Translations under genes and position numbers: made by a program
Origin: Clostridia bacterium
GTDB taxonomy: Bacteria > Bacillota > Clostridia > Christensenellales > UBA1242
NCBI GenBank assembly: GCA_017399265.1
Contig: JAFQDL010000009.1
Location: 42,052-106,051, forward strand
Reading direction: 5' to 3'
Length of the DNA: 64,000 nucleotides
Shown here: in pieces, positions 1 to 64,000 of the stretch
Layout of the letters: each line of letters starts with the position of its first letter
How positions within the stretch are numbered: position 1 is the first letter of the stretch
Notes under the pieces: generated by a model
What the model was told of the DNA's origin: nothing
Database searches by the model: none
The model's input: only the letters and a program-made list of their open reading frames with translations

Positions 1-978
1 TAAACAATTTAAATCTAAACTTCCGGATATTGTTAAATGATCTAACGCTTTTTCTCTAACCTTATTAAAAGCTCCTTTTAGTTCCGCAGCAGCATCATCA
101 ATATCAGACAATTCAACTTCTTTTATTGTTGGAGCGCTTGCTAAATGACAATTTTCTAAAGCATTTGTTATTTCTGATATTTCAGAAGACTCCAATACCA
201 CCCTAATCAAATCAAGTCTAGTTATCGCAAATGCTTTTAATTTATCATGATTTAACGCAACAGCCTTGTTAAGTAGTTCATTTAATCTGTTTGATAAACT
301 TTTGAATTGCGATTTATAATAATCAAGCAAAAACTTAACACAAGGAGAATCTGGCAAATACATCTCTTTTATTTTTTCCTCGAACCACCCATCTCCATCT
401 ACTTTGCAGATTAAATAATTATACAGCTTGTGAAGTGCACTTCTAAAATTCTCTTCCGATCTTCCAGTATTAAAAATTTGATATATTTTAGAAAAATCTA
501 AATTGTCACTGGAACCATATTTTTCAAAAACGGTACTTATGGCCTTATCAAACAAATATTTTCGTTCTTTTTCCGAAGACAAAATTTCGTAATTAGGATC
601 TATATCCAATGCATAAAAATATTGCTTCACCAATTTATTACAAAACGCATCTATCGTTCCAAAATCAGCAACATTTAATAAATCAATTTGCTCGTTTATG
701 TACAAGGCCTGCTCTTCACTTGTTGTACTTTCAATCGCCAAATTTAAAATATTATAAAGATCATGCTTCATTTTGGTTGCTGCGGCTGTTGTAAAAGTTA
801 CCACCAACAATTTATCTACAGATATTTTTTGATTTAGTATCAAATTTACAATCTTTCTTATCATTGTTGTGGTTTTCCCCGTTCCTGCACTAGCAGAAAC
901 TAAAACAGAATGAGTATTGTCATCTACAAAACTCTTCTGCTCATCCGTCAACCTTTTATATATCAAATCTTCAAACAT
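1..978 (-). CDS. addA: ATP-dependent helicase/nuclease subunit A (AddA), N-terminal part; C-terminus lies beyond window start
   Basis: The frame is open to the window edge. ATG at 978 lies 12 nt downstream of the addB stop. My translation MFEDLIYKRLTDEQKSFVDDNTHSVLVSASAGTGKTTTMIRKIV carries a UvrD/AddA-type Walker A. The addB-addA gene order fits. Confidence 0.8.
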   Translation of the reverse strand, partial: MFEDLIYKRLTDEQKSFVDDNTHSVLVSASAGTGKTTTMIRKIVNLILNQKISVDKLLVVTFTTAAATKMKHDLYNILNLAIESTTSEEQALYINEQIDLLNVADFGTIDAFCNKLVKQYFYALDIDPNYEILSSEKERKYLFDKAISTVFEKYGSSDNLDFSKIYQIFNTGRSEENFRSALHKLYNYLICKVDGDGWFEEKIKEMYLPDSPCVKFLLDYYKSQFKSLSNRLNELLNKAVALNHDKLKAFAITRLDLIRVVLESSEISEITNALENCHLASAPTIKEVELSDIDDAAAELKGAFNKVREKALDHLTISGSLDLNCL

Positions 979-989
979 ATTTCTTCCTT

Positions 990-3900
990 TTATTTATCTA
1001 TTTTGCGATATGTATTTCCATAAACTCTATTAAAATTACATAGTCCAATATATTTACAATGTTGGCACTCTACACCACCATTATATAACAAAGGATTTGC
1101 TTCTATGCACCCATTACAAATTTCTTGTGCATCACGAACAAGCTTTTGCTCTACTTGATCAAACAACTTATTCAACTCTTCAAAGCTCAAGCCAAGTTTG
1201 TCATATGCACCCCTTGCATAAAACTGCCCGTCATTTTTTCTTTTTAATCTTAACGTTCCACCTACTGATGGAAACTCTTTTAGTTTATTATCTATTTTTT
1301 CTAGGGTTTCAACATTTTTTACAAAAAAACCATTATATCTATAAGTATCAGCAGATCCATTAGAAAGTTTGTTTTGAACCGGTATGTAAAAAGCCCCAAC
1401 CGGAGTAAAACCACTAAACCTTGAATATAACATTAAATATAAAACCAACTGTATTTTTTTACCAATCACAACTTCGTCAAAATTGCCAAAACTTCCACCA
1501 GCACCAGTTTTGTAATCCAGAATATAAAACGAATTATCGTGTTTATTGACATCAACCCTATCTATTTTGCCATACACAACAATTTTTTTGCCGTTATTTA
1601 AAACAATTTCAAACTCCTTGTTTTTATCTCCTACTGCATATTCTTTCACATAAGGTTCATATTCGGAGTTGGACAATTGATATATAATAGCCTCCGTTAA
1701 TCTAACGACTTCGGAATAAAGACCATGTATAACATTTATATTGCACCTTGATTTTACAAATCTGTTATACTTCGGATTATTTAAAACTTTTGTTAAGTTT
1801 TCTTGAGCATATACCTTTATTTGAGTTTTAAATTCATCATCGTTTTTATAATTATTCAAGTCGTATATTGTATCACTTAAATAATCGTGCAATATATCAC
1901 CTATATCATTAACAGCCAATTTACCTTTTTGTTTGTCTTTTACTTTTATACCATATCTTACAAAATGCATATATGGGCATCTTGAAAATGTTTCAAATTG
2001 ACTTGGGCTCACCTTTCCGGTTTTAAAATATAAATGGTCGGATTCTTTTAAATTTGAAAAATTATTTTTCATCATTAAATTTTTCAACAACACATTAGAC
2101 TTCTCGTCTATAACATGATATACACTTGTTACATTACTTCGATAAACAGAGTTTTTATTATAAACATTCCAATTCTTCAACTCTCTTATAATATTTTCTT
2201 TAGAAATTTGTTCTGTTATGTTTTGCTTAACAACGTTTTCTATATTAAGCATGTTAAACTCACAAGACTCAACCTCTGTAGATAGATATTTTTGTAATTC
2301 AGAATATGCAACACAAGGAAATCTCTCCTCACCCTTTGAGTCAACAGCCACATATGAAAAATTAATCGCATCTTTAGCCTTAAACAACAACTCAAAAAGC
2401 TTAAACTTCTTACGCTTGTTTATCAAATTTATTGTTGGGTTAAGCTTGTTAAAACTTTGACATTCTTTCATTTCTGTATCATTAATCAAAGCAGTCTCAG
2501 AATTATATTTAGGCAATTCGCCGTCAGCCGCACCAACAAAATATATTACTTTACAATCCTCCACCATACAAGACTCAAACTCACTTACAACCAAACTGTT
2601 CACAGTCAACGGAGGCAAAGACAATTTTATATCCTCAATAAACGATTTAACTATTTCATTAAAATATTCAGGCTTAAACGTTTGATAAGCAAACAAAAAA
2701 TCCATCTCTGTCCACACGGTTGATAATTTATCATACGCCTGAGTCAAATGTCTTGCATTTTCAACATCTCCGCAATCTATAAACTTTGAATATATCACTT
2801 CATAAAATTTATCAAAGTTTAACTTTTGCAGCATCGCAAACAATCTACTTTTATACTCCTCAAATGTTAATTCATCACTAACCTTAAAATCATTAATGTT
2901 TCTTACAGTATCAAAAACAACATCTAACTCTTCGTCATACGCCACTCCACTCGGCAAAGAATATAACCATTCGCCCGTCGCGTTAAATGTTAAAATATAA
3001 TCTTTATATTTCATTATTTGAGCATTCGTTAGCCCACAAATCCCACTATCCATAAGTTCAATTATAGAGTATCTATCAACACCATTAGCCAAAATTTCAC
3101 ACAATGTCATAACAATGCGAGACAGCAAGTTTGACGACAAAGTTTTGGCCTCATCTAAATAAAATGGTATATCAAACTTTAACAAATTTTCTGTTAACTC
3201 ATTTTTATATACTGAAAGATTTGATACTACAAATGCAACATCATTATATTCGTATTTTCCATCTAATATATCTTTCTTTATATTCGCTAACACGCTTTTA
3301 ATTTCTGAAGAAATATTGTTTGATTTAAACAATTTAAGCTTTGGTTTACAGCCTTGTACTTCTATTTGTTTATTACTGAACAAATATTTACTCAGTTGAT
3401 TATCGTTTTCACATAATATTTTATTAGGTTTTATTCCATTAGTTTCAAAAACACTATTTAAATTATATAACAATTCATTATTATATATAGCCTCATTATG
3501 AATATCTTTTACTTTGGAATACGTAGTGCAGACATTTAACGACTTTGCGGTTTTTGCCAATTTCGCAACTATTCTTGACATGTGTGGCGTTATATCTTCA
3601 TAATCAACAAGAAAGATATCACAATCAGAAAAATCTTCTTTTGAAATATTTTTTTCAAAAATATTTAACAAGTTAAAATTATCTGTATATTCACCACTTA
3701 AAGCCTCTTCATATTTTTGATAAATTATTTTCAAATCTCTCAACTTTGCCGAAAGCAAAGTATTTTTATATTCAGTATGTAATTGTTCTGGAGATATACG
3801 GCAACTTTTGTATAATTGAATAGTCTCAAACACCTTCTCAGCAAAGCCCAATTTATTAATTGCCTTTTTATAAAGTCCTAACTCGTCTTTAGCATCTAAC

Positions 3901-4178
3901 AATATTTTTTTAACAAGAGCCACTCCTGCATGTTTTGTAAGAATATTTCTATACAACCCCTTTTCTTGCAAAACACCTTTAGCAATTCTTGAGAAAGTCA
4001 TCACATCAACATTAAAAAGCGAATTCTTGTTCAATATTTGAAACAACTCTTTTTCAACATTTAACGTGTTTCTATCTGGTGTTAAAACAATAACTCTATT
4101 ATTAATATTTTTTATATTCGTCAATGCAGCTTTTTTTGCAACACTATTAAGATTTGATAAATAAAAATTTACTTGCAT
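990..4178 (-). CDS. addB: Helicase-exonuclease AddAB subunit B (AddB), with Fe-S cysteine cluster
   Basis: 1062 aa. C-terminal PD-(D/E)xK-like ILDYKTG motif, with cysteines FSRCPYMHF ... CQHCKYIGLC typical of the AddB iron-sulfur nuclease domain. Sits directly upstream of addA. Confidence 0.85.
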   Translation of the reverse strand: MQVNFYLSNLNSVAKKAALTNIKNINNRVIVLTPDRNTLNVEKELFQILNKNSLFNVDVMTFSRIAKGVLQEKGLYRNILTKHAGVALVKKILLDAKDELGLYKKAINKLGFAEKVFETIQLYKSCRISPEQLHTEYKNTLLSAKLRDLKIIYQKYEEALSGEYTDNFNLLNIFEKNISKEDFSDCDIFLVDYEDITPHMSRIVAKLAKTAKSLNVCTTYSKVKDIHNEAIYNNELLYNLNSVFETNGIKPNKILCENDNQLSKYLFSNKQIEVQGCKPKLKLFKSNNISSEIKSVLANIKKDILDGKYEYNDVAFVVSNLSVYKNELTENLLKFDIPFYLDEAKTLSSNLLSRIVMTLCEILANGVDRYSIIELMDSGICGLTNAQIMKYKDYILTFNATGEWLYSLPSGVAYDEELDVVFDTVRNINDFKVSDELTFEEYKSRLFAMLQKLNFDKFYEVIYSKFIDCGDVENARHLTQAYDKLSTVWTEMDFLFAYQTFKPEYFNEIVKSFIEDIKLSLPPLTVNSLVVSEFESCMVEDCKVIYFVGAADGELPKYNSETALINDTEMKECQSFNKLNPTINLINKRKKFKLFELLFKAKDAINFSYVAVDSKGEERFPCVAYSELQKYLSTEVESCEFNMLNIENVVKQNITEQISKENIIRELKNWNVYNKNSVYRSNVTSVYHVIDEKSNVLLKNLMMKNNFSNLKESDHLYFKTGKVSPSQFETFSRCPYMHFVRYGIKVKDKQKGKLAVNDIGDILHDYLSDTIYDLNNYKNDDEFKTQIKVYAQENLTKVLNNPKYNRFVKSRCNINVIHGLYSEVVRLTEAIIYQLSNSEYEPYVKEYAVGDKNKEFEIVLNNGKKIVVYGKIDRVDVNKHDNSFYILDYKTGAGGSFGNFDEVVIGKKIQLVLYLMLYSRFSGFTPVGAFYIPVQNKLSNGSADTYRYNGFFVKNVETLEKIDNKLKEFPSVGGTLRLKRKNDGQFYARGAYDKLGLSFEELNKLFDQVEQKLVRDAQEICNGCIEANPLLYNGGVECQHCKYIGLCNFNRVYGNTYRKIDK

Positions 4179-4255
4179 ACTTACTCCTATGCCTTATTAT
4201 CTCACAAAATTACGCACAGGACAAATATTTATTACTTTTTATTTTTACTTTTTAC

Positions 4256-4903
4256 CTACTCAATATTTGATATTAGAAGCTTTGCCAACTCTCCCATGCT
4301 CTGATCAATATCAAATATTTTCATAGAATATTCTTGCAGTTTTTCAACAACCTCATCAGGGATCGGGTTTGGTATCTTATAACTTAAACGATGCTCTAGT
4401 GTCGCCCAAAAATCCATACCAAGTGTCCTTATTTGGATTTCCGCCTTTATCTCTTTATAGCCAATACAAAGATTAACGGGAATTAAAACAATCATATGGT
4501 AGCTAATATATCCACACTTTTTTGGCTCAGATATATAGTCTTGCTCTTCAATTATTTGAAGCCTTCCATTTTTCTTTATAGCTTCAACTACGTTAAACAC
4601 ATCGCTAAGAAACGGACATATTATTCTAGCACCAACTATATCAGTAATGTTTTTTTCAATATCTTCAACACTGATGGGTATATGCTTTTTATTCGCCTTA
4701 CAAATAATACTATCTATCGTTTTTAATCTATATTTAATATGATCAATAGGGTTGTAAAATTGCAATATATCAAACTCATCTTTGAGTAGCGACAACTGCG
4801 TTTCTAAAATCTTCAACGCTGCATTACAATAAATAAAAAAATGATGTATACCATTGTTTTCAAGCATAGTTATTAAACTTTGTTCTTTGATTATATCGTT
4901 CAT
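4256..4903 (-). CDS. Small alarmone synthetase (RelA/SpoT-domain GTP pyrophosphokinase, RelQ/RelP-like)
   Basis: 215 aa. Motifs DIVGARIICPF, YISYHMIV and EIQIRTLGMDFWATLEHRLSYK match the RelA_SpoT synthetase fold. Confidence 0.85.
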   Translation of the reverse strand: MNDIIKEQSLITMLENNGIHHFFIYCNAALKILETQLSLLKDEFDILQFYNPIDHIKYRLKTIDSIICKANKKHIPISVEDIEKNITDIVGARIICPFLSDVFNVVEAIKKNGRLQIIEEQDYISEPKKCGYISYHMIVLIPVNLCIGYKEIKAEIQIRTLGMDFWATLEHRLSYKIPNPIPDEVVEKLQEYSMKIFDIDQSMGELAKLLISNIE

Positions 4904-5137
4904 ACTTCACCTAAATTTGATTTAAATAATATACATAATTAAAAATATTATATGAAGCAAATAACTCAGTATTTATATAAGCAAATTAAAAATTAATCAA
5001 CTTCCGCAGATTTTAGTAATAAAAATACACAATTTTACAAAAAATATAACCGATAATATTTATCTGTTATATAATTAAACACCACAAAAAACCAATTGTG
5101 TTACAGCTTTGATTTATCGTTTATAGGAGAGACGCTT

Positions 5138-6133
5138 ATGAAAAAATTTTTATTCTTATTAATCTGTTGTATCTGCATTACTTCATGCGGGAATTTAAAT
5201 ACTAATACATATCCCAAAGGTAAAATGATAAATATTGAACAAATAAGCGAAATAGGCCTTAGCGAAACCCTCTCCCCAGCCATCGTAGGAGTATATTCAG
5301 CCTCAAATTCTGGAGGCAATATAGGAGCTGGAGTATGCATTAATGAACACGGACATATAATTACCAACGCTCACGTTGTTAATAACACATCTAACCCCAC
5401 ACTTTACTTACACAACGGAGAAAGATGTAATTCTGAACTTCTATACCAAGACTCTGTTTTGGATTTCGCGATTTTGAAAAGCCAAACGCCTTTACCCTAC
5501 CTACCTGTTAGCATTGAGGATCTATCAGTCGGAGAAAATGTTATTGCTGTAGGCACCCCAATTAGCCTTATGCTTAAACACACATACACCAAAGGTATTG
5601 TAAGCGCAATAAATAGAACTATCAAAATAGGTACAACTTCAGGCGAAAGTTATATGCAAAACCTGATCCAACACGACGCAAGTCTTAACCCAGGCAATTC
5701 CGGAGGCCCATTGATTAATTCAAAGGGAGAAGTTGTTGGAATAAACACATTGAAAATCACTAGCGGCGAAGGCCTTGGTTTTGCTATCCCAGTAAAAAGT
5801 TTTATTTCATTACTAGATAATTTGCATAACAATATCGACAATTCTCCTTATCTAGGAGTCTATGGATATGATGCAGAAATCGCAAAATTTAACAAATTAT
5901 CAAACACAGATACTGGATTCTATGTAGAAAATATTAGTTCAACCAGCCCTGCAAGTGATCTTTTGATTGAGGGAGATATAATAGTCGCAATTAATGGCAA
6001 CAAAATAACCAATGCAAGTGATCTTAGATATGAATTATATAAATACTCAGCTAACGATATTATCGAACTTACATATATGTCAAACAATCGGCTTTATACC
6101 AAACAACTAAAATTACAAAAAAGATCAATTTAA
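5138..6133 (+). CDS. htrA: HtrA/DegP-family trypsin-like serine protease with C-terminal PDZ; probable lipoprotein
   Basis: Start moved to ATG 5138, behind RBS AGGAGA at 5125-5130. Signal peptide plus lipobox (LICCICITSCGN). Catalytic triad context TNAHVV, DFAILK, GNSGGPL. PDZ-like C-terminus. Confidence 0.85.
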   Translation: MKKFLFLLICCICITSCGNLNTNTYPKGKMINIEQISEIGLSETLSPAIVGVYSASNSGGNIGAGVCINEHGHIITNAHVVNNTSNPTLYLHNGERCNSELLYQDSVLDFAILKSQTPLPYLPVSIEDLSVGENVIAVGTPISLMLKHTYTKGIVSAINRTIKIGTTSGESYMQNLIQHDASLNPGNSGGPLINSKGEVVGINTLKITSGEGLGFAIPVKSFISLLDNLHNNIDNSPYLGVYGYDAEIAKFNKLSNTDTGFYVENISSTSPASDLLIEGDIIVAINGNKITNASDLRYELYKYSANDIIELTYMSNNRLYTKQLKLQKRSI

Positions 6134-6171
6134 CACAAATAACTCAAGACGCTTTAGAATATAATTTAATA

Positions 6172-7353
6172 ATGAGAATTTTCCGATTTTTATTCCAAGG
6201 CTTATTAAAAATAATATTTAAAATAGCCTTTCGCCTTAATCCTAATAGAGTATTTAATAAAAACAATATTGCCGTTCCAAACGAACCTGTTGTTTTTCTA
6301 TGCAATCACCAAAACAATTTTGACGCCATTAGACTACGTATAATGAACAATAGACGAATTGCATTTGTAGCACATGACGAGTTGTATCGCAACAAATTTT
6401 ATAAATGGATAGCAAATAATTTATTAGACAGCATATGCAGAGGAAAAACAAAGAATGATATATCATTTATTAAAAATATATTTGAAGCAAAAAAGAAAGG
6501 TCTTAGTATTGGCATATACCCAGAAGGCGGCATAAATTACTTTAACAAAAGTATACCATTTGACACAAGCACAGCTAAGCTTTGTAAAAAGCTCAACTTG
6601 CCTATTATTTTGGTAACTGTTAACGGAGGTTCTTTTTTAACACCCAGATGGGCAAAACACAAAGCTCATGGCAAGCTGGAATATACTTATCAAAAACTTA
6701 TCACAAAAGATGAATTAGAAAAACTATCTGTAGAAAATTTAGATATGATATTAAAAAAATATCTCTACATTAATGATTACGATTGGCAAAGAAAAAATCT
6801 TGTCGAATTTAAAAGAAAAAATCGAGCAGAGACTCTTGACAAGGCTTTATTCATATGCCCTAACTGCTTTGGTTATCACGGAATTTCCTGTAAGAACAAT
6901 CTAATTCTCTGCAGTCGCTGCCATAGCACTTTTATTTTAGATAAACATGACTTTATTCAAAGCAATAGCAATATAACAGATTTGGTCCAGTGGGACAAAT
7001 TTCAATACTCAAAACTACTTTCCGACATTCCATGTTTGCAAGATAACCACGTATTACTGAAAGCAGAAAACGTTACATTTAATAGTTGTGACGCAACTAA
7101 ACATTTTAGCAAAAAAAATTTACAAATTTGTAATATATATCTTTACAAAAAGCACTTAATATTAAAAACGAGATACGCAGAAGATATATTATCTATCGAA
7201 AGCATTTCAAAAATATATGTAGAATTCAAAAACACTATCCAATTCAACTACAACAATCTAAAATATAGAATATCGCATAAAAACATTCCAGCATATGTTT
7301 GGGTTTCATATTTTCGAGCACTAAACCAATATTTAAAAGAAAAAGAGGCCTAA
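6172..7353 (+). CDS. Lysophospholipid (1-acyl-glycerol-3-phosphate) acyltransferase family protein with extended C-terminal domain
   Basis: 393 aa. HX4D motif (NHQNNFD) and YPEGG motif of PlsC-type acyltransferases. Cys-rich CPNC...CSRCH segment. Confidence 0.7.
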   Translation: MRIFRFLFQGLLKIIFKIAFRLNPNRVFNKNNIAVPNEPVVFLCNHQNNFDAIRLRIMNNRRIAFVAHDELYRNKFYKWIANNLLDSICRGKTKNDISFIKNIFEAKKKGLSIGIYPEGGINYFNKSIPFDTSTAKLCKKLNLPIILVTVNGGSFLTPRWAKHKAHGKLEYTYQKLITKDELEKLSVENLDMILKKYLYINDYDWQRKNLVEFKRKNRAETLDKALFICPNCFGYHGISCKNNLILCSRCHSTFILDKHDFIQSNSNITDLVQWDKFQYSKLLSDIPCLQDNHVLLKAENVTFNSCDATKHFSKKNLQICNIYLYKKHLILKTRYAEDILSIESISKIYVEFKNTIQFNYNNLKYRISHKNIPAYVWVSYFRALNQYLKEKEA

Positions 7354-7363
7354 AGCCTCTTTT

Positions 7364-8149
7364 TTACTGTTCTTTCTCTGAATCATAAAAACCAATAACT
7401 GGTTTTGCTACTTCTGACTGAGTATTAAACTTGTAGTCAATAATAGCCTTAGTTATTTCCTCATCTGCGATTGCTCTATTTCTGGCATTTTCCGAATTGG
7501 TTAATTGAATATAATCTTCTAACCTAACTGTATAATCTCGTATAGCATTATTAACTTCTAAATATGTTGCATTTTTCTCAATTAATTCGTTTTTGTAGTC
7601 AAGGAGCAAATGTTTAAAAGCATTACATATATCGCTTAGATCATCAGCATCATCAAACAAACATGATTCGAATTGTGATAAAACTTGTTCAAGATCAACA
7701 ACGTTAGTCAATCTGAAATATTCATACGCCATTTTATATAATAATTCGTTTTTAACTTCCAGACCAGTTGCTTTTGAATAAACTTTATCATCAACTTTGT
7801 CAAACATCACCGATAAAAATTTTTCATCAGATAATATTTGTGCTTGTTTGTTTTCACTTAAATTCATATTCCATTCATAAAGCTCCGGATCTTCGGAAAT
7901 TCGATGTGTATACACAACCCTTCTTTGCGGCTTAAAAGCCAAAACTAAATCTTGATTGGGTTTAATTTCTGCACCATAAAAGTTAAAAACCCCAAACACA
8001 TCTTTATCTTTTTCTTTTAAACAAACTACATTTATCTTATTAGTTTCTTCCGTTTTATCTCCTACTTGAACGACAAACCCGATTGTAGGACTAATAACAC
8101 AACCTTCACCTATTAATTTATATTTATCAACAAAATCTTTTGTAATCAT
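7364..8149 (-). CDS. Hypothetical protein
   Basis: The ORF track starts at a TTG (8245). ATG 8149 is better supported, because a TTGACA-17-TACAAT promoter lies inside the longer ORF just upstream. No recognisable motif. Confidence 0.55.
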   Translation of the reverse strand: MITKDFVDKYKLIGEGCVISPTIGFVVQVGDKTEETNKINVVCLKEKDKDVFGVFNFYGAEIKPNQDLVLAFKPQRRVVYTHRISEDPELYEWNMNLSENKQAQILSDEKFLSVMFDKVDDKVYSKATGLEVKNELLYKMAYEYFRLTNVVDLEQVLSQFESCLFDDADDLSDICNAFKHLLLDYKNELIEKNATYLEVNNAIRDYTVRLEDYIQLTNSENARNRAIADEEITKAIIDYKFNTQSEVAKPVIGFYDSEKEQ

Positions 8150-8316
8150 TTCAAAACCCTTAATTTTTAATGTTACAATTGTACCACAGCGATATTTGAT
8201 TGTCAATACCGAAAAATTAAAAGCCGTCACTTCTACAACTCTCAAATTTGTAGAATTTACTAAAATTATTTTAAGTTTTTACTTAAATCTGTTAAAATAT
8301 CAAAAAAGGAAGTATT

Positions 8317-8904
8317 ATGGAAGATCTTAAAAAGATAATTGGAAAGAATATTTTAAAGTTGAGAAAAAACAAACAAATGACTCAAACAGAATTTGCTAAC
8401 AAACTTAATTACTCAGATAAAGCAATATCAAAATGGGAAAATGGAGATTCTCTACCCGATATTGAAGTACTTAACGAAGTCGCAAAATTATTTGGTGTAA
8501 CATTAGATTATTTAGTATCCGAAAACACAGAACAGGAACCATCAAAATTTAGACGAGTTAAAGACAATCTCAGCAACAAATTAATTATTACTTTATTGGG
8601 CGTTTTAGTCATTTGGACTTTAGCCACTGTTGCATATGTATATTGTATGGAAATGACAAATATTAGTAGGCCTTGGTTAATTTTTATTTATGCTTTTCCA
8701 GTATCTTGCATAGTCCTAATAGTTTTCAATGGGATATGGGGAAAGAGAATCTATACATTTTACATTATTAGTGCACTCGTTTGGGGATTGTTGGTTGGGA
8801 TATATCTAACACTTCTAGATTACAACCCTTGGCTGTTATTTATTATCGGCGTTCCTGCCCAAATCGCAATAATATTATGGTCTCAACTCAAGAAAAAGAA
8901 ATAA
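8317..8904 (+). CDS. XRE-family HTH protein with C-terminal multi-pass membrane domain
   Basis: N-terminus LRKNKQMTQTEFANKLNYSDKAISKWENG is a classic HTH_3 motif. C-terminal half has about 4 hydrophobic helices. Confidence 0.8.
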   Translation: MEDLKKIIGKNILKLRKNKQMTQTEFANKLNYSDKAISKWENGDSLPDIEVLNEVAKLFGVTLDYLVSENTEQEPSKFRRVKDNLSNKLIITLLGVLVIWTLATVAYVYCMEMTNISRPWLIFIYAFPVSCIVLIVFNGIWGKRIYTFYIISALVWGLLVGIYLTLLDYNPWLLFIIGVPAQIAIILWSQLKKKK

Positions 8905-8932
8905 TCCTTGTAACAAACAAGGATTATTTTAT

Positions 8933-9616
8933 TTAAAATATAAAATTTATAACATTCCAGAATACATTCTCACCTTTAGGTATAATCAACTCAACGACAC
9001 CTTGTATGTCAGTATTTTTTATGCCACCCATACTCTTACTATCAGTGCTATGGATTCTATTGTCCCCCATCAAAAACAAGCAGCCTTGTGGAACAATATA
9101 ATTGCCCTCATCATCAAAACTATTTGGTTGCGTTATTTTCAAAAGACTTAACGGATTGTAACCGCTACTATCAGAAATATCTGCAAAATTATTATATTTA
9201 TCATTCTCTACTTTTAGCTTATCACGAGTAATACTTTCTTTTATATAATCTTCTTCATATAGTCTATTATTTAAGTATAGTTGATATTCTCCAATTTCAC
9301 TGTTATATTGGTACCTAATTTTCTCCCCTTCAAAAGCAATTACTCTTTTTATTAACCATTCTTCTTCGCCCTTACCAACAATTACTATATCACCTCTCTC
9401 TATCTCTGCATATTTATTATAATAAACCACATCTTTATCCACAGCACTATATTTGTTTAATGTCGGTTGCATACTCACATCATAAACTACAGCCGAAGAA
9501 TACACAATTAAAAATATCAGTACATAAATAGCAAGAGTATATAGTATGGCATCTATGACTATAGACTCTATTTTTTTCTTAACAACACCAAAGTTTCTTA
9601 ATTCTAATCTTTCCAT
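8933..9616 (-). CDS. lepB: Signal peptidase I
   Basis: N-terminal TM helix. Catalytic-Ser box VSMQPTL, KRVIAFEGEKI box and GDNRIHSTDS box. Confidence 0.85.
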   Translation of the reverse strand: MERLELRNFGVVKKKIESIVIDAILYTLAIYVLIFLIVYSSAVVYDVSMQPTLNKYSAVDKDVVYYNKYAEIERGDIVIVGKGEEEWLIKRVIAFEGEKIRYQYNSEIGEYQLYLNNRLYEEDYIKESITRDKLKVENDKYNNFADISDSSGYNPLSLLKITQPNSFDDEGNYIVPQGCLFLMGDNRIHSTDSKSMGGIKNTDIQGVVELIIPKGENVFWNVINFIF

Positions 9617-9924
9617 ACCTATATTTTAATAGTATTTTTAACAATTGTCTAAATATTTTCACATTTAATAAAAATATTTTTACAAAATTTACTAAAAAGT
9701 ATTTATTTTCTGTTAAAAAGATGTTATAATAAATTGTCAACTTAAAGAATTGGTTGACAACTAACTCATATCCGCTACTATTGTTCATCCTTATCCCAAT
9801 CCCAAACAATAGTAGCAAAAATCCCTCCTTTGGCCCATGATGAGATTTTTATCATGGGCAATATTTAATCTTAATCAAGTTTCTACTTGTTTAATATAAA
9901 TAAATTACAATAAAAAGAGAAATT

Positions 9925-10242
9925 ATGAAACTATACAAAATCGAAACATATTTGCCAAAAGAAGCACTGGATAATATTAAAAATGCACTATGTCAATTAG
10001 GCTTTGGAAAAGTCGGCAATTATGACTGCTGCATGTCATGGCATGAAGTGAATTCTTCTTGGAGACCTTTAGATGGCGCAAATCCATATCAAGGTGTAGT
10101 TAATAAAGTTGAGTTTGCAACAGAATATAAATTGGAATTTAGATGCTGCGACAAAGACCTACAAAAGGTAGTCGAAAGTATCAAGCTCCACCACCCTTAC
10201 GAAGAAGTATGTATTAATATTATACCTCTATATGTTATATAA
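9925..10242 (+). CDS. Small alpha/beta protein resembling the insert (PII-like) domain of NIF3/YqfO proteins (tentative)
   Basis: 105 aa. Recalled similarity of MKLYKIETYLPKEALDNIKNAL...HPYEEV to the YqfO C-terminal module. Not verified. Confidence 0.4.
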   Translation: MKLYKIETYLPKEALDNIKNALCQLGFGKVGNYDCCMSWHEVNSSWRPLDGANPYQGVVNKVEFATEYKLEFRCCDKDLQKVVESIKLHHPYEEVCINIIPLYVI

Positions 10243-10302
10243 TTTTTAGTTGTTTTTGATAGCAAAACAACGACTATGCTCTTAGATTAGTAACCTATAA
10301 TC

Positions 10303-10446
10303 GGCCTCGTGGTGTTCTTGAGATATATTTCACCATCAGACCACCCTCTTGGCCTCATGGTGTTCTTGAGATATATTTCACCATTAGACCACCCTCTTGG
10401 CCTCATGGTGTTCTTGAGATATATTTCACCATTAGACCACCCTCTT
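10303..10446 (+). repeat. 3 x 48-bp tandem repeat abutting the tRNA-Arg 5' end. Each unit starts with tRNA nt 1-12 and contains an inverted, diverged copy of tRNA nt 1-15.
   Basis: Units start at 10303, 10351 and 10399. Units 2 and 3 are identical (ggcctcatggtgttcttgagatatatttcaccattagaccaccctctt); unit 1 has 2 substitutions. The tRNA starts at 10447 with the same ggcctcatggtg. Confidence 0.95.
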
Positions 10447-10521
10447 GGCCTCATGGTGAAATGGATATCACACGAGTCTTCGGAACTCGTTTTTCGGGTT
10501 CGAATCCTGATGGGGCCACCA
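10447..10521 (+). tRNA. tRNA-Arg (anticodon UCG), CCA encoded
   Basis: Hand-folded cloverleaf: acceptor GGCCTCA/TGGGGCC, anticodon stem CGAGT/ACTCG with loop CTTCGGA, T arm TCGGG-TTCGAAT-CCTGA. 75 nt. Confidence 0.75.
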
Positions 10522-10530
10522 CCTTTTTAG

Positions 10531-10563
10531 ACTGGAATTTCAGTATGAATTCCAGTTTTTTTT
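10531..10563 (+). terminator. Rho-independent terminator after tRNA-Arg
   Basis: ACTGGAATT-tcagtatg-AATTCCAGT followed by T7. Confidence 0.85.
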
Positions 10564-10647
10564 GTTTTAACACCCTTATTGTCTGGCAGAATAAAACAAA
10601 AGAAGTGATGCCTGTTATAAGGTCCACTTCTTTTTCCATAAACTTTT

Positions 10648-11175
10648 TTATTGCATATACTTCTTTACCGCTTCTTCTCTTAGAATTTTATACTCCTCCT
10701 CGGATATTTTACCTTGTTCTTTTAATTCATTTATCTCATTTAGTTTTTGATTTAACCATTCAACACTATCTTTTACCTCATAACTAGATTCATCTAAAAT
10801 AATTGAATCTGGCTCTTGCGTATTCTTATATTCATTAACAACAAATCCCCTTTCCAAAAATCTAGCCTTAGTTATTGTGTTTTGTATCCAAAGAGTAAAA
10901 AACCAAACAATTATATTATTAAATATATTCAACAAAGAAATAACAAAAAAAGTCCTATGCCTAACTACAATTTTCGTCTTGTCTTTTTTAGAGTAATACA
11001 AGTAAATTGCCCCAGTAACAAGCGAAAGAACCAATCCTATAATATCAGTTATTAAGTAAAAAACTTCAAATTTATTAATTAGAAAATCTGTTACAATCAA
11101 ATATATATTAAATATGCTCAGTCCTAATATGCAAAATCCAGCAGTTTTTAAATTCTTATTAATTTTGTTCATCAT
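10648..11175 (-). CDS. Membrane protein with C-terminal SHOCT domain
   Basis: About 3 TM helices, then LKEQGKISEEEYKILREEAVKKY (SHOCT-like). Confidence 0.65.
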   Translation of the reverse strand: MMNKINKNLKTAGFCILGLSIFNIYLIVTDFLINKFEVFYLITDIIGLVLSLVTGAIYLYYSKKDKTKIVVRHRTFFVISLLNIFNNIIVWFFTLWIQNTITKARFLERGFVVNEYKNTQEPDSIILDESSYEVKDSVEWLNQKLNEINELKEQGKISEEEYKILREEAVKKYMQ

Positions 11176-11580
11176 TAAACCTCATTTATATAACACTCTT
11201 TGCACAACAAAGAGTCTATAACAATATTATTACAACATTTTATTTCTTTGTCAATCAGCATTGTGTTATTTTTTAAATAAAAAGGTTTTAAGATATATAT
11301 TTGACAAATTTATTTATAAATGTTATTAATAAAATAATCTATAAGCAATTATCATCAATACTAATACATCTATCAATAATAAATTTCAGGTAAAACTAAT
11401 TATAAAATATTTAAAATATAGCTCTATGCAAAAATATAAAAAAGTATTATAATAATTATTAAATTTTATATATTGTAAAATTATAACTTTTCCACATTTA
11501 AAGGTTTTTTGTGGAAAACTTAGTTATAAATTTAACAAAAAAACACAAACTACAACTGAATAATTCTAGAGGAGATAATT

Positions 11581-11778
11581 TTGAGAATCGAATATAATAA
11601 AGACACAGAACTTGTTAAAATGCTACAAGAGGGATTAAAACAAACCGGCGGATACTGTCCTTGCAGGAGGGCTCGCACAGAAGATTACAAGTGTATGTGT
11701 AAAGAATTTAGAGAGCAAATAAAAGATCCAAACTTTGAAGGATATTGCTATTGTTATCTATATTATAAACATAAATAA
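11581..11778 (+). CDS. Ferredoxin-thioredoxin reductase catalytic-subunit-like small Cys-rich protein
   Basis: 65 aa. TTG start behind a GGAG RBS. CPC...C.C...CYC cysteine pattern. Lies 13 nt upstream of trxA. Confidence 0.55.
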   Translation: MRIEYNKDTELVKMLQEGLKQTGGYCPCRRARTEDYKCMCKEFREQIKDPNFEGYCYCYLYYKHK

Positions 11779-11790
11779 GGAGAAAAAACG

Positions 11791-12111
11791 ATGAGTGAAA
11801 TAATAATAAACAAAGATAATTTTGAAAAAGAAGTTTTAAAATCAGAGATACCCGTACTTGTAGACTTTTGGGCAACTTGGTGCGGCCCTTGCAGAATGAT
11901 ATCGCCTATAGTATCTAAACTGGCAGAAGAATATAAGGGAAAAGTAAAAGTTTGCAAAATAAATGTAGATGATGAGTCTGAGCTTGCGGATAATTATGGA
12001 ATTGTAAGTATTCCAACTCTTATATTATTCAAAAATGGCGCAGTTTCATCACAAACAATGGGATATATGGACGAAGAAAAACTAAAAAACTTTATTGAAG
12101 AAAATAAGTAA
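11791..12111 (+). CDS. trxA: Thioredoxin
   Basis: 106 aa with WCGPC active site. Terminator AGCGGAA...TTCCGCT-T5 at about 12120-12146. Confidence 0.95.
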   Translation: MSEIIINKDNFEKEVLKSEIPVLVDFWATWCGPCRMISPIVSKLAEEYKGKVKVCKINVDDESELADNYGIVSIPTLILFKNGAVSSQTMGYMDEEKLKNFIEENK

Positions 12112-12217
12112 AATTATTAAGCGGAAAAAACAATTCCGCTTTTTATTTTTATTCAAAGTATTAATTTATTAAAAATGGATAATAATTAAAAACTAACAAA
12201 TTAAGAGAGGTTAAGAA

Positions 12218-13453
12218 ATGAATCCATTTGAAGTACAAACAAAAGAATTAGAAAGTTATTTTATGAACTGGGATCAAATGTATCCCAAAGCATACAACAA
12301 AAATAAAGTATCCCCTTACACTAAAGTACGTGTAATATTGCTTAATGGTACTGAGTTTGAGTCTAACTGGTTCCTACATCAATTTGCTAGAAACTGCAAC
12401 GACCAAGACCTGAGAAGAGAAATTGCAATAGTTAGAAACCAAGAACAGCAACAACAAAAGAGAATTAGCTGCCTAAAACCAATAAATGAAAATATGTTAG
12501 AATCAACTATAGCATATGAACAATTAGCAATAGACTTAACTGCAATATTAGCTAAAAATGAAACATGTCCTATCACAAAAGCGGCACTTGATTTTGCTCT
12601 ACTTGAAGATTTTGACCATCTATACAGATTTGCAAATCTTCTAAAAATGGACTTCGGAATAGATGCAGATGTAATGGTGGGCAAATACACAGAAATAATG
12701 CCTGGCAGACCAACAATTAATGAACATAGACACCCTGTTGACAATGTAAGACCACATATTGTCACAAAGAAAGCAGAACCTTTCACTAAACTTGTTACGG
12801 GAATAATTACAGCTGCCGAGCAGCAAACTATGAATTTCTATATGAACATGGCACAAATGTATAAAAACAATCTGGGCAGAAAATTATTCTCAGAAATTGC
12901 AATGGTTGAAGAAGAGCACGTGACTCAATACGAAAGTCTTAAAGATCCGAATTGCACATGGCTAGAACAATGGGTAATGCATGAATACACCGAATGCTAT
13001 TTATATTATTCTGCAATGAACGACGAAAGCGATGAATATATAAAAAACATATGGAAAGAACATTTTGAAATGGAGGTAGCTCATCTAAAAAGAGCTGCAG
13101 AACTATTAAAGAAATATGAGAAAAAATCTTATACTTCTCTAATGCCAAATCCAGAATTCCCTCAACTATTAAAATTTGGTGAAAACAAAGAGTATATTAG
13201 AAATGTTTTAAAAACTGTTGGAATAACATCTGTAAAAGAAGAATATATGCCTGCAAGCGACCTGCCAAAAGACTCCAGATATTTCCAACATCTAGACTTA
13301 ACAAACGGTGAACCAGAATGCGTCGCAAGCCATATGGTTATTGAAAGTTATATTGACAAATTTGGAAAAGATTATAGATATGAGGATTCTAAACACCCTA
13401 TCAAAGAATTACAAGATAGAAAATCCGACAACGTTACAGCAGGTAGAAAATAA
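12218..13453 (+). CDS. Ferritin-like/rubrerythrin-like di-iron domain protein (tentative)
   Basis: 411 aa. EEEH-type (ExxH) and AAEQQ helices suggest a ferritin-like fold. Otherwise unrecognised. Confidence 0.4.
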   Translation: MNPFEVQTKELESYFMNWDQMYPKAYNKNKVSPYTKVRVILLNGTEFESNWFLHQFARNCNDQDLRREIAIVRNQEQQQQKRISCLKPINENMLESTIAYEQLAIDLTAILAKNETCPITKAALDFALLEDFDHLYRFANLLKMDFGIDADVMVGKYTEIMPGRPTINEHRHPVDNVRPHIVTKKAEPFTKLVTGIITAAEQQTMNFYMNMAQMYKNNLGRKLFSEIAMVEEEHVTQYESLKDPNCTWLEQWVMHEYTECYLYYSAMNDESDEYIKNIWKEHFEMEVAHLKRAAELLKKYEKKSYTSLMPNPEFPQLLKFGENKEYIRNVLKTVGITSVKEEYMPASDLPKDSRYFQHLDLTNGEPECVASHMVIESYIDKFGKDYRYEDSKHPIKELQDRKSDNVTAGRK

Positions 13454-13505
13454 ATTTATAAAAAAACATATTAGAACTTACCCTTCTAATATGTTTTTTC
13501 TTATT

Positions 13506-16500
13506 TTAAGCCTTGTAAATGTTTATTTTCAATGTCTTATCGTTATACTCAAAAATTTCTTCTGTATTGACATCGCAAACTCTTATATCTGTAGTCAATA
13601 TATCTTGCATGATTGCTTCTTTTTGAGAAATTATTATATCTTCCAATTCTTTATCTCCAGATATTTCTATAATGATTCTATCTGTTACATCTAGAGTTGT
13701 ATTTTTTCTCATAGTTTGTACTTTTGATACAAACTCTCTAGCAATACCCTCTGTTAACAATTCTTCTGTAATATGAGTATCTAGAACAACTGCCAACGAA
13801 TCTTCTGACGCAGAAGAGAAGCCTTCTTTTTCAGTAACAGCAGATAGAATATCGCTTTCAGTAAATTCTACTTCTGTATCATTTATTTTAGCGACATACA
13901 CACCACCCGCTTTTGTCACACTCATTACTTCTTTTGCGTCACAATTTTGTAAATACTCTCTTATTTGATTTATCATCTTGCCATATTTTGGTCCCAACGT
14001 TCTAAGTTGTGGTTTTAGTGAATAATTTACAAATTGATCTAAGCTTTCATTTTCAACAACTTCTTTTACGTTTAGCTCGTCTTTGATTTGATCAATCAAT
14101 TCTTTTGTAAGCATTACTTTACCATTACCATCAGTTATATAAAGCTTTGATAAAGGTTGTCTAATTTTTATATTTGATAAATTTCTAGCACTTCTTCCTA
14201 GTTCTGTAAATTTATAAGTTAACTCCATATCTTTAATTAGTTTTTCGTCTATATACTCTTCGTTTACAACTGGATAGTCAGTTAAATGCACACTTACTGG
14301 AGCATCTTTAAAGAATGGTCTTGTGATATTTTGATAAATTTCTTCTGTTACAAAAGGAACAAATGGAGCACACAATCTAGTAATTCCGTCTAACACTGTG
14401 TATAGTGTTACAAAAGCAGCCTTCTTGTCTTCTGTAAAGCCACCACCCCAGTATCTCTTTCTACATCTTCTTATATACCAGTTAGACAAATTGTCTACGA
14501 ATGATTGAATTAATCTAGAACTTTCTGTACAATGGAATTCGTTTACCTCTTTAGTTACATTCTTTACTAGTGCGTTGTACTCACTAAGCAACCACTTGTC
14601 CATAACACTTAGTTGACAATCATTAAGTGAATATTTGCTTGCATCAAAGTTATCAATATCTGCATAAAGCACATAGAAAGCATAGGTGTTCCATAAAGTA
14701 CCAAAGAAATTCTTTATAGTTTCTCCCGCACTCTTAACACTCATAGGTTGATTATTCCATGGTTGAGTAGTTGTATAGAAACTCCATCTTACTGCATCAG
14801 CCCCCACCTCGTCAATAATCTCTAGTGGTGGACGATAGTTTCCTAAACTCTTAGAAAGTTTAGCGCCATTATCATCTACAACCATGCCATTTGCTATACA
14901 ATTTTCAAACGGAGCAGCACCAAACAATGCAGTACCAAGAACCAATTGTGTATAGAACCAGCCTCTACATTGATCCACACCTTCACTAATAAATTTAGCA
15001 GGGAATCTTTTCTTGAATTCTTCTACGTTCTCAAATGGATAATGGAATTGTGCAAAAGGCATACTTCCACTATCATACCAGCAGTCTATTACATCTGCCT
15101 CTCTAGTCATTTCGCCACCACATTTGTCACAAACAATCTTTACATTGTCAACATAAGGCTTGTGCAATTCAATATCTTTATCTAATCCTCCAAGTTTTCT
15201 TAACTCTTCTTTTGATCCGATTACATGATAATGACCGCATTCGCATTTCCATACAGGAAGAGGTGTACCCCAATATCTATCTCTTGATAGACACCAGTCA
15301 ATTACATTTTCTAACCAGTTGCCCATACGACCATTTTTTATGGTGTCTGGCAACCAATTTACTTTTTTGTTGTTCTCTATCAATTGATCTTTTATGGCAG
15401 TAGTCTTTACAAACCAACCATCTCTTGCAAAATAAATAAGTGGTGACTTACATCTCCAGCAGTGTGGATATTCGTGTTTATGTTTTTCCATCTTAAACAC
15501 TTTACCCTCCGCCTTCAAATCAAAAGCTATTTCTTCGTTTACTTCAAAAACATTTCTTCCAGAATATTTTCCACAATTTTGCTTAAAGTTTCCATCACTA
15601 CCAGCAAATTGAATAAATGGTAAATTATATTCCATTCCAACCAAAGAGTCGTCTGCACCATATGCCGGAGCGATGTGTACTATGCCTGTACCATCTGTTA
15701 ATGTTACATAATCAGCACAAGTTACAAAATATCCATTTTGCTTCACTTTATCGTCTGCAAAATCAAACAAAGGAATATATTTCTGTCTTTCCAAGTCTTT
15801 TCCTTTATAAGATTCTACAATTTCATAGTTTTCTTTAAAATGTTTCTCTACCAAAGCTTTGGCTAAAATATAATTGTTGCCTTCAAAAGACACCTTTACA
15901 TATTCCTCATTTGGATTAACTGCCAAAGCAATATTAGATGGAAGAGTCCATGGAGTAGTTGTCCAGGCAAGAAAATACGTATTTTCTTCATCTGCTTTTT
16001 TAAATTTAGCGACCACTGTTAAATCGTTTCTTTCTTTATAGCCTTGTGCAACCTCATGGCTAGATAGCGCAGTTCCACAACTTGGGCATGATGGCAACAC
16101 TTTGTAGCCTTTGTATAACAATCCTTTTTTGTCCAATTCCTTTAATGACCACCACACACTCTCTATATAATCATCATGATAAGTTACATAGCAGTCATCG
16201 TCCATATTTACAAAATAACCAACACGTTCTGAAAAATCCTTCCAAAGATCAACATACTTCCAAACATCTTTCTTGCATGCTTCTACAAATTTTTCTACAC
16301 CATATTTTTCTATTTCTTGTTTTCCAGAAATTCCGATTTCTTTTTCAACAGAAATCTCAACTGGTAGCCCATGAGTGTCCCAGCCGCCTTTTCTAGGAAC
16401 ATAGTAACCCTGCATTAGCTTAGTTCTGTTAAAAACATCTTTCAATGCTCTAGTAAGAACGTGTCCCGCATGCGGCATGCCATTTGCTGTTGGAGGGCCT

Positions 16501-16631
16501 TCATAGAAGGAAAATAATTCTTTGCCTTCGTTATGACATAAACATTTATTCTTTACATCATTTTCGTGCCAAAACTTCAAAACATCTTTTTCTGTTCTTG
16601 GCAAATTCAACTCTTGTACTTTTTTATACAT
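13506..16631 (-). CDS. ileS: Isoleucyl-tRNA synthetase (type 2, long form)
   Basis: 1041 aa. HIGH-type motif PTANGMPHAGH, KMSKS-type KLSKSLGN, Zn-finger cysteines. A T-box leader lies upstream. Confidence 0.95.
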   Translation of the reverse strand: MYKKVQELNLPRTEKDVLKFWHENDVKNKCLCHNEGKELFSFYEGPPTANGMPHAGHVLTRALKDVFNRTKLMQGYYVPRKGGWDTHGLPVEISVEKEIGISGKQEIEKYGVEKFVEACKKDVWKYVDLWKDFSERVGYFVNMDDDCYVTYHDDYIESVWWSLKELDKKGLLYKGYKVLPSCPSCGTALSSHEVAQGYKERNDLTVVAKFKKADEENTYFLAWTTTPWTLPSNIALAVNPNEEYVKVSFEGNNYILAKALVEKHFKENYEIVESYKGKDLERQKYIPLFDFADDKVKQNGYFVTCADYVTLTDGTGIVHIAPAYGADDSLVGMEYNLPFIQFAGSDGNFKQNCGKYSGRNVFEVNEEIAFDLKAEGKVFKMEKHKHEYPHCWRCKSPLIYFARDGWFVKTTAIKDQLIENNKKVNWLPDTIKNGRMGNWLENVIDWCLSRDRYWGTPLPVWKCECGHYHVIGSKEELRKLGGLDKDIELHKPYVDNVKIVCDKCGGEMTREADVIDCWYDSGSMPFAQFHYPFENVEEFKKRFPAKFISEGVDQCRGWFYTQLVLGTALFGAAPFENCIANGMVVDDNGAKLSKSLGNYRPPLEIIDEVGADAVRWSFYTTTQPWNNQPMSVKSAGETIKNFFGTLWNTYAFYVLYADIDNFDASKYSLNDCQLSVMDKWLLSEYNALVKNVTKEVNEFHCTESSRLIQSFVDNLSNWYIRRCRKRYWGGGFTEDKKAAFVTLYTVLDGITRLCAPFVPFVTEEIYQNITRPFFKDAPVSVHLTDYPVVNEEYIDEKLIKDMELTYKFTELGRSARNLSNIKIRQPLSKLYITDGNGKVMLTKELIDQIKDELNVKEVVENESLDQFVNYSLKPQLRTLGPKYGKMINQIREYLQNCDAKEVMSVTKAGGVYVAKINDTEVEFTESDILSAVTEKEGFSSASEDSLAVVLDTHITEELLTEGIAREFVSKVQTMRKNTTLDVTDRIIIEISGDKELEDIIISQKEAIMQDILTTDIRVCDVNTEEIFEYNDKTLKINIYKA

Positions 16632-16639
16632 CTTTTTTC

Positions 16640-16890
16640 TCCTTTAAATATAAAAAATCCTTAGCAAAAACAAGATTTCGCTAAGGAAACTATACCACTT
16701 GTTATTGCCTTTGAGCTATCACTCATCACTTCTATAACGGGAAGTCCCGGCACTACTTACTAAAACTTTTTTTCAGCAGGCAACTCTGGAAGTGATAACG
16801 TACGCAAATTTCAGAGTGTGTTTTGCACCAACCAACATTTCTCTAAGACTTGAAAATTTGCTCGCCTTGTCTTCCATCAAACGTTTTTAC
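16640..16890 (-). promoter_or_regulatory. T-box riboswitch leader of ileS (probable AUC Ile specifier), with terminator/antiterminator
   Basis: On the minus strand: promoter TTGACA-17-TAATAT (16897-16925); GA/K-turn UGAUGGAAGA; AGAGA box; GGUGCAA distal loop; F-box CCGUUA; T-box-like AACAAGUGGUAUAG; terminator CCTTAGC...GCTAAGG-T6 just before the RBS. Confidence 0.85.
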
Positions 16891-17012
16891 GTATATATAT
16901 TAGTATAACCACTTCTTTTTGTCAAGGTTTTTGTATAAGAAATTAGGTAAACAACCAAGTTAATGCAACAAAATAAGAATTGAAATTTTACCTTTCAATC
17001 CTTTTTTTATTC

Positions 17013-18002
17013 CTATTTCACACCGATAGCTTTTCTTACCTTTTGGATAACTTCTCTAGCATATACTCTTGCCTTTTTTGCACCATCTTCAAGAATTTTA
17101 TCTACTTCATCTCTATGGCTCATATAATAGTCGTACTTTGCACGCATTGGTGAAATATATCTGTTTGCAACCTCAAACAATTCCTTCTTTGCGTCTCCCC
17201 AGCCAATACCAGCAGTTAGTTTTGCATCAAAAGCTTCTTGCTCTTCCGCTGTCGCAAATAACTTGTATAATTTATTAACAGTGCAATCCAATGGTTTTGG
17301 ATCAGTTGGTAGAGACGAGTCTGTCACTATTCTATTAATCGTTTTCTTTAATTGATTTTCTGGCAAGAATAGCCCAATAGTATTGTTGTAACTTTTACTC
17401 ATCTTTCTTCCATCTAATCCCTCAAGAACTGCAAATTGTTTATCAATATATTCATCAGGAGTCTTTAAAACATTGCCATATCTATTATTAAAATATGTTG
17501 CAATATCTCTAGCAATCTCAATATGTTGTTTTTGATCAAGCCCTACAGGAACATAATCTGCATCTACCATGAATATATCTGCAGCCATAAGCACAGGATA
17601 ACTATACAACCCCATGTTTACACCATCATCTATATTGATGCCTTGCTCAGCATTTTTCTCCACAATAGCCTTATATGCATGAGCTCTATTCATAAGTCCC
17701 TTTGGTGTAACATTATTAATGATTGTAAATAACTCAAACACTTCTGGAATGTCAGACTGCCTATACATAACAACCTTATCCGGATTTAATCCACAGGCAA
17801 GCCATGTGCAAGCGATCTCATATGTATGTTCTCTTAATTCTTCTCCGCTCTTTATGGTTGTAAGAGCATGATAGTCCGCCATAAAATAAAAACTTTCTAC
17901 CCCTTCTTGCTCACTAAACTCGATAGCTGGTTTTATTGCACCGAAATAATTACCTATATGTGCATTGCCTGTTGGCTTAATACCTGTTACGTATCTTTTC
18001 AT
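17013..18002 (-). CDS. trpS: Tryptophanyl-tRNA synthetase
   Basis: 329 aa. KPTGNAHIGNY (HIGH-like) and KMSKS motifs. Confidence 0.95.
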   Translation of the reverse strand: MKRYVTGIKPTGNAHIGNYFGAIKPAIEFSEQEGVESFYFMADYHALTTIKSGEELREHTYEIACTWLACGLNPDKVVMYRQSDIPEVFELFTIINNVTPKGLMNRAHAYKAIVEKNAEQGINIDDGVNMGLYSYPVLMAADIFMVDADYVPVGLDQKQHIEIARDIATYFNNRYGNVLKTPDEYIDKQFAVLEGLDGRKMSKSYNNTIGLFLPENQLKKTINRIVTDSSLPTDPKPLDCTVNKLYKLFATAEEQEAFDAKLTAGIGWGDAKKELFEVANRYISPMRAKYDYYMSHRDEVDKILEDGAKKARVYAREVIQKVRKAIGVK

Positions 18003-18127
18003 TTTCTTTACCCCTTTATGTATTATAAATTAACATATAGCACCACTTTTGTCAAGCATATAACTGTCAAGTATGTTGTTAAAAAAATAAAGCCAACGAA
18101 CAAATTCATTGTCTCTATTTTATCAAT

Positions 18128-18991
18128 TTACATATCAAAATCATCAGTTGGTACATCGTTGTTTGTTGATACATCGTCATTGCTATGAGCCTTTGTCTCT
18201 CTAAACGCACTCTTTATTAAAGCCAGCTCTTCTGCACTCATTCCGCTTTCTTCCATAGATTTCAACCAAGCTTCCGCTTCTGATAATTGCTTTTCTCTTA
18301 TACTTGTACCTGTTTTTTCAATTTCGGCAATTTTTGTTTTATCTACAATCACACTAGGTACATAACTACTTGAATATTTTCCACTCCAATCATAAGGTTC
18401 ATTAGAAATTTCAAAAATATTTCCATTATTCATAACTTTATGAATTTCATCATATACAACTACACTCTCAGGATTAAGAACTTCTCTTGTCGCCCTCTCA
18501 CCAAGCGCAACTTCTGAAATTAACGATTTACCCTCTTTAGTTTCATATTCTCCTGTCTTCACTTGAGCCTTACCAATACGAACAAATTCATCAAATTTGT
18601 CTTCTGGAATCTTAGAGATTAATAAAGAGACCTTACTGCCAGCAACAAAATCATTTACATCAATTGGATTTTGCCAATCACTAACAACACCTTGCTCGCT
18701 AGCTGGCTGCTGAAGTAATTTAAACAAACTCTCTCTAATTTCCCCTAAGCCTGAACCATAATAGAAATAACAAGCACTGTCTTCTACTTCTTTAATAAAA
18801 CCATCTCTCAAGACTTTCTCAGTTGCAGTTAGTTTGTCCATAGTATCATTCTCAGACGAAAGAAAAGTCTCATGATTTTCTCCTGTGATGTTTTCACCTT
18901 TCATTTCGTCCCCAGAAATAAATCTTTCTATCATTCTCGCACTTCTCTCACCGCATGCCCTTACCAGATATATCATTTTTTCTTCTGTCAT
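18128..18991 (-). CDS. Hypothetical acidic protein
   Basis: 287-aa ORF with no recognised motif and an acidic C-terminal tail. Confidence 0.5.
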   Translation of the reverse strand: MTEEKMIYLVRACGERSARMIERFISGDEMKGENITGENHETFLSSENDTMDKLTATEKVLRDGFIKEVEDSACYFYYGSGLGEIRESLFKLLQQPASEQGVVSDWQNPIDVNDFVAGSKVSLLISKIPEDKFDEFVRIGKAQVKTGEYETKEGKSLISEVALGERATREVLNPESVVVYDEIHKVMNNGNIFEISNEPYDWSGKYSSSYVPSVIVDKTKIAEIEKTGTSIREKQLSEAEAWLKSMEESGMSAEELALIKSAFRETKAHSNDDVSTNNDVPTDDFDM

Positions 18992-19176
18992 ACTCCACCT
19001 ACACTAGTTTTTTAGCCAAAGTTCTTATTATAAATTATACCACAAAAAAACTCTAATATCAATTTATAATTTCTAACACACTTAAAAATTAAATAAGAAA
19101 TCAATTTTTCTTATATTTTTTTCAAATTTCGTTGACAATTGTGTAAATTTTACGCATAATACAATTGGAGGTTAAA

Positions 19177-19854
19177 ATGAACGTAAACGATTCCAGATAT
19201 GATAACCAAGGTCTACATGTAGTTTTGGCACTATTTACAGTAGACAAAGGAAGATTTAAAGTCTTATTAATAAAGAGAAAGAATGAACCATTCAAAAACA
19301 AATGGATACTAGTTGGTGGTTGTGCATACAACACCGAAACTGGCGAAGAAGCAATGGCAAGGGAATTAAAAGAAAAAACCACTCTACAGAATATCAATTT
19401 CGAGATGTTCAATGTTTTTACCAATCCAAATCGCTCCCCATTAAAGAGAATGATAGCTATTGGTTACATAGGAGTGAGTGACGCAAGCATAATTCAGAAT
19501 TTTAAACAAACAGAAAAAGCATCTGATGCTGACTGGTTTGAAATTGATCGTATTCCAGAACTGGGTTATGACCATAAAGAAATATTAACTGAGGCTATTG
19601 TAACTCTAAAGAACAAAATTTTTACATCAAATATTATGAAACGATTGTATCCAGGAAATTTTACATTGCCCGAATTACAAACAACATACGAAACAATATT
19701 GGGAATGAAATTAGATCGTAGAAATTTTAGAAAAAAATTACTTAGCTCAAATATTATCGAAGAAACCAATCAAACTATAAAAAATGAAAAAATAAAAACC
19801 ACAAAACTATACAAATTTACAAACAGCGATATTACTTTTAATTTATATAAATAG
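19177..19854 (+). CDS. NrtR-like protein: Nudix hydrolase domain fused to C-terminal winged-helix DNA-binding domain
   Basis: Start moved to ATG 19177 (RBS GGAGG). Nudix box GGCAYNTETGEEAMARELKEKT. C-terminus FTLPELQTTYETILGMKLDRRNFRKKL is typical of NrtR. Promoter TTGACA-17-CATAAT at 19132-19160. Confidence 0.75.
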   Translation: MNVNDSRYDNQGLHVVLALFTVDKGRFKVLLIKRKNEPFKNKWILVGGCAYNTETGEEAMARELKEKTTLQNINFEMFNVFTNPNRSPLKRMIAIGYIGVSDASIIQNFKQTEKASDADWFEIDRIPELGYDHKEILTEAIVTLKNKIFTSNIMKRLYPGNFTLPELQTTYETILGMKLDRRNFRKKLLSSNIIEETNQTIKNEKIKTTKLYKFTNSDITFNLYK

Positions 19855-19922
19855 CGAAAATATTTCGCTTTTTATAATAAATACAAATGTGTAAAAAATA
19901 CACATATATTAAGGAGATATAT

Positions 19923-20477
19923 ATGAAGAAAGCAATTGTTATAAATATTATGGGTGGGCCGGGAGCAGGAAAAAGCACATTGGCGAGCATGTTATTCGCC
20001 AATTTAAAAATGAACGGAGTGTCTTGCGAGTATGTAACAGAATATGCCAAAGATGTCGTATGGGAAAAAAGACTTAATCTGCTTAACGATCAATTATACA
20101 TTCTTAGTAAGCAATATAGAAGAATTAAGAGAGTGAGCAGCGAAGTCGATGTTGTTATTACAGATAGTCCTTTATTGCTAAGCTTGTACTATAATTCCCA
20201 AATTAAAGACATTGAAGATAGAATAACAGAACCTGTATTAAGATCGTTAATATTAGAGCTCAACAACAAGTTCAATAATTATTACTATTTTATAGAAAGG
20301 GCACACAAATACGAAACTAAAGGAAGATATCAAACAGAGGAAGAAAGCAATATAATATCTGCTGAGATAAAAAATATGCTTATCGACCTAAATATAGATT
20401 TTAAATCACTCCCTAGCGGAAAAGAAACAGTAAATAAAATTTTAAAAGAACTAAAAGGAATTATAAATGACAAATAA
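19923..20477 (+). CDS. P-loop NTPase/kinase-like protein (AAA_28/NadR-kinase-like, tentative)
   Basis: Start moved to ATG 19923 (RBS AAGGAGA). Walker A GGPGAGKST and Walker-B-like VVITDSP. Confidence 0.6.
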   Translation: MKKAIVINIMGGPGAGKSTLASMLFANLKMNGVSCEYVTEYAKDVVWEKRLNLLNDQLYILSKQYRRIKRVSSEVDVVITDSPLLLSLYYNSQIKDIEDRITEPVLRSLILELNNKFNNYYYFIERAHKYETKGRYQTEEESNIISAEIKNMLIDLNIDFKSLPSGKETVNKILKELKGIINDK

Positions 20478-20991
20478 GATTTGTTTTGTTGCCCCTAGTG
20501 GATTTGGAAAAAGTACTGCCATCAAAATTTTAAAAGAAAGGTATAACGTAATTAATATCAAAATTGCAAAACCTCTATACGATTTACAAGAATACTTTTA
20601 TAAAATCATAGAAAAAGATATTACCGGAGAACAAGATGGAGAACTGCTACAATTTTTAGGGACTAAAATAAGAAAAGAAGCTCCTTACTACTTGCTTAAC
20701 AAGTTTCAAGAAGTTCTTCAACAACATACAGATAGCAACTGTCTCATCACAAATGATGATTGCAGGCCACCTGATTATGAGACTTTAAAAAATTTAGGAT
20801 TTGTGTTTGTCAAAATAAATGGGTTTCGGAGAGATCGCAATGACCACTCTATCATTGACGCAAATTCCCAACTAGAATGGCAAAACGAAATATATTATGA
20901 TTATTGTGTAGACAACACAGATTCGTTAGCGGAATACAAAAAAAACTTAATTGCATTGGTGGATATAATCTTTAAGAAGGAGAGTTTGTGA
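20467..20991 (+). CDS. P-loop kinase-like protein (dNMP-kinase-like, tentative)
   Basis: Walker A APSGFGKST. Overlaps the upstream gene by 11 nt, consistent with translational coupling. Confidence 0.55.
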   Translation: MTNKICFVAPSGFGKSTAIKILKERYNVINIKIAKPLYDLQEYFYKIIEKDITGEQDGELLQFLGTKIRKEAPYYLLNKFQEVLQQHTDSNCLITNDDCRPPDYETLKNLGFVFVKINGFRRDRNDHSIIDANSQLEWQNEIYYDYCVDNTDSLAEYKKNLIALVDIIFKKESL

Positions 20992-21698
20992 TGCATCACA
21001 ATTTAACATTTAATAGAGTCCTTGGGCTGAAATTTTTACACGATCACTTCCCATATTACTTTTCTCCTAATAGAATCCAATTATACTTTGCCCATTCCAA
21101 AAAAGAACTACTAGAATTAAATATTGTAGATAATTTTGATACACTATTATTAAAACGAAGCGGAAACAATAAAACAGGCTTCTATAGTGATATTAGATGC
21201 AAAGACAATCGGTTTTTTAGAAATATAGAAGAATTAAAATGTGGAATTGGCCAGTTCAAAGATATGTTTGATTTCTGTATAGAATGTCACAAATTTAGAA
21301 ACGGAGAAAATTATTATAGCGACCGCCTTGCAATTGCACAATTTAGCACAGAAAATATATATGATCAATATGACACAATCAGTTTTATACCCTCTTTAAA
21401 ACCAGGAATATCAACAAGAGACAATCTGCCTTATCTAATGATTGATTATCCATACAATTCAGAAAGCCTTCCCCATATCAAGAAGCTAAACAACAAAGCA
21501 ATTAAAGAGAACCATTTTAGCGACGTTGATATCTCGTATCTAGCTAAAACAATTCACAGAATGATAGATAATATTCGTAATTATTTGTTAGATCTAAATA
21601 TCAGAAATTCATTTCAACTAATAATAAGAATTGACTCTTATCTTAACATTCTTCCAATAGATTTTAGAACGCCTGAAGCATGGTCAACACTAAAATAA
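20991..21698 (+). CDS. Hypothetical protein in the nucleotide-metabolism operon
   Basis: ATG overlaps the previous stop (TGATG), with RBS AAGGAGAG. No recognised motif. Confidence 0.55.
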   Translation: MHHNLTFNRVLGLKFLHDHFPYYFSPNRIQLYFAHSKKELLELNIVDNFDTLLLKRSGNNKTGFYSDIRCKDNRFFRNIEELKCGIGQFKDMFDFCIECHKFRNGENYYSDRLAIAQFSTENIYDQYDTISFIPSLKPGISTRDNLPYLMIDYPYNSESLPHIKKLNNKAIKENHFSDVDISYLAKTIHRMIDNIRNYLLDLNIRNSFQLIIRIDSYLNILPIDFRTPEAWSTLK

Positions 21699-21710
21699 AG
21701 GAATAATAGT

Positions 21711-22232
21711 ATGATATTAACCAAACAAGAAATATTAAGGCAAGTATCTAAAAGAAATATTACCATCTCCCCCTTTGATACAAACCTACTCAATCCCAAC
21801 AGCTACAACTATCGTTTGGATTACGAACTATTAGAATTTGATATCCCGTTAGATTGCAAAAAGAAAAGCATGCCCAAAAAAATCACTCTAACCGACGATG
21901 GCTACATCTTACAACCCAATAAGTTATATCTGGCCAACACCTATGAAAGCATTGGCAGTACTAAATTTGTAACACAATTAATCGGCAGAAGTTCTGTCGG
22001 GCGTCTTGGATTGTTTTTGCAAATTACAGCTCCACTAGGTCACGTAGGCACTAATCATAATTGGACTTTAGAATTAAAGGTCGTTCAACCTGTAAAAATT
22101 TATCCATTAATGAAAATAGGACAAGTCACTTTTTGGAAAATTAAGGGCAGAAAAAATAATAATTATATCAACGGCGAGTATAAAAAATATTCCAAAGCAC
22201 AAATTAGCAAATTATATAAGGAGTTATCATGA
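21711..22232 (+). CDS. dCTP deaminase/dUTPase-superfamily protein, paralog 1
   Basis: 173 aa. Dcd-type N-terminus (ILTKQEIL...ITISPF...NPNSYNYRL) and GRSSVGRLGLF. Retains the TLEL Glu but lacks the IDPGW-like segment. Confidence 0.8.
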   Translation: MILTKQEILRQVSKRNITISPFDTNLLNPNSYNYRLDYELLEFDIPLDCKKKSMPKKITLTDDGYILQPNKLYLANTYESIGSTKFVTQLIGRSSVGRLGLFLQITAPLGHVGTNHNWTLELKVVQPVKIYPLMKIGQVTFWKIKGRKNNNYINGEYKKYSKAQISKLYKELS

Positions 22233-22747
22233 TTCTTACCGGAACAGAAATATTTAAACAAGTACAAAAAAACAAAATAACAATTTCACCCTTTTGCAAG
22301 AAGAATGTTAATCCCAATAGTTATAATGTAGAATTGGGAGATTATTTAAAAGTTTATGAAGAAGAAATCCTTGATAGCAAAAAAAAATTAAAAACTATTA
22401 CCATTCCAATACCAGACGAAGGATTGGTACTACAACCAAACAAAATCTATCTAGGATACACTAAAGAAGTCATAGGTAGTAATCACTTTGTCCCAACACT
22501 CACAGGAAGAAGTTCTACCGGAAGATTAGGCTTGTTTGTCCAAATAACTGCAGACCTAGTAGATATAGGCTTCAAAGGCAACCTCACCTTTCAGTTACAC
22601 GCCGTTCAACCCCTGAGAATATACAAGGGAATGAAAATAGGTCAAATTATGTTTTGGAAAACCAAAGGAAAAATAAAATTATATAATGGCAAATATCAAA
22701 ACAGTGTTGGACCAAGAGAAAGCCAAGTCTGGAGAGATTTTAAATAA
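22229..22747 (+). CDS. dCTP deaminase/dUTPase-superfamily protein, paralog 2 (catalytic Glu position is Gln)
   Basis: 172 aa. GRSSTGRLGLF and VDIGFKG (IDPGW.G-like), but TFQL where Dcd has (T/V)LE(F/L). 4-nt overlap with paralog 1. Confidence 0.8.
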   Translation: MILTGTEIFKQVQKNKITISPFCKKNVNPNSYNVELGDYLKVYEEEILDSKKKLKTITIPIPDEGLVLQPNKIYLGYTKEVIGSNHFVPTLTGRSSTGRLGLFVQITADLVDIGFKGNLTFQLHAVQPLRIYKGMKIGQIMFWKTKGKIKLYNGKYQNSVGPRESQVWRDFK

Positions 22748-22781
22748 AAAAAGTGATAGACTTTTACCTATCACTTGATCA

Positions 22782-23468
22782 TCAATCAGCTCCACCTTGG
22801 TGTTGTGTAGACTTCTCTATCTTAAAACTAATAGTACCATTATAATTTGCATCGTTAGAAATGTTATCTATCTTAATACTATATTTAATAAGCCTACTAT
22901 TATTTGCAGGTAAACCTATCGCTCCTCCGTTAGCATATCCACTAATAATAACATTATCATCATCTTCTGGCTCATCATAATTAGGAGAAACAGTAATTGT
23001 AAATCCTGACTTATTTATGATCTCAAAATAATATATAACCGTAGAAGAAGTTGTAGAGCCGTCTGCAGCCGCAACTGGCCTTAATGTAACTGGAGCAAAA
23101 GATCGATGCTTAAACAACCACGATTTATTACTATTTATTTCAATACCATCACTATCATATGCTCTTATCTCATCAGTGGCCGAGTTTATATAACCATCGC
23201 CATCAGAGACTTGAACAATTTCCATTTTTGTAGAATCGATATTATTTAAATCTATAGTTTTGCTCTCGGCACTTTCAACATCAGCTATATGATGAATTGC
23301 ATATGCAGTAATATCGCATTCTACATTATCTGCGGTATATGTTACAGACACAGAATTTGTCATTTGTACCTGTTGCGCAACAAGAACTAGGCCAACTGCT
23401 AATCCTGCAATAACTAATACCAATACAGCAGCCATTACAGCCACAATTATTTTATATTTTTTTGTCAT
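22782..23468 (-). CDS. Membrane-anchored extracytoplasmic protein, unknown function
   Basis: N-terminal TM/signal anchor (IIVAVMAAVLVLVIAGLAVGLVLV). Upstream TTGACA promoter near 23521. Confidence 0.55.
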   Translation of the reverse strand: MTKKYKIIVAVMAAVLVLVIAGLAVGLVLVAQQVQMTNSVSVTYTADNVECDITAYAIHHIADVESAESKTIDLNNIDSTKMEIVQVSDGDGYINSATDEIRAYDSDGIEINSNKSWLFKHRSFAPVTLRPVAAADGSTTSSTVIYYFEIINKSGFTITVSPNYDEPEDDDNVIISGYANGGAIGLPANNSRLIKYSIKIDNISNDANYNGTISFKIEKSTQHQGGAD

Positions 23469-23646
23469 AATACTTCACCCATTTTATCTTTTAGAGTAGT
23501 ATACAACCACCCCTATATACTTTGTCAATAAAAACAATATATGTCTTTAAAATCAATATGGAAAAGTCATAAAAAATCAAAATTTTAAAATGATATTAGT
23601 TTAAAACTACTTTAATTAAAAAAACACCCCAAAGGAGTGTCTGATT

Positions 23647-23950
23647 AAGTGCTCTCGAAAGCATTCGGCCGTAGGTGTCGGGCAAGGTTCCCGACTACAC
23701 CTGGACTCTGTCCATGGGTTCGCGACGATGGTAATCGTCTATGTGTGTAACACATCAAGACCTGAGAGTAAAAAAAGTCGCACAAATTGCGACTTGTTTG
23801 GTGGTCTCTCAGGGATTCGGCCGCAGGTGTCGGGCAGGGGTCCCGACTACACCTGGACTCTGTCCACGGGTTCGTGACGATGGCAATCGTCTATGTGTGC
23901 AACACACTAAGACCTGAGAGTAAAAAAAGTCGCACAAATTACGACTTGTT
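23647..23950 (-). repeat. 2 x 152-bp tandem units downstream of tRNA-Lys. Each has a terminator hairpin, about 100 nt of GC-rich multi-hairpin sequence and a copy of tRNA nt C56-CCA.
   Basis: Proximal unit 23799-23950 begins on the plus strand with tggtggtctctcagggattcg, identical to the tRNA 3' end at 23951-23971. Distal unit 23647-23798 is roughly 90% identical, with a decayed tRNA fragment. Confidence 0.95.
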
Positions 23951-24026
23951 TGGTGGTCTCTCAGGGATTCGAACCCTGGACCCACTGATTAAGAGTCAGT
24001 TGCTCTACCAACTGAGCTAAGAGACC
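23951..24026 (-). tRNA. tRNA-Lys (anticodon CUU), CCA encoded
   Basis: Reverse complement GGTCTCTTAGCTCAGTTGGTAGAGCAACTGACTCTTAATCAGTGGGTCCAGGGTTCGAATCCCTGAGAGACCACCA folds as a canonical 76-nt cloverleaf. Confidence 0.92.
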
Positions 24027-24048
24027 ATATACTAACTTAACGCAAATT

Positions 24049-24077
24049 AGTATATACCAAAATATTCCATTTGTCAA
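24049..24077 (-). promoter_or_regulatory. Sigma-70-type promoter of tRNA-Lys
   Basis: Minus strand TTGACA (24072-24077), 17 nt spacer, TATACT (24049-24054), about 22 nt upstream of tRNA nt 1. Confidence 0.75.
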
Positions 24078-24128
24078 CGGTTTATTTTACAAAATCTTAT
24101 TATATTTTTTAAAAAATATTTTTTGCAA

Positions 24129-24437
24129 TTAAATTCTCATGTTTTTCATTATTGCCAAAATCAATTCATAGTTATCATCTTCAGCACATTTGTTACGTTT
24201 TAATTCTCCACATCTAGTGCATTTATGCAATATCACATAACCTTTGTTAGAATTATATTCTATCTGTGTGGGAGCCATCAACCCTTTGCACTCATTTGCC
24301 CTGTCTCCCGGATCAATATCCACATGTAGACTATATAAGCACTTTGGACAATGATTTCTACTAGTATATCCTAGTGGTTCTACATTCTCGCCGCAATGTC
24401 CGCAAACAAATCCACTATCCTTTTTTCGAAAAGTCAT
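24129..24437 (-). CDS. RNHCP domain-containing zinc-ribbon protein
   Basis: 102 aa containing the literal RNHCPKC motif plus CGHCG and CTRCG pairs. Confidence 0.7.
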   Translation of the reverse strand: MTFRKKDSGFVCGHCGENVEPLGYTSRNHCPKCLYSLHVDIDPGDRANECKGLMAPTQIEYNSNKGYVILHKCTRCGELKRNKCAEDDNYELILAIMKNMRI

Positions 24438-25182
24438 AAGTAAACCTCTCTTCTATTTGCATTTCATTAAAATTCTTCACCATATTTATTATTTTATCCA
24501 TATGCCCACGCTCTTTAAAACTAAAAATATCATCTCTTGTAAAGATTAAGTGATCTTTTAGTTGAACACCTTGAAGGCTTAAAGCCATGTATAAAACTTT
24601 AGTTATTCTTAAATCATCTTTGCTTGGATTAAAATATTGCGTTGGGTGGTTGTGTGCAATTAATACACTTCTAGCTTTATGTTTTCTAACCAAATCTGCA
24701 ACTTTGTCTACATTGACCTCAATCTCTGTTTCAGTACCATTATCTAACAATTCATAATTTATCATTTCATCTTTAGCATCTAGAAATACTATGGCAAATA
24801 CTTCTGTAGGTTGTCTATCTAGCAATGGTTTTATTACCGTTACAGCATCGGCAGGGCCATTAACTCTTATATTTTTCTTAGCTCTATAATTTTGATAATA
24901 ATCTACCATATCTTTAAATGTAGCAATGAATGTTGCAGAAACCTCACCAAGCCCAGGAATATCTAACAAATCGTCATATGAGGCACGAAAAACCTTATCA
25001 AGATCTCCGAATTCTTGAATTAAAATATGTGCTAATGGATTAGTGTCTTTTCTAGCAACAGAAAAAGATAGCAAGTATTCCAAAAATTGATGAGGCTCAA
25101 AATTCTTTACACCTTCTTTCCTTGCTCTTTCTCTTATTCTTAATCTGTGACCTTTGTGAATATTCTTATATTTCTCGTTCAT
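24415..25182 (-). CDS. radC: RadC-like JAB/MPN domain protein
   Basis: 255 aa. HhH-like N-terminus (LLDIPGLGEVSA) and JAMM motif AHNHPTQYFNPSKDD. Confidence 0.85.
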   Translation of the reverse strand: MNEKYKNIHKGHRLRIRERARKEGVKNFEPHQFLEYLLSFSVARKDTNPLAHILIQEFGDLDKVFRASYDDLLDIPGLGEVSATFIATFKDMVDYYQNYRAKKNIRVNGPADAVTVIKPLLDRQPTEVFAIVFLDAKDEMINYELLDNGTETEIEVNVDKVADLVRKHKARSVLIAHNHPTQYFNPSKDDLRITKVLYMALSLQGVQLKDHLIFTRDDIFSFKERGHMDKIINMVKNFNEMQIEERFTYDFSKKG

Positions 25183-25358
25183 GATTGGCTTATTATAACA
25201 AATATTTTGAAATATTAAAATACTTTTTTACATTTTTCGATAAATGTAATAAATTTTATACTTGTAACATACATTAAAACTGTGATACATAATTGTTATT
25301 GACATTAATACCAAAATAGTGTATCCTAAGTTAAGTTAAAATACTTAGGAGAGTTTTT

Positions 25359-26621
25359 ATGACAACAAATCATTTAATTAATCACCTGCGAAAATTAGGT
25401 TTTAATGGAGATTTAACAGAAATAGAAAAAATGTATGCAGGCAAACCTTTTAACAGACAAGATCCAGAGTATCAAAATTTATTAAAATATTCCAATCAAT
25501 TATGTTCTGAATATTCTGAATTAAATTCTATTCCTTATAGAAGTGCGAGTCCGTCTGTACAAAAAATGATTGACAGAAAACGTAATGATATCTTAGACAA
25601 GTTGTTTCCAGGGCATGGCTTAATTATTGGGGTTGGAGATAATATTTCTGCCGTTGTTGGGATGGTCAATTTAAAAGGTATTACATATATTAATCACAAT
25701 GTAACTTTTAGCCCAGATACTTTAGTTGAAAGTGGTGACTTTTGCTTGTTTGCTCCTAATGTATGTATAGGTAATCGTGTAGAAAATTCTCAAGCTGCAG
25801 GTCGAGTAACGATTGGTGATGATGTTTGGATTTGTGCAGATGTGTCTGTAGGTAATAATACAATTATTTCCTCACAATCGGTCATTGGATTAGGCTCTAA
25901 AGTATTAAATGATACTACTATAGATTCCAATTCATTATATGTGGGAGTTCCTGCACAAAAAGTATTAAACTTAACTCCAGATTATCAAACACAAACAGGT
26001 CAAAAGCAACGAAGTCAAGAAGAAATAGATTATTTGATTAACCATTTAAAGATGTTAGGGTTTGATGGGGATTTTACTGAGTATATCAAAATGTTAAATG
26101 GTGAAAAATATAACAGTATTCAATCTGTCATTTCACAAATCAGTGATTTCACTCATAATTTGTGTGCAGAGTATAATAATTCAAAAACTCCTATTGAGAG
26201 AAAAAAGGAAATTGTAAATATATTATTTCCATACAAAGGAAAGAATTGTAAATTCGGAGATAAATTATTTGTTGACGTTATCGGTTCAGTTTCTCTGGGC
26301 GACAATGTAATTATAGGTGACGGGGTGAGTTTAGCTGGTAATGTTAGATTAGGTAACAATGTTGTCGTTGGAGACGGCTCAACGTTATTTGCTACAGGGC
26401 ATGAAGTGGCTGCACAAGGTAGACGACTAGGAAAAACTAGTACTGGAGAACTGGAAGAAATAAACACTACAGGATATATTGAAGTAGAAGATGGAGTTAA
26501 AATAGGCAATAACGTTAAAATTGTACCGAATGTTAGAATTAATTCAAACATACCATCAAACAATATATATACAAAGCATGGAAGTCTTATATCTATTAAA
26601 GATGAAAATATAATGCAATAA
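25359..26621 (+). CDS. Tandem-duplicated sugar O-acetyltransferase (two Mac-N + hexapeptide LbH modules in one chain)
   Basis: 420 aa. Residues about 1-210 and 211-420 repeat the same pattern (HLRKLGFNGDLTE... / HLKMLGFDGDFTE..., then IGD/VGD hexapeptide repeats). Confidence 0.75.
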   Translation: MTTNHLINHLRKLGFNGDLTEIEKMYAGKPFNRQDPEYQNLLKYSNQLCSEYSELNSIPYRSASPSVQKMIDRKRNDILDKLFPGHGLIIGVGDNISAVVGMVNLKGITYINHNVTFSPDTLVESGDFCLFAPNVCIGNRVENSQAAGRVTIGDDVWICADVSVGNNTIISSQSVIGLGSKVLNDTTIDSNSLYVGVPAQKVLNLTPDYQTQTGQKQRSQEEIDYLINHLKMLGFDGDFTEYIKMLNGEKYNSIQSVISQISDFTHNLCAEYNNSKTPIERKKEIVNILFPYKGKNCKFGDKLFVDVIGSVSLGDNVIIGDGVSLAGNVRLGNNVVVGDGSTLFATGHEVAAQGRRLGKTSTGELEEINTTGYIEVEDGVKIGNNVKIVPNVRINSNIPSNNIYTKHGSLISIKDENIMQ

Positions 26622-26829
26622 TAAATTTTCACTTACAACTTCATAATTATTGTTGTAATAAACATCTGTAAATTCTTCCACTAGCATAGTATATCTCTTT
26701 ATTAAAAGCTATTTTATTTGAATAAACTTTCCTTCTAAGTTTGAACAAGATTAAGTCATTATTAAATAAAATAAAAAAAACTAAACCGATAATTCGATTT
26801 AGTTTTTTTTTATTCAGTTTCTACAGCAT

Positions 26830-29346
26830 TTACTCAGAGCATTCTTCAAAAGATCCCTCACCTGATTCAGACACTTCTTCTTCCTTCACAGTAGGAACAA
26901 CAGCAATTGCCACGATCTTGAATCCATCTTTGACTTTCATAAGTCTTACACCTTTAGTATTTCTACCTATTGTGTTTATCTCTGTTGCATTAAGTCTAAT
27001 TATTTGACCATCGTCACAAATTAACATCAAATCATCTTCGTCAGTTATTTGTTTTAAGCTTACAAGGCCACCAGTTTGCTCATTGAATACACCAGCCATT
27101 ACACCTGAGCCATATCTTCCTTGAGTTCTATAATCTTCTTGTCTGCTACGTTTTCCATAACCTTTTTCACTGACAGTTATAATATCATGACCTTCTTTTA
27201 CTAGAACAATATCAACTAAGTGTTCATTATCTCTTAATTTCATACCACGAACACCTATCGCATCTCTACCAACCAGTCTAATATCCGATTCTTTAAATCT
27301 TATACATTTACCATCGCTACTTGCTAAGATTATCTCGTCATTATCATTTGTAATGTATGCACCAATCAATGAATCTTCTTCACTTAATCTTATTGCTATC
27401 TTGCCACCTTTTCTGATACTTTCGAATTCAGCAAGTCTAGTCTTTTTGATAAGTCCAAGTTTTGTACAAAGTAGAAGGTTTCCTTGTTCTCTTTCTTCCT
27501 CTTTGATAGGGATAATAGTTGTTACTCTTTCGCCCGGATCAAGTTGTAAAATATTTACAATAGCTCTTCCTTTAGATTGTTTTTGAGCCTCTGGCACTTC
27601 AAAAGCCTTAATTGTATATACTTTACCTTTATCACTAAAGCAGAATAAATCATCGTGTGTATTTGTAACAAAAATGTTGTCTACAAAATCTTCCTCTTTA
27701 GTCTTGTGTCCACTTACACCCATGCCACCTCTATGCTGACTCTTGTATTCTGCAATAGGCATCCTCTTAATATATCCAGCATGTGTTAAAGTAATAGCAA
27801 CATCTTCTTTCTCGATAAGATCGGCAATATCAATATCACCATAATCAAAACTGATTTCAGATTTTCTAGGCACTGCATATTTTGACTTAATGTTAAGAAG
27901 ATTGTCTCTAATAATAGCAAGAACTTTCTCATCACTCTCTAGAATACTTCTCAATTCTTTAATTAATTCTTGAACTTCTTGAAGATCAGTTTTTAATTTT
28001 TCTACTTCAAGACCAGTCAATTTTTGCAATCTCATATCTAGAATTGCTTGTGCTTGTTTTTCAGACAATTCAAATAGTTTTGTCAATCTCTCAATAGCAT
28101 CTTGCTTATCTTCGGAAATTTTGATTTGTCTAATTACTTCGTCAATGTTTGCTTGAGCAATAACAAGACCTGCCAAAATATGCTCTTTTTGTTCTGCTTT
28201 TTCCAAATCAAATTTAGTTTCTCTAATCACTATATCTTTTTGGAAATCTAAGAAATGTTTAACAATCTCAAGCAAGTTACATACTTTTGGTGCCCCATTA
28301 ACAAGTGCAAGCATAATAATTCCGAAACTAATTTGTAGTTGTGTTTGCTTATATAGAGAATTAAGAACTACTTGCGCATTCGCATCTCTCTTTATCTCGA
28401 TTACAATACGCATTCCTTCTCTATCACTTTCTTCCTTTATATCAGAGATTCCTTCAATTCTCTTCGATTTTACCATATCAGCAATTTGCATAATAAGTTT
28501 TGCTTTATTTACTTGATATGGGATCTCTGTAATAATAATTCTGCTACGAGTACCATTATTATATTCCTCAATTTCTGCTCTTGCTCTGATATAGAATGTG
28601 CCTTTACCAGTTCTATAAGCATCTTTGATACCTTTCATGCCCAAGATATATCCTCTAGTTGGAAAATCTGGTGCAGGAATATATTTCATCAATTCTTCAA
28701 TGTCTAATTCAGAGTTTTCAATTAATGCTACAACCCCGTCAATTACCTCTCCTAAGTTGTGAGGAGGTATATTTGTTGCCATACCTACCGCTATACCATC
28801 AGATCCATTTACCAAAAGGTTTGGGAATCTAGCAGGAAGAACAACCGGTTGTTGTAATGTGTCATCAAAGTTAGGATAGAAATCTACTGTTTCTTTGTCT
28901 ATGGTACTAAGCATTTCGTTAGAAATCTTAGAAAGTCTTGCCTCAGTATAACGCATTGCAGCAGCACTATCACCGTCCACTGAACCAAAGTTTCCATGAC
29001 CTTCTACAAGTGGTGCATTGATTGTGAAGTCTTGAGCAAGTCTTACTAATGCATCATAGATTGCAGAGTCGCCGTGAGGGTGGTATTTACCCATAACATC
29101 ACCGACAATACGCGCACATTTCTTGAATGGTTTATCATTAAATAGGTTCAATTCTCCACCCATTGTGTAAAGAATTCTTCTATGTACCGGTTTCAAACCA
29201 TCACGAACATCTGGAATTGCACGAGAAACGTTTACCGCCATAGCATAAGCGATAAATGATTTTTCCAATTCGTCTTTTACTTTTACTTCTAATATTTTAT
29301 TGGAATTGCTTTTTTCAATAATTTGATCTATTTCGTTCTTATCCAT
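26830..29346 (-). CDS. gyrA: DNA gyrase subunit A
   Basis: 838 aa. AMRYTE active-site Tyr context, GKYHPHGD, and C-terminal beta-pinwheel repeats. Confidence 0.97.
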
Positions 29347-29362
29347 GATTCACCAAATTCCT

Positions 29363-31342
<1,980 letters not shown>

Positions 31343-31607
31343 TTATACCATATTTGCGGTTTTTAATGCCTAATTTCGCCGTATTGGTATAAATTAACCA
31401 AAACCCGAACAAATCCTTAGATTATATCAATTGCAGGAATTTGGTACCATTTTGCCCTTTTATTATACAACAAAAATTTCAAAACACCTAAAGATTTTTC
31501 AACATTTATTATATATTATTAATATAAATAGTAAACTGACTGCAGGTTTTTTCGACAAAAAAAAGACTATACACCTGTATAGCCTTCTATTCTTGTATTA
31601 TTTTCTT

Positions 31608-32612
31608 CTACGCCTCTTTATCAAAAATTTTATCTATCTGATTTCTCAATACTTGTCGTCCATCTTGAATTAAACTTTCTGGTAGTTCTACAGGAATATA
31701 TTTATCAGCATTTTTTAATAAAACGTTTCTTCTATTTATTAAATTAACAAATGACTCACCATTATCATTTACCCTATTAGCCATATCCACTGAGATAGTG
31801 TCAGCGAAATTTCTAACAAAAGAAGATAGTTCATCATTGCCTGCTTTTGCCATATTTATTAGCATATTATTGCCATCAGGATCTACAACTTCTCTTTGAT
31901 CAGGATAGTTAACAAATATTGATACTGGAGTTTCGCTTGCGCCTCCTTTATAACATCTAGCACAAATCAAACCCATAGTTTCTCCCTCAGGAGTTAATGC
32001 AGTTCTCAATTTTTCATTTTTGGCAGCTATAAAACAATTAGTAGCAAACCTACTATCTTTAGCCATATAATGCCCAATATTTGATCCAAATTCATCTTTT
32101 ATCTCGTGAATAACTGGACTTTCTAAAATTTTGGAAACTACTAAACTTCTTTGCTTATCAACCGCTTGATGAGGAAATGGATAAGCAGAACTATCAGTCA
32201 TTCGAATAGCAAAATCATCTTCAGCAATCTTAATTGCTAAATAATCAAAAGCGCAATTTATTGCATAATGACCAAAAGAAATCTTTTCACTAGATCTTCT
32301 ATCTTCTGAATAATTATCAAAAAGACAGTACTTTATCTCAGGATTTTCATCAACAATTTTGCAAAGTTTTTCTTCTAATAAACGCTTATATGTATCATTC
32401 ATTACGTCTTTTTCTCGTCTATATAAGTTTACATTGTAATCTAAACAACAAAGCGCATCGCTTCGATACCTTTCAGTGTTATCTATAATTTTACCTAATA
32501 ATTCAAAAACTTCTGCTCGTCTCTTTACACTTAGTCTATTTGGACCTTTATATTCCATCCCTCTTTTTGATTTATAATCGTTACATTTTTTGATATCACT
32601 TAAAAAACTCAT
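31608..32612 (-). CDS. Ankyrin-repeat-like protein, paralog 1 of 3
   Basis: Start moved to MSFLSD (RBS GGAGGGG). Paralogous to the next two genes. ANK-like helices (PFPHQAVDKQRSLVVSKIL, GETMGLICA, GNNMLINMAKAGN). Own TTGACA-17-TAAAAT promoter. Confidence 0.5.
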   Translation of the reverse strand: MSFLSDIKKCNDYKSKRGMEYKGPNRLSVKRRAEVFELLGKIIDNTERYRSDALCCLDYNVNLYRREKDVMNDTYKRLLEEKLCKIVDENPEIKYCLFDNYSEDRRSSEKISFGHYAINCAFDYLAIKIAEDDFAIRMTDSSAYPFPHQAVDKQRSLVVSKILESPVIHEIKDEFGSNIGHYMAKDSRFATNCFIAAKNEKLRTALTPEGETMGLICARCYKGGASETPVSIFVNYPDQREVVDPDGNNMLINMAKAGNDELSSFVRNFADTISVDMANRVNDNGESFVNLINRRNVLLKNADKYIPVELPESLIQDGRQVLRNQIDKIFDKEA

Positions 32613-32722
32613 TTTCCCCTCCATAGTTTCTAATAATAACAAATATCAATTAATTTTAACACATCCTATATCAGTTGTCAATACCCTATTTCCCCAAAAT
32701 ACTACACATATGTAATTCCTGT

Positions 32723-33694
32723 TTACGCCTCTTTATCAAAAAAATTATCTACTTTTTTTCTCATTCTTTCTTCTTGAGATTCTAATAAGTTTTGAGGGAT
32801 AACAATTGGCACATAACCCTTATTGGTAGCATTCTTATTCATAATATCAGCCAAATCAACAAAACTTTCTCCCTTATCATTTACGATATTAACCATCTCA
32901 GGAGTCAAAATTTCAGGATGTTTAAATAAATTTCCCAATTCTTGATTATTAGCCTTTGCCATTGTCATGAGCATATTATTTCCACCATTATCTACAACTT
33001 CTCTCTGATCTGGATATGCTAAGAATGTAAAAATTGAAGCAACCTCATAATCCTTAATTCTACTAGAGTCTGCACATAACAATCCCATAGTTTTTCCTCT
33101 ATGATTTTTTGCAGTTCTTAACTTTTCATTTTTTAACGCATCTAGATATAACTTAACATCATGTTTATCCTTAGCAATTTCGTGACCAATATTTTCATTG
33201 TAATCGTTTAAAATCTCATGTATATCTGATCTATTTAACATTGCCTTTACAACATCATATCTTCCTTCATAAAGTGCAAAATGAGGCATAGGATATCGTA
33301 AATAATCATATTGTAGTCTTATTGCGTAATCATCTTCTGCTATCATTAATGCCAATTTATCAAAAGCGCAATTTATTGCATGATGACCTAAAAAATATTT
33401 ACCAATATCACAATTTCTAATATTAAAAAATTTACAGTACTTAAGCTCTGGATTTTCTTCTACCATTTTACAAATTTTATCTTCAAGCACTTTTTTATAC
33501 TTGTCATTTTTTGCTGAACCCCAACCATTTTTTTCTTCCATAGCATCAAATCTATAACTTTCTGTTGAATCCAAAATTTTGTCTATCATTTCAAAAACTT
33601 CAGCTTCTCTTTTTAGACTTATTTTCTTAGGGCCTTTGTACTCTAGACCTCTTATCTTTTTAAGTTGTAATCTCTTTTTTAACTTTTCAAACAT
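32723..33694 (-). CDS. Ankyrin-repeat-like protein, paralog 2 of 3
   Basis: 323 aa. PMPHFALYEGRYDVVKAML, GKTMGLLCA, GGNNMLMTMAKANN. Own TTGACA-17-TAGAAT promoter. Confidence 0.5.
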   Translation of the reverse strand: MFEKLKKRLQLKKIRGLEYKGPKKISLKREAEVFEMIDKILDSTESYRFDAMEEKNGWGSAKNDKYKKVLEDKICKMVEENPELKYCKFFNIRNCDIGKYFLGHHAINCAFDKLALMIAEDDYAIRLQYDYLRYPMPHFALYEGRYDVVKAMLNRSDIHEILNDYNENIGHEIAKDKHDVKLYLDALKNEKLRTAKNHRGKTMGLLCADSSRIKDYEVASIFTFLAYPDQREVVDNGGNNMLMTMAKANNQELGNLFKHPEILTPEMVNIVNDKGESFVDLADIMNKNATNKGYVPIVIPQNLLESQEERMRKKVDNFFDKEA

Positions 33695-33802
33695 TTTCTT
33701 CCCTCTTTTAAAATTACATAATTTTAATTAATATTTTTGCAATAATTAAAACCTTTTCTCAGTACAAAAATTCTATCACTGCCCATATTCCTTGTCAACA
33801 TC

Positions 33803-34783
33803 TTATTTTTCAAAATAATCTACTATTGATTCTCTCATTGACTCTTCTTCTGGCAGAATAAATTTCTTTGGAATTTCTAACGGAGTATATCCTTGAGTAT
33901 TTTTATTTGCATTATTCATATTTTCTACCAAACTTACAAAACTTTCTCCGTCTGCATTTACTCGGTTAATAATATTATGTGTTAAAATTTCTGGATTTTT
34001 TAATATATTTGCTAGTTCATAGTTGTTATTTTTAGCCATTGTCATCAATATATTATTTCCTCTTTTATCTACAGCGTCCCTTTGATCAAGACATGCAATA
34101 AACGTAAAGATTGAAGCAACTTTAAAATCTTGATCTGTTCGTCCTGCACAACAATGTCCCATAGTTCTTCCATAAAAATCTTTCGCAGTCCTTAATTTCT
34201 TGTTTTTTAGAGCCTCTAGATAGCATTTTACATCACTTGAATTATCCGCTATATAATGCCCAATATTTTCATTATAATTAAACAATATCTGGTGAATATT
34301 AGAATTCTCTAATGCTTTCATTACAACTTCTGATCTTTCCATTCTACATGCGTAATGCGGAAACGGCATTCCGCAAAACTGCTCAGTCATTCTTAACGCA
34401 TAATCGTCTTCTGCAATCTGAGTTGCCAACTTATCAAAAGCACAACGAACTATATAATGTCCGAATGGAATTTTTTCAGAAAAACCCTCATCAATAACAC
34501 AATATTTTAACTCCGGATTTTCTTCCACAATTTTACACAACTCTTCTTCCAGTACTTTTTTGTATTTATCCTGCTGAATAGTCGTTCTGTTTCTGTAATA
34601 ATTAGAGTTATCCCTCAAATGAATAGCATCAGATTTATATTTTCCTGTTTTAGTTAATATCTTGTCTAACAACTCAAATATTTCAACTTCTCTTTTAAGA
34701 CTTATCTTGATTGGTCCATCATATTTAAATTTTCGTTTCATTTTGTATTCTATTTTCTTTTTTAGATCACTAAAAATACTCAT
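33803..34783 (-). CDS. Ankyrin-repeat-like protein, paralog 3 of 3
   Basis: Start moved to MSIFSD (RBS GAGGGA), matching the paralog N-termini. Own TTGACA-17-TAAAAT promoter near 34850. Confidence 0.5.
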   Translation of the reverse strand: MSIFSDLKKKIEYKMKRKFKYDGPIKISLKREVEIFELLDKILTKTGKYKSDAIHLRDNSNYYRNRTTIQQDKYKKVLEEELCKIVEENPELKYCVIDEGFSEKIPFGHYIVRCAFDKLATQIAEDDYALRMTEQFCGMPFPHYACRMERSEVVMKALENSNIHQILFNYNENIGHYIADNSSDVKCYLEALKNKKLRTAKDFYGRTMGHCCAGRTDQDFKVASIFTFIACLDQRDAVDKRGNNILMTMAKNNNYELANILKNPEILTHNIINRVNADGESFVSLVENMNNANKNTQGYTPLEIPKKFILPEEESMRESIVDYFEK

Positions 34784-35089
34784 TATTCCCTCGTTTTTTA
34801 TTAATACTATTCTGCTATTATTAAACATAATTTTAACACACGCCACGCACCCTGTCAATACCTAAAAATTTTTAAAACAATTCAACTTTTAGCAAAAATT
34901 AAACATAATTAAACTAACAGCAGAAAAATGTTTTTAATTTGCTTTGTATAATGCATTTTTTTTGATAAAATCTAAGTAGAAAAATGTGTAAGTTTTTTTA
35001 CATTTTTTGTAAAAAAAGCAAAACTCGAAATGTAACTAAATTTAGCCATTTTTCATAAATATTACAAATATTAAAATTTAAGGAATTTT

Positions 35090-36175
35090 ATGCATATCAA
35101 ATCTATTGAATTAAACAACTTTAGAAACTACGATAACGAAGTTGTTTACTTAGACAAAAATCTTAATGTCGTTGTTGGAAATAACGCTCAAGGCAAAACC
35201 AATCTACTTGAGAGTATTTATTTAGCATCTATTGGAAAAAGTCCAAGAACTAGCAAAGAAAAAGAACTTATCAGATGGAACTCTACTTTTGCTAAAGTAA
35301 CAATGGAATATGTAAAACACTCTAATATTCACAAAAAACTTGAGATTTTTCTATCCAACAACCAGAATAAATCTATCAAAATTAATGGCTATTATCTAAA
35401 GAAAATTAGTCAACTTTTGGGTGAAATTTATACAGTATATTTTAGCCCAGATGAGTTAAATATTGTTAAAAATGGACCTAACGAAAGACGTAAATTTTTA
35501 GATATAGCAATATGCCAATTTGATAAAAATTATTTTTACAATCTTAACAAATATTTCGAAGTTTTAGACCAAAGAAATAGACTTCTTAAGTCCTCTAACA
35601 ATTCAAAAACAATTGCGGACACACTTGCAATTTGGGACGAACAGCTAGCAATTTTTGGTGCAAAAATAGTATATACTAGACTTAAATTTGTTAATATTTT
35701 ATCAAGTATCGCTAGTCAAATACATAAGGAATTAACAGAAAATAAAGAAGTTTTAAGATTAGAATACACTGGTGTAAATGACGTAACAGAAGATAATATC
35801 AAGGCAAAATTACTACAAGGACTTATTGATTGCAGAGACAAAGATATATCTTTAGGTTATACTAATGTAGGCCCTCAAAGAGACGATATCAAACTAATTG
35901 TTAATGAGATAGATATACGTTCTTTTGGTTCACAAGGACAGCAGAGAACAGTTGCGCTATCCTTAAAACTAGCAGAACTAGAAGTTATAAAAAGCGAAAC
36001 TCACGAGACTCCTATTCTACTGCTTGATGATGTATTGAGCGAGTTAGATAACGACAGACAACTAAAATTAATTAGCAAAGTAAAAGAGTATCAAACCATT
36101 ATAACGTGTACTGAATTTAAGCACAATATAGATTATAATGAGATAAAAATCAATGATGGCAAATTAATAAAATAA
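35090..36175 (+). CDS. recF: DNA replication/repair protein RecF
   Basis: 361 aa. Walker A GNNAQGKTN, signature SQGQQRT, Walker B LLLDDV. Confidence 0.93.
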   Translation: MHIKSIELNNFRNYDNEVVYLDKNLNVVVGNNAQGKTNLLESIYLASIGKSPRTSKEKELIRWNSTFAKVTMEYVKHSNIHKKLEIFLSNNQNKSIKINGYYLKKISQLLGEIYTVYFSPDELNIVKNGPNERRKFLDIAICQFDKNYFYNLNKYFEVLDQRNRLLKSSNNSKTIADTLAIWDEQLAIFGAKIVYTRLKFVNILSSIASQIHKELTENKEVLRLEYTGVNDVTEDNIKAKLLQGLIDCRDKDISLGYTNVGPQRDDIKLIVNEIDIRSFGSQGQQRTVALSLKLAELEVIKSETHETPILLLDDVLSELDNDRQLKLISKVKEYQTIITCTEFKHNIDYNEIKINDGKLIK

Positions 36176-36184
36176 TAATTTGAA

Positions 36185-36208
36185 CCCCTACTATTGTAGG
36201 GGTTTTTT
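36185..36208 (+). terminator. Rho-independent terminator after recF
   Basis: CCCCTAC-tatt-GTAGGGG followed by T6. Confidence 0.85.
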
Positions 36209-36318
36209 ATTCACAAATTTTTAAAAAATGTGGAAAAGCATAACACACTTAAATCAACTCAAAATATCTATATTTTATAAAATTCTGCCAGATATCCACC
36301 CCAAAATTATCAAATTCC

Positions 36319-36347
36319 TTGACAATTATTTTCTCTTTTAGTATACT
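36319..36347 (+). promoter_or_regulatory. dnaA promoter
   Basis: TTGACA (36319-36324), 17 nt spacer, TATACT (36342-36347). Confidence 0.7.
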
Positions 36348-36478
36348 ATATATGTAAGATTAATTTATGGCTAAATAAAGCGGAAATTTGCAAATTGTAT
36401 GTTTTGTAAATTAGTCTTTAAAATCGTTAAAATTTGTAATTTTAATGATTAAAAAAATAAATTATAGATGAGGATGAA

Positions 36479-37819
36479 ATGAATATTAATTCTATATGGA
36501 ATGCGACTTTGAATAGTCTAAAAACTCAAGTTTCATCACTTTCTTATGATTTATGGATTAATACATTAGAACCTATTGATGTTATTGATGGAGTATTATA
36601 TCTATCAACAACCAGCGCTAATGCCAAGAACAGAGTATTGTCTTTACACGGAGAACAAATCAAACAAAGTGTAAAAGCATTAACAGATGAAATCAAAGAT
36701 TTTGTTGTATTGGATCCATACGAGAAAGATGAATATTTTGAGAAATTAAAATTTGAGCAAGAAAGAAGTTTAGCTCAATCACAGAAAGTTAACAACTTTA
36801 ACAAAAAATATACCTTTGATAATTTCGTAGTTGGTAACAGTAACAAATATGTTTTTGCGGCAGCTGTAGGTGTTGCGGAACACCCAGGAAAGATCAATCC
36901 CCTATTTATCTATGGTGGAACTGGTCTTGGTAAGACTCACTTGCTACACGCAATTGGTAATTACTTAGAAGAACACAATCCAGAACTAAACGTTCTATAC
37001 GTTACATGTGAAAAATTTGTAAACGACTACATCGAAAGCATGAAAAATGGTGGAAACCACTACAATAGCAAATTTAGAGAAAAGTATCGTAATGTGGATG
37101 TACTGATGGTCGATGATATACAGATCATTTCAAAACATACCGGTACTCAAGAAGAGTTCTTCCATACATTCAATGATTTGTATCAAAACAATAAACAAAT
37201 AATAATAGTATCTGATAGACCTCCTAAAGAGATCCCTACCCTACAAGAAAGATTGGTAAGCAGATTTAGTATGGGATTTATCCAAGATATACAAACTCCA
37301 GACTTTGAGACAAGAGTAGCTATTCTACAAAAGAAAGCAGAGAATGAAAAATACATTGTCAACAAAGATGTTATCAATTACATTGCAGAAAACTTTGATA
37401 CAAATATAAGAGAGTTAGAAGGAATACTTGGTAAGGTACATTTCTATGCTTGCTTACATATGAAAGAAGTAGCTGACCTAGAGGACGTAATGGAATCTTT
37501 AAAAGATCATGTTACATCTACAAAACAAAATTTAACCACTGACCGTATAATAGATTGCGTATGTAGATACTTTAACGTGTCTCGTACAGAAATACTTGGA
37601 AAAAAGAAAAATAAGGAAATTGTTGAACCTAGACAAATTTGCATGTACATCATAGTTGAGATGTTAGCACTTCCACTTACATCTGTTGGACAGATATTTG
37701 GCGGTAAGGATCATACTACTGTAATACACGCAAGAGAGAAGGTTGCAGACCTTATAAAGAACAATAACCGTATAAAAATAGCAGTTGAGGATATAAAAAG
37801 TATGGCTTCGCGACAATAA
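36479..37819 (+). CDS. dnaA: Chromosomal replication initiator DnaA
   Basis: 446 aa. AAA+ Walker A GGTGLGKTHL, Walker B VLMVDDIQ, and C-terminal HTH (GGKDHTTVIHA). Confidence 0.97.
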   Translation: MNINSIWNATLNSLKTQVSSLSYDLWINTLEPIDVIDGVLYLSTTSANAKNRVLSLHGEQIKQSVKALTDEIKDFVVLDPYEKDEYFEKLKFEQERSLAQSQKVNNFNKKYTFDNFVVGNSNKYVFAAAVGVAEHPGKINPLFIYGGTGLGKTHLLHAIGNYLEEHNPELNVLYVTCEKFVNDYIESMKNGGNHYNSKFREKYRNVDVLMVDDIQIISKHTGTQEEFFHTFNDLYQNNKQIIIVSDRPPKEIPTLQERLVSRFSMGFIQDIQTPDFETRVAILQKKAENEKYIVNKDVINYIAENFDTNIRELEGILGKVHFYACLHMKEVADLEDVMESLKDHVTSTKQNLTTDRIIDCVCRYFNVSRTEILGKKKNKEIVEPRQICMYIIVEMLALPLTSVGQIFGGKDHTTVIHAREKVADLIKNNNRIKIAVEDIKSMASRQ

Positions 37820-37830
37820 ATGCCACTTTT

Positions 37831-38030
37831 TGTGGATATGTGGATAACTTATCCCCACTTATCCACCGACTTATACACAATTATCCTCACTATATGTAGT
37901 AGATTAGTTGACGAAAAATCGTTAACTTTAACACAATATCTTGTGGTTTTGGGAAGTTATACACATTTCCACAGAGCCCATTATATATATTAATATTAAA
38001 AAAAATAAATAAAATATAATAGGAGAGCGC
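37831..38030. other. oriC module: DnaA-box cluster followed by AT-rich unwinding tract
   Basis: Boxes versus TTATCCACA: 37831 (rc, 1 mismatch), 37839-37847 (rc, perfect), 37849 TTATCCCCA, 37859 TTATCCACC, 37871 TTATACACA, 37881 TTATCCTCA, 37957 TTATACACA, 37965 ATTTCCACA. These are followed by an essentially pure A/T run at about 37981-38025. Confidence 0.8.
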
Positions 38031-38033
38031 ATT

Positions 38034-39134
38034 ATGAAAATCGTTTGTGACGGACTTGATTTATCTGATGCAGTCTTAAAAGTAAGTAAAGCTTTAAGTA
38101 ATAAGAGTGTAAATCCTATACTTGAAGGAATTAAAATAAGTACTGATGAAGACTATTTAACATTAACAGCAACAGATTTAGAGTTAACAATAGAAAATAA
38201 AATAAAAGCAGATATCAAAATAGAAGGTGAAGTTGTAGTTCCGGGAAAGTTCTTTGGAGAATATATTAAAAAATTAAACAGAGAGCAAATAGAGCTTACT
38301 ACAGATAACCAAAACAATCTTAGTTTAAGATATGCCGACTCATTCGGTAAGATCCAATGTTATGACAGTTCAGAATATCCAGAAATTAAAAAAGTACAAT
38401 TCGATAATAGTTTCGAGATTAGCCAAAAAGATTTGAAAGAATTAATTAATAAGACAGTATACGCAGTATCAATTGATGAAACAAGACCAATTCTAAAAGG
38501 TGTTAAGTTTGAAGCAGTTGATAATAAACTTACAGCAGTAGCACTTGATGGTTTTAGATTAGCTATGGAAATAAAAGATATCCACAATTTAACTAATAAT
38601 GTGAATATCATTATACCAGCAAAAAGTTTGAGAGAAATTTCAAACATACTTAATGACACAGATGAAACAGTAAAAATAAATATACAAAAGAATAACATGA
38701 TGGTAGAAATTGGAAATTCTACAATAAGTACAAGACTACTTGATGGTGAATTTATAAATTTCAGACAAATTATTCCAAACAGTTTTGCAACAACAGTAAT
38801 AATTAACAAAGCTCAATTAGAAAATTCTATAGACAAAGCAATGCTATTTAGCAGAATTGATAAAAACAACTTAGTAAGATTTGAAGTAAATGAAAAATTA
38901 ATGATTGTATCAAGTCATAGTGAGATAGGTGAGAACAAAGATAATATTTCTATTTCATTAAATGGTAAAGAATTAACAATAGCTTTCAATGCCAGATATT
39001 TCTCAGATGCTTTAAGAGTAATCGATGAAGAATATATTAAGCTAAACTTTAATACTTCAATATCTCCATGCGTAATAACTGGCAATGAAAAAAAAGAATT
39101 TATAAACTTAATTTTACCAGTAAGGATATCATAA
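38034..39134 (+). CDS. dnaN: DNA polymerase III beta sliding clamp
   Basis: 366 aa with the typical three-domain beta-clamp pattern (PILEGIKI..., TRPILKGV..., LPVR C-terminus). Confidence 0.95.
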   Translation: MKIVCDGLDLSDAVLKVSKALSNKSVNPILEGIKISTDEDYLTLTATDLELTIENKIKADIKIEGEVVVPGKFFGEYIKKLNREQIELTTDNQNNLSLRYADSFGKIQCYDSSEYPEIKKVQFDNSFEISQKDLKELINKTVYAVSIDETRPILKGVKFEAVDNKLTAVALDGFRLAMEIKDIHNLTNNVNIIIPAKSLREISNILNDTDETVKINIQKNNMMVEIGNSTISTRLLDGEFINFRQIIPNSFATTVIINKAQLENSIDKAMLFSRIDKNNLVRFEVNEKLMIVSSHSEIGENKDNISISLNGKELTIAFNARYFSDALRVIDEEYIKLNFNTSISPCVITGNEKKEFINLILPVRIS

Positions 39135-40415
39135 ATAATATAAAAGGGTGTTAAAACACTCTTTTTTTTGTTACTATCTATATAATATGTGACAAAAAGT
39201 GTATGTATTGTAACACAACTATATTAATCCGTGACATATTTAATAAAATAAACTTATAAACTAAATATAAAACGATATATAATTATTAAATTATATTATT
39301 AAATTAAATATTTGTGATAAAAAAATAGATTTTACTTTGATTTTAATATTTAAGTATTAAAAATTTTTTAGCTTATTAATTAATTAATGATTATTATAAT
39401 TATACTAAAATTAGATTTTAATTTTAGGATTTAGCCAGGAGTAATTAAATATATTTTTAATTGAAATAATCAGCTAATATATTATGATAAAACAAATATT
39501 ATATGAAACTTGATGATAAAATATATAATAGAGATAGCATTTTAAATTAATTATTTTAAAAACTGACAAGGATTTACCTGTCAAATTTATCAAAATTGAT
39601 TTAATTTACGATTATTAAATTTTTAATATTAAAAAAATGGCTAAATTTAGGGGATATTTACCAATTTTTAATTTGTTAATTTTTTAATAATTTTGTAATT
39701 TATTATATTATTTATCTAAATTTAATAATAATTTTAATAAAAATTTACTAAAAAAACAATAAAAAATGACATATTTTTTAATATTAATAATGACATATTT
39801 TATAAATTTTAACAAAATTTTTTAATATAATATAGTCTAATATAGATAATTAGTATATTAAATAAAAATATTATTATAAAATTAGTACAATTTATTAAAA
39901 ATTAATTATAATTATATCAAATAATAGCGTGAATTAAATTAATTATTTTATTTTTAAGTGAATAATTCCTCATTAGAATTATTAAAATCGATTTAATTTA
40001 CGATTGTTTTTATAAAAACTTAAAAAAATCTATATATAAAGCCATTTTTTGCTATTTTTGATTTTGCTATTTTTTATAATTATCAACATTATTTTATATT
40101 TTGTGGAAATAATAAAAATTTTATATTATAATTATATTAATATAAACTTATGTTTTTACAAAATTTATATTTAAATAAAAATATTTTTTAATATAAATAT
40201 TTTTAATAGCTTTACAAATTTTTTGATTAATTTTTTAATTTATATTTTTAATGATATTTATAAAAATATACTCTTTTCAAAACAAAAAAAATATGGTATA
40301 ATATATGTATAAGATTTATAATTAACTAAAAATCAAATAAAAAATATTGTTTATAAAATAATATCAATTATCCACTTTTTGACATAAAATATGGATAAAT
40401 TAAATATTAACAGAG
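39135..40415. other. 1.28-kb extremely AT-rich ORF-free block between dnaN and mnmE
   Basis: No ORF of 60 aa or more on any frame in the supplied track. Contains the dnaN terminator (about 39143-39170), short internal repeats, two DnaA-box-like 9-mers (40102, 40368) and candidate mnmE promoters (TGgTATAAT at 40294; TTGACA at 40379). Confidence 0.9.
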
Positions 40416-40421
40416 GTGTTT

Positions 40422-41780
40422 ATGGTAGAAGATACTATATGTGCAATTTCTACACCTATGGGTGTTGGAGGTATATCAATAGTTAGAATGAGTGGAAAAG
40501 ATTCATTATTATTGGCGGAAAAAATTTTCAGAAATAGCAAAACTAAAGTTTCTGATTTTGAGCCTAGAAAATTATATTTAGGTACTCTACAAACAGAAAA
40601 TTTTAATGAAAAATGTCTGATGGTTTATTTTAAAGCTCCTAATTCGTATACCGGAGAAGATATGGTAGAGTTTCAATGTCATGGTGGTGTGAAATTAGCA
40701 GAGGGTGTTTTGAAGGAATTAGTAAAAAATGGAGCACGAATTGCCGATGGTGGTGAATTTACCAAAAGGGCATTTCTTGACGGAAAGTTATCACTTGATG
40801 AAGCGGAAGGGGTAATTGATGTCATAAACTCTGAGTCTGATAGTCAGATAAGAGCAGGGTATAATTTGATGCAAGGTAAGCTAAAAAGTAAAGTTTCAGA
40901 AGTTCAAGGTAAGTTAACTGATTGTTTAGCAAAGCTAGAAGTGAGTATGGATTATCCTGAAGAAGAATTAGAAGAAGAAACAAAAATAGATATTATTAAA
41001 GAATTGTCTGATGTGAAAATCGAATTAGAAAAACTTTTATCCACATCTTCTACAGGATTGAGTATCAAAAATGGAACAAAATTAGTTATTGTTGGAAAAA
41101 CTAATGTTGGCAAAAGCAGTCTTATGAATGCTTTACTTAATTATGATAGAGCAATAGTTACAGATATTAAAGGAACAACTAGGGATATTCTAGAGGAGAA
41201 TTTTGAATACAAGGGTGTTAAATTTATTTTAACTGATACTGCTGGAATTAGAGAAAGTGATGATATTGTTGAAAATATCGGGATAAACAAAGCTAAAAAA
41301 TCGATAAATGATGCAGATTTAATATTATTTGTTGTGGATACAAGTGAAAAATTAACAAAAGAAGATGAAGAAATATTAAATTTGTTAAAAAATAAAGAAA
41401 ATGTTTTAGTTATATATAATAAAATTGATTTAGATTGTAAAATTGATAAAAAAGATATTCCATTTAAAAATATAATGGAGATATCGGCGAAAAACGAAAA
41501 AAATATTTTAGAATTAAAAGAAAAGATATATGACACTATTTTTGATCAAAATATTATGTCTGCACCTATAATGTTAACAAATATGAGACATATAGATATT
41601 ATAAGTAAATCACGTGATTTAACAAATATTGCTATTAATACTGCAAAAAATGATATAAATCTTGATTTATTAAGTATAGATATCAAAAATATATGGCTTA
41701 AAATAGGCGAAATTACAGGTGAAACAGAAGTAGAAGAGATTATAAATACAATTTTTAGTAAATTTTGTGTTGGAAAATAA
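40422..41780 (+). CDS. mnmE: tRNA modification GTPase MnmE
   Basis: Start moved to ATG 40422 (RBS AGAGG). G-domain GKTNVGKSS, DTAG, NKID. C-terminal FCVGK. Confidence 0.95.
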   Translation: MVEDTICAISTPMGVGGISIVRMSGKDSLLLAEKIFRNSKTKVSDFEPRKLYLGTLQTENFNEKCLMVYFKAPNSYTGEDMVEFQCHGGVKLAEGVLKELVKNGARIADGGEFTKRAFLDGKLSLDEAEGVIDVINSESDSQIRAGYNLMQGKLKSKVSEVQGKLTDCLAKLEVSMDYPEEELEEETKIDIIKELSDVKIELEKLLSTSSTGLSIKNGTKLVIVGKTNVGKSSLMNALLNYDRAIVTDIKGTTRDILEENFEYKGVKFILTDTAGIRESDDIVENIGINKAKKSINDADLILFVVDTSEKLTKEDEEILNLLKNKENVLVIYNKIDLDCKIDKKDIPFKNIMEISAKNEKNILELKEKIYDTIFDQNIMSAPIMLTNMRHIDIISKSRDLTNIAINTAKNDINLDLLSIDIKNIWLKIGEITGETEVEEIINTIFSKFCVGK

Positions 41781-41870
41781 AGAAAAATCAATAGCGATAT
41801 TGATTTTTTTTATGTATCGTTATATAATAATATATATGTATTACTATAATCATAATTTAAGGAAATAAAT

Positions 41871-43727
41871 ATGGATTTTGATGTAATTGTTATAGGTAGT
41901 GGACATGCTGGTGTAGAAGCTTGTCACGCTTCAGCAAAATTAGGGTTAAAAACATTACTATTGACATTGAATTTAGATAGTATATCTTTTTTGGCGTGCA
42001 ATCCAAGCATAGGCGGAACGGCAAAAGGACATTTGGTGTGTGAAATAGATGCTCTAGGCGGTTTAATGGGCGTTGTTGCTGATCAGAATACTATTCAAAG
42101 AAGAATGCTTAATAGTTCTAAAGGTGCTGCAGTACAAAGTTTGCGTGCTCAAATTGATAAAATTACATATCACACATCTATGAAACAAATACTTGAAAAA
42201 CAGCCAAATTTAGCCATTATTCAAGGAGAAGCAAGCGAAATAATAGTAGAAGATAATAGGGTTATAGGTGTTAAAACAGCGCAAGGAAATATTTATAATT
42301 GTAAGGCTTGTGTCGTAGCAACAGGTGTGTACTTAAATAGTAGAATTATTATAGGAGATTATACAAAAGATTGTGGTCCTAACGGTTTTGCTAACGCATC
42401 TCATTTAACTCAATCATTAATTAATTTGGGTTTTGAGATTAAAAGATTTAAAACAGGCACTCCTGTGAGGGTTCATGGAGATTCTATTGATTATTCAAAA
42501 TTAGAAATTCAAAAAGGTGAGGACGATATTCAAAATTTTTCATTTATCACCAAAAAATCCCCAAAGAATGTTGTAGATTGCTATTTAACTTATACTAATA
42601 AAAATACTCACAAAATAATATTAGATAATCTTGATAAAGCTCCGATGTATACTGGATTAATAACTGGAGAGGGTCCTAGATATTGTCCAAGTATTGAAAC
42701 AAAAGTTGTAAGATTTGCAGATAAAGATAGACACCAATTGTTTTTAGAGCCGGAAGCATTAAGTACAAAAGAGGTTTATATTCAGGGCTTTAGTACATCT
42801 ATGCCAAGCTATATTCAACAAGACATGGTTCATTCGCTAGAAGGTTTAGAAAATGCGCATATTATGCGTGACGCGTATGCTATTGAGTATGATGCTATTG
42901 AAAGTACACAGTTGTTTCCAACGCTAGAAAGTAAGGAAATAAAGGGATTATTTTGTGCTGGACAGGTTAATGGTACTAGTGGATATGAGGAAGCTGCGGC
43001 TCAAGGTATTATAGCTGGTATAAATGCTGCAAAACACGTTAAAAACGAGGAAAAAATCGTTTTAACACGTGATAGTAGCTATATTGGTGTACTTATCGAC
43101 GATTTGGTTACAAAGGGAACTAATGAGCCTTATAGAATGATGACTAGTAGAGCAGAATATAGATTACACTTAAGACAAGACAATGCAGATTTGAGATTAA
43201 CCGAAATAGGCCGAAAAATTGGTCTGGTAGATGATAAAAGATACAAAATCTATAAAAAACGTATAAAAGATTTAGAAATGATAAAAAAACTACTAGATTT
43301 ACGATTTGGAATTAAGTCAGTATATGCTAAAATGTTTGAAAGTAAAGGTGAAACTTTTTCTAGCTCTGGCATGACCATTAGAGACATGATAAGAAGGGCT
43401 AATATCACGATAAAAGATGTTGTAGATTGCGATACTACTCTTTTCGATAAATTTTCAATACAGGATTTAAAAGAAATAGAAATTCAAGAAAAATATTCCG
43501 GATACTTAACAAGACAGGAAATTCAAATAAATCAATCAAAAAAGAGTGAAAATATTCAGCTAAATTCCGATTTTGATTATTCAACTATTAAAGGTTTAAG
43601 AATAGAAGCACAGCAGAAATTAAATAAAATTAAGCCTCTAACCCTAGGACAAGCGAGTAGAATTTCTGGCGTTAGTCCAGCGGATATTGCGGTACTTATG
43701 GTTTATTTAAAATCAACAAAGAAATAA
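41871..43727 (+). CDS. mnmG: tRNA uridine 5-carboxymethylaminomethyl modification enzyme MnmG (GidA)
   Basis: 618 aa. FAD motif [20 protein letters not shown]. Terminator at 43731-43752. Confidence 0.96.
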
Positions 43728-43826
43728 AAACGGCTATTTAAAGCCGTTTTTTATATTTATATATGATAAATATTTGCTTGAATATTAAACAAATATGATG
43801 TATACTATTATTAATTCGGAGGTTTT

Positions 43827-44537
43827 ATGGATTATCAACAATTTAATAACATACTACGTAAATATAATATAAAAGAAATAAGTGAAGACACTTATTCACA
43901 ATTTAGACATTTTTATCATTATTTAATTGAAGAAAATAACAAATATAATTTAACAACTATTACCGATGAAAAAGATGTATATTTAAAACATTTTATTGAT
44001 AGTTTGCTTTCTATCAAATATTTAAATAACAATTCAAAAATATTAGATATTGGGTGCGGTGCTGGTTTTCCTAGCGTACCTCTAGCAATATATAATGAAA
44101 ATTTCAAGATCACTGCTATAGATTCGGTAAATAAGAAAGTAAATTTTGTAAATAATGCATGTAATAGGTTAAAAATAAATAATTTATCTGCAATACATAC
44201 TAGAATAGAGGATTTAGCGCACAAGTCGGAGTATAGAGAGTGTTTTGATATAGTTGTATCTAGAGCAGTTGCTCCTTTAAATACCTTGTTGGAATATGCT
44301 ATTCCTTTTCTAAAAGTAAATGGCTTATTTATTGCGTATAAGAGTCTAAACACCGATGAAGAAATAAATCAAGCAAAAAATGCTTTAAAACAATTAAGTT
44401 GTAGCATTTTTGAAAAAATAACCTTAAACTTTGAGGAAATTGAGTCAAATAGAACCTTTTTAATAATAAAAAAAGAAAAAACCACTAATAAAATATATCC
44501 TAGGATACAAAATAAGCCTAGAAAACAGCCACTTTAG
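43827..44537 (+). CDS. rsmG: 16S rRNA (guanine527-N7)-methyltransferase RsmG (GidB)
   Basis: 236 aa. SAM motif DIGCGAGFPS. Conserved position after mnmG. Confidence 0.92.
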   Translation: MDYQQFNNILRKYNIKEISEDTYSQFRHFYHYLIEENNKYNLTTITDEKDVYLKHFIDSLLSIKYLNNNSKILDIGCGAGFPSVPLAIYNENFKITAIDSVNKKVNFVNNACNRLKINNLSAIHTRIEDLAHKSEYRECFDIVVSRAVAPLNTLLEYAIPFLKVNGLFIAYKSLNTDEEINQAKNALKQLSCSIFEKITLNFEEIESNRTFLIIKKEKTTNKIYPRIQNKPRKQPL

Positions 44538-44542
44538 TTAGA

Positions 44543-44558
44543 TGTTTCACGTGAAACA
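44543..44558. other. parS site 1 (perfect palindrome TGTTTCACGTGAAACA)
   Basis: Matches the Firmicute parS consensus tGTTtCACGTGAAACa. Lies 6 nt after the rsmG stop. Confidence 0.9.
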
Positions 44559-44609
44559 TCTTTTTTATCAGCTTATATTTGTTTTAATTTTAAAATCTAT
44601 GTTTACACA

Positions 44610-44625
44610 TGTTTCATGTGAAACA
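44610..44625. other. parS site 2 (TGTTTCATGTGAAACA, one central mismatch)
   Basis: 15/16 match to site 1. Confidence 0.8.
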
Positions 44626-44694
44626 ATTTTGATTATAATACACAAAACAGAAATATTGATTTAAATAATCAAAATTGAAATAAAAAAAATAGAA

Positions 44695-44710
44695 TGTTTC
44701 ACGTGAAACA
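44695..44710. other. parS site 3 (TGTTTCACGTGAAACA)
   Basis: Exact copy of site 1, about 110 nt upstream of parA. Confidence 0.9.
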
Positions 44711-44817
44711 AAAGTCATTTTTTTACTTTCTTTATAAATATGTTTGATAAATCTTTTTGAAATAACTTTTTGTATATGATATACTTATTACACAAAATAA
44801 ATTAAAAGTAGGTAAAA

Positions 44818-45600
44818 ATGGGGAAAATAATAGCGTTTTTGAATCAAAAAGGCGGTGTAGGTAAAACAACTACATGCGTTAATATGGCTAGCTACCTTGC
44901 AACAATGGGCAAAAAAGTTCTTTTAGTAGATATTGACCCCCAAGGAAATGCAAGTTCTAGCTTTGGATTTGATAAAGAGAAAAAATACAAAACTATATAT
45001 GACATAATGTCTGGCAAAGCAAGTGTAAGTGAAGTTATAATGCCAACCAAAGTGGAATTGTGTGATTTGATACCTTCTGATGTTGATTTAGCTGGTGCTG
45101 AAATAGAAATGGTACAAATGAAAAGAAGAGAAAAAATTCTTAAAGATATACTTGATGAGGTAAAAGATGTATACGATTATATATGTATAGATTGTCCACC
45201 TTCACTTGGTTTGATAACTATTAATGCTTTAACTGCGTGTAATTCTGTTATTATACCAATTATATGTGAGTTTTTGGCCATGGAAGGTATTACACAACTT
45301 ATGTATACTGTTAAGTTAGTTAAAAAACACCTAAATGAAGCCATAAATATAGAAGGCATAGTGTTGACAATGAAAAATAATAGAAGTACATTGTATGCAT
45401 CTGTGGCTGAAAATTTGAGAAGATATTTCAAAGATAAGGTGTATGATACCGTTATACCACGTAATGTTAGGTTGGCTGAAGCGCCAAGCTATGGAGAACC
45501 AATAGTATTATATGATCCAAAGTGTCCAGGAGCATTAGCATACAAAGCATTAACGGAAGAATTTTTATCAAAACAAAATAGGAGAAATGATAATGAGTAA
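44818..45600 (+). CDS. soj: Chromosome partitioning ATPase ParA/Soj
   Basis: 260 aa with deviant Walker A KGGVGKTT. Confidence 0.95.
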   Translation: MGKIIAFLNQKGGVGKTTTCVNMASYLATMGKKVLLVDIDPQGNASSSFGFDKEKKYKTIYDIMSGKASVSEVIMPTKVELCDLIPSDVDLAGAEIEMVQMKRREKILKDILDEVKDVYDYICIDCPPSLGLITINALTACNSVIIPIICEFLAMEGITQLMYTVKLVKKHLNEAINIEGIVLTMKNNRSTLYASVAENLRRYFKDKVYDTVIPRNVRLAEAPSYGEPIVLYDPKCPGALAYKALTEEFLSKQNRRNDNE

Positions 45601-46501
45601 TAGATTAGGAAGAGGCCTTGATTCTCTATTAGGTATATTGGATAGAGATGATGAAGTAGCTAGTATATTAGAGACAAAAGAAGAAATTAAACCGGTTGAA
45701 AAAATGGAAGAAATTGTCAAAAACAACTCGGTTGTTGAATTAGAAATATCACTTATTGACAATAACACCGCCCAACCAAGAAAGCATTTTGATGCAAATA
45801 CTCTTGAAGAATTAGCTCAAAGCATTAGAGAGTATGGTGTTGTACAACCTATTATTGTTGTTAAAAACGGAAAGCGTTACACTATTGTTGCTGGTGAAAG
45901 AAGATTTAGAGCAAGCAAACTTGCAGGTAAAAAGACTATTCCTGCTGTAGTTAGAGAATATACAGATATGCAGATCAAAGAGATTGCATTGCTTGAAAAT
46001 ATTCAGAGGGAAGATTTAAATCCGATTGAAACTGCTCGCGCACTTGACGAATTGATGAAAGAGTTTAATTGGACACAAGAGATTATTTCTAATAAATTTG
46101 GTAAAAGTCGTTCTGCAATCGCTAATACGGTTAGATTATTATCTTTATCACCTGAAGTTATCAAATTAGTGGAAGAGGGTAAATTAAGTGCTGGACATGC
46201 ACGTAGTTTAATTGTCGTAAACAATCCCGAAGTCCAACTTAAACTGGCAAATCTCGCTATTACAAAGAAAATTACTGTTAGAGATATGGAAAAAGCAGTA
46301 AAAGACGTTCAAAGCGGGCAAGTTGAAAAGCAAAGTAAAATAAGGATAATGTCTTTAGAACTTAAGAATTTCCAATCAGAGTTAACCAAGAAATTGGGGG
46401 TTAAAGTGAAGATTGTTGGAGATGAAAAGAAGGGTAAGATAGTTATCAACTATTCTTCCACAGAAGATTTGGATAGAATAAATGATATTTTAAAAAAATA
46501 G
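45593..46501 (+). CDS. spo0J: Chromosome partitioning protein ParB/Spo0J
   Basis: RBS AGGAGA favours ATG 45593 over 45587. Motifs GERRFRA, HTH, LSAGHAR. Terminator after the stop. Confidence 0.93.
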   Translation: MSNRLGRGLDSLLGILDRDDEVASILETKEEIKPVEKMEEIVKNNSVVELEISLIDNNTAQPRKHFDANTLEELAQSIREYGVVQPIIVVKNGKRYTIVAGERRFRASKLAGKKTIPAVVREYTDMQIKEIALLENIQREDLNPIETARALDELMKEFNWTQEIISNKFGKSRSAIANTVRLLSLSPEVIKLVEEGKLSAGHARSLIVVNNPEVQLKLANLAITKKITVRDMEKAVKDVQSGQVEKQSKIRIMSLELKNFQSELTKKLGVKVKIVGDEKKGKIVINYSSTEDLDRINDILKK

Positions 46502-46635
46502 GCTATTTAGCCTATTTTTTAATATTAAATCAACGTATTAAAAATTTTTCTATATAATTTTAGATAAAAGATTTTTTTTAATATTGTATTTAATAATAAT
46601 TTATGGTATCATTAATATAATAAGAGGTGTTTGTT

Positions 46636-47679
46636 ATGAAAAATGATAAAAGAGTAGAATATTTAAATTCAACAGAAATAATGTTATTACCACAGACTAA
46701 AAGAGAAAAATATTTAAAAGATTTAACATCGCTTAGACGTCAAATGAGATCGTTGATTGGATATCAAGATAGTCCATATTCTATTAAAGGTGGATTAAAA
46801 CAAACTATATCGTCTGTTGTTAGTCATTATGGAATGGAAGATTCCGTAAATGTTGCTTATTCCAAAATTATGGAATCTTTTGTTGGAGCACAAATATATA
46901 AAGAAGAAGTAAAAGGAATATATGATAGAAAATTCGAATATGATCATGCTTCGAAAGAAGATAAGAAAAAAATGAAGAAGGTATATAGTCCTATAGATTA
47001 TATGGATCTTAAGACAATGTATCATTTTTATAAATTTCGCCAAAAAATAATAGAGCTTGATCAACAAAGAATACAAGAAACAGGAAAGAGAACTGTTAGT
47101 CAAGCAGGTTTTGATCAATTACTTGCAGATGCAAGAAAAGCGTGTTTTGCTGAAAGAGGCGTAAAAAACTTATTTTTTAGTGAATATGATATTAATTTTA
47201 AAAGTAGCCCTATAGCCTCATTTTCACCTATAAATGCATTACAATCAAAACAAGAAAATGCACCCTTAATAGAGGATTTGGAGCTTTCGTTAACAGCACA
47301 AGAAGATTTAAAACATTTACCTGTAGAACATTTTATAAAGGCTGATGTTTTAAGATATATGCTTTCCTACGTAGACAAGACAAAGTCGTTGACAGCTATA
47401 GAAAAGTTAGAATTAAGAGGCTTATACACAGAGAAAGCTGTATCTAAAATAAAAAGCATGAAAGTTTGTAAACCAGCAAAAGAGGTCTTAGCTGATAGGT
47501 ATAACTTTAGTGGACAAGTATTTACTTTTGAAGAGGATCAAAACAAAGAATTAAGTTTAACCGGAGAAGATTTTAAAGAATTAAGACAAAATGGTTTGAG
47601 TGTTTACAGGGCAAATGGTAGAACAGAAGAAAAAACAGATAAAGATATGGTAGATGGACAAATTTCTTGGAATTTATAA
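46636..47679 (+). CDS. Hypothetical protein
   Basis: 347-aa ORF (ATG behind RBS AGAGGTG) with no recognised motif and its own terminator at about 47683-47708. Confidence 0.5.
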   Translation: MKNDKRVEYLNSTEIMLLPQTKREKYLKDLTSLRRQMRSLIGYQDSPYSIKGGLKQTISSVVSHYGMEDSVNVAYSKIMESFVGAQIYKEEVKGIYDRKFEYDHASKEDKKKMKKVYSPIDYMDLKTMYHFYKFRQKIIELDQQRIQETGKRTVSQAGFDQLLADARKACFAERGVKNLFFSEYDINFKSSPIASFSPINALQSKQENAPLIEDLELSLTAQEDLKHLPVEHFIKADVLRYMLSYVDKTKSLTAIEKLELRGLYTEKAVSKIKSMKVCKPAKEVLADRYNFSGQVFTFEEDQNKELSLTGEDFKELRQNGLSVYRANGRTEEKTDKDMVDGQISWNL

Positions 47680-47805
47680 CGACTTATTTATATAAGTCGT
47701 TTTTTTTATTATTAGTTTTTTAAAATGTAAAAATTGATGTAAAAATTTGTTAAAATAAAAATTATAATATATACTAATAATAATTAGTGAAAAATGGAGG
47801 ATATT

Positions 47806-50481
47806 ATGGCGATAAGACATATTCCTAGAAAAAGTAAAGTAAAAATAGAAGTTTTCCATGGATTTGGAATAGCAGATATATGTTTTGGTATTGTGGGTTT
47901 AGCATTAGCACTAATGTTACTATTTGCTAATATTTTCCCGGCGCCAAATAATATTTATGTCGCTTTGAGTTTCATTGTAATTTGGGTAATGTTGTATGTA
48001 CACGTTAGTGAGGGAGTAAGATTGTATTATGGCCTTGTGCTATTGTTCAAGTTTGTCTCTTATAAAAAGAGGTATGTAAAGAATGCTACAAAAGCAACAG
48101 ATAGTATAGCGAGAATTATACCATTTGATGCAATAAATACAGATAAGTACATACAGTTTGAAGGATATTATGGTAAAGTTACAGAAATTTTACCTATGAA
48201 CTTTGGTTTATTAACGCCAGAAAAACAAGATTCTGTAGTTACATGTTTTGCCCATGCGATATCTAGATTAAATCCAAATCAAAAATTTTCAATTGTAAAA
48301 ACCAGAAAACCAATGGTTCTTGACCAATTGGCAAAATTTGAAGATAATAAATACAATACACTTAACGATATGAGAGATAGAGGCTTGTACAACCCCGATG
48401 AGCTAGATCCTAGAAGTGTTGTATTTGAAGAAAGATTGAATTATATAAATTATTTGAATACAGAAAGCAAAATCGTAAAAGATTATTTTTATATTGTAGT
48501 TTATGATAAGGATAGAGAAGCTTTAGAAACTGGTGTTTCTGGTATGGTAGCGGCTCTAGAAAGTAGTGCAAATCCTATATTTACAAGGGAAGTAAAAGGC
48601 AATGATTTGCTTGTATTTTTAAAAAGTACTTTTACAAGCCAATTTGATGAAAGAGAATTGGATTTGGTAAGTGAAGCTGAAAAAATAAAATGGGCAATGC
48701 CTGATAAAGTTGAATTCCATGTAAGAAACACAAATATTGATGGCGAAGAAATGCGTTCATTTGTCGTAACAGATTATCCTTTGGACATCGGAAATGCGTG
48801 GTTATTTCCATTATTCCTATTAGAAGAAAGTAGAATTGTTGTTCATTGTGAACAAATTGATAAATATCAAGCTAAAAGAATGATAGATAGAAGTTTGATG
48901 GAAGTAGAAGCGAAGTTGTCTAAAGACATGAAAACCTCTAAAAAGATAGCAACTCAGACTCATTACGAGACATTGAGAGAATTGCTTCAAAACTTAGAAA
49001 ATAACAACCAAAACCTTTATAATGTAAACGTACATATTATGGCTGCTGAAGGTGTAAAGAAAGAGGTTAGATCAGTTTTAAGGCAAAGTGGATTTAGATT
49101 TTCTGAAAACTTTGGTAGACAAATAGATGGTTTTGCAAGTGCAAATATAAGTACTTATGATAGACTAAGCAGTAACCAACGTGGAATGCAAACAGATGCA
49201 TTGGCAAGCGGTTTTCCGTTTATCAGTAATATGTTGCAAGACGAAAGAGGCGTCTATTTGGGATATAATGCTTATCCAGTGTTTGTTAACTTCTTTGCAA
49301 GAAATAGCGAACGTGTAAATTCAAATATGATGGTAATTGGTAAGTCTGGTTCTGGTAAATCATATACAACAAAGACATTGCTTACAAACTTTGCAGCAGA
49401 TAATACAAGAATATTTATTCTTGACCCGGAAAACGAGTATGAGATATTGTGTAAAAACCTAAATGGTAAAATTATAGACGTTGGTACAAGTAGCGACGGT
49501 ATATTCAATCCTTTCCACATTTATGCAACATTGGAGGCAGAAGAAGGTGGACAAGACGACTCTTATAACGCACACTTGCAATTCTTAGAGCAGTTCTTTA
49601 AATTAATATTGCCAGGCATAAATGCTGATGCTTTCGAAAAATTAAACTCTATTATTGCTCAGCTTTATGAACGTTTCCATATTACTCCAACAACCGATAT
49701 ATCTGTGCTGTCTCCTGATGACTTTCCAATCTTTGATGATTTGATAGAACTTGTTGACGAGTTAATTGCAAAAGAAAAAGATGAATACCACTTAAGAAAC
49801 TTACAAACGGTAAGAGTATATATAGAAAAATTTGCTACAGGTGGTAGAAATAGTAACTTGTGGAATGGTCCTACAAGTATTAGAACTAATGAAAACTTCG
49901 TCTGCTTTAGTTTCAGAACATTGATCTCTAACCGTAACGATGTTATTGCGAATGCACAGATGCTTCTAGTATTTAAATACTTGGATAACGAAATTATTAA
50001 AAACAGAGACTTTAACTTAAAGTATTTTGCTCACGAAGAAAAGGAAGAAGATCATAGACGTGTAATTGTTGCAGTCGATGAAGCGCACGTATTTATTAAT
50101 AAAAAATATCCTATAGCGCTAGATTTCATGGCGCAAATGGCTAAACGTATTCGTAAATACAATGGTATGCAAATTATTATCACACAAAATATTAAAGACT
50201 TCGTTGGTTCAGAAGAAATTGCTACACAAAGTACAGCAATAATCAACGCGTGTCAATATTCTTTAATACTTTCATTGTCACCAAACGATATTAACGACTT
50301 GATAGCTCTTTATCGTAACGCTGGTGGTATCAACGACTCAGAGAAAGACTCAATAGTATCCGCTCGTCGTGGTCAGGTATTCTTAATTACAGGTCCTATG
50401 AATAGAACAACAATACAAGTACATGCACTAGCAAATACAAAAGTCTTATTTGAACAAGATTTGTCAAGAGAAGAGTATTAA
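47806..50481 (+). CDS. VirB4/TrsE-family (AAA_10-like) ATPase with N-terminal two-helix membrane hairpin (VirB3-like)
   Basis: Start moved to ATG 47806 (RBS GGAGG). Two N-terminal TM helices. Walker A VIGKSGSGKSYTTK, ILDPENEY, Walker B VIVAVDEAHVF, ITQNIKDF. Confidence 0.6.
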   Translation: MAIRHIPRKSKVKIEVFHGFGIADICFGIVGLALALMLLFANIFPAPNNIYVALSFIVIWVMLYVHVSEGVRLYYGLVLLFKFVSYKKRYVKNATKATDSIARIIPFDAINTDKYIQFEGYYGKVTEILPMNFGLLTPEKQDSVVTCFAHAISRLNPNQKFSIVKTRKPMVLDQLAKFEDNKYNTLNDMRDRGLYNPDELDPRSVVFEERLNYINYLNTESKIVKDYFYIVVYDKDREALETGVSGMVAALESSANPIFTREVKGNDLLVFLKSTFTSQFDERELDLVSEAEKIKWAMPDKVEFHVRNTNIDGEEMRSFVVTDYPLDIGNAWLFPLFLLEESRIVVHCEQIDKYQAKRMIDRSLMEVEAKLSKDMKTSKKIATQTHYETLRELLQNLENNNQNLYNVNVHIMAAEGVKKEVRSVLRQSGFRFSENFGRQIDGFASANISTYDRLSSNQRGMQTDALASGFPFISNMLQDERGVYLGYNAYPVFVNFFARNSERVNSNMMVIGKSGSGKSYTTKTLLTNFAADNTRIFILDPENEYEILCKNLNGKIIDVGTSSDGIFNPFHIYATLEAEEGGQDDSYNAHLQFLEQFFKLILPGINADAFEKLNSIIAQLYERFHITPTTDISVLSPDDFPIFDDLIELVDELIAKEKDEYHLRNLQTVRVYIEKFATGGRNSNLWNGPTSIRTNENFVCFSFRTLISNRNDVIANAQMLLVFKYLDNEIIKNRDFNLKYFAHEEKEEDHRRVIVAVDEAHVFINKKYPIALDFMAQMAKRIRKYNGMQIIITQNIKDFVGSEEIATQSTAIINACQYSLILSLSPNDINDLIALYRNAGGINDSEKDSIVSARRGQVFLITGPMNRTTIQVHALANTKVLFEQDLSREEY

Positions 50482-50707
50482 GAAATACATTTATATAAGA
50501 CATATCAATAGTATTATTAAAACTAAATAAGTCTTAGGAGGAGGGTGTCAACCTTCTTCTTTTTTGGTTTGTCCACAAAATTATAAAAAATGTGGAAAAA
50601 CGACTCTGTTTGTAAAAATACAAAATTACAATTTGTAATAAATCGTTTTGTTTTTTTATATTTATGATATATACTTACTAAGAATATACCCTAAAAGGAG
50701 ATAAATT

Positions 50708-51292
50708 ATGAATTTGTTAGGAGCTTCTTACGCATGGATTGCGATAATTGCCGTAGTTATAATATTAGTTTTTTTAATCATTGTTATGTTTATTAGCTAC
50801 TACAATAAATTTGTAAAAGCCAGAAACAACGTCGAAGAAAGCTTTTCTGCCATGGATGTGTACTTGGTAAAAAGATCCAGTTTAATTCCGAATATTGTAA
50901 ATACTGTAAAGGGTTATGCAAAACATGAAAAAGAAACCCTTACAGCCGTTATTGAGGCGAGAAATTTAGCAAATAATTCTACGACTCGTGAAGAAAGAAT
51001 GAAGAATGAGGCGGCATTAACAAGTGCTTTAAAATCGTTGTTAATGGTGGTTGAGCAATATCCTAATTTACAAGCAAATGAAAATTTTATGGATTTGCAA
51101 AATCAATTAAAAGAGATTGAATTGGACATTGCTAATGCAAGAAAGTTCTATAATGCAAGAGTTAAAGCTTATAACACAAGCATACAAACTTTCCCAGCTG
51201 TAATATTTGCTAAAATCTTTAAACAAACGAAGTTCGATTTCTTTATTGTAGATGACGAAAACGAAAGAAAAAATATTAAAGTAGAATTTTAA
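50708..51292 (+). CDS. lemA: LemA family membrane protein
   Basis: 194 aa with an N-terminal TM helix and the LemA pattern (YYNKFV...ARKFYNARV..YNT.IQTFPAVIFA). Confidence 0.88.
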   Translation: MNLLGASYAWIAIIAVVIILVFLIIVMFISYYNKFVKARNNVEESFSAMDVYLVKRSSLIPNIVNTVKGYAKHEKETLTAVIEARNLANNSTTREERMKNEAALTSALKSLLMVVEQYPNLQANENFMDLQNQLKEIELDIANARKFYNARVKAYNTSIQTFPAVIFAKIFKQTKFDFFIVDDENERKNIKVEF

Positions 51293-51333
51293 TAGGCATG
51301 TATATGCCTATTTTTCTTTAAGGAGAGTTAAAT

Positions 51334-51744
51334 ATGGAAACAAAAAAAGCGGGTTGTGTGTTGATTAATAGTAAAGAAAAAACAGCAGCAATAATATTTA
51401 GAGAATATCTCAACGATTATTCTTTTCCCAAAGGTCATTTGGAAAATGGTGAAACATTAATAGAATGCGCTGTAAGAGAAACTGCCGAAGAAACTAAAAG
51501 AATTGCCGAAATAGTGAAAAACATTCCTCCTTTCATTGATAAATATACAACACCTAAAGGCGAAAAATGTGTTTGTTATATGTATTTAGCATTGGATAAA
51601 GGGAAAAGTGATAATGATTCTACAGATACGCACGACACTATATGGATTCCATATAATAGGGTTAAAGATTATTTGTCTTATCCAAGCTTAATAAAGACTT
51701 GGGAATTCTTTGAAGAGTACATAGAAAGCACAAATACGGATTAA
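51334..51744 (+). CDS. NUDIX hydrolase
   Basis: 136 aa with Nudix box GHLENGETLIECAVRETAEET. Confidence 0.85.
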   Translation: METKKAGCVLINSKEKTAAIIFREYLNDYSFPKGHLENGETLIECAVRETAEETKRIAEIVKNIPPFIDKYTTPKGEKCVCYMYLALDKGKSDNDSTDTHDTIWIPYNRVKDYLSYPSLIKTWEFFEEYIESTNTD

Positions 51745-51822
51745 TTAAAAAATATTTTATTAAACACTTGACTTTAAAATATTTATATGATAAAATATAT
51801 ACATCTTTTACAAAGGAAACTT

Positions 51823-51918
51823 ATGAAGAGATTAAAATATATTTATCAATTCAATAAATTTTGCTGCGCTGTTAGCATGGCAAATGCATTAAATAATATA
51901 CCAAAGTCGGTATTCTAA
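51823..51918 (+). CDS. Candidate 31-aa small protein (MKRLKYIYQFNKFCCAVSMANALNNIPKSVF)
   Basis: Below the ORF-track cutoff. Promoter TTGACT-17-TAAAAT at about 51767-51795, weak RBS AAAGGAAA, and a strong terminator (AGTCGGTATTCTAA...TTAGAATATCGACT-T7) overlapping the stop. Confidence 0.35.
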   Translation: MKRLKYIYQFNKFCCAVSMANALNNIPKSVF

Positions 51919-51999
51919 TTATTTTTAGAATATCGACTTTTTTTAATGCTTTTTTTAAGTTTTTAATGTAAAATAAATTCAATTTAAAAGGAGATTGTT

Positions 52000-54057
52000 A
52001 TGAGCCTAGAATATGAAAAGAAAAAGTACAAAGTCATTAAGGAAATGGTTGATGAGTACAAAAGAGAGTTGTTGCAAGGTCGAGAAATCGCGTTAGATAT
52101 GCCGATTGAGACGGATAATGGATTTAACGTTGAGAGAGAACGATTGCTAAACGATATTGATGAGAAGTTAGATATTTTGAAACGTCATGTTGAAGATCCA
52201 TACTTTGCGAAATTAATATTTAAAGATGAAGATGATGGTGAAGAATTCAAAGGATACATTGGACGACTTAGTATTGGAGAAATTAGCGATCCTACTGATA
52301 ATAAAGTAATTGACTGGCGAGCGCCGATATCTGACTTATATTATAACGGTCGCCTTGGTAAAAGTTCATACAAAGCTAACGGAAATACATACAATGTTGA
52401 TTTACAACTAAAACGCCAAATAGACATAAAGAACGACGAAGTAAAATCAATATTTGATTTCGAAAACACAATAAGTAGTGATGAATTTTTAAAACCATAT
52501 TTAACTCAGAGCGCAGACAATAGACTAAAAAATATTGTTGCAACCATTCAAGAAGAACAAGATAAAATAATTAGGCTTCCAATATTCTCTAATGTAGTAG
52601 TTCAAGGTGTGGCCGGTTCTGGTAAAACAACAGTGGCTTTGCATAGAATATCTTATTTGATGTATAACTACAAAAACCAGGTAAAGCCAGAAGAATACTT
52701 AATAATATCTCCTAACGAGATTTTTATGAGTTATATATCCACAATTCTTACAGATTTGGACGCGGATAAATCTAATAGTTTTTCTCTTAACAAAATGGCA
52801 GAAGATATTATAGGTAGTGATTACAAACGTTTATCCAAACATGCTCAATATAAACATTTGATAGATAAAAAGATTTCCACAAAGTATTTGAAATATAAAG
52901 GCAGTAAAGAATTTGCAAGATGTATAGACAAGTTCTTAACAGATTACAAGAAGAAAATTTGTACTAAAGATATCAAAGTAGATGGTGTAAAAATTCTTGA
53001 TGGAGAATATATATACAAATATTTTGAAAATGATTATGGTAATCCATTGGAAGTTGTGTTAGAACATGGTTGCAAAAAATTAGCATTAGCTATTGCGTAC
53101 GACCAAGAATTAAAAGATAATGTAGAAAAGAATTTAAATGAAGCAGATATCCCGTTAATGAAAAAATTCGCAATTAAAAGAAAGTGTGAAAAGGATAATA
53201 GTGGGTATTTAAAAAAGACAATCTCTACAACAATAAATCTAATGGAGTTGTATAAAGACTTTATAAATAATGTAGAAAAATATTCTAATTATGAAGAAAT
53301 ATCTATTTTAAAAAAGTATACTTTAGAGAATTTAAAGAAAAAAACTGTATCTCATGACGACTTGGCTTGCATATTATATATGTTATATAGAACTCAGCCA
53401 GCTCCTTATTATAACAAAATGAAATGCGTACTTATCGACGAAGCACAAGACTTAAGTGAACTTATGTATATGGCACTAAAGGGAGTTTTCTGCAATGCGA
53501 CGTTTGGTATATTTGGAGATATTGCGCAGGGTATATACGCTTATCAGAGTATTGATAGTTGGTCGCAGGTGTTAGATATATTAGATAATGCAGAAATGCT
53601 ATACTTAAAGAGAAGTTACAGAACTAGTATAGAAATAATGGAAGAAGCCAATAAGACTCTTGTGAAATTGGGTACAATTCCTGCTCAAAACGTAGTAAGA
53701 CATGGAGAGCCTGTTCAATATGTTCATACAAATGATATTAATACTATTTCAAATATATTAAAACAATGTAATTCTAAATTTGCCAATACTGCCATAATAT
53801 GTAAAGACGATTATGAATTACTAGAAGCGCAGGAAAAACTAGCCGACTTAAATCTAGCGGTAATTGATGAGAGTAATATTTCGTACGAAAACAATAAAAA
53901 TATTTTACTAACAGTGCAGACTGCAAAAGGTCTTGAATTTGATAGTGTAATTATTTATAACAAATCATCGTATACAGAAGATGTTGTAGATTTAAGGCTA
54001 TTATATGTAGCCCAAACAAGAGCGTTACATAAATTAGTGATATGTGATAATAAATAA
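52000..54057 (+). CDS. helD: HelD-like UvrD-family helicase (helicase IV / RNAP-recycling type)
   Basis: 685 aa. VQGVAGSGKTTVALHRISYLMY, LIDEAQD, RSYRTS, and C-terminal LYVAQTRALHKL. Confidence 0.8.
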   Translation: MSLEYEKKKYKVIKEMVDEYKRELLQGREIALDMPIETDNGFNVERERLLNDIDEKLDILKRHVEDPYFAKLIFKDEDDGEEFKGYIGRLSIGEISDPTDNKVIDWRAPISDLYYNGRLGKSSYKANGNTYNVDLQLKRQIDIKNDEVKSIFDFENTISSDEFLKPYLTQSADNRLKNIVATIQEEQDKIIRLPIFSNVVVQGVAGSGKTTVALHRISYLMYNYKNQVKPEEYLIISPNEIFMSYISTILTDLDADKSNSFSLNKMAEDIIGSDYKRLSKHAQYKHLIDKKISTKYLKYKGSKEFARCIDKFLTDYKKKICTKDIKVDGVKILDGEYIYKYFENDYGNPLEVVLEHGCKKLALAIAYDQELKDNVEKNLNEADIPLMKKFAIKRKCEKDNSGYLKKTISTTINLMELYKDFINNVEKYSNYEEISILKKYTLENLKKKTVSHDDLACILYMLYRTQPAPYYNKMKCVLIDEAQDLSELMYMALKGVFCNATFGIFGDIAQGIYAYQSIDSWSQVLDILDNAEMLYLKRSYRTSIEIMEEANKTLVKLGTIPAQNVVRHGEPVQYVHTNDINTISNILKQCNSKFANTAIICKDDYELLEAQEKLADLNLAVIDESNISYENNKNILLTVQTAKGLEFDSVIIYNKSSYTEDVVDLRLLYVAQTRALHKLVICDNK

Positions 54058-54166
54058 GAGTATTAAAAAATCTATTAGGATAGCGCTAATAGATTTTTTA
54101 ATAGAGTATACTAAAAATTTTAAAACTATCATGAGATATGATATGCTTCTTATATATTATCAGTGA

Positions 54167-54607
54167 TTAATGTTCTAATGAAATTTCTTTATCATCAAGG
54201 ATTTCGGACTCATAATCTTTTTGAGCTTGATTTTCTTTTAATTTTTTGATGGTTAAGCAATAATTGTTATAATCTTCCTTGTATTGTTGAGCAGAATATT
54301 TTTGGTCAAGGCTTGGATCGTTTTGTATTGTATCGTATATGTATTTAGCATATTCTTTCTGATATCTTTTAGTCATATGAATATAATTGACTACGCAAGC
54401 AAAAGGATAGAATTCTGCCTCGCCATATGATACGTGACCAATCTGATGATTCCAGATTCTGAAAGCGGCCTTGACGCAGTCGTCAGTGATATCTATATTT
54501 TTGATAGGTTTTATACTATAATTTTTATCATTTTGCACCAATGCTTGAGAAAGGAATTCAAAGCATTTGCCATGTGTTAAAATTTCTAAATAATTCTTAT
54601 CAATCAT
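54167..54607 (-). CDS. Hypothetical protein (downstream gene of an overlapping pair)
   Basis: 146-aa ORF whose start overlaps the upstream stop by 4 nt (ATGA). Confidence 0.5.
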   Translation of the reverse strand: MIDKNYLEILTHGKCFEFLSQALVQNDKNYSIKPIKNIDITDDCVKAAFRIWNHQIGHVSYGEAEFYPFACVVNYIHMTKRYQKEYAKYIYDTIQNDPSLDQKYSAQQYKEDYNNYCLTIKKLKENQAQKDYESEILDDKEISLEH

Positions 54608-54960
54608 AAACTTGCCTCTTCTTTTTCAGTAAAAACAAGACCATGATCCTTTAGGTATGAGATTTGTTCTTCTTGTGACATTGAACCGAATTTTTCTTTA
54701 AAAGCAGCGACTATTTTATTTTCAGAATCAGGATTGTTTTGTTGTGTTATTCTAGATTCATAGATTCCTTCGTCAACATATTTTACCATTCCATTATTTA
54801 ACGTCTCATCTAAAGCGCTGTATGCCAAAGCTATGATTTGAGCTTTAGTATAATGGTCTGGACAATAATCGAAAGCTAAATTTCTCGCTTTTTCTAAACC
54901 GAACTGTCCTTCTTCTAATACCAATGCTCTGTATACTTTTGAATAAATATCTTTATACAT
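54604..54960 (-). CDS. Hypothetical protein (upstream gene of an overlapping pair)
   Basis: 118-aa ORF preceded by RBS GGAGG. Confidence 0.5.
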   Translation of the reverse strand: MYKDIYSKVYRALVLEEGQFGLEKARNLAFDYCPDHYTKAQIIALAYSALDETLNNGMVKYVDEGIYESRITQQNNPDSENKIVAAFKEKFGSMSQEEQISYLKDHGLVFTEKEEASL

Positions 54961-55208
54961 TAAGTTTTACCTCCGATATAATTTGTGCTCATATTGTATC
55001 ATATTGAATTTTGAATTTCAATACCTAAATAAAAAATTTATTTCCATATAAGAAAATGCAAAGATTTAATTAAGGCACTTATGTCCATTATTGAAACGTT
55101 TATTAATAACTTATCTAACGATAAGAAAGATATATATAAAGAAATTTCCCCCACAGACTATCTGGTATGATAGAATAAAAAAGCATCTTCAAAAAAGATA
55201 CTTTATTT

Positions 55209-55473
55209 TTGTGTCGACGGCGGGACTTGGCTGGAGCGAAGCGTAAGTGACGGGCAGGGTACCCGGCTACAGAGCATGGAATGCGGGTGAAAGTCCTATT
55301 GAATAAAAAAAAGTATCTAAGATTAAGATACTTAAAAATATTGGTGCCGAAGGCGGGACTTGGCTGGAGCATAGCGTAAGTGCCGGGCAGGGTACCCGGC
55401 TACAGAGCATGGAATGCGGGTGAAAGTCCTATTGAATAAAAAAAGTATCTATGATTAAGATACTTAAAAATAT
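55209..55473 (-). repeat. 2 tandem units (133 + 132 bp) downstream of tRNA-Leu. Each has a terminator hairpin, GC-rich hairpins and a copy of tRNA nt C56-CCA.
   Basis: Proximal unit 55342-55473 starts on the plus strand with tggtgccgaaggcgggacttg, identical to 55474-55494 of the tRNA. Distal unit 55209-55341 has a partly decayed copy (ttgtgtcgacggcgggacttg). Confidence 0.95.
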
Positions 55474-55555
55474 TGGTGCCGAAGGCGGGACTTGAACCCG
55501 CATGGTTTCCCGCACGATTTTGAGTCGTGTGCGTCTGCCATTCCGCCACTTCGGC
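55474..55555 (-). tRNA. tRNA-Leu (anticodon CAA), long variable arm, CCA encoded
   Basis: Reverse complement GCCGAAGTGGCGGAATGGCAGACGCACACGACTCAAAATCGTGCGGGAAACCATGCGGGTTCAAGTCCCGCCTTCGGCACCA. 82-nt class II cloverleaf. Confidence 0.92.
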
Positions 55556-55915
55556 ATGATATATAGAAAATGTAAATCAAATAATATTATGTGCAGCATA
55601 GCCAAATGGAATGGCAGACCTGCACGAGCCGAGCGAAGCGAACGCCATTCTGGAAGAATATTCCGCCACTTCGGCATGATATATAGAAAATGTAAATCAA
55701 ATAATATTATGTGAGGCATAGCCAAATGGAATGGCAGACCTGCACGAGCCGAGCGAAGCGAACGCCATTCTGAAAGAATATTCCGCCACTTCGGCATGAT
55801 ATATAGAAAATGTAAATCAAATAATATTGTGTGCAGCATAGCCAAATGGAATGGCAGACCTGCACGAGCCGAGCGAAGCGAATGCCATTCTGAAAGAATA
55901 TTCCACCACTTCGGC
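55556..55915 (-). repeat. 3 x 120-bp tandem units upstream of tRNA-Leu. Each has an AT-rich leader, tRNA nt 1-16 and a GC-rich hairpin holding an inverted, diverged copy of the tRNA 5' end.
   Basis: ttccgccacttcggc recurs ending at 55555 (true tRNA), 55675, 55795 and 55915 (ttccaccacttcggc). Period is exactly 120 bp and the copies differ at only a few positions (4 to 7 per pair). Confidence 0.95.
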
Positions 55916-56131
55916 ATGATATATGAGTTTACTTTTTTTTTACAATTACAAAAAAACTAATTTTTTTAAACTGCAAAAGCATTGTATCACATTATGTAAA
56001 GAAATTGCAACAATTTTTTCACAAATTTACTAACATTTTATTTGCGGGCAGCAAAATGTTTTGTCTTTAGTGTTAAAAATTTGTATAATATTAATGTATT
56101 ACATTAATAAATACAAGAAAGGAGAAAAAAT

Positions 56132-56848
56132 ATGGATATAAAAATTGCATTTATTTTATCTGTTGTGTTATGTGTATTATTTACCGCTTTGTTCATCTTT
56201 GTAAGAAGTAAAGGTGCTAGCCCAAAATCTTTAATTGCAAAGACTGTAGCGAGTTTTTGTTTTGTTCTTTGCTGCCTTATATCTTTAACGTACTCAGGGA
56301 TAATTAATGGTGCATATATGTGCATAATTGCAGGACTTGTGTGTGGACTAATTGGTGATATTTTATTGGAGGCTAAAGTAATATACGTTCAAGATTCAGA
56401 CATATATTTAAATGAGGGTTTTGGATCTTTCGCCTGTGGTCACGTGTTTTATATATTTGCATTGATCGATATGGCGACAAATTGCGGAATTGATTGTATT
56501 ATGCCAATCCTTGTTGCTATCGGCGGAGGGTTGCTTTTAACAATTGGATCATATTTTTCATCAACTAAACTTTTAAAACAAGATTTCGGAAAACACAAAA
56601 TTGCTACAATCGCGTACACTTTCATTTTAACAGGCATTACAGTATTTGCTATAGTTCTTGCGATCATGAATACAATGTTCATTAGCTTTGCAATTGGTTT
56701 AATTTTCTTCCTTGTATCCGACTTAATTCTTTCTATGCAATACTTTGGAGGAAAAGCAAATAACAATACTTTACAAATTTTAAATCACTCAACCTATTAT
56801 CTTGCTCAAATTTTAATTGCGAGCACAGTATTTATTCAATTATTATAA
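56132..56848 (+). CDS. YhhN-family (lysoplasmalogenase-like) membrane protein
   Basis: 238 aa, multi-pass. GLIGDILLE and VSDLILS motifs typical of YhhN/TMEM86. Confidence 0.7.
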   Translation: MDIKIAFILSVVLCVLFTALFIFVRSKGASPKSLIAKTVASFCFVLCCLISLTYSGIINGAYMCIIAGLVCGLIGDILLEAKVIYVQDSDIYLNEGFGSFACGHVFYIFALIDMATNCGIDCIMPILVAIGGGLLLTIGSYFSSTKLLKQDFGKHKIATIAYTFILTGITVFAIVLAIMNTMFISFAIGLIFFLVSDLILSMQYFGGKANNNTLQILNHSTYYLAQILIASTVFIQLL

Positions 56849-56869
56849 TTTTACTATTAAGGACACGCT

Positions 56870-57430
56870 ATGAGAAGAAAACCTGTTAACTATCTATTAG
56901 TCACTATATGTTTACTATTAGCATTATCTGTAATTGCTACTTTAATTTTACCTATATTCCAAGTTAGAATAATCGAGGGCGGTGTGCAAGGAGAATACGT
57001 TTCTGCAAACGGCCTTCAAGTTATTCAAGCATTATTTTCAAAGCCGGCAGATTTTGCGGCCGAGTCACAAGTAATGAAAAATCTTTATGTTTTATTTGGT
57101 AAAGGTGAATATGGACTGCTTCAGTATGTGCACCCTGTATATATGTTTATTGCGGGTTATTCATATGTAGCAATAGAGGCAATCGCGACAATTTTGATAA
57201 TATTATGTATTTTTAATTATTTTGGTTATAGATTTTCTGTAACAAATGTTTTGTGTGGCCTTATTATAATGCTTGCAGGGATTTTATTAATAGTATGTTT
57301 AGTGTTGCATTCTAACGATGCAATAAATAATGTTGTTGTGACATATAGTATAAAACAATATTTTGGTGGCATATATCTACCGATTGCAGGTTTCTTGTAT
57401 ATGATGTTTGCACCAAAGAAAAGAGCGTAA
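56870..57430 (+). CDS. Integral membrane protein, unknown function
   Basis: 186 aa with about 4 hydrophobic helices. Confidence 0.55.
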   Translation: MRRKPVNYLLVTICLLLALSVIATLILPIFQVRIIEGGVQGEYVSANGLQVIQALFSKPADFAAESQVMKNLYVLFGKGEYGLLQYVHPVYMFIAGYSYVAIEAIATILIILCIFNYFGYRFSVTNVLCGLIIMLAGILLIVCLVLHSNDAINNVVVTYSIKQYFGGIYLPIAGFLYMMFAPKKRA

Positions 57431-57439
57431 GGGAAAATA

Positions 57440-58558
57440 ATGAAAAAAGTTTTAATCTTAACAGTTTCTAATGGGGACAACTATAACATGGCAGCCAGAG
57501 CCATAGCTAACGGCTTTGCCACTAGATATTCCAGTGTCTCTTTTAAGATCTTAGATATTTTTAAAATTAATAAATCAGTTGAATTCAACTTTGCAGGGGA
57601 ATCAACACTTGCCGAAAAATATGCACACAAACTAGAAAATGATAGATATATAAAAGCTAAGCATGCCCACACAATCTCACAAAAGAAAAAAATAGTTGAA
57701 AAATATATTTCTGTTGCTAGGCCATATATAGAGAGAATGGTAAAATCATATGAACCTGATATAATTATAAGTACTCATTTATTTGCAGCGATATTGTCTT
57801 CAGAAATAAAAGAGCAAAGGAATGATATTAAAACGGTATATGTATCTGCTGATTTTACAGCCCCTCCATGTTTGGAGCTTGCAAACAATTTGGACTTATA
57901 TATAGTCAGCTCTAAAAATATGGCAAAAGAGTTTGTAAAAACGGGTATAAAAAAAGACAAGTGTCATGTTTTAGGAATTCCATTAGTCGCAAAATTCGAT
58001 AAACATAGTTCTAGAAATGAAGCGCGAGAATTGTTGCACTTAGACGAAGATAAATTTACAATTTTACTAACTAATGGGACGAAACAACGGGACAATAATT
58101 TTATGTTATTTAAAGTTATTGCAAACAAGTTTAAAGATTCGGATATAATAGCTGTATGCAATAAAAATATCAAATTACAATCCAAAATAAAAAAATATAT
58201 CAAGTCCAAAAATTTAAAGAATGTGAAAGTTTATGGGCATACGAATAATATTGATATTCTTATTGCTGCATCTGATGTGGTATTAGGAAAGACTAGCGGT
58301 GTTGAGGTGAGTGAGGCGATGGCTATACACGTGCCATACGTAGCCACCTTAAAAATGAGTGGTCAAGAACTAGATAATATGAAATTCTTAAAGGCGGAGC
58401 ATTTGCTTATTAACGCAAGGACGTTGCAATCGTTAGTTTCTAGATTACAAGAATTCAAAGAAAGTAAAAAAATACAAAAATCATATGTGGACAAAATTAC
58501 TAAATTTTATCATCCATATACTACCGATGAATTGGTTAAATTAATTTTTCATATGTAA
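57440..58558 (+). CDS. Glycosyltransferase, MGDG-synthase/UgtP-like (GT28) family (tentative)
   Basis: 372 aa. N-terminus VLILTVSNGDNYNMAARAI and C-terminus GKTSGVEVSEAM resemble diacylglycerol glycosyltransferases. Confidence 0.5.
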   Translation: MKKVLILTVSNGDNYNMAARAIANGFATRYSSVSFKILDIFKINKSVEFNFAGESTLAEKYAHKLENDRYIKAKHAHTISQKKKIVEKYISVARPYIERMVKSYEPDIIISTHLFAAILSSEIKEQRNDIKTVYVSADFTAPPCLELANNLDLYIVSSKNMAKEFVKTGIKKDKCHVLGIPLVAKFDKHSSRNEARELLHLDEDKFTILLTNGTKQRDNNFMLFKVIANKFKDSDIIAVCNKNIKLQSKIKKYIKSKNLKNVKVYGHTNNIDILIAASDVVLGKTSGVEVSEAMAIHVPYVATLKMSGQELDNMKFLKAEHLLINARTLQSLVSRLQEFKESKKIQKSYVDKITKFYHPYTTDELVKLIFHM

Positions 58559-58568
58559 AAGGGTTTAA

Positions 58569-59495
58569 ATGAAATATATCGACTTATACAAAAAGTCTAA
58601 TATCTGTAAAATACTAACAAGGGACATGGAGAAAAAAACACTTTCGCATGCGTATATGTTAGTATTACCAGACGAAGTTTTGGCACGAGAGTATGCCAAA
58701 CTTTTTGTTATGCAGTTGTATTGTACAAGTATTAATAAGCCGTGTGGGGAGTGTAATAATTGTAGAAAAATATCACATGACAATTTTACAGATGTACATT
58801 TTTATCCAAAGAATGAGAGATTAACTGTAGAGGAGTCGAGGCAAATAGTAACAGATAGCTTTGTATTGCCATACGAGAATAGCAAAAAAATATTCGTTAT
58901 AAGCAATTTTGAGAAATCTACCCCGCAAAGCCAGAATGCGTTATTAAAAGTATTAGAAGAGCCAACAGACTCAAACGTGTTTTTTATAATTTCAGATAAT
59001 ACTACACAAGTTCTAAACACTATACTTTCTAGAGTAAAAAAAGTCGTAGAGTCGCAGTTAAGTAGTAGTGATCTAGAAAATTATGTAAATTGTGAAAATG
59101 TGGATAAAACGATTTTGAATTTAGCACAAGGCAACTTGACTAAAGCTTTAAAAATGACAACCAATCCAAAGTATAGAGGATTAGTCTCTGATTTAGAAGT
59201 TTTAGTGGATAGATTGAGTTCTAGTAGTGATGTTTTGAAATTTGCTCACATGCTTAATACATATAAAGATAATTTTAATGAGGTGTTAGACATTCTGATG
59301 CAAATATATTTAAATAAAAAAATCGAGCTGTGTTGTAGGGAGAACGATATTAGTAATTACAGCAAAGCTAGTATTACAAAAATTGCAAATTTGATAGTTG
59401 ATTGTAAAAACAAGTTAAAATTTAATTGTAATATTGTTGGAATAATTGATTATTTACTATTCGGTATATTGGAGGCAAAATACTTATGCAGATAG
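58569..59495 (+). CDS. holB: DNA polymerase III delta-prime subunit
   Basis: 308 aa. LSHAYML, Zn module CGECNNCRKI, LLKVLEEP, SRV. Conserved holB-yaaT order. Confidence 0.88.
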   Translation: MKYIDLYKKSNICKILTRDMEKKTLSHAYMLVLPDEVLAREYAKLFVMQLYCTSINKPCGECNNCRKISHDNFTDVHFYPKNERLTVEESRQIVTDSFVLPYENSKKIFVISNFEKSTPQSQNALLKVLEEPTDSNVFFIISDNTTQVLNTILSRVKKVVESQLSSSDLENYVNCENVDKTILNLAQGNLTKALKMTTNPKYRGLVSDLEVLVDRLSSSSDVLKFAHMLNTYKDNFNEVLDILMQIYLNKKIELCCRENDISNYSKASITKIANLIVDCKNKLKFNCNIVGIIDYLLFGILEAKYLCR

Positions 59496-60295
59496 CACAA
59501 ATAAAATTCAAGCAATCACAAAAGAATGTATTTATTGAAGTTGACGATTGCGTAAATATTAAAGATAAGATTGTTATTGAATTCGCAAAATCATTGCTTA
59601 TAGCTGATGTTTTGGCAATTGTTAACGATGGACAAATATCAGAAGATGTGAAGTTCGTTAGACGGGCTGATGAGGCTGATATTTCTAAGTATACGAAACT
59701 AAATGAGAGGGCCTGTGAAGTTAAAGATCTTGCAAAAAACTTAGCTCAAAAATATAATAGTGATATGAAAATTGTTGATGTGGAATTCACCCTAGATGGC
59801 AATAAGGTAATAATTAGTTTTGTTTGTGAAGATAGGGTGGATTTTAGAGACCTTGTAAAAGACTTAGCGGCTCAATTAAAGCTAAGGATTGAATTAAGAC
59901 AAATAGGTATTCGAGATCAGGCCAAATTAGTCGGTTGTATGGGCATCTGTGGTAAAGAATGTTGTTGTAGTCAATACTTAAACGATTTTGATAAAGTGTC
60001 TATAAAGATGGCAAAAAATCAAAATTTGTCATTAAACCCAACTAAGATAAGTGGCACTTGTGGTAGGTTAATGTGTTGCTTGTCGTACGAGAATGAAACG
60101 TATGTTGAACTGGCAAAGACCTGCCCAAAAATTAATGCTAAAGTACAGACTCCCGATGGTGATGGAACTGTTATATCAAATAATATACTAAAACAGACTT
60201 CGCTTTGTCGTATAGAGAAAGGTGACGATATCAAAGTTTCTGAATATTCTGTAAGTGATATAAAGGCAAAAAAGGATTATGATGATAGAAAATAA
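59486..60295 (+). CDS. ricT: PSP1-domain protein RicT/YaaT
   Basis: 269 aa. PSP1 C-terminal Cys cluster (CGKECCC...GTCGRLMCCL). Confidence 0.88.
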   Translation: MQIAQIKFKQSQKNVFIEVDDCVNIKDKIVIEFAKSLLIADVLAIVNDGQISEDVKFVRRADEADISKYTKLNERACEVKDLAKNLAQKYNSDMKIVDVEFTLDGNKVIISFVCEDRVDFRDLVKDLAAQLKLRIELRQIGIRDQAKLVGCMGICGKECCCSQYLNDFDKVSIKMAKNQNLSLNPTKISGTCGRLMCCLSYENETYVELAKTCPKINAKVQTPDGDGTVISNNILKQTSLCRIEKGDDIKVSEYSVSDIKAKKDYDDRK

Positions 60296-60932
60296 TCTTG
60301 TATTAGAAGACTTGCAATGTAAAGGTCTATTCATTTATCAAGGTAAAGATGGTTATAGGTTCACATCAGATGCCGTTGCTTTGGCAAATTACTTAACAGT
60401 TAAAAACAATGGAGTTTTAGTGGATTTGTGTAGTGGTAGCGGCGTAATAGGAATACTAGCCAATGCCAAAAATAGAATTAGTCAAGTATGGCTAGTTGAA
60501 CTGCAGTCAAATCTAGCACAAATGTCGCAAAAGTCTATAGAATACAACAAGCTACTTAATTTCAAAGTAGTAAACCAAAAGTTGCAGGAAATACATAAAG
60601 ACATAGGTGTTGCGATAGCGGATACTGTTGTATGTAATCCACCATATTTTACAAAAGACAATAAATTGAAATTAAATAGCGAACTTGCAATTGCAAGGAC
60701 GGAAATAGCAGTTACATTAGAAGAAATAATTGAAGAGGCGTCTAAACTTTTAAAACAAGGTGGCAAACTCTTTCTGTCTCACAAAGAAAGTAGATTGTGT
60801 GATATAATCTGCGACTGTAGAAAATATGGAATAGAACCAAAGGAAGTAAAAATTTTAAAATCAACTAAAGGCGAAAATGAAGTGTTGATTAAAGCGATTA
60901 AGGGAGGAAAGGTTGGATTTAAAATAACCTAG
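60279..60932 (+). CDS. SAM-dependent N6-adenine methyltransferase (TrmN6/YabB-like)
   Basis: 217 aa. DLCSGSGVIG and NPPYF motifs. Position equivalent to B. subtilis yabB. Confidence 0.75.
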   Translation: MMIENNLVLEDLQCKGLFIYQGKDGYRFTSDAVALANYLTVKNNGVLVDLCSGSGVIGILANAKNRISQVWLVELQSNLAQMSQKSIEYNKLLNFKVVNQKLQEIHKDIGVAIADTVVCNPPYFTKDNKLKLNSELAIARTEIAVTLEEIIEEASKLLKQGGKLFLSHKESRLCDIICDCRKYGIEPKEVKILKSTKGENEVLIKAIKGGKVGFKIT

Positions 60933-60940
60933 AATTAATT

Positions 60941-61735
60941 ATGTTTTATATAGTAGCAACTCCTATTGGAAACCTAAAAGATATATCAATACGAGCAATA
61001 GAGACTCTAAAAAGTTGTGATTATATTTTATGTGAAGACACGCGAACAAGTCGTGTTCTTTTAAATAATTACGAAATAGATAAACCGCTTGTTTCATATC
61101 ATAAATTTAATGAAAAGGAAAAGTGTGACAAGATTTATAATGACCTAATTAATGGTAAAGATATTTGCTTAATATCTGATGCCGGCATGCCTGGGATATC
61201 CGATCCGGGTGCAGTAATCATTAATTATTTAAAAGAAAAACAGTACAACAACTATACTGTCATTCCTGGCGCAAGTGCGCTTATAAATGCTCAAGTACTT
61301 AGTGGATTTCCAGCACCATTTGTGTTTGTTGGATTTTTGCCGGAAAAAACGAAAGACAGAAAATCTATATTACAAAAAGTTGCAGACTCCACGTTTACTT
61401 CGGTTTTTTATGTGTCTCCTCATGAGATAGATAAATTTTTTAAAACGTGTTTAGATTCGTTGGGAGATAGAGAAGTCTGCGTGGCTAGAGAGATTACAAA
61501 AAAGTTTGAAGAGGTCGTTTTTACAACGCTAAAACAAGGATACACTTCAGTTGTTAAAGGCGAATTTGTATGTGTTATCAAAGGCAAAGAACAAGATGTA
61601 GCTGTGTCAGACGATGCAATTATAGCCGAGTTTCAAACTTTAATTAATACTCATTCAAATAAAGATGCTGTCGCGATAATTTGTGAAAAGTATAATTTGA
61701 AAAAAAATTATGTTTATTCGCTTTGTGTAAAATAA
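60941..61735 (+). CDS. rsmI: 16S rRNA (cytidine1402-2'-O)-methyltransferase RsmI
   Basis: 264 aa. N-terminus YIVATPIGNLKDIS.RA...L, CEDTR, SDAGMPGISDPG. Confidence 0.92.
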   Translation: MFYIVATPIGNLKDISIRAIETLKSCDYILCEDTRTSRVLLNNYEIDKPLVSYHKFNEKEKCDKIYNDLINGKDICLISDAGMPGISDPGAVIINYLKEKQYNNYTVIPGASALINAQVLSGFPAPFVFVGFLPEKTKDRKSILQKVADSTFTSVFYVSPHEIDKFFKTCLDSLGDREVCVAREITKKFEEVVFTTLKQGYTSVVKGEFVCVIKGKEQDVAVSDDAIIAEFQTLINTHSNKDAVAIICEKYNLKKNYVYSLCVK

Positions 61736-61745
61736 GAGGTATACT

Positions 61746-63089
61746 ATGCTACCAAAAGAATTTGAAGAAAATATTAGGAATTTGTTAGGGGCACAGTCGG
61801 GAGATTTTTTTGAGGCTCTTAAATATGATGCTGTAAAATCTTTAACTGTTGATTTCAACCGACTTAGAAAAGCAGATTTTGAAAGGCTATCAGAGTTGGA
61901 ATTAGAAAAAATAGAACATATAGACAACGCCTATCATTATAACGGAAAGATAGGATCATCGGTGTTATGGCACGCCGGGGTTGTTTATTCTCAAGACTCT
62001 TCAGCAATGCTGCCTGTTTTAGCATTAGATGTGCAACCAGACGATGTTGTTTTAGATGTTTGTGCGGCACCCGGAGGGAAAAGTATACAGATTTTACAAG
62101 GTCTAAATAATGAGGGTTTGCTAGTTTCTAATGAAATAGACTCTTCTAGAGTAAAGATATTATACGAAAATTTAGTAAAAACTGGTTATAACAACTTTGT
62201 CATTTCTAGCACCTTTCCTAAACAACTAGAAGCTAATAAATCCATGTTTAATAAAATACTTGTAGATGCCCCTTGCTCAGGTGAAGGAATGTTCCGAAAA
62301 GCAGGAATAGAGTCTTATCATTGGAATTTAAAAAACGTTGAGACTTGCAAAGTTAGGCAACTTGAGATATTAAACTCAATAAAAGATTTACTTAAAAATG
62401 ATGGTTTGCTTGTATATTCTACTTGCACATACAATGTAAAAGAAAATGAAGAAGTTGTTTGTGAATTTTTAAAATCTAATCCGGAATTTGAATTAATTGA
62501 TTTGCCTAAAAATGTATATGATAATACCTCAAGAGGTGTGATTGTAGATAAAAGTTTTGACACTACTAAGTGTGGCAGAAGATATCCACATTTGCACAAA
62601 GGTGAAGGTCAATTTATTGCTCTATTTAAAAAGAATTCTGCAACTAGAAACAACGATAGAGTATCAACCGCAGGATTTCAAGACTTATATAAAAGAGATA
62701 AAGAATTGATTGAAAAAACCTTAAAAGATGTTTTAGATATTAACGATATTGATTTTGTAAAAAAAGGAAATAATATATATGCGCTTCCTAAAGAAATGAT
62801 TGATTTCTCTTCTTTTAATATCCTTTGTCTTGGTTGCATGGTTGGAACAATAGAAGCTGGTCAACTAAAATTAAACCATGCTTTTTATAAAGGGTACGGA
62901 TACAGATTTTATAATAAGGTTGAACTTTCTTTAGAAGAATCTAAAACATATTTAACGGGTAATGTTCTAGATATTATAGCTAATGACGGCATATGTGCTG
63001 TTTTATATAACGGACTTGTTTTAGGTGGAGGAAAGGTATCCAAAGGTGTTTTAAAAAATTATTATCCTAAGACTTTAAGAAACAAGTAA
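61746..63089 (+). CDS. NOL1/NOP2/Sun-family rRNA cytosine-C5 methyltransferase (RsmF/RsmB-like)
   Basis: 447 aa. DVCAAPGGKS, DAPCSGEG, YSTCT motifs. Confidence 0.88.
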   Translation: MLPKEFEENIRNLLGAQSGDFFEALKYDAVKSLTVDFNRLRKADFERLSELELEKIEHIDNAYHYNGKIGSSVLWHAGVVYSQDSSAMLPVLALDVQPDDVVLDVCAAPGGKSIQILQGLNNEGLLVSNEIDSSRVKILYENLVKTGYNNFVISSTFPKQLEANKSMFNKILVDAPCSGEGMFRKAGIESYHWNLKNVETCKVRQLEILNSIKDLLKNDGLLVYSTCTYNVKENEEVVCEFLKSNPEFELIDLPKNVYDNTSRGVIVDKSFDTTKCGRRYPHLHKGEGQFIALFKKNSATRNNDRVSTAGFQDLYKRDKELIEKTLKDVLDINDIDFVKKGNNIYALPKEMIDFSSFNILCLGCMVGTIEAGQLKLNHAFYKGYGYRFYNKVELSLEESKTYLTGNVLDIIANDGICAVLYNGLVLGGGKVSKGVLKNYYPKTLRNK

Positions 63090-63123
63090 AAAGCTTTTAT
63101 GATTTAATTCATAAAAGCTTTTT

Positions 63124-64000
63124 TTATTCATATAGACCTATAAATCTGATGTTTTTTCCCTCAATATTTAGTCTAGTAACATCAACAAGCGGACCATCTG
63201 ACTCATAATTATTAGGCAGATAGTCTATATATTCTTTGTTGGAAGATATTTTGACATTCTCAGCTAGTTCGCCGTATACATTGTCGCCAACAGCACGGAA
63301 CTTAAATGGATTTCTTGTAACTAATATACTGATTTTATTATCTCCCTTAGTATTACTAATTGTGTGGCGGAACAATTTGTTGAGAGGCATGTTTCTAAAA
63401 GTTACATTTACATTACATGCGTTTTCGCAATTAATTTCCACACTGTTGTTTTCATTTACTAAAGTTATATTGCCATTTTTTTGAGTTATAATAGTTTTGA
63501 TTTCTGTAGATTCTTCACTCTTGCTGTGTCCAGTAAAATTACCTGTGTTGGTAGTGATATAAGCATTTTTATAGTATTCGCTTATGCTAATGTCTCCTGA
63601 GTCAGTAGTTGTTTGTACATCTGACCAAGCCTTATTTATAGATATTCCACCAGCTGCTGAATATGCAATTATATTGCCAAAAGCATTGTCTATTCTTGTA
63701 TTGCCTTCGTTTGTAGATGTGTGTATGTTGCAATAAGCATTTGTTATAGTTATATTGCTTTCCTCAGTGACGAATGATGCATTGCCGCTTCCTTCGATTG
63801 TTCCTATTGTAATAACACCTTTTCTGCTATTTATTTTGATAGAGTTTTCTTCGTTTGAGATATTAGATGCAGAGAATTCTAAATCGGTTGAATCTATTGT
63901 AATTTTTCCGCTCAAATTCTTTAAGTTTAATTTTAGTTTTGATGCCTTTATTAATAACTGATCGTGTATATCTATATTCTCAAAACAACTTAAATCAACA
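63124..64000 (-). CDS. Repetitive beta-strand (DUF4097/adhesin-like) protein; N-terminus lies beyond window end
   Basis: I translated upstream of the TTG at 63915 and the frame stays open to position 64000. Repeated G.I.I...N patterns. A bidirectional terminator lies at 63095-63122. Confidence 0.55.
   Translation of the reverse strand, partial: VDLSCFENIDIHDQLLIKASKLKLNLKNLSGKITIDSTDLEFSASNISNEENSIKINSRKGVITIGTIEGSGNASFVTEESNITITNAYCNIHTSTNEGNTRIDNAFGNIIAYSAAGGISINKAWSDVQTTTDSGDISISEYYKNAYITTNTGNFTGHSKSEESTEIKTIITQKNGNITLVNENNSVEINCENACNVNVTFRNMPLNKLFRHTISNTKGDNKISILVTRNPFKFRAVGDNVYGELAENVKISSNKEYIDYLPNNYESDGPLVDVTRLNIEGKNIRFIGLYE

What the first reader, a model, noticed from the sequence alone, without database searches (positions are those of the whole stretch)
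10303..10521. tRNA-Arg(UCG) preceded by three 48-bp units, each re-starting the tRNA (nt 1-12) and folding back on an inverted pseudo-copy
Seen directly. The unit is GGCCTCATGGTG + ttcttgagatata + TTTCACCATTAGACC + accctctt. The 15-mer is the reverse complement of GGTCTAATGGTGAAA, which is 13/15 identical to tRNA nt 1-15 (GGCCTCATGGTGAAA). Each unit therefore forms a roughly 10-of-12-bp hairpin between a direct and an inverted tRNA 5' fragment. This is the same logic as the unrelated 120-bp units upstream of tRNA-Leu. A TATAAT at 10295-10300 precedes the array, so all three units would lie in the tRNA precursor leader. All three tRNA genes in this 64-kb window carry such arrays, which argues against coincidence.
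Basis: partly seen in the sequence, partly recalled or inferred. Interest (0 to 1): 0.6.

Follow-up and report, generated by a model that had tools for sequence, protein, structure and literature searches.

The report
Repeated sense/antisense tRNA-start units before tRNA-Arg
Just upstream of a tRNA-Arg gene in an uncultured gut Clostridia bacterium, a 48-base unit is repeated three times; each unit holds a short forward copy and a longer backward copy of the tRNA's start, the repeat number differs between strains (1 to 3), and it is most likely a by-product of DNA rearrangement at a mobile tRNA gene rather than a proven regulatory device.

Summary
Positions 10303-10446 hold three 48-bp units (98% identical) abutting tRNA-Arg(UCG) at 10447-10521.

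Copy number is 1, 2 or 3 in near-identical strains. Four other species carry the same tRNA with no unit. One species (L020) has one homologous unit: its tRNA has a different acceptor stem, and the antisense arm has changed to match (3 two-sided changes).

This tRNA-Arg is a portable gene. In relatives it lies at the left end of small elements inserted in the anticodon loop of a resident tRNA-Arg. tRNA-Lys and tRNA-Leu in the window also carry flanking arrays with inverted pseudo-copies of themselves.

Best reading (about 0.5): a DNA-level quasi-palindrome plus slippage-driven tandem duplication at a rearrangement-prone tRNA gene. Array length looks non-adaptive. A role for the basic unit, as leader hairpin or promoter, is unproven.

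A full-length leader transcript is predicted to misfold the tRNA by 23 kcal/mol, so transcription probably starts inside the last unit.

Rivals: regulatory leader, tandem promoters, recombinase site. No comparable arrangement turned up in Rfam or a few literature searches. Interest is moderate.

The parts
10296..10301 (+).
   Evidence: Read directly. Not called as a promoter because no -35 reaches 4/6.
10303..10350 (+). Unit 1: A1 sense copy 10303-10314 (GGCCTCGTGGTG, one change from tRNA nt 1-12), B1 antisense pseudo-copy 10316-10342, spacer 10343-10350
   Evidence: Unit 1 differs from units 2 and 3 at two positions.
10351..10398 (+). Unit 2: A2 10351-10362 (identical to tRNA nt 1-12), B2 10364-10390, spacer ACCCTCTT 10391-10398
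10399..10446 (+). Unit 3: A3 10399-10410, B3 10412-10438 (antisense to tRNA nt 1-29), spacer 10439-10446
   Evidence: (I3: arms 10415-10439 and 10446-10470, 25 nt, 80% complementary)
10349..10377 (+). Promoter-like site inside the array: -35 TTGGCC spans the unit 1/unit 2 junction, -10 TATATT lies in B2
   Evidence: 9 of 12, spacer 17. Consensus match only.
10397..10425 (+). Promoter-like site of the last unit (TTGGCC-17-TATATT). A start about 10431-10433 would give a 14-16-nt leader.
   Evidence: Transcripts starting at 10431-10433 fold as a normal tRNA with a free leader.
10447..10521 (+). tRNA-Arg(UCG), CCA encoded; the element-borne ('portable') type
   Evidence: The same gene sits at the left end of anticodon-loop-inserted elements in L011, L021 and L022.
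10529..10566 (+). Intrinsic terminator of the tRNA (12-bp stem plus T run). It travels with the tRNA as a module in other species.
   Evidence: Present twice in strain L001, flanking a methyltransferase cassette.
55540..55924 (-). Analogous 5' array of tRNA-Leu(CAA): 120 bp x 3.2. Unit = tRNA nt 1-16 plus an inverted degenerate pseudo-tRNA-Leu plus an AT-rich tail.
   Evidence: Two or one units in other strains.
55211..55494 (-). 3' array of tRNA-Leu: 133 bp x 2.1. Unit = terminator plus GC-rich X plus tRNA 3' end from the T loop; the last copy is degenerate.
   Evidence: A single unit in L050/L051/L055.
23663..23971 (-). 3' array of tRNA-Lys(CUU): 152 bp x 2, same layout as the Leu 3' array, each unit with its own terminator

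Best explanation
The array is a length-polymorphic tandem duplication of a 48-bp quasi-palindromic module that sits in front of a horizontally mobile tRNA-Arg(UCG) gene.

The module has three parts:
- B: a degenerate antisense copy of the tRNA's first 29 nt, ending 8 nt before the tRNA.
- A: a 12-nt sense copy of the tRNA start.
- An 8-nt spacer.

Proposed mechanism. The inverted copy was made at DNA level, by strand or template switching or another rearrangement. The site is prone to this: the gene is highly transcribed, faces replication head-on, and is a repeated target and cargo of integrative elements. Because A repeats tRNA nt 1-12, the 48 bp are bracketed by direct repeats. Copies are then gained and lost by replication slippage or unequal recombination, giving 1-3 copies in near-identical strains. 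The arm of B that faces the acceptor strand stays complementary to it. This could come from template-switch 'correction' within the quasi-palindrome or from weak selection for a hairpin.

In single-stranded DNA or RNA, each B can pair with the A on either side.

For the tRNA to be made, transcription most likely starts at the promoter-like site inside the last unit. That gives a short, free leader.

I regard array length as non-adaptive and the function of the basic unit as unproven.

Shown: anatomy, significance, copy-number polymorphism, absence of the unit in other species, co-variation, the mobile-element context, and predicted folds.
Inferred: the mutational mechanism, the transcription start, and neutrality.
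For: Anatomy and significance.

Copy number: 3 units (window, L002), 2 units (L001, L003-5, L008, L009), 1 unit (L010), all on contigs that encode the identical 105-aa neighbour. Flanks are 97-98% identical. The tRNA-Leu 5' array shows the same kind of polymorphism, with 3, 2 or 1 units.

The same tRNA works without any unit in L011, L019, L021 and L022.

This tRNA is portable:
- In L011, L021 and L022 it follows a truncated resident tRNA-Arg 5' half and a conserved 130-nt arm.
- In strain L001 a cargo gene, an arm homologous to the L011 right arm, a decayed tRNA remnant and a second terminator copy follow it.
- Relatives of L020 anchored on RecD2 have no tRNA-Arg at that place.
- A tyrosine-integrase element of the same design occupies tRNA-Lys in other strains.

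All four arrays in the window contain inverted pseudo-copies of their own tRNA. This points to a recurrent DNA-level process rather than one evolved RNA motif.

Variable positions in a predicted Leu-unit hairpin are not compensated.

The two tRNAs with 5' arrays face replication head-on.

[quoted passage not shown] They are stimulated by high transcription (PMC7202029, PMC3820800; abstracts seen).

A full-length leader is predicted to misfold the tRNA (-77.3 against -54.2 kcal/mol). A transcript from the last-unit promoter-like site folds normally.
Against: No contig of this species that spans the site lacks the unit.

The unit in L020 shares B-specific features with the window: the GG deletion, CTC for CAC, and the stretch TTGAGATATATTTCACCAT identical. 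Yet its acceptor-facing arm matches a completely different acceptor stem. Pairs 1, 2 and 5 changed on both sides, and 10/12 and 11/12 positions are paired. That is what selection on a hairpin would produce. Template-switch correction should give perfect arms, but each lineage keeps 1-2 mismatches.

Only two lineages carry the unit, so neither reading can be tested statistically.

No transcript data exist. The mechanism that first made the inverted copy is not observed. The unit-internal promoter-like site is not called in L020.
Confidence: 0.5

Rival explanations
1. Selected leader RNA device. The units are transcribed with the tRNA. Each antisense segment B pairs with a sense decoy A, or with the real tRNA 5' strand. 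This sets how much precursor folds into tRNA and where RNase P can cut. Unit number tunes the output of a rare-codon tRNA.
For: Co-variation of the antisense arm with a different acceptor stem in L020: 3 two-sided changes, with 10/12 and 11/12 positions paired. At least one unit was retained in every contig of this species that spans the site. The mismatches keep A:B (-8 to -12 kcal/mol) weaker than the acceptor stem. The tRNA-Leu leader has a comparable sense-plus-antisense layout. In L020 the only called promoter on the tRNA strand lies upstream of the unit.
Against: The same tRNA lacks the unit in four species. Copy number varies between near-identical strains. The predicted minimum-energy fold of the full precursor sequesters the true 5' strand and pairs decoy A1 with the 3' strand, 23 kcal/mol below the 'intended' fold, which would damage rather than regulate the tRNA. 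There is no Rfam family. The ACC tail after the hairpin is not conserved in L020. The predicted Leu-unit hairpin varies without compensation.
Confidence: 0.2
2. Tandem promoter duplication. Each unit carries a promoter: the -35 TTGGCC is created at the unit junction and the -10 TATATT lies inside B. Duplication multiplies or improves promoters for the tRNA. The antisense similarity is incidental to that role.
For: TTGGCC-17-TATATT is called in units 2 and 3, while the first unit has only TCGGCC at the -35 position. A start about 7 nt after the last -10 gives a normal 14-16-nt unstructured leader and a correctly folded tRNA. The TATATT stretch is identical in L020.
Against: These are consensus matches only: 4 found against 2.2 expected in shuffles. 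No such site is called in the L020 unit, where the -35 position reads CATCTC. This reading does not explain why B is complementary to tRNA nt 1-29 (0/300 shuffles) or why its arm co-varies with the acceptor.
Confidence: 0.12
3. Site-specific recombination site. B-spacer-A (12-8-12 in the window, 12-7-12 in L020) is the core site of a tyrosine recombinase that belongs to the tRNA-carrying element. Unit number changes by recombination between repeated sites, or the units are scars of repeated integration at the tRNA 5' end.
For: The geometry equals that of simple tyrosine-recombinase core sites, which have inverted 11-13-bp arms around a 6-8-bp spacer (established knowledge). Tyrosine-integrase elements demonstrably use tRNA genes of this organism. 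The outermost sense copy is the most diverged one in both the Arg and Leu 5' arrays, as expected for a displaced resident fragment. The 3' arrays of Lys and Leu look like classical displaced 3' ends: identity from the T loop onward, with the outermost copy degenerate and followed by a different terminator.
Against: The documented elements cross over in the anticodon loop, not at nt 12. Their arms contain no tRNA-like sequence in either orientation. No recombinase was found among the neighbours tested. The inner 7 nt of the arms differ completely between lineages, which a sequence-specific protein should not tolerate. A 48-bp 'element' cannot circularise.
Confidence: 0.12
4. Assembly artefact: the repeats or their number come from misassembly of metagenome reads.
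For: All sequences are metagenome assemblies. Repeat collapse could change the apparent copy number.
Against: Independent assemblies from JGI, ENA and Logan give the same units. Units carry unit-specific SNPs: G7 and the C in B1 of the window type, and ACTCTCTT in unit 2 of the L001 type. The whole array (144 bp) is about the size of the largest assembly k-mers named in the contig ids (k141). A different species shows a homologous unit.
Confidence: 0.03

Closest known systems
Displaced tRNA-gene fragments at integration sites of tyrosine-integrase elements (Reiter 1989; Williams 2002; Islander, PMC4383910; PMC9897764; tycheposon islands, bioRxiv 10.1101/2020.12.28.424599)
   Same: Partial copies of a tRNA lie in direct orientation next to the intact gene, sometimes several in a row. 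The organism demonstrably hosts integrase elements at these very tRNA genes. The Lys and Leu 3' arrays fit the classical picture well.
   Different: The Arg repeat is the tRNA 5' end (nt 1-12), not a 3' segment. Only 36 bp lie between copies and there is no integrase. Each unit holds an inverted pseudo-copy of the tRNA, which att scars do not have. The elements seen here cross over in the anticodon loop.
Quasi-palindrome-associated template-switch mutation and slipped-strand tandem duplication (PMC7202029; PMC3820800)
   Same: An imperfect inverted repeat with a short spacer lies next to a highly transcribed gene. Changes keep or extend arm complementarity. Short direct repeats bracket the duplicated segment. 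Copy number is unstable.
   Different: Those studies describe point-scale corrections in reporter genes. They do not describe a 29-nt inverted copy of a tRNA start kept across species and amplified in tandem. Mismatches persist in both lineages here.
Simple tyrosine-recombinase core sites (loxP, FRT, dif; established knowledge)
   Same: 12-13-bp inverted arms around a 6-8-bp spacer.
   Different: Arm sequence is not conserved between occurrences. No cognate recombinase was found. The right arm is the tRNA itself.
REP/BIME elements mobilised by RAYT transposases (established knowledge)
   Same: The X segments of the Lys and Leu 3' arrays share a GTAG tetranucleotide followed by a GC-rich hairpin, and they occur in tandem after genes.
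   Different: There are only four copies in 64 kb, all inside tRNA 3' arrays. The Arg unit has no such motif. No RAYT gene was examined. The pattern has no hits in the viral contigs.
Structured pre-tRNA leaders and cis-regulatory leader RNAs (Rfam families such as T-box)
   Same: A hairpin-forming leader lies directly upstream of a tRNA.
   Different: No Rfam match even at E<=10. The hairpin is built from the tRNA's own 5' sequence and competes with the acceptor stem.

Membership tests
Integrase att-site scar (displaced tRNA fragment) | Direct repeat of a tRNA segment beside the intact tRNA gene | tested here: met
   tRNA nt 1-12 is repeated three times upstream.
Integrase att-site scar (displaced tRNA fragment) | The repeated segment is a 3' part that begins in the anticodon loop, the T loop or the extreme 3' end | tested here: not met
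   The Arg repeat is the 5' end. The feature is met by the Lys and Leu 3' arrays, where identity starts in the T loop.
Integrase att-site scar (displaced tRNA fragment) | An element with an integrase (or its remnant) lies between the repeats | tested here: not met
   Only 36 bp lie between copies. The neighbours tested have no integrase domain. Integrase elements at tRNA-Lys in other strains use the anticodon loop.
Tyrosine-recombinase core site | Inverted 11-13-bp arms around a 6-8-bp spacer | tested here: met
   12-8-12 in the window and 12-7-12 in L020.
Tyrosine-recombinase core site | Arm sequence conserved where the same recombinase family acts | tested here: not met
   The inner 7 nt of both arms differ at most positions between the window and L020.
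Tyrosine-recombinase core site | Cognate recombinase and recombination products | not testable with these tools
   No reads and no biochemistry are available. No recombinase was found beside the array.
Quasi-palindrome plus slippage-driven tandem duplication | Imperfect inverted repeat with a short spacer, and direct repeats bracketing the unit | tested here: met
   (I3; D1).
Quasi-palindrome plus slippage-driven tandem duplication | Copy number unstable among close relatives | tested here: met
   1, 2 or 3 units on contigs with an identical neighbouring protein.
Quasi-palindrome plus slippage-driven tandem duplication | No selective constraint on the unit | tested here: inconclusive
   The unit is absent in four species. 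But its arm co-varies with the acceptor in L020, and no contig of the window species that spans the site lacks it.
Known structured RNA family (Rfam 15) | Covariance-model match | tested here: not met
   Only tRNA at gathering threshold. At E<=10 there are only chance hairpin-type (miRNA) hits.
tRNA minihelix / tRNA-like 3' end | 12-bp acceptor-T-like helix followed by a conserved NCCA-like tail | tested here: not met
   The window hairpin is followed by ACCC, but L020 has AUUU there.
REP/BIME | GTAG plus palindrome, dispersed in many intergenic copies, with a RAYT gene in the genome | tested here: not met
   The Arg unit has no GTAG hairpin. The GTAG hairpin of the Lys and Leu X segments occurs only in those arrays. 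RAYT presence was not tested.
CRISPR array | Identical repeats separated by unique spacers | tested here: not met
   The whole 48-bp unit repeats and there are no unique spacers.

The most novel reading that the evidence does not exclude
Sense/antisense 'tRNA-end modules' are a selected accessory of portable tRNA genes. In this reading they form a slippage-tunable leader, with matching trailer modules at other tRNAs. The module would decide whether the transcript folds into a tRNA or into a mis-registered, RNase-P-decoy fold. Alternatively it would supply extra promoters. Either way, repeat number would act as a heritable rheostat for a rare-codon tRNA. The antisense arm would be kept complementary to whatever acceptor stem the gene carries.
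Probability: 0.15. Interest if true: 0.7.

Novelty: new variant of a known kind. Interest (0 to 1): 0.45.

Why it matters
If the units are only scars, they still mark an unusual hot spot. tRNA genes in this gut Clostridia lineage are both targets and cargo of small integrative elements. Their flanks accumulate inverted pseudo-copies that then amplify. This matters for tRNA annotation, for delimiting genomic islands, and for understanding instability at head-on, highly transcribed genes.

If the basic unit is selected, it would be a new kind of cis element. It would be a leader built from the tRNA's own 5' end that competes with the acceptor stem, with dosage set by repeat number.

Either way, the side finding may be the more useful lead: elements that cut a tRNA gene in the anticodon loop, do not repair it, and bring a complete substitute tRNA with another acceptor stem.

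Tried and rejected
1. Rfam at gathering threshold and at E<=10 on all three tRNA regions: nothing but tRNA and chance hairpin hits.
2. Viral-contig scans for the X hairpin motif, the tRNA-Arg body, the B motif and the terminator module: 0 hits each. There is no evidence for a phage origin.
3. The metagenome scan with the tRNA-Arg body returned only unrelated organisms without arrays. The genome scan gave four species.
4. Anchoring on homologues of the 105-aa neighbour (P0002, P0004, P0007, P0009, P0058): no synteny with tRNA-Arg. Anchoring on RecD2 of L020 (P0224, P0227): no tRNA there. The L020/L056 comparison shows a rearranged region, so the insertion boundaries could not be defined.
5. Idea that window 10243-10302 is a decayed resident 5' half plus the start of the left arm: alignment not significant (61-689 of 1000 shuffles). 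Dropped.
6. Idea that the inverted copies come from the arms of the anticodon-loop elements: the arms of L011, L022 and L040 have no tRNA-like sequence in either orientation. Rejected.
7. Minihelix with an ACC tail as a CCA-enzyme or RNase P mimic: the tail is not conserved in L020. Rejected.
8. GGCACCC arm repeats of the Arg element sought in the window: only chance-level matches, elsewhere in the window.
9. The MAFFT alignment of units (A1) misplaced the spacer gap inside the second sense copy, so pair counts were done by script instead.
10. CRISPR, retron, guide-RNA (omega/bridge RNA) and integron attC readings were considered from anatomy. They were set aside: there are no unique spacers, no associated protein genes among the neighbours tested, and no consensus attC ends.

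Full report
What is there. The window is a bacterial chromosome segment around the replication origin. It carries dnaA and dnaN, an extremely AT-rich stretch at 39-40 kb, mnmE and mnmG, a GC-skew minimum near 35 kb, and about 30% G+C. The best protein matches are to uncultured Clostridia (Christensenellales-like) MAGs from gut and herbivore metagenomes. ARAGORN and Rfam find three tRNA genes: Arg(UCG) at 10447-10521 (+), Lys(CUU) at 23951-24026 (-) and Leu(CAA) at 55474-55555 (-).

Tandem Repeats Finder reports 48 bp x 3.2 copies at 10303-10458 with 98% matches. The units are in register at 10303, 10351 and 10399, and the fourth 'start' is the tRNA itself. Each unit reads GGCCTCATGGTG | TTCT | TGAGATATATTTCACCATTAGACC | ACCCTCTT.

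The reverse complement of the non-tRNA part aligns with tRNA nt 1-29 with one 2-nt gap (0 of 300 shuffles reach the score). The last antisense segment and the tRNA form a 25-nt, 80% complementary inverted repeat with 6 nt between the arms. The TATAAT is at 10296-10301.

Same logic at the other tRNAs. tRNA-Leu has a 5' array (120 bp x 3.2) and a 3' array (133 bp x 2.1). tRNA-Lys has a 3' array (152 bp x 2). In every case the part of the unit that is not a direct tRNA fragment contains an inverted pseudo-copy of the adjacent tRNA. Read on the opposite strand, the Leu 5' unit is collinear with tRNA-Leu nt 12-78, and the 3' units are collinear with degenerate tRNAs.

The 3' units are each made of a terminator, a GC-rich segment, and the tRNA 3' end from the T loop onward. 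The outermost copy is degenerate and is followed by a different terminator. The GC-rich segments of Lys and Leu share one hairpin motif that is found nowhere else in the window. No Rfam family matches any of this.

Variation. Contigs that encode exactly the same 105-aa protein just upstream carry different numbers of units:
- 3 units: the window and L002.
- 2 units: L001, L003-5, L008 and L009.
- 1 unit: L010.
Units carry their own SNPs, so collapse during assembly is not the whole story. No contig that spanned the site had zero units. The Leu 5' array likewise has 3, 2 or 1 units, and the Leu 3' array 2 or 1.

A scan of one genome per species with the tRNA body found four species, plus L011 from a protein look-up. 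L011, L019, L021 and L022 have the same tRNA-Arg with no unit. L020 has one homologous unit: CTCCCAGTGGTG TTTTGAGATATATTTCACCATTGTGAG ATTTCAT, then the tRNA. The L020 tRNA has another acceptor stem (CTCCCAG instead of GGCCTCA). The antisense arm has changed with it, while the rest of the antisense segment is identical to the window, including its private differences from the tRNA. Pairs 1, 2 and 5 changed on both sides, and 10/12 and 11/12 positions pair.

Context: a portable tRNA. In L011, L021 and L022 this tRNA-Arg lies about 130 nt downstream of a resident tRNA-Arg(UCG) that is cut right after its anticodon loop. The interval is a conserved arm. The tRNA is followed by the same terminator, a conserved promoter and a variable cargo gene. 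In L011 the resident 3' half follows the cargo.

Strain L001 of the window species has an extra 1.1 kb after the tRNA-Arg terminator. It contains that promoter, a methyltransferase gene, an arm homologous to the L011 right arm, a decayed tRNA remnant and a second copy of the terminator. The window lacks this stretch. So the window's tRNA-Arg is the element-borne copy.

The same design is seen at tRNA-Lys. In nine of ten strain contigs (all but L041) the resident gene is cut after the anticodon loop and is not restored. The element brings a complete tRNA-Lys with an identical body but another acceptor stem, a terminator, and a 483-aa tyrosine integrase. The arms of these elements contain no tRNA-like sequence, so the inverted copies are a separate feature of the arrays.

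How it may work. As RNA, a unit's own A:B hairpin is weak (-8 to -12 kcal/mol). B paired with the following sense copy is stronger, and B3 paired with the tRNA 5' part is strong (-21 kcal/mol). For the whole 219-nt array plus tRNA, the minimum-energy fold pairs each B with the next A and pairs B3 with the true tRNA 5' strand. It also pairs the first decoy A with the tRNA 3' acceptor strand. This fold scores -77.3 kcal/mol. The fold in which each unit pairs with itself and the tRNA forms a cloverleaf scores only -54.2. A full-length leader would therefore tend to spoil the tRNA.

The scan finds no -35 for the TATAAT in front of the array. It does call TTGGCC-17-TATATT in units 2 and 3. A transcript starting about 7 nt after the last -10 has a free 14-16-nt leader and folds as a tRNA. 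This internal site is not called in L020, where the only candidate on the tRNA strand lies upstream. Promoter calls are consensus matches only.

Weighing. The following favour a DNA-level, largely non-adaptive origin:
- Length polymorphism between near-identical strains.
- Absence of the unit from the same tRNA in four species.
- Four different arrays that each copy their own tRNA in inverted orientation.
- Uncompensated variation in a predicted Leu-unit hairpin.
- A setting in a rearrangement hot spot.
- The fact that the two tRNAs with 5' arrays face replication head-on while tRNA-Lys does not (n=3).

Template-switch events that create or extend complementarity in quasi-palindromes are documented, and they are stimulated by strong transcription (PMC7202029, PMC3820800). 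Direct repeats of 12 nt (60 nt once two units exist) explain gain and loss of units.

Against pure neutrality stand the co-varying arm in L020 and the retention of at least one unit. With only two lineages this cannot be settled.

I put 0.5 on the mutational by-product model, 0.2 on a selected leader device, 0.12 on tandem promoters, 0.12 on a recombinase site or 5' integration scar, and about 0.03 on artefact.

Comparison with known systems. The nearest known phenomenon is the trail of partial tRNA copies left by integrase elements (PMC4383910, PMC9897764, bioRxiv 10.1101/2020.12.28.424599). The Lys and Leu 3' arrays fit it reasonably. The Arg array fails two defining features: the repeated piece is a 5' fragment, and there is no element between copies. 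It also has an inverted copy that att scars lack. The 12-8-12 geometry resembles a simple tyrosine-recombinase core site, but the arms are not conserved. REP/BIME, CRISPR, Rfam leaders and tRNA-minihelix readings each fail a tested feature (see the membership table).

I found no description of tandem sense-plus-antisense tRNA-start units, so I rate this a new variant of a known kind.

Limits. All sequences are metagenome assemblies. There are no transcript data. The rest of the genome's tRNA loci could not be surveyed.

Noticed in passing
L038-L040, L042-L047 (about locus 1900-3300); compare window 23951-24026: In nine of ten strain contigs (all but L041) the resident tRNA-Lys(CUU) is cut right after its anticodon loop and is not restored. 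About 115 nt further on, the inserted element carries a complete tRNA-Lys(CUU) with an identical body but a different acceptor stem (GGACCTT/AAGGTCC), a terminator and a 483-aa tyrosine integrase. This is gene replacement rather than the usual att-site repair, and may amount to an addiction-like strategy.
   Followed up: partly
L011:2157-3090; L021 and L022 (tRNA-Arg regions); L001:3550-4720: The same design occurs for tRNA-Arg(UCG). The order is: resident 5' half ending ...CTTCGGA|C, a conserved 130-nt arm with GGCACCC repeats, a complete tRNA-Arg, a terminator, a conserved promoter, variable cargo (105-aa protein, serine hydrolase, methyltransferase), a right arm, and the resident 3' half. 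No integrase lies inside the short L011 copy (about 850 bp).
   Followed up: partly
window 23663-23971 and 55211-55494 (- strand): The 3' arrays of tRNA-Lys and tRNA-Leu have units made of a terminator, a GC-rich segment and the tRNA 3' end from the T loop. The GC-rich segments share a REP-like hairpin, GTAGYCGGGNNCCYTGCCCGNCAC, found only there. Read on the opposite strand, the units look like degenerate inverted tRNAs.
   Followed up: partly
window 55540-55924 (- strand): The 120-bp unit of the tRNA-Leu 5' array, read on the + strand, is collinear with tRNA-Leu nt 12-78, so it is a nearly full-length inverted pseudo-tRNA. Copy number is 3, 2 or 1 among strains.
   Followed up: yes
window 10447-10521, 23951-24026, 55474-55555 relative to oriC at about 39-40 kb: tRNA-Arg and tRNA-Leu, the two genes with 5' arrays, are oriented head-on to replication. 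tRNA-Lys, which has no 5' array, is co-directional. There are only three cases.
   Followed up: no
window 56132-56848 against L050-L055: The YhhN-family protein next to tRNA-Leu is only 73% identical between two strain sets. The adjoining intergenic region with the tRNA and its arrays is visibly near-identical on inspection (identity not computed). This looks like a sharp recombination boundary.
   Followed up: no
tRNA-Arg genes of window, L010, L021 against L011, L020, L022: There are two alleles of the portable tRNA-Arg. They differ in nearly the whole acceptor stem and in one compensated anticodon-stem pair, yet share almost identical terminator and promoter flanks. The D arm plus anticodon arm (34 nt) is identical even in unrelated organisms (L023-L028).
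   Followed up: partly
window 39000-40400: An extremely AT-rich stretch (15% G+C) full of short tandem repeats lies between dnaN and mnmE. It is presumably the replication origin region.
   Followed up: no
window 21711-22232 and 22229-22747: Two adjacent, overlapping genes for dCTP deaminase-like proteins lie next to the tRNA-Lys locus.
   Followed up: no

What the first reader, a model, noticed from the sequence alone, without database searches (positions are those of the whole stretch)
19132..22747. Six-gene operon: NrtR-like Nudix regulator, two P-loop kinase-like proteins, an unknown protein and two tandem dCTP-deaminase-family proteins
Seen directly. One strong promoter (TTGACA-17-CATAAT, 19132-19160) is flanked by two CAATTG palindromes (19136-19141 and 19162-19167). 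Six same-strand genes follow, with overlapping or near-abutting stops and starts (20467/20477, 20991, 22229/22232). A hairpin follows the last gene. Established knowledge: NrtR proteins regulate NAD/ADP-ribose genes, and kinase-domain/dCTP-deaminase fusions are a described anti-phage dNTP-depletion defence. Inference: this may be a split, multi-gene relative of that defence, or a dedicated deoxypyrimidine or modified-nucleotide pathway under Nudix-type sensing. The gene combination is not one I recognise as a standard housekeeping operon.
Basis: partly seen in the sequence, partly recalled or inferred. Interest (0 to 1): 0.65.

Follow-up and report, generated by a model that had tools for sequence, protein, structure and literature searches.

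The report
Repressor-controlled pyrimidine nucleotide conversion operon
An uncultured gut Clostridia chromosome carries a conserved, repressor-controlled operon with nucleotide kinases, an orphan ATP-grasp enzyme and two specialised copies of a dCTP-deaminase-type enzyme; its chemistry is only partly predictable and it is not a relative of the known dCTP-deaminase phage defence.

Summary
In detail: six co-oriented, tightly coupled genes follow a TTGACA-17-CATAAT promoter at 19132-19160.

- **Regulation.** It is a conserved palindrome, TGYGTAAA-N-TTTACRCA, with the NrtR core GT-N7-AC. It occurs twice: inside the promoter, and after a terminator-like hairpin ahead of gene 2.
- **The unknown 236-aa protein.** It models as a minimal ATP-grasp enzyme from an orphan family.
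- **The second P-loop protein.** It models as a T4-type dNMP-kinase fold.
- **The two DCD proteins.** They form an old, specialised pair. One keeps the deaminase Glu but lost the hydrolytic Asp. The other keeps the Asp but has Gln for the Glu.
- **Wider distribution.** In gut Bacilli the same regulator, kinase and DCD pair flank a MoaA/viperin-like radical-SAM enzyme where the ATP-grasp sits here. More distant kinase-DCD(-radical-SAM) clusters occur in phage-like contigs and next to STAND NTPases.
- **Known defence.** The published kinase-dCTP-deaminase defence uses a zinc cytidine-deaminase fold, so the two are not homologous.

Best reading, at moderate confidence: an inducible pathway that converts or modifies pyrimidine deoxynucleotides. 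Its physiological role is unresolved among housekeeping dUMP supply, modified-nucleotide synthesis and dCTP depletion.

The parts
19132..19160 (+). Promoter P1: -35 TTGACA (19132-19137), 17-nt spacer, -10 CATAAT (19155-19160)
   Evidence: Consensus scan gives 11 of 12 matches. The same -35, spacer and -10 are conserved in 13 orthologous loci, including Bacilli.
19140..19156 (.). Operator O1: palindrome TGTGTAAA-T-TTTACGCA (core GT-N7-AC), filling the promoter spacer and reaching the -10
   Evidence: Exact match to the pattern derived from orthologous promoters. The GT-N7-AC core is the published common NrtR motif (PMC2330246).
19177..19854 (+). g1: NrtR-family regulator (Nudix-like domain plus winged helix), 225 aa
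   Evidence: Pfam NrtR_WHD 1e-19 and NUDIX 6e-14. Best solved relatives are AraR 5BS6 at 9e-30 and NrtR 3GZ5 at 1.5e-16. It is 70-82% identical in orthologous clusters.
19853..19876 (+). Terminator-like hairpin AGCGAAA-ATA-TTTCGCT plus T-run, directly after the g1 stop codon
   Evidence: Terminator scan. An equivalent hairpin plus T-run follows g1 in most orthologous loci.
19888..19904 (.). Operator O2: TGTGTAAAAAATACACA, just upstream of the g2 RBS
   Evidence: Pattern match with 2 mismatches. A site at the same position is present in every orthologous locus, including those without an adjacent g1.
19923..20477 (+). g2: accessory P-loop kinase (AAA_28 type), 184 aa
   Evidence: Pfam AAA_28 3e-12. 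PHROG 2107, annotated 'thymidylate kinase', 2e-22. Present in only some orthologous clusters, and placed after the DCD pair in L008 and in Bacilli.
20467..20991 (+). g3: core P-loop kinase with a T4 dNMP-kinase-like fold, 174 aa
   Evidence: PHROG 139 dNMP kinase 2.5e-13. AF2 model pLDDT 93, with best PDB fold match T4 dNMP kinase 1DEK (E 5e-5, TMq 0.64). 208 homologs, none with a Pfam family. Invariant Walker A Lys and NDDCR motif.
20991..21698 (+). g4: orphan minimal ATP-grasp-fold enzyme, 235 aa
   Evidence: No hit in Pfam, NCBIfam, PHROGs or PADLOC. AF2 pLDDT 87.9, pTM 0.86. All 50 listed PDB Foldseek hits are ATP-grasp enzymes, and viral hits with E below 0.002 are TTL-like or ATP-grasp where named. 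52 homologs. A profile search of 1.84 billion representatives found no remote relatives.
21711..22232 (+). g5: DCD-fold protein, 'H/E type'. Keeps the deaminase Glu (WTLE). The motif-III Asp is His and the sugar-stacking Phe is Thr.
   Evidence: Pfam DCD 1e-30. TIGR02274 scores 82.8, below its cut-off of 92.8. Alignment to M. tuberculosis Dcd:dut. The motif GH.GT.H.WTLE is invariant in 16 orthologs.
22229..22747 (+). g6: DCD-fold protein, 'D/Q type'. Keeps the motif-III Asp and Phe (VDIGF). The deaminase Glu is Gln (TFQL).
   Evidence: Pfam DCD 4e-38. Alignments to 4XJC, 2QXX and the M. jannaschii chain 3GF0, which carries Gln at this site. Gln is present in all 120 best homologs. g6 is the most conserved protein of the cluster, at 75-86%.
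22751..22776 (.). Hairpin between the convergent genes g6 and 22782-23468. The T-run is on the minus strand.

Best explanation
**What it is.** The locus is a chromosomal, vertically inherited operon that an NrtR-family repressor keeps switched off. It encodes a short pathway acting on pyrimidine (deoxy)nucleotides.

**Regulation.**
- Shown by comparison: g1 recognises two conserved GT-N7-AC palindromes. O1 lies inside its own promoter. O2 lies between a terminator-like hairpin and the RBS of the enzyme genes.
- Inferred: a small-molecule ligand of the Nudix-like domain releases repression. The ligand could be a nucleotide, ADP-ribose or a sugar.

**Enzymes (all inferred from fold and residues).**
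- g3 is a T4-dNMP-kinase-like kinase. Together with the accessory kinase g2, it phosphorylates pyrimidine (d)NMPs.
- g5 keeps the deaminase Glu but lacks the water-activating Asp. It deaminates a cytosine nucleoside triphosphate, dCTP or a sugar-altered analogue, to the uracil form.
- g6 keeps the Asp and the deoxyribose-stacking Phe but has Gln for the Glu. It removes pyrophosphate to give the monophosphate.
- Together g5 and g6 split the two activities of a bifunctional Dcd:dut enzyme.
- g4, the orphan ATP-grasp enzyme, carries out an ATP-dependent phosphorylation or ligation on one of these nucleotide intermediates. It occupies the operon slot that sister clusters give to a MoaA/viperin-like radical-SAM enzyme.

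**Net output.** Flux runs from dC-type to dU-type nucleotides, possibly giving a modified pyrimidine nucleotide.
For: **Regulator and operators.**
- Domain calls.
- O1 and O2 are conserved in all orthologous loci, from Clostridia to Bacilli.
- The motif core matches published NrtR sites.

**DCD pair.**
- Residue mapping against M. tuberculosis, B. halodurans and M. jannaschii enzymes.
- The substitutions are invariant in 16 orthologs and in 120 homologs.
- The motif-III Asp is required for hydrolysis in the dUTPase superfamily: D83N retains 0.0002 of wild-type efficiency (PMC5519681).

**Kinases.**
- PHROG and fold matches.
- Thymidylate-kinase-type genes recur beside g3 homologs.

**ATP-grasp.**

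**Functional coupling.**
- Overlapping stops and starts.
- The core g3-g4-g5-g6 is invariant in all g4-bearing loci, which include 14 species-representative genomes.
- The same regulator, kinase and DCD pair occur with a radical-SAM enzyme in the g4 slot.
- A kinase-DCD(-rSAM) association holds across 34 metagenomic loci, and L053 carries a DCD-rSAM fusion.

**Vertical inheritance and constraint.** Between the window and L008, GyrA and TrpRS are 62% identical. g1 is 71%, g5 68% and g6 79% identical. Both loci lie near trpS-gyrA.
Against: - There are no biochemical data.
- E. coli Dcd keeps the motif-III Asp yet has no dUTPase activity (my own knowledge). Retaining the Asp therefore does not prove that g6 hydrolyses anything.
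- Gln in place of the Glu could make g6 a non-catalytic partner.
- g5's motif III is so remodelled (Asp to His, Phe to Thr, Gly to His) that its substrate may not be dCTP.
- The ATP-grasp assignment rests on a predicted structure with modest TM-scores (0.4-0.54). The substrate is unknown.
- In one very common gut organism the DCD pair occurs without a kinase, ATP-grasp or rSAM. The pair can therefore work alone.
- I could not inspect the rest of the genome for dut, dcd, comEB, thyA/thyX, tmk or ndk.
- Tight double-operator repression fits poorly with an essential housekeeping step.
Confidence: 0.42

Rival explanations
1. This is plain housekeeping dUMP/dTTP supply. The g5/g6 pair is simply the lineage's split Dcd:dut enzyme. 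g2 and g3 act as thymidylate or dNMP kinases. g4 has an unrelated or auxiliary role, for example standing in for NDP kinase. No unusual nucleotide is made.
For: - The DCD pair occurs alone inside a mixed housekeeping operon in a very common gut organism.
- The cluster lies among aminoacyl-tRNA synthetase, gyrase and ribosomal genes.
- Its proteins are at least as conserved as GyrA and TrpRS.
- Tmk-type kinases accompany g3 homologs.
- GC content is the same as the surrounding chromosome.
Against: - It does not explain the tightly coupled ATP-grasp or radical-SAM enzyme, nor the DCD-rSAM fusion.
- It does not explain the remodelled sugar pocket of g5.
- Repression through two operators and a terminator is odd for an essential step.
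- Distant homologs sit in phage-like and STAND-linked contexts.
Confidence: 0.25
2. This is an inducible dNTP-depletion defence, a functional but not homologous analogue of the kinase-deaminase systems. Infection raises a ligand such as ADP-ribose, g1 releases the operators, and the kinases together with g5 and g6 drain the dC pool into dUMP, starving phage replication.
For: - Distant g3-like kinase plus DCD pairs directly follow STAND (NB-ARC/NACHT-TPR) NTPases, with the STAND gene's end overlapping the kinase gene's start (L049, L051).
- The published defence needs both a kinase and a deaminase domain.
- NrtR proteins respond to ADP-ribose.
- The operon appears to be tightly repressed.
Against: - The deaminase fold differs from that of the known system, and no PADLOC model matches.
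- The window holds no defence island or mobile-element context.
- Sequence divergence is slow, at housekeeping rates, and the position near trpS-gyrA is conserved.
- Transcriptional induction is slow compared with a phage replication cycle (inference).
Confidence: 0.15
3. g6 is a catalytically dead regulatory subunit. It binds nucleotides in a heterotrimer or hexamer with g5 and provides allosteric control, for example dTTP or dUTP feedback. In that case only deamination occurs, not pyrophosphate removal.
For: - The catalytic Glu is Gln in every homolog examined.
- g6 is the most conserved protein of the cluster.
- The g5 and g6 genes are always adjacent and overlap, which suggests co-assembly.
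Against: - g6 keeps the GRSSxGR phosphate motif, the motif-III Asp and Phe, and the C-terminal lid motif GKYQ..GP..S. A pure regulator would not need the water-activating Asp.
- Canonical dUTPases have no Glu at this position (my own knowledge of motif III).
Confidence: 0.12
4. This is a classic NrtR regulon for NAD or nicotinamide-riboside salvage, with g2 (AAA_28, the NadR kinase-domain family) acting as a ribosylnicotinamide kinase.
For: - AAA_28 is the NadR-type kinase family, and g2 gives a weak TIGR01526 match at 0.004.
- NrtR regulons usually concern NAD metabolism.
Against: - g2 is missing from most orthologous clusters, whereas g3-g6 are invariant.
- The operon contains no NAD biosynthesis or transport gene.
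- g2 matches a phage 'thymidylate kinase' family far better, at 2e-22.
Confidence: 0.04

Closest known systems
[quoted passage not shown]
   Same: - Same trimeric DCD/dUTPase fold.
- Same GRSSxGR and motif-III framework.
- Same predicted net reaction, dCTP to dUMP plus PPi.
   Different: - Here the two catalytic signatures sit on two adjacent paralogs that are 49% identical. g5 has the Glu without the Asp. g6 has the Asp without the Glu.
- g5 also lacks the sugar-stacking aromatic residue.
- Whether the two proteins form a heteromer is unknown.
Phage T4 deoxynucleotide logic (gp1 dNMP kinase with the gp56 dCTPase/dUTPase and a base-modifying enzyme)
   Same: - A T4-gp1-like kinase fold for g3.
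- The same combination: an NTP-to-NMP enzyme, an enzyme that could modify the nucleotide, and a kinase to re-phosphorylate it.
   Different: - g3 falls below the Pfam DNMK threshold and forms a family of its own.
- The NTP-to-NMP enzyme has the DCD fold, not the fold of gp56.
- The candidate modifier is an ATP-grasp or radical-SAM enzyme, not a ThyA homolog.
- The cluster is chromosomal and repressor-controlled.
Anti-phage kinase-dCTP deaminase (Tal et al.; also DcdV)
   Same: A P-loop kinase module is combined with an enzyme that deaminates cytosine deoxynucleotides. The possible outcome, loss of dCTP, is the same.
   Different: - That system is a single fused protein with a zinc-dependent cytidine-deaminase fold, found in defence islands.
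- This one has separate genes, the DCD/dUTPase fold, no PADLOC match and a housekeeping context.
NrtR / AraR family of Nudix-related transcriptional regulators
   Same: - Nudix-like domain plus winged helix.
- Palindromic operator with a GT-N7-AC core that overlaps the promoter.
- Autoregulation.
   Different: - The regulated genes are DCD-fold enzymes, nucleotide kinases and an ATP-grasp enzyme, not NAD or pentose genes.
- The effector is unknown.
- g1 scores far below the NCBIfam equivalog cut-off (126.6 against 400).
Prokaryotic viperin plus nucleotide kinase (pVip) modules. Relevant to the radical-SAM sister clusters.
   Same: A nucleotide kinase is coupled to a MoaA/viperin-like radical-SAM enzyme. 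That pairing suggests a modified nucleoside triphosphate as the product.
   Different: - The sister-cluster radical-SAM proteins score far below the viperin cut-off (34.6 against 180).
- They always come with DCD-fold proteins.
- The window's own cluster has no radical-SAM enzyme at all.

Membership tests
NrtR family (Nudix-related transcriptional regulators) | N-terminal Nudix-like domain plus C-terminal winged-helix DNA-binding domain | tested here: met
   PF00293 6e-14 and PF21906 1e-19. Full-length alignments to AraR 5BS6 and NrtR 3GZ5.
NrtR family (Nudix-related transcriptional regulators) | Palindromic operator with a GT-N7-AC core in the promoter of target genes | tested here: met
   O1 (19140-19156) and O2 (19888-19904) are conserved across loci. 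The motif definition comes from PMC2330246.
NrtR family (Nudix-related transcriptional regulators) | Regulon of NAD synthesis or salvage genes, with ADP-ribose as the effector (ADPR-responsive NrtR equivalog NF050029) | tested here: not met
   The operon has no NAD genes. NF050029 scores 126.6 bits against a cut-off of 400. g1 is closer to the arabinose-sensing AraR. The effector itself cannot be tested with these tools.
dCTP deaminase (Dcd, TIGR02274 / Pfam DCD) | DCD/dUTPase-fold domain with the GRSSxGR motif | tested here: met
   PF22769 gives 1e-30 for g5 and 4e-38 for g6. The motif is present in both proteins.
dCTP deaminase (Dcd, TIGR02274 / Pfam DCD) | Catalytic Glu (E. coli E138, M. 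tuberculosis E129, M. jannaschii E145) | tested here: not met
   Met in g5 (WTLE). Not met in g6, which has Gln (TFQL) in all 120 homologs. g6 nevertheless passes the TIGR02274 cut-off (109.8 against 92.8), so it would be auto-annotated as a dCTP deaminase.
Bifunctional Dcd:dut / dUTPase superfamily hydrolysis | Motif-III Asp that positions the hydrolytic water | tested here: not met
   g5 has His at this position, invariant in orthologs. g6 keeps the Asp. The role of the Asp is taken from PMC5519681. No single protein in the cluster carries both signatures.
Anti-phage kinase-dCTP deaminase (PADLOC dCTPdeaminase; Tal et al.) | Zinc-dependent cytidine-deaminase domain fused to an N-terminal kinase domain | tested here: not met
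   g5 and g6 have the DCD fold and match no PADLOC model at E up to 0.1. The defence protein's architecture is taken from the paper.
Anti-phage kinase-dCTP deaminase (PADLOC dCTPdeaminase; Tal et al.) | Location among other defence genes or mobile elements | tested here: not met
   Neighbours are ileS, trpS, tRNA-Lys, radC, gyrA and gyrB. GC content equals that of the surrounding chromosome.
ATP-grasp superfamily (g4) | ATP-grasp fold | tested here: met
   Predicted structure with pLDDT 87.9. All 50 listed PDB hits are ATP-grasp enzymes, with E down to 1e-5 and TMq 0.4-0.54. Viral hits with E below 0.002 are likewise TTL-like or ATP-grasp where named. This rests on a model, not a solved structure.
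ATP-grasp superfamily (g4) | Membership of a described ATP-grasp sequence family, and canonical ATP/Mg ligands | tested here: inconclusive
   No Pfam, NCBIfam or PHROG hit. No PDB sequence hit. Invariant K55, E98, D215, D224 and R226 are candidate ligands, but only by eye.
T4-type dNMP kinase (Pfam DNMK PF21448) (g3) | Family-level sequence match and fold | tested here: inconclusive
   Pfam DNMK scores 12.7 bits against a cut-off of 27.1. PHROG 139 gives 2.5e-13. The best fold match is 1DEK at TMq 0.64, but dephospho-CoA and phosphomevalonate kinases score close behind. The Walker A motif is present.
Prokaryotic viperin (considered for the radical-SAM proteins of sister clusters) | NF038283 / TIGR04278 score above the cut-off | tested here: not met
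   Scores of 29-35 bits against a cut-off of 180. MoaA models score slightly better but also fall far below their cut-offs.

The most novel reading that the evidence does not exclude
The window's cluster would be one lineage's version of a widespread, undescribed system for modifying pyrimidine nucleotides.

- The core is a g3-family kinase plus a DCD-fold enzyme.
- A variable 'chemistry' enzyme joins them: a MoaA/viperin-like radical-SAM enzyme in most lineages, and an orphan ATP-grasp enzyme here.
- The system would make a non-canonical pyrimidine (deoxy)nucleotide.
- Phages would use it for their DNA. STAND-linked bacterial systems would use it as an immune effector. Gut Firmicutes would have domesticated it under an NrtR-type nucleotide sensor.
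- The g5/g6 split would adapt the deaminase to a sugar- or base-modified substrate.
Probability: 0.3. Interest if true: 0.8.

Novelty: new variant of a known kind. Interest (0 to 1): 0.6.

Why it matters
**If the split g5/g6 reading is right.**
- It is a clear natural case of a bifunctional nucleotide enzyme resolved into two specialised paralogs.
- It exposes an annotation trap. g6-type proteins pass the curated 'dCTP deaminase' threshold although they lack the catalytic Glu.

**What else the locus adds.**
- A new target set for NrtR-type regulators: deoxynucleotide enzymes rather than NAD or pentose genes.
- Two protein families with no described relatives: the g3 kinase and the g4 ATP-grasp enzyme.

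**If the wider triad makes a modified nucleotide.** The kinase, radical-SAM or ATP-grasp, and DCD combination would open a new branch of nucleotide chemistry. It would bear on phage DNA modification, on bacterial immunity through nucleotide analogues, and on the physiology of abundant uncultured gut Firmicutes.

Tried and rejected
- **PADLOC.** Scans of all six proteins, and of the STAND-linked distant clusters, gave no defence model for the DCD, kinase or ATP-grasp proteins.
- **GenBank phages.** tblastn found nothing for g3 or g4. g6 matched phage DCDs at no more than 35% identity.
- **Remote homology for g4.**
  - A profile HMM search of 1.84 billion representatives found only its own family.
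  - A PDB sequence search gave spurious coiled-coil matches.
  - hhalign against the sister radical-SAM protein, a PPDK_N-type ATP-grasp enzyme and the 227/262-aa proteins of distant clusters gave nothing significant.
  - A short VxGxxT(R/P) resemblance to the PPDK_N loop remains only a lead.
- **NDP-kinase idea.** The C-terminal extension of the 400-aa radical-SAM proteins looked NDP-kinase-like by eye (LLKPD...NLVHAPD). hhalign gave E 0.039 and the PDB search found nothing, so this is not established.
- **CAATTG as operator.** Rejected: the sites are not conserved and not enriched.
- **More operators.** Elsewhere in the window only 3-mismatch matches appear, which is consistent with chance.
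- **Literature.** Searches for the gene combination found no description.

Full report
**1. The observation**

The window is a roughly 31% GC bacterial chromosome segment close to the replication origin. It carries gyrB and gyrA (26830-31297), recF, dnaA and dnaN (35090-39134), a 15% GC tract at 39-40 kb, and then mnmE and mnmG. Identical copies of the locus occur on metagenome contigs, and NCBI names the source a 'Clostridia bacterium' MAG.

- g2 and g3 overlap by 11 nt.
- The g3 stop and the g4 start share one base.
- g4 and g5 are 12 nt apart.
- g5 and g6 overlap as ATGA.

Profile searches confirm the domain calls:
- g1 has a NUDIX domain plus the NrtR winged helix.
- g2 is AAA_28.
- g3 is a P-loop protein that matches PHROG 'dNMP kinase' at 2.5e-13.
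- g4 matches nothing.
- g5 and g6 are DCD proteins.

The flanking genes are ileS, trpS, two ORFs with no family, tRNA-Lys, an RNHCP-domain gene, radC and a hexapeptide transferase. There are no mobile-element or defence genes.

**2. Regulation**

I aligned the 130 nt upstream of g1 from 13 orthologous loci, including a Bacilli MAG. The alignment shows an almost invariant TTGACA-AATG[CT]GTAAA-W-TTTAC[GA]CAT-AAT.

- The conserved operator is the palindrome TGYGTAAA-N-TTTACRCA. It fills the spacer and reaches the -10 (window 19140-19156).
- Its core, GT-N7-AC, is what Rodionov et al. reported as the common core of NrtR sites (PMC2330246).
- The two CAATTG hexamers are absent from the other promoters and are not enriched in the window.

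A second copy of the operator (19888-19904) lies between a terminator-like hairpin just after the g1 stop (19853-19869 plus a T-run) and the RBS of g2. The order hairpin, operator, RBS recurs in every orthologous locus. It recurs even where g1 is not adjacent. The 19887 ATG lies inside this operator, so g2 most likely starts at 19923.

The unit is thus an autoregulated g1 followed by a separately gated enzyme block, g2-g6.

Among solved structures, g1 is closer to the arabinose-sensing AraR of Bacteroides (9e-30) than to the ADP-ribose-sensing Shewanella NrtR (1.5e-16). It also scores far below the NCBIfam equivalog cut-off. ADP-ribose should therefore not be assumed as the ligand.

**3. The unknown protein g4**

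- It has 52 close homologs, all about 235 aa and all from uncultured gut Clostridia/Eubacteriales MAGs (rabbit, roe deer, mouse). These cover 14 GTDB species.
- A profile search of 1.84 billion representative proteins found no remote relatives.
- An AlphaFold2 model built on the family alignment is confident (pLDDT 87.9, pTM 0.86).
- All 50 listed Foldseek hits in the PDB are ATP-grasp enzymes: tubulin-tyrosine ligase, D-Ala-D-Ala ligase, carbamoyl-phosphate synthetase, PurK, L-amino-acid ligase, synapsin and biotin carboxylase. E-values reach 1e-5 and TM-scores are 0.4-0.54.
- Viral structure hits with E below 0.002 are likewise TTL-like or ATP-grasp proteins where named.

g4 is therefore a minimal, highly divergent ATP-grasp enzyme without the usual N-terminal domain. 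Many of its invariant residues are Arg, Lys or Asn. That would suit phosphorylated substrates, but this is inference.

**4. The kinases**

*g3*
- Its family has 208 members, none with a Pfam assignment.
- The model (pLDDT 93) matches T4 dNMP kinase 1DEK best (E 5e-5, TMq 0.64). Phosphomevalonate and dephospho-CoA kinases follow closely.
- In an IMG/VR viral contig, a g3 homolog sits in the order g3-like, thymidylate kinase, canonical DCD. In L042 the order is Tmk-like, g3-like, then a non-canonical NTP pyrophosphatase.

*g2*
- It is accessory: absent from most orthologous clusters, and placed after the DCD pair in L008 and in Bacilli.

**5. The DCD pair**

I used residue-by-residue alignment to M. 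tuberculosis Dcd:dut, the B. halodurans Dcd chain (4XJC) and M. jannaschii DCD-DUT.

| Position (M. tuberculosis numbering) | g5 | g6 |
|---|---|---|
| GRSSxGR phosphate motif | kept | kept |
| Base-pocket Ala (A115) | kept | kept |
| Deaminase Glu (E129) | kept (WTLE) | Gln (TFQL) |
| Motif-III Asp (D119) | His | kept (VDIGF) |
| Aromatic at Asp+3 (F122) | Thr | kept |
| Following Gly (G124) | His | kept |

- g6 aligns marginally better to the M. jannaschii chain 3GF0, which carries Gln at this site, than to the other M. jannaschii chains listed.
- From my own knowledge, the catalytic Glu is E138 in E. coli and E145 in M. jannaschii, and the aromatic at Asp+3 is the residue that stacks on deoxyribose in dUTPases.
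- In the dUTPase superfamily the motif-III Asp positions the hydrolytic water. D83N in M. tuberculosis Dut leaves 0.0002 of wild-type efficiency (PMC5519681).
- Both sets of substitutions are invariant in 16 orthologous clusters, and the Gln is present in all 120 best g6 homologs.

The simplest reading is sub-functionalisation of a bifunctional Dcd:dut ancestor into a deaminase-type paralog (g5) and a pyrophosphatase-type paralog (g6). The altered sugar pocket of g5 leaves room for a substrate other than plain dCTP.

g6 exceeds the curated TIGR02274 'dCTP deaminase' cut-off despite lacking the Glu. That is an annotation hazard.

**6. Comparative context**

Across all loci that carry g4, the core g3-g4-g5-g6 is invariant, and g1 is usually upstream.

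Between the window and L008:
- GyrA and TrpRS are 62% identical.
- g1 is 71%, g5 68%, g6 79%, g3 57% and g4 54% identical.
- Both clusters lie near trpS-gyrA.

This pattern indicates long vertical residence under strong constraint.

The g5/g6-type pair is much more widespread than g4:
- In gut Bacilli MAGs the cluster reads NrtR (55% identical to g1), g3 homolog (55%), a 400-aa radical-SAM protein, DCD(H/E), DCD(D/Q) and a histidine phosphatase, sometimes followed by an AAA_28 protein. Housekeeping genes flank it.
- In another lineage a 245-aa radical-SAM protein fills the same slot.
- In a very common gut organism the pair follows only a SAM methyltransferase.
- The radical-SAM proteins resemble MoaA and viperin only in the SAM-binding half, and they score far below every curated cut-off.

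The ATP-grasp enzyme of the window's lineage therefore occupies, in situ, the slot of a radical-SAM enzyme. g4 and those radical-SAM proteins share no sequence similarity.

A metagenome scan with the g3 profile returned 34 loci. Where the contig is long enough, a DCD-fold gene is almost always adjacent, and a member of the same radical-SAM family often is too. Specific cases:
- L053 encodes a DCD fused to a radical-SAM-like domain that has lost its cluster cysteines.
- L044, L052 and L032 add a PPDK_N (ATP-grasp) plus PEP-utilizer enzyme.
- The marine contigs L061-L067 combine GMP-reductase-like, DCD, radical-SAM and g3-like genes. L062, L063 and L067 also carry a Dam methylase, an ADP-ribosylglycohydrolase and an NAD-dependent ligase, which looks phage-like.
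- In L049 and L051 a STAND NTPase (NB-ARC/NACHT plus TPR) overlaps the start of a g3-like gene, which is followed by a canonical DCD.

These distant DCDs keep both the Asp and the Glu. Only the gut Firmicutes versions have the split pair.

**7. Comparison with the known defence**

The defensive dCTP deaminase of Tal et al. is a single 576-aa protein. It has an N-terminal kinase domain and a C-terminal zinc-dependent cytosine-deaminase domain. That fold differs from the fold of g5 and g6, PADLOC models do not match, and the genomic context is not a defence island. Membership is therefore rejected.

A functional analogy, kinase plus cytosine-nucleotide deaminase, remains conceivable. The STAND-linked distant relatives give it some support.

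**8. Interpretation**

*Shown*
- The gene structure.
- The regulator family and its two operators.
- The ATP-grasp and dNMP-kinase-like folds, by prediction.
- The complementary catalytic signatures of g5 and g6.
- The conserved coupling of kinase, DCD and a variable enzyme.

*Inferred*
- The direction of flux: kinases push upward, g5 deaminates, and g6 removes pyrophosphate.
- The ATP-dependent step by g4 on a nucleotide.
- Ligand-dependent derepression.

*Weighting*
- An inducible pathway that converts or modifies pyrimidine (deoxy)nucleotides is most likely, at about 0.4.
- Plain housekeeping dUMP/dTTP supply comes next, at about 0.25.
- dCTP-depletion defence stands at about 0.15.
- A regulatory pseudoenzyme role for g6 stands at about 0.12 and is not exclusive of the others.
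- NAD salvage is unlikely.

*Could not be done here*
- Inspect the rest of the genome for dut, dcd, thyA and tmk.
- Model the g5:g6 complex.

*Literature*
Four literature searches for this gene combination found no description.

Noticed in passing
window 23617-23920 (minus-strand features), next to tRNA-Lys at 23951-24026: A 152-nt unit is repeated twice in tandem (82% identical). By eye, each copy repeats the last ~16 nt of tRNA-Lys, its terminator hairpin and a GC-rich stretch of about 100 nt, in a 31% GC genome. No Rfam family matches. The predicted fold is not unusually stable (z -1.4). It could be a remnant of integration at the tRNA or an undescribed small RNA.
   Followed up: partly
L049 2136-5709 and L051 2241-5670 (metagenome contigs): A STAND NTPase (NB-ARC/NACHT plus TPR, 784-836 aa) overlaps the start of a g3-like kinase gene, which is followed by a canonical DCD-fold gene. 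This looks like a candidate defence system with a DCD-fold effector. No PADLOC model matches the kinase or the DCD.
   Followed up: partly
L053 86-1231: A single 381-aa ORF fuses a canonical DCD domain to a domain of the cluster's radical-SAM family. That domain keeps the GG(N/E)(D/E)P SAM motif but lacks the CX3CX2C cysteines. The fusion is strong evidence that the two proteins work together.
   Followed up: partly
L028 4983-5477, L030 8208-8717, L031 8214-8702: The 400-aa radical-SAM proteins of the Bacilli clusters carry a C-terminal extension of about 160 aa with conserved LLKPD and NLVHAPD motifs. By eye these recall NDP kinase. hhalign gives only E 0.039, and Pfam and PDB give nothing.
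   Followed up: partly
L062 371-10941 (also L063, L067; partly L060, L061, L064): Marine contigs of 32-37 kb carry, in order, a Dam methylase, an ADP-ribosylglycohydrolase, a GMP-reductase-like gene, a DCD, a radical-SAM gene, a g3-like kinase, an NAD-dependent DNA ligase, a methyltransferase and an HD protein. This looks like a phage-like nucleotide-metabolism block containing the same triad.
   Followed up: partly
window 31608-34858, minus strand: Three consecutive ORFs of 344, 323 and 351 aa lie between gyrB and recF. None has a Pfam family.
   Followed up: no
window 35090-43727: The origin region reads recF, dnaA, dnaN, then a tract of about 1 kb at 15% GC (39001-40000), then mnmE and mnmG. 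The cumulative GC skew turns at about 34-35 kb. The likely oriC is the AT-rich tract after dnaN.
   Followed up: no
window 18128-18991 (minus strand) and 22782-23468 (minus strand): The two genes that directly flank the operon (287 aa and 228 aa) have no Pfam family. By tblastn they were found only in contigs of this same organism, not in the orthologous loci of related species.
   Followed up: partly
L030 10326-11462 (also L036, L039): In Bacilli clusters the AAA_28 kinase is fused to a further ~190 aa that no Pfam model recognises. By eye it looked CYTH-like, but this was not confirmed.
   Followed up: partly

Follow-up and report, generated by a model that had tools for sequence, protein, structure and literature searches.

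The window analysed here, a stretch of 64,000 nucleotides from a Clostridia bacterium (GCA_017399265.1 JAFQDL010000009.1:42052-106051), carries on its plus strand two consecutive genes for proteins of the dCTP deaminase (Dcd) fold, designated dcdA and dcdB. The DcdA reading frame (21711..22232, plus strand) encodes a 173-aa subunit with the catalytic Glu, and the DcdB reading frame (22229..22747, plus strand) a 172-aa subunit that has the superfamily Asp and a Gln in place of the catalytic Glu. The two frames meet in an ATGA stop/start overlap (22229..22232, plus strand) indicative of translational coupling, in which the TGA of dcdA shares bases with the ATG of dcdB, and the sequence AGGAG lies 7 nt 5' of this ATG.

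The two products are 49% identical (BLASTP, E 3e-50), and both match the whole of the Pfam profile PF22769 (DCD; positions 1-152 of 153), with 107 bits for DcdA and 131.4 bits for DcdB at a gathering score of 27 bits. In NCBIfam, the dCTP deaminase equivalog TIGR02274 has a curated cut-off of 92.8 bits, and DcdB lies above it (109.8 bits) and DcdA below it (82.8 bits). DcdB also passes the cut-off of PF06559 (DCD_N; 25.6 bits, cut-off 21.4). Neither protein matched the trimeric dUTPase family PF00692 in Pfam at E up to 0.01. The archaeal Dcd-like dUTPase model NF002598 gave 31.8 bits for DcdB against a cut-off of 130 and no match for DcdA, and the two-domain DCD model NF005734, whose cut-off is 283 bits, gave 21.6, the two units here being separate ORFs. 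DcdA and DcdB are the sole DCD matches in the source genome (1.11 Mb, 80.75% complete).

The genes close an operon that is headed by an NrtR-like regulator with Nudix and winged-helix parts (19165..19854, plus strand; PF21906, PF00293). This is followed by a P-loop AAA_28 kinase-like protein, K1 (19887..20477, plus strand; PF13521, E 3.7e-12; phrog_2107 'thymidylate kinase', E 2.4e-22), a P-loop (deoxy)nucleoside monophosphate kinase-like protein, K2 (20467..20991, plus strand; PHROG phrog_139, E 2.5e-13), and a lineage-restricted 236-aa protein with an ATP-grasp-like predicted fold (20988..21698, plus strand), which directly precedes dcdA. A role as a defence system or anti-phage dCTP deaminase was considered and rejected, PADLOC having given no match for DcdA, DcdB, K2 or the 236-aa protein.

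Active-site residues of the two subunits

DcdA reads LQITAPLGHVGTNHNWTLEL C-terminal to the motif GRSSVGRLGLF, and DcdB reads VQITADLVDIGFKGNLTFQL C-terminal to the motif GRSSTGRLGLF; the re-read translations are identical to the motifs quoted for both paralogs in the original prediction. Alignment to the solved Dcd chains 4xjc and 2qxx confirms the motif registration assumed there. DcdA H111 (22041-22043, plus strand) and DcdB D112 (22562-22564, plus strand) fall on the Asp position, which is Asp119 in M. tuberculosis and Asp128 in E. coli. DcdA E121 (22071-22073, plus strand) and DcdB Q122 (22592-22594, plus strand) fall on the position of the catalytic Glu, which is Glu129 in M. tuberculosis and Glu138 in E. 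coli, and DcdA T114 and DcdB F115 on that of the sugar-stacking aromatic residue. It had been claimed that the first paralog retains the Glu and that the second retains the Asp with Gln replacing the Glu, and this is what the alignments give. The IDPGW.G-like segment of the first paralog had further been described as missing, but there is no deletion: the segment is altered, with Asp changed to His, the aromatic residue three positions on to Thr (T114) and the Gly five positions on to a His that is invariant in the family (H116). The GRSSxGR motif, corresponding to Ser111 and Arg115 of GRSS..R in E. coli, and the lid are complete in both window proteins; in DcdB these comprise R94, S95, S96 and R99 and an intact GKYQ..GP..S C-terminal lid.

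These features extend to the relatives of the two proteins, of which more than 120 with at least 60% identity were found for each. Among the matches listed, WTLE is present in 120/120 relatives of DcdA, and Gln occupies the Glu position in all 118 of the 120 DcdB relatives that yielded the motif. When 75 gene pairs were aligned in register, the Glu position was Glu in all 75 DcdA proteins and Gln (70) or Met (5) in DcdB, and the Asp position was His (46), Asn (26) or Gln (3) in DcdA and Asp in all 75 DcdB proteins. At the aromatic position DcdA has Ala, Thr, Cys, Ser, Pro or Gln and never an aromatic residue, and DcdB has Ser (35), Phe (29), Ala (10) or Tyr (1). His116 is found in all 75 DcdA proteins, and S95, S96, R99, D112 and Q139 in all 75 DcdB proteins, which carry Leu (L110) and not Arg two residues before the Asp. 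The DcdB hairpin, with T107, L110, D112, G114 and T120 in 75/75, is among the most conserved parts of this subunit.

The same division was obtained with a wider sample, in which the Dcd-fold frames from two scans were pooled (162 loci, 279 frames, 251 distinct proteins). Classified as A-type (Glu without Asp), B-type (Asp without Glu) or single-type (both), the 251 distinct proteins comprised 106, 102 and 43 members, respectively, and no protein showed another pattern. The A-type proteins have Glu in 106/106 and His (66), Asn (34) or Gln (6) at the Asp position; the B-type proteins have Asp in 102/102 and Gln (91) or Met (11), never Glu, at the Glu position, which supports the proposal that the second paralog is a non-deaminating subunit. 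The Ser and Arg of GRSS..R are present in all 102 B-type proteins. In the A-type proteins the GRSS..GR motif is canonical in only 70/106, the variants including GKTS, GKTE..GK and GRPA, the latter two in Alphaproteobacteria, and GDRT..GG in Streptomyces-type loci. The sugar-stacking aromatic residue is missing from all A-type proteins (n=106) and from 67 of the 102 B-type proteins. The substitutions in DcdA and DcdB are conserved states and not decay.

Compared with characterised enzymes, DcdA and DcdB belong to the same fold and family as the bifunctional DCD-DUT proteins (M. jannaschii 1ogh, M. tuberculosis 2qlp/2qxx) and the B. halodurans Dcd (4xjc), with E values of 2e-20 to 1e-16. The GRSS..R, hairpin and KIGQ motifs are common to all of these chains, and DcdA and DcdB jointly hold every residue needed for deamination and hydrolysis. 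However, the known proteins assemble as homotrimers or homohexamers from the product of a single gene, with both Asp and Glu in each site, whereas the present pair consists of two genes, neither of its hairpins has both residues, and DcdA is without the aromatic residue. With the monofunctional E. coli Dcd (1xs1; TIGR02274) DcdA shares the Glu, Ser and Arg of deamination, but DcdA has no Asp, DcdB has no Glu, and DcdA stays under the TIGR02274 cut-off.

Pairing, spread and modelled assembly

The pairing of the two types is strict. A scan with a DcdA profile, using one genome per species, returned 302 relatives, and at 78 of the best 80 loci, which were examined, the A-type gene is followed directly by a B-type gene; at the remaining two the sequence ends just past the A-type gene, before a B-type gene could appear. 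A scan with a DcdB profile returned 586 relatives, single-gene Dcds included, and 80 loci were examined, 42 with a lone single-type Dcd having Asp and Glu and 38 with a B-type gene. An A-type gene is present at all 38 of the latter, adjacent in 37 and separated by an intervening gene in one (L166). In Streptomyces-type loci, Ewingella and Erwinia the B-type gene comes first, and the two genes are still paired. The reading frames overlap in 43 of 76 pairs, 35 of them by the same 4 nt as here, and a further 25 pairs are spaced by 0-20 nt.

The carriers of the pair are spread over many phyla. Judged by the titles of their records, they include Clostridia, Bacilli and cultured Paenibacillus among Bacillota, Alphaproteobacteria (including Holosporaceae and a Rhizobium plasmid) and Gammaproteobacteria, and also Patescibacteria (including Saccharibacteria), Chlamydiae, Verrucomicrobia, Actinomycetota, Acidobacteriota and a Woesearchaeote. 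Of 399 genomes scored from the class of the source genome, only the source genome itself had an A-type match, the others having single genes with at most 187 bits, which indicates that the pair is rare within Clostridia. Among 24 genomes of the same genus, two have the pair and three a single-type Dcd.

A tree calculated from 72 sequences places the A-type, B-type and single-type Clostridial Dcds together in one clade (SH-aLRT 96), within which the A clade (99) and the B clade (98) are well supported and the order among the three groups is not settled, and a B. halodurans-like Dcd falls outside. The single-type hairpin reads TAGFGDVGFKGTWTLEI, with an aromatic residue two positions before the Asp and with both Asp and Glu, a combination that excerpts of PMC3360063 describe as characteristic of bifunctional DCD-DUT enzymes. 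In the reading favoured below, the pair arose by duplication of a bifunctional-type Dcd with such a hairpin, from which each copy would have kept one of the two residues.

Ten residues separate the Asp and Glu positions, which lie on opposite strands of a single beta-hairpin and so belong to the same chain, which means that the Asp of DcdB and the Glu of DcdA never stand in the same site. A complex of two DcdA and one DcdB chains (A2B) was predicted with an ipSAE of 0.87 (three runs, 0.85-0.88) against 0.48 for the best control, although this was the sole stoichiometry folded and its pass may stem from likeness to the solved Dcd homotrimers. The ipSAE mark is reached by 116 of 157 solved complexes and by 2 of 215 mismatches, a calibration that is only roughly valid here. 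The partner reached a pLDDT of 92, and at least 94% of contacts agree between the runs. Among the contacts of the model, E121 of chain A contacts G98 of chain B, and Q122 of chain B contacts G97 and G100 of chain A; residues 137-138 of chain A also lie within the interface. In the model each site is made up of the hairpin of one chain, with its Asp and Glu positions, and of the GRSS..R motif and Gln of the neighbouring chain. The adjacency at 78/80 and 38/38 loci, the frequent overlap of the frames and the score of the A2B model all support the earlier suggestion of an obligate hetero-oligomer, and we infer that this is most likely how the DcdA and DcdB products function.

Proposed division of labour between the subunits

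The reading that we favour, with a probability of roughly one half, is that DcdA and DcdB make up one heteromeric enzyme of the trimeric fold in which deamination and hydrolysis are split between two kinds of site. The sites formed with the DcdA hairpin keep the Glu and would deaminate a cytosine nucleoside triphosphate, and since they are without the water-activating Asp they would not be able to hydrolyse the triphosphate. The sites formed with the DcdB hairpin carry Gln or Met at the Glu position and would be unable to deaminate; most likely they would convert the uracil nucleotide into its monophosphate by hydrolysis, and they would at least bind a nucleotide. Johansson and co-workers reportedly found in 2005 that the E138Q exchange inactivates E. 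coli Dcd. The hydrolysis proposed for the DcdB-hairpin sites follows from the presence of the Asp, Ser and Gln in DcdB and from the absence of a blocking Arg. According to excerpts of PMC3360063 that cite Helt 2008 and Johansson 2005, dUTPase activity cannot do without Ser102, Asp119 and Gln148 (in the numbering of M. tuberculosis), and the Asp coordinates the catalytic water. The excerpts from the same source state that hydrolysis is blocked in monofunctional Dcds by an Arg that precedes the Asp by two residues, and that in E. coli Dcd Arg126 holds Asp128. DcdB has these residues as S95, D112 and Q139, with Leu110 at the position of the Arg, and no single chain of the pair combines them with the Glu.

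The distribution of invariant parts bears on the stoichiometry. These parts are the DcdA hairpin, the DcdB Ser/Arg motif and the DcdB hairpin, and the DcdA Ser/Arg motif decays in several lineages. Judged by this conservation pattern, a ring of one DcdA and two DcdB chains (A1B2) would fit best. Such a ring would contain a deaminase site of A hairpin and B motif, a second site of B hairpin and B motif, and a site of B hairpin and A motif that would be dispensable.

A different role for DcdB, which we consider possible but hold with no great conviction, is that of a non-catalytic partner, or pseudoenzyme, that lends its Ser, Arg and Gln to the DcdA hairpin, so that the deaminase site would be the only working one. 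The pocket of DcdB itself might then be a regulatory nucleotide site (e.g. for dTTP) or purely structural, which we regard as similarly tentative. The invariance of the DcdB Ser and Arg beside the decay of those of DcdA would be expected of such a partner, and a parallel is found in the fused two-domain '2'-deoxycytidine 5'-triphosphate deaminase' (PF06559 DCD_N + DCD; NF005734), which also consists of two diverged Dcd-fold units. Its N-domain has KSSTGR and its C-domain FDPGF...LEV with no RSS, so that here too one unit carries the phosphate-binding Ser/Arg and the other the Glu on a canonical hairpin, and DcdB itself scores above the cut-off for DCD_N. The fused protein differs from the pair in being a single polypeptide of about 370 aa whose C-domain keeps the Asp as well as the Glu; we know of no biochemical study of this family. 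The monomeric herpesvirus dUTPase also follows such a layout, its duplicated copies having lost complementary motifs so that a single composite site remains, but it is a fused, monomeric, viral dUTPase without a deaminase function. A non-catalytic DcdB would also be compatible with the occurrence of a separate Dut in most genomes with the pair. A separate Dut (PF00692) is present in both same-genus genomes that have the pair (G014, G021) and in at least four of five distant genomes with the pair, and a second diphosphatase, as the favoured reading would have it, is therefore not obviously needed. What speaks against a non-catalytic DcdB is that its hairpin is fixed at the five positions listed above in all 75 pairs and that the full set of residues named for hydrolysis in the PMC3360063 excerpts is kept, whereas the residues of a purely structural pocket should drift.

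It is improbable that there is no heteromer at all and that DcdA and DcdB form separate homotrimers which are only co-expressed and act in sequence, first as deaminase and then as diphosphatase. With the GRSS motif of DcdA intact, homotrimers would be possible in the window, where the GRSS..R motifs and the lids are complete in both proteins, and coupling is common among adjacent genes of a pathway whose products do not bind each other. However, the phosphate-binding motif of DcdA has been lost in several lineages, in which a DcdA homotrimer would be left without a complete site. The pairing of the genes, without exception at 78/80 and 38/38 loci, and the A2B model, which passes its controls, also speak against separate homotrimers.

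The original prediction implied that the losses complement each other within one active site, a mixed oligomer rebuilding the canonical Asp and Glu site in trans, and although the residue pattern appears reciprocal and the sites of this fold lie at subunit interfaces, this was not borne out and is very improbable, since the two residues share one hairpin and the neighbouring chain, by the A2B contacts, would contribute GRSS..R and Gln but no hairpin.

Dcd and dUTPase enzymes are textbook homotrimers, and an obligate two-gene form would depart from this norm. If the split between a deaminating DcdA hairpin and a hydrolysing DcdB hairpin is true, the divided deaminase/diphosphatase chemistry would constitute a clean natural case of subfunctionalisation within one oligomer.

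Neighbouring genes and candidate substrates

Several of the genes next to dcdA and dcdB recur at related loci. Homologues of K2 are the neighbours most often conserved with the pair, being present upstream in 33/80 loci, and a relative of K2 in Verrucomicrobia matches PF21448 (DNMK); homologues of the NrtR-like regulator head 22/80 loci. The 236-aa protein is restricted in its distribution, with only 6 relatives among 1.84 billion representatives, and it has no match in Pfam, NCBIfam, PHROG or PADLOC. Its model (pLDDT 85.7) gave Foldseek hits to tubulin-tyrosine ligase (TTL), carbamoyl-phosphate synthetase (CPS) and D-Ala-D-Ala ligase (Ddl) at E of about 1e-5 and TM of 0.4-0.5, and in the ESM Atlas the best score was 0.84, with no reliable lead.

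The layout of the window is shared by 14 loci. At 14 others the slot of the 236-aa protein is taken by a radical-SAM protein of about 400 aa, usually followed by a CobC-like histidine phosphatase. This radical-SAM protein is weakly MoaA-/viperin-like (PADLOC pVip, 37-42 bits) and far under the NCBIfam cut-offs. The idea that the 236-aa protein is a decayed radical-SAM enzyme was rejected (hhalign probability 0.8%, BLASTP E 0.008), and a copy of the radical-SAM protein was not found elsewhere in the source genome, which is incomplete. Other loci with the pair have an S66 peptidase together with an AlaRS-core-like protein and a SAM methyltransferase, and still others an amidohydrolase with a DNMK-type kinase. 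In Alphaproteobacteria the pair adjoins lnt, and no partner from a shared pathway is obvious there. The cluster that holds the pair on a Streptomyces plasmid also contains genes for an Erm-like methyltransferase, a TauD dioxygenase, glycosyltransferases and an aaRS-related protein, as well as radical-SAM genes. Across these settings the pair acts like a portable module for specialised nucleotide chemistry.

Two simple assignments in pyrimidine metabolism were tried and rejected. One was DcdB as a stand-in for a missing Dut: the source genome has no PF00692 match but is only 80.75% complete, and a Dut is present in 22/24 same-genus genomes, including both that have the pair, and in at least four of the five distant genomes with it, so that a lack of Dut does not account for the pair. 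Nor is the pair the only route to dUMP, the source genome having also a cytidine deaminase, a divergent ThyX-like ORF and a ComEB-like deaminase, the last at 91 bits and below its cut-off.

Several observations suggest that the substrate may be other than plain dCTP. A third, ordinary Dcd is present in 2 of the 5 distant genomes with the pair, and this, taken together with the separate Dut and the lost aromatic residue, points in that direction. The loss of this residue in DcdA and in most DcdB proteins is a poor fit to a deoxyribose-specific dCTP/dUTP enzyme, and the kinases and the ATP-grasp-like neighbour here, with the radical-SAM and other cassettes elsewhere, are likewise suggestive of a substrate that is not plain dCTP. 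As a speculation that may well be wrong, DcdA and DcdB might not be a housekeeping dCTP deaminase and might instead be the conserved two-subunit core of a family of cassettes devoted to making or processing a non-canonical cytidine nucleotide. A ribo-nucleotide would be one candidate, and another a nucleotide modified by the ATP-grasp-like neighbour or, in relatives, by the viperin/MoaA-like radical-SAM neighbour. The remodelled sugar pocket of DcdA, in which the Asp is replaced by His, Asn or Gln and the aromatic by a small residue and an invariant His is new, would admit such a substrate. The complex would then deaminate the non-canonical nucleotide and trim it to the monophosphate, from which the phosphatases of some cassettes would release a nucleoside analogue.

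The pair travels with genes for kinases, radical-SAM, ATP-grasp-like and aaRS-like proteins, methyltransferases and phosphatases, and such company raises the possibility that it marks uncharacterised pathways of modified pyrimidine nucleosides. Full-text literature searches found no description of a Dcd that is heteromeric or encoded in tandem. Both genes are presently annotated as an ordinary 'dCTP deaminase', the names given to them by PGAP being 'deoxycytidine deaminase' and 'dcd'.

The protein upstream of DcdA and its genomic surroundings

The gene for a 236-aa protein with an ATP-grasp-like predicted fold (20988-21698 of the window) lies upstream of DcdA, and relatives of this protein are rare, with only 6 found among 1.84 billion representatives. 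The fold is predicted with confidence (pLDDT 85.7), and the model resembles the ATP-grasp enzymes TTL, CPS and Ddl. The protein occupies the place that a radical-SAM protein holds in related cassettes; it is not homologous to that protein, and a reading of it as a decayed radical-SAM enzyme was rejected. Just 3' of the DcdA/DcdB operon, a GC-rich stretch (23741-24026) bears a tRNA-Lys(CTT) gene on the minus strand (23951-24026).

Cassettes with radical-SAM proteins

The radical-SAM protein of the related cassettes is about 400 aa long (positions 4787-6004 of locus L086; also in L079, L091, L093 and others), is weakly MoaA- or viperin-like, and carries a conserved C-terminal consensus, HLNLVHAPD. 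The gene order in loci of the L086 type is dNMP-kinase-like gene, radical-SAM gene, DcdA/DcdB pair and CobC-like histidine phosphatase gene. A locus on Streptomyces sp. NBC_00239 plasmid NZ_CP108096.1 (150018-162858) also holds an A/B pair, set within an apparent gene cluster for a nucleoside natural product; among the proteins encoded there are an Erm-like rRNA methyltransferase, a phosphodiesterase, a TauD/TfdA dioxygenase, a PIG-L deacetylase, a WbqC-family protein, glycosyltransferases, an aaRS-related protein, a HIT protein and two radical-SAM proteins.

Other Dcd-fold arrangements

The two-domain DCD (PF06559) seen in Alphaproteobacteria (L204:1321-2580; L206:1351-2583) corresponds, in fused form, to the DcdA/DcdB gene pair. 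Its N-domain has kept KSSTGR, while its C-domain has lost the RSS motif and kept FDPGF...LEV. In a Candidatus Solibacter MAG (locus L142), a third, very divergent Dcd-like frame (1958-2611) lies directly 3' of the A/B pair, overlapping the end of the B-type gene.

Thymidylate synthase and dUTPase genes

In the genome holding the window, which is 80.75% complete, ThyA was looked for and not found, and the sole thymidylate-synthase-like match is a 390-aa ThyX-like ORF (contig C1, 23339-23785; L020:835-2007, minus strand), which matches ThyX only weakly, at 37-41 bits where the TIGR02170 cut-off is 87.9. In a pair-carrying genome of the same genus, the best dUTPase match (G014:C5:21457-21855) has a TAA codon in frame; the genome also holds a weaker Dut-like match at another site.

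What the first reader, a model, noticed from the sequence alone, without database searches (positions are those of the whole stretch)
23647..24026. tRNA-Lys(CUU) followed by two 152-bp structured units, each ending in a copy of its C56-CCA terminus
Seen directly. Reading the tRNA strand gives the tRNA, then AACAA, then terminator GTCG(C/T)A-ATTTG-TGCGAC-T7. A unit then opens with CTCTCAGG, which pairs with CCTGAGAG of the copied tRNA end. It contains four hairpins: GTGTG-TTG-CACAC; GACGAT-TGCC-ATCGTC; CACG-AACC-CGTG; CAGGTG-TAG-TCGGG-ACCCCTG-CCCGA-CACCTG. It ends in CGAATCCCTGAGAGACCACCA, which is tRNA nt 56-76. The unit also retains GGTCTTAG and TCCAGG, echoes of the tRNA 5' end and the 5' half of the T stem. 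It therefore reads like a tRNA-Lys-derived scaffold with about 32 nt replacing G53-U55. The distal copy (23647-23798) has several substitutions, some in hairpin loops (TGCC to TACC, TTG to TTA, ACCCCTG to AACCTTG), and its tRNA fragment is decayed. An independent terminator (ACACTCC...GGGGTGT-T7, about 23620-23645) closes the locus. This is the same design as at tRNA-Leu, 31 kb away.
Basis: partly seen in the sequence, partly recalled or inferred. Interest (0 to 1): 0.8.

Follow-up and report, generated by a model that had tools for sequence, protein, structure and literature searches.

The report
RtT-like repeats trailing a tRNA gene
Behind a lysine tRNA gene of an uncultured gut Clostridia bacterium sit two copies of a 152-base folded unit that each end in a copy of the tRNA's own tail, the same odd design as the long-known but still unexplained RtT repeats behind the E. 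coli tyrosine tRNA genes.

Summary
tRNA-Lys(CUU) (23951-24026, minus strand) is followed by two 152-nt tandem units. Each unit is an intrinsic terminator, a GC-rich multi-hairpin body of about 100 nt, and a copy of tRNA nt 56-76; the distal copy is decayed. The units are not a remnant of the integrase element found at this tRNA in other strains. That element sits in the anticodon loop, and the unit lies outside it.

Homologous units follow tRNA-Lys, tRNA-Leu and tRNA-Ile in three Clostridia MAG species. Their closing helix changes in step with the local tRNA sequence, and a second hairpin also shows compensatory changes.

The closest known thing is the E. coli RtT element (Rfam RF00391). It is a 178-nt unit repeated 3.1 times after tRNA-Tyr, and each copy ends in tRNA nt 58-76. 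Its closing helix is built the same way, from acceptor nt 5-7 plus the 5' strand of the T stem paired to the copied 3' strand, leaving an ...ACCA tail. RF00391 does not match the Clostridial units, and my model of them does not match the E. coli locus.

Verdict: a new, sequence-unrelated variant of a known kind, a tRNA-derived minihelix trailer repeat. Its function is as unknown as that of RtT. Mirror-image arrays upstream of tRNA-Leu and tRNA-Arg may be new.

The parts
24049..24077 (-). Sigma-70-type promoter of tRNA-Lys (TTGACA-17-TATACT). It is the only good promoter match in the locus.
   Evidence: 11 of 12 matches. No promoter-like site lies inside the units.
23951..24026 (-). tRNA-Lys(CUU) gene, ending in an encoded CCA
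   Evidence: 76 bits to RF00005
23922..23950 (-). AACAA plus intrinsic terminator 1 (GTCGTA-ATTTG-TGCGAC, T7). This is the first part of unit 1.
23799..23921 (-). Body of unit 1. It comprises the closing-helix 5' strand CTCTCAGG (= tRNA nt 4-7 + 49-52), hairpins 1-3, conserved hairpin 4 (23827-23850), a linker, and an exact copy of tRNA nt 56-76 (23799-23819).
   Evidence: Model R1, built from other species, scores it 53 bits, E 2e-11. GC is 0.59 against 0.31 for the window.
23770..23798 (-). AACAA plus intrinsic terminator 2 (GTCGCA-ATTTG-TGCGAC, T7). This is the first part of unit 2.
23647..23769 (-). Body of unit 2, the distal copy. It has 17 differences from unit 1 over the 152-nt period. 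Hairpin 4 is at 23675-23698. The tRNA 3' copy (23647-23667) is decayed.
   Evidence: R1 scores it 47.5 bits.
23622..23642 (-). Distinct distal terminator (ACACTCC-TTT-GGGGTGT, T7) that closes the locus
55209..55473 (-). Same family at tRNA-Leu(CAA) (55474-55555). Two units of 132-133 nt lie downstream. Each is a terminator, a body with hairpin 4 (GTAGCCGGG-N-CCCGGCAC), and a copy of the tRNA 3' end from C56; the distal copy is decayed.
   Evidence: R1 scores them 36.1 and 26.9 bits.

Best explanation
The two units are tRNA-linked trailer repeats of the RtT type.

**What each unit is (shown)**
- Each unit is a tRNA-derived 'minihelix'.
- Its 5' end reproduces acceptor nt 4-7 fused to the 5' strand of the T stem.
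- Its 3' end is a copy of the tRNA from C56 of the T loop to CCA.
- The two ends pair into a closing helix that leaves the ...ACCA tail single-stranded.
- In place of the T loop there is a GC-rich four-hairpin insert of about 100 nt.
- This anatomy, its conservation and its covariation across three species and three tRNA types, and the identity of design with E. coli RtT are all shown here.

**How the array forms (inferred)**
- It grows and shrinks by unequal recombination between the direct repeats, which are the tRNA 3' end plus terminator, about 50 nt.
- That would account for copy-number differences, a truncated copy in one strain, and decay of the outermost copy.
- The shared hairpin 4 probably spread between different tRNA loci by recombination at the universally conserved T-loop sequence. 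That is where every copy begins.

**What it does (inferred)**
- The unit acts as RNA. It would be made by read-through of the modest terminators from the strong tRNA promoter.
- It would be trimmed by the tRNA end-processing enzymes to a stable RNA carrying an uncharged, tRNA-like 3' tail.
- As proposed for RtT, it could then be read by factors that sense uncharged tRNA 3' ends, such as the stringent-response machinery.
For: **Anatomy and fold**
- GC is 0.53-0.59 in the units, against 0.31 for the window and 0.19-0.24 for the flanks.

**Homologous units elsewhere**
- They follow tRNA-Lys in two other Clostridia MAGs (L006/L030, L028) and tRNA-Ile in L039/L007.
- A model built only from those species finds the window's Lys and Leu units at E 2e-11 to 1e-4.

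**Covariation**
- The closing helix tracks the local tRNA:

| Source | 5' strand | 3' strand |
|---|---|---|
| window | CTCTCAGG | CCTGAGAG |
| CAMEKS | TTCCTCGGAGA | TCTCCGAGGGA |
| CAKVHF | GCTCCCT..CGG | CCG AGGGAGC |

- The closing helix has three compensatory pairs and hairpin 2 has three more.
- On the model-fitted alignment 92% of cells are paired. 17 pairs show changes on both sides, against 5.6 +/- 1.7 in shuffles and 2-5 in slid controls.

**E. coli comparison**
- In the K-12 tyrT-tyrV-rttR locus a 178-nt unit is repeated 3.1 times, with four RF00391 hits.
- Each unit ends in tRNA-Tyr nt 58-76.
- In the Rfam consensus GGGGAAGG (= tRNA nt 5-7 + 49-53) pairs with CCUUCCCC, leaving CACCACCA free.
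- RtT RNAs are real products released from tRNA primary transcripts. Members next to tRNA-Asn and tRNA-Lys genes are seen on Northern blots in Actinobacillus (PMC4986893; also PMC7542023 and bioRxiv 10.1101/2024.07.17.603846).

**Array dynamics**
- The unit is truncated in strain L063.
- The tRNA-Leu upstream array has 2 units in one assembly and 3 in the window.
Against: - No expression data exist for these units.
- Each unit is preceded by a terminator and has no promoter of its own, so transcription depends on read-through.
- The units are dispensable. They are absent at the syntenic tRNA-Lys of a sister species (L062, RNHCP 83% identical) and truncated in one strain. The distal copies are decaying.
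- Only three independent lineages are available. The pair counts come from an alignment fitted to the structure.
- G-U versus A-C counts do not tell which strand is the structured one.
- There is no detectable sequence homology to RtT in either direction. The resemblance may be convergence or a shared generating mechanism rather than a shared function.
- The function of RtT itself is unknown.
Confidence: 0.55

Rival explanations
1. The units are DNA-level products of site-specific recombination. Each would be a miniature, cargo-free integrative cassette consisting of little more than an attP (CIME-like). A tyrosine integrase encoded elsewhere would insert it repeatedly at the tRNA 3' end. The copied tRNA end would be the att core, and the hairpin GTCGGG-N7-CCCGAC a recombinase binding site.
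For: - A direct repeat of a tRNA 3' end flanking inserted DNA is the classical signature of integration (PMC4383910, PMC9897764).
- This tRNA-Lys is an active integration site. Same-species strains carry a 9.1-kb integrase/FtsK/Rep element in it.
- The outermost copy is decayed and followed by a different terminator, as expected for a displaced original 3' end.
- Hairpin 4 has the geometry of a recombinase core: inverted arms of 5-6 bp around a 7-bp spacer.
- The units are present or absent among close relatives and sit at non-syntenic tRNA-Lys loci.
Against: - No integrase lies near any array. None was found in the ORFs I scanned with Pfam (about 38 of the window's 56 ORFs of at least 120 aa; several more are covered by precomputed Pfam calls on the matching loci), or next to the arrays in L007 and L030.
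- The hairpin motif gave no real hit in the viral-contig scan, and the whole unit gave no hit in the phage and plasmid BLAST searches.
- A 152-bp circle is implausibly small.
- The arms of the real element at this site are AT-rich and unstructured.
- Compensatory changes in several non-identical hairpins are not expected of double-stranded protein-binding arms.
- The spacer of hairpin 4 (ACCCCTG) differs from the T loop (TTCGAAT), so it cannot be the crossover partner of the tRNA.
- Two arrays end in mid-unit without a tRNA fragment.
Confidence: 0.2
2. The units have no function. They would be decaying partial duplicates (pseudogenes) of the tRNA gene and its terminator, produced and homogenised by slippage or unequal crossing-over. 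The apparent structure would be inherited from the tRNA.
For: - The units are dispensable, truncated or absent in relatives.
- Edge copies are decayed.
- Copy number varies.
- Both strands of the closing helix can be derived from tRNA sequences (nt 4-7, 49-52 and 56-76).
Against: - The body stays at 53-59% GC in a 31% GC genome.
- Unit boundaries and four helices are conserved across three species.
- The 5' closing strand has changed in step with the tRNA at three pairs, although it is not contiguous with any tRNA segment that gene conversion could copy.
- The Leu unit's closing strand is antisense to the T loop and is not tRNA sense sequence.
- The same hairpin 4 is found in units of three different tRNAs.
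Confidence: 0.12
3. The unit is a guide-type RNA or a mobile hairpin. One version is a scaffold plus tRNA-matching guide for an RNA-guided recombinase or nuclease (bridge/seek RNA, omega RNA). The other is a REP-like element (GTAG plus palindrome) moved by a RAYT/Y1 transposase.
For: - The unit holds both sense and antisense tRNA segments around a conserved hairpin.
- Hairpin 4 begins with GTAG, as REPs do (the REP feature is from my own knowledge).
Against: - No IS110, TnpB, IscB or RAYT-like gene turned up in the ORFs I scanned near the arrays.
- Hairpin 4 occurs only in tRNA-linked units and is not dispersed. There are 4 copies in 64 kb, all at tRNAs, and 5 tRNA-linked loci in two whole MAGs.
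- The sense copy would target the gene itself.
Confidence: 0.04

Closest known systems
RtT RNA (rttR; Rfam RF00391) of the E. coli tyrT-tyrV operon. Related RtT members sit next to other tRNA genes in Enterobacterales and Pasteurellales.
   Same: - It lies directly downstream of a tRNA gene on the same strand.
- It is tandemly repeated (178 nt x 3.1).
- Every unit ends in the tRNA's own 3' terminus, starting inside the T loop (nt 58-76, against nt 56-76 here).
- The closing helix is formed by a 5' strand equal to acceptor nt 5-7 plus T-stem nt 49-53, paired to the copied T-stem/acceptor 3' strand. The discriminator-CCA tail is left free.
- It has a GC-rich body with internal hairpins.
- (compared)
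   Different: - No sequence or covariance-model similarity in either direction.
- The host is a Clostridia lineage, not a gammaproteobacterium.
- Here each unit carries its own intrinsic terminator. E. coli has none between units.
- Units of three different tRNAs share one conserved hairpin.
- RtT keeps an internal T-arm 5' half (CCAAGGTTCGA); the Lys units do not.
- There is no tpr-like ORF.
- Expression is not shown here.
Displaced tRNA fragments (attL/attR) of integrative elements, tandem island arrays and CIMEs (Islander/TIGER-type islands, tycheposons, ICE/IME accretion)
   Same: - Direct repeats of a tRNA 3' end mark the boundaries.
- Tandem arrangement.
- Variable between strains.
- The outermost fragment is decayed.
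- (PMC4383910, PMC5704250, bioRxiv 10.1101/2020.12.28.424599)
   Different: - The unit is 152 nt with no cargo.
- No integrase is nearby.
- The boundaries and hairpins are conserved and covary across species.
- The body is GC-rich.
- The genuine integrase element at this tRNA uses the anticodon loop and has unrelated arms.
Bacterial tRNA-like ncRNAs such as YrlA (Y RNA-like) and mascRNA-type minihelices
   Same: An acceptor/T-arm mimic ending in or near CCA, processed by tRNA enzymes (PMC4201824).
   Different: - No Rfam match.
- No rsr/Ro neighbour.
- Here the first 3 acceptor pairs are missing and the T loop is replaced by about 100 nt.
- The units are tandem and lie next to the cognate tRNA.

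Membership tests
RtT (Rfam RF00391) | Located immediately downstream of a tRNA gene, on the same strand, in tandem copies | tested here: met
   For E. coli.
RtT (Rfam RF00391) | Each unit ends in the 3'-terminal ~19-21 nt of the adjacent tRNA, including CCA | tested here: met
   Exact 21-nt copy in unit 1. E. coli has AATCCTTCCCCCACCACCA.
RtT (Rfam RF00391) | Closing helix between a 5' strand (acceptor plus T-stem 5' sequence) and the copied T-stem/acceptor 3' strand, with a free ...CCA tail | tested here: met
   Rfam consensus structure, compared with the folds and alignment.
RtT (Rfam RF00391) | Match to the family covariance model | tested here: not met
   No RtT hit at E <= 10 on 23550-24100 or 55150-55990. 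The reverse test, R1 against the E. coli locus, also gave no hit.
RtT (Rfam RF00391) | RNA released from the tRNA primary transcript by processing | not testable with these tools
   No expression data. Only a promoter upstream of the tRNA and terminators before each unit are seen.
Integrative-element att scar, genomic island or CIME | Direct repeat of a tRNA fragment bounding the inserted DNA | tested here: met
Integrative-element att scar, genomic island or CIME | An integrase (or its remnant) and cargo between the repeats, or homology of the insert to the end of an intact element | tested here: not met
   - No integrase in the window ORFs scanned or next to the arrays in L007 and L030.
- No viral, phage or plasmid match.
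- The arms of the L063 element are unrelated.
REP/RAYT elements | GTAG-led imperfect palindrome, dispersed in many extragenic copies, with a RAYT gene | tested here: not met
   GTAG plus palindrome is present. The motif occurs only in tRNA-linked units. A RAYT gene was not searched for genome-wide.
tRNA (RF00005) | Cloverleaf matching the tRNA model | tested here: not met
   Only the true tRNA scores. The units give no hit at E <= 10.

The most novel reading that the evidence does not exclude
tRNA-linked repeats may be a general, unrecognised class of element.

- Units carrying either the authentic 3' end (trailer arrays) or the authentic 5' end (leader arrays) of a tRNA are closed by an antisense strand.
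- They would spread between tRNA genes through the conserved T-loop and D-loop sequences.
- They would work as uncharged tRNA-end mimics or decoys. Candidate readers are the stringent-response factors, tRNA-end-targeting toxins, or tRNA-targeting integrases.
- E. coli RtT would then be one instance of a widespread, repeatedly evolved device.
Probability: 0.15. Interest if true: 0.8.

Novelty: new variant of a known kind. Interest (0 to 1): 0.5.

Why it matters
The RtT repeats behind E. coli tyrT have been known for decades (from my own knowledge, since 1978), yet the sources I read still describe their function and mode of action as unknown.

Finding the same construction in a distant phylum, with no sequence similarity, argues that the design is either selected or produced by a common mechanism acting on tRNA genes. 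The shared construction is acceptor nt 4-7 plus T-stem 5' strand, an insert at the T loop, and the tRNA's own 3' tail. Here it occurs at three different tRNAs, and the closing helix co-evolves with the tRNA.

This gives comparative leverage on what must be conserved: the closing helix, the free ...ACCA tail and the position in the T loop. It also supplies new, independent test cases.

There is a practical point as well. Such units break short-read assemblies inside tRNA genes (L002-L004) and can be mistaken for island boundaries or tRNA pseudogenes.

Tried and rejected
- **Collection scans with the hairpin-4 motif.**
  - Viral contigs gave one GC-rich chance hit.
  - JGI metagenome contigs gave ten GC-rich chance hits.
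  - Of 35 genome hits, 30 were chance hits in GC-rich genomes.
- **BLAST of the unit.** No match in the phage or plasmid collections.
- **Rfam in permissive mode.** Nothing for the units.
  - From memory, hairpin 4 and the GAGCGATAGCGAA module resemble Bacillus 5S rRNA. That lead got no support, because no 5S hit appeared.
- **Orthologous loci through neighbouring proteins.**
  - RNHCP relatives L061, L072, L075 and L076 have no tRNA at that place.
  - LeuRS relatives of the CAMEKS locus (L077-L080) have no tRNA-Lys there.
  - The integrase of L051 could not be looked up.
- **Plain MAFFT alignment of the Lys units.** It put the closing helix out of register between species. I replaced it with a hand alignment and a model-based one.
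- **Considered and set aside.** MITE with a target-site duplication (it would need a 37-nt duplication), integron attC cassette, IS200/IS605 PATE, Cas1-type long duplication, retro-duplication, and a split or permuted tRNA. None has a supporting gene or a fitting junction.
- **Paper not held.** The Bosl and Kersten 1991 paper is not in the library, so it is cited through secondary sources.

Full report
**1. What is there**

ARAGORN and Rfam call tRNA-Lys(CUU) at 23951-24026 on the minus strand. A near-consensus promoter (TTGACA-17-TATACT) lies at 24049-24077.

On the tRNA strand the gene is followed by two head-to-tail units of 152 nt: 23799-23950 and 23647-23798. They are 135/152 identical; TRF scores the repeat 548.

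Each unit has three parts:
- AACAA plus an intrinsic terminator (8-pair stem, T7);
- a body of about 100 nt;
- a copy of tRNA nt 56-76. The copy is exact in unit 1 and decayed in unit 2.

A different terminator (23622-23642) ends the locus.

The body is 53-59% GC. The window is 31% GC and the flanks are 19-24%.

The body folds into a multi-branch structure (-45.2 kcal/mol, z = -2.9). The 5' strand CUCUCAGG pairs with CCUGAGAG of the copied tRNA end, leaving ACCACCA unpaired.

The same arrays appear in independent assemblies, so they are not assembly artefacts. The window is a chromosomal origin region (dnaA, dnaN, gyrBA, mnmEG, parAB) of an uncultured, roughly 30% GC Clostridia bacterium.

**2. 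It is a family**

The hairpin GTAG-YCGGG-N7-CCCGR-CAC occurs four times in the window, against 0 expected. All four are in units behind tRNA-Lys and tRNA-Leu(CAA), and the stem covaries T-A to C-G between them.

A scan of one genome per species found it, apart from GC-rich chance hits, only in two other 'uncultured Clostridia' MAGs:
- behind tRNA-Lys(CUU) in L006/L030;
- behind tRNA-Lys(CUU) in L028, with at least 3 units;
- behind tRNA-Ile(GAU) in L039/L007.

In those species tRNA-Lys has a different acceptor and T stem, and the unit's 5' strand has changed with it.

| Source | 5' strand | 3' strand | tRNA positions reproduced by the 5' strand |
|---|---|---|---|
| window | CTCTCAGG | CCTGAGAG | nt 4-7 + 49-52 |
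| CAMEKS | TTCCTCGGAGA | TCTCCGAGGGA | nt 3-7 + 49-53 |
| CAKVHF | GCTCCCT-T5-CGG | CCG-AGGGAGC | the whole acceptor strand |

Further structural evidence:
- A hand-made structural alignment folded with RNAalifold recovers the closing helix, hairpins 1 and 2, a GGAC/GTCC hairpin and hairpin 4. It shows three compensatory pairs in the closing helix and three in hairpin 2.
- A covariance model built only from the other two species finds the window's Lys units (53 and 47.5 bits) and its Leu units (36 and 27 bits).
- On that alignment 92% of cells pair. Seventeen pairs have changes on both sides, against 5.6 +/- 1.7 in shuffles and 2-5 when partners are slid.
- Caveats: that alignment is fitted to the structure, and only three lineages exist.
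- Each species has its own, unrelated terminator between units.

**3. Is it the end of a prophage or ICE?**

Strains of the same species (RNHCP neighbour 100% identical) do carry a 9.1-kb element at this very tRNA. It encodes a 483-aa tyrosine integrase, an FtsK-like protein and a rolling-circle Rep.

- The element is inserted in the anticodon loop, with an 8-nt core CTCTTAAT.
- It brings its own complete tRNA-Lys.
- It has AT-rich arms unlike the unit.

The unit lies outside it, beyond attR, and in that strain is truncated after about 37 nt of body.

No integrase was found in the window ORFs I scanned with Pfam or next to the arrays in L007 and L030. Neither the viral-contig scan nor the phage and plasmid BLAST searches gave a real match.

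A sister species (RNHCP 83% identical) has the syntenic tRNA-Lys with a plain terminator and no units. So the units are dispensable and variable, but they are not a remnant of an identifiable element.

**4. Closest known thing**

From memory I recalled the 178-bp repeats behind E. coli tyrT and tested the comparison. In K-12 (L082) the order is tyrT, one unit, tyrV, then a 178-nt unit repeated 3.1 times. Four hits to Rfam RtT score 133-137 bits.

- Each unit ends AATCCTTCCCCCACCACCA, which is tRNA-Tyr nt 58-76.
- In the Rfam consensus GGGGAAGG pairs with CCUUCCCC, leaving CACCACCA free. GGGGAAGG is tRNA-Tyr nt 5-7 fused to nt 49-53.
- That is the same construction as in the Clostridial Lys units.
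- RtT also keeps a T-arm 5' half followed by an insert of about 65 nt at the T loop. The tRNA-Ile unit of L039 is built that way: tRNA nt 38-53, then hairpin 4, then nt 56-76.

RtT RNAs are reported as products released from tRNA primary transcripts and linked to amino-acid starvation and the stringent response. Their function is described as unknown. Members next to tRNA-Asn and tRNA-Lys are expressed in Actinobacillus (PMC4986893, PMC7542023, bioRxiv 10.1101/2024.07.17.603846).

RF00391 does not match the Clostridial units, and R1 does not match the E. coli locus. This is the same design without being a sequence member.

**5. How it most likely works**

*Shown:*
- the anatomy;
- the family;
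- co-evolution of the closing helix with the tRNA;
- GC-rich composition;
- variation between strains;
- identity of design with RtT.

*Inferred:*
- Arrays expand and contract by unequal recombination between the roughly 50-nt direct repeats (tRNA 3' end plus terminator). The L063 copy looks like a one-unit recombinant, and the Leu upstream array has 2 or 3 copies depending on the assembly.
- The shared hairpin-4 module moved between tRNA loci through the conserved T-loop sequence, where every copy starts.
- The unit is made by read-through from the tRNA promoter and trimmed like a tRNA.
- It presents an uncharged tRNA-like 3' tail.

I put 0.55 on this RtT-type reading. The rivals get 0.2 (a cargo-free integration cassette working only as DNA), 0.12 (functionless decaying duplicates) and 0.04 (guide-RNA or REP-like readings).

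**6. Beyond the finding**

All three tRNA genes in the window carry such repeats. tRNA-Leu and tRNA-Arg have mirror-image arrays upstream.
- Each upstream unit begins with the authentic tRNA 5' end (nt 1-16 for Leu, nt 1-12 for Arg).
- Each contains an antisense copy that pairs with that end.
- They lie between the likely promoter and the tRNA.
- The Arg unit is a 12-bp hairpin followed by ACCC. Twelve base pairs is the length of an acceptor/T-arm stack.
- I know of no described counterpart of these 5' arrays.

**7. Verdict**

This is a new variant of a known kind, and the interest is moderate.

Noticed in passing
window 55556-55924 (minus strand), upstream of tRNA-Leu(CAA) 55474-55555: There are three tandem 120-nt units. 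Each begins with tRNA-Leu nt 1-16, preceded by about 10 nt of its leader. A GC-rich hairpin body follows, which includes an antisense copy of tRNA nt 12-23. Another assembly (L068/L070) has two units. The likely promoter lies upstream of the whole array.
   Followed up: partly
window 10303-10446 (plus strand), upstream of tRNA-Arg(TCG) 10447-10521: There are three tandem 48-nt units. Each is tRNA-Arg nt 1-12, a 16-nt loop, and an antisense strand, forming a 12-bp hairpin with 2 mismatches. ACCC-TCTT follows, so the unit looks like a minihelix ending in a near-CCA.
   Followed up: partly
L063 10412-19617 (also L051, L053-L057, L060, L065-L067): Same-species strains carry a 9.1-kb element encoding an integrase, an FtsK-like protein and a rolling-circle Rep. 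It splits tRNA-Lys in the anticodon loop (8-nt core CTCTTAAT) without restoring it. Instead it carries its own complete tRNA-Lys(CUU) with a different acceptor stem (GGACCTT).
   Followed up: partly
L030 1806-2141: In the CAMEKS MAG, tRNA-Arg(TCG) is preceded by a copy of its nt 1-42 and a 220-nt hairpin-rich spacer. The spacer contains an antisense copy of tRNA nt 35-45. No integrase is nearby.
   Followed up: partly
window 55596-55640 (reverse orientation) and L039 7335-7361: A 26/27-nt module, GAGCCGAGCGA(T)AGCGAAYGCCATTCT, is shared between the window's Leu-upstream unit and the Ile-downstream unit of another species. The two copies are in opposite orientation relative to the tRNA. A similar AGCGAAAGCGAGA string occurs in E. 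coli RtT.
   Followed up: no
window 31608-34858: Three tandem paralogous ORFs (344, 323 and 351 aa) lie between gyrB and recF-like genes. The one I scanned (31608-32642) has no Pfam match, and precomputed calls on matching loci list none for its paralogues. Strain L063 has only two.
   Followed up: no
window 25359-26621: A hexapeptide-repeat acetyltransferase gene lies between gyrA and radC. It is absent from strain L063.
   Followed up: no
window 4256-4903: A small ORF of 215 aa has a RelA/SpoT synthetase domain (small alarmone synthetase type). I note it only because RtT has been linked to the stringent response.
   Followed up: no
window 38000-40400: A very AT-rich stretch (GC 0.21) holds several short tandem repeats and coincides with the GC-skew switch. 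It sits next to dnaA (36479-37819) and dnaN (38034-39134) and is presumably oriC.
   Followed up: no
L002-L004, L058-L059, L071: Several short-read assemblies of this species break inside tRNA-Lys or inside the tRNA-Leu arrays. The repeats, or strain variation at them, fragment assemblies.
   Followed up: no
L079 6450-6660: Two direct repeats of about 150 nt, each with a hairpin (GCGGAAAAA...TTTTTCCGC), lie downstream of leuS in a related species. They are not tRNA-linked.
   Followed up: no
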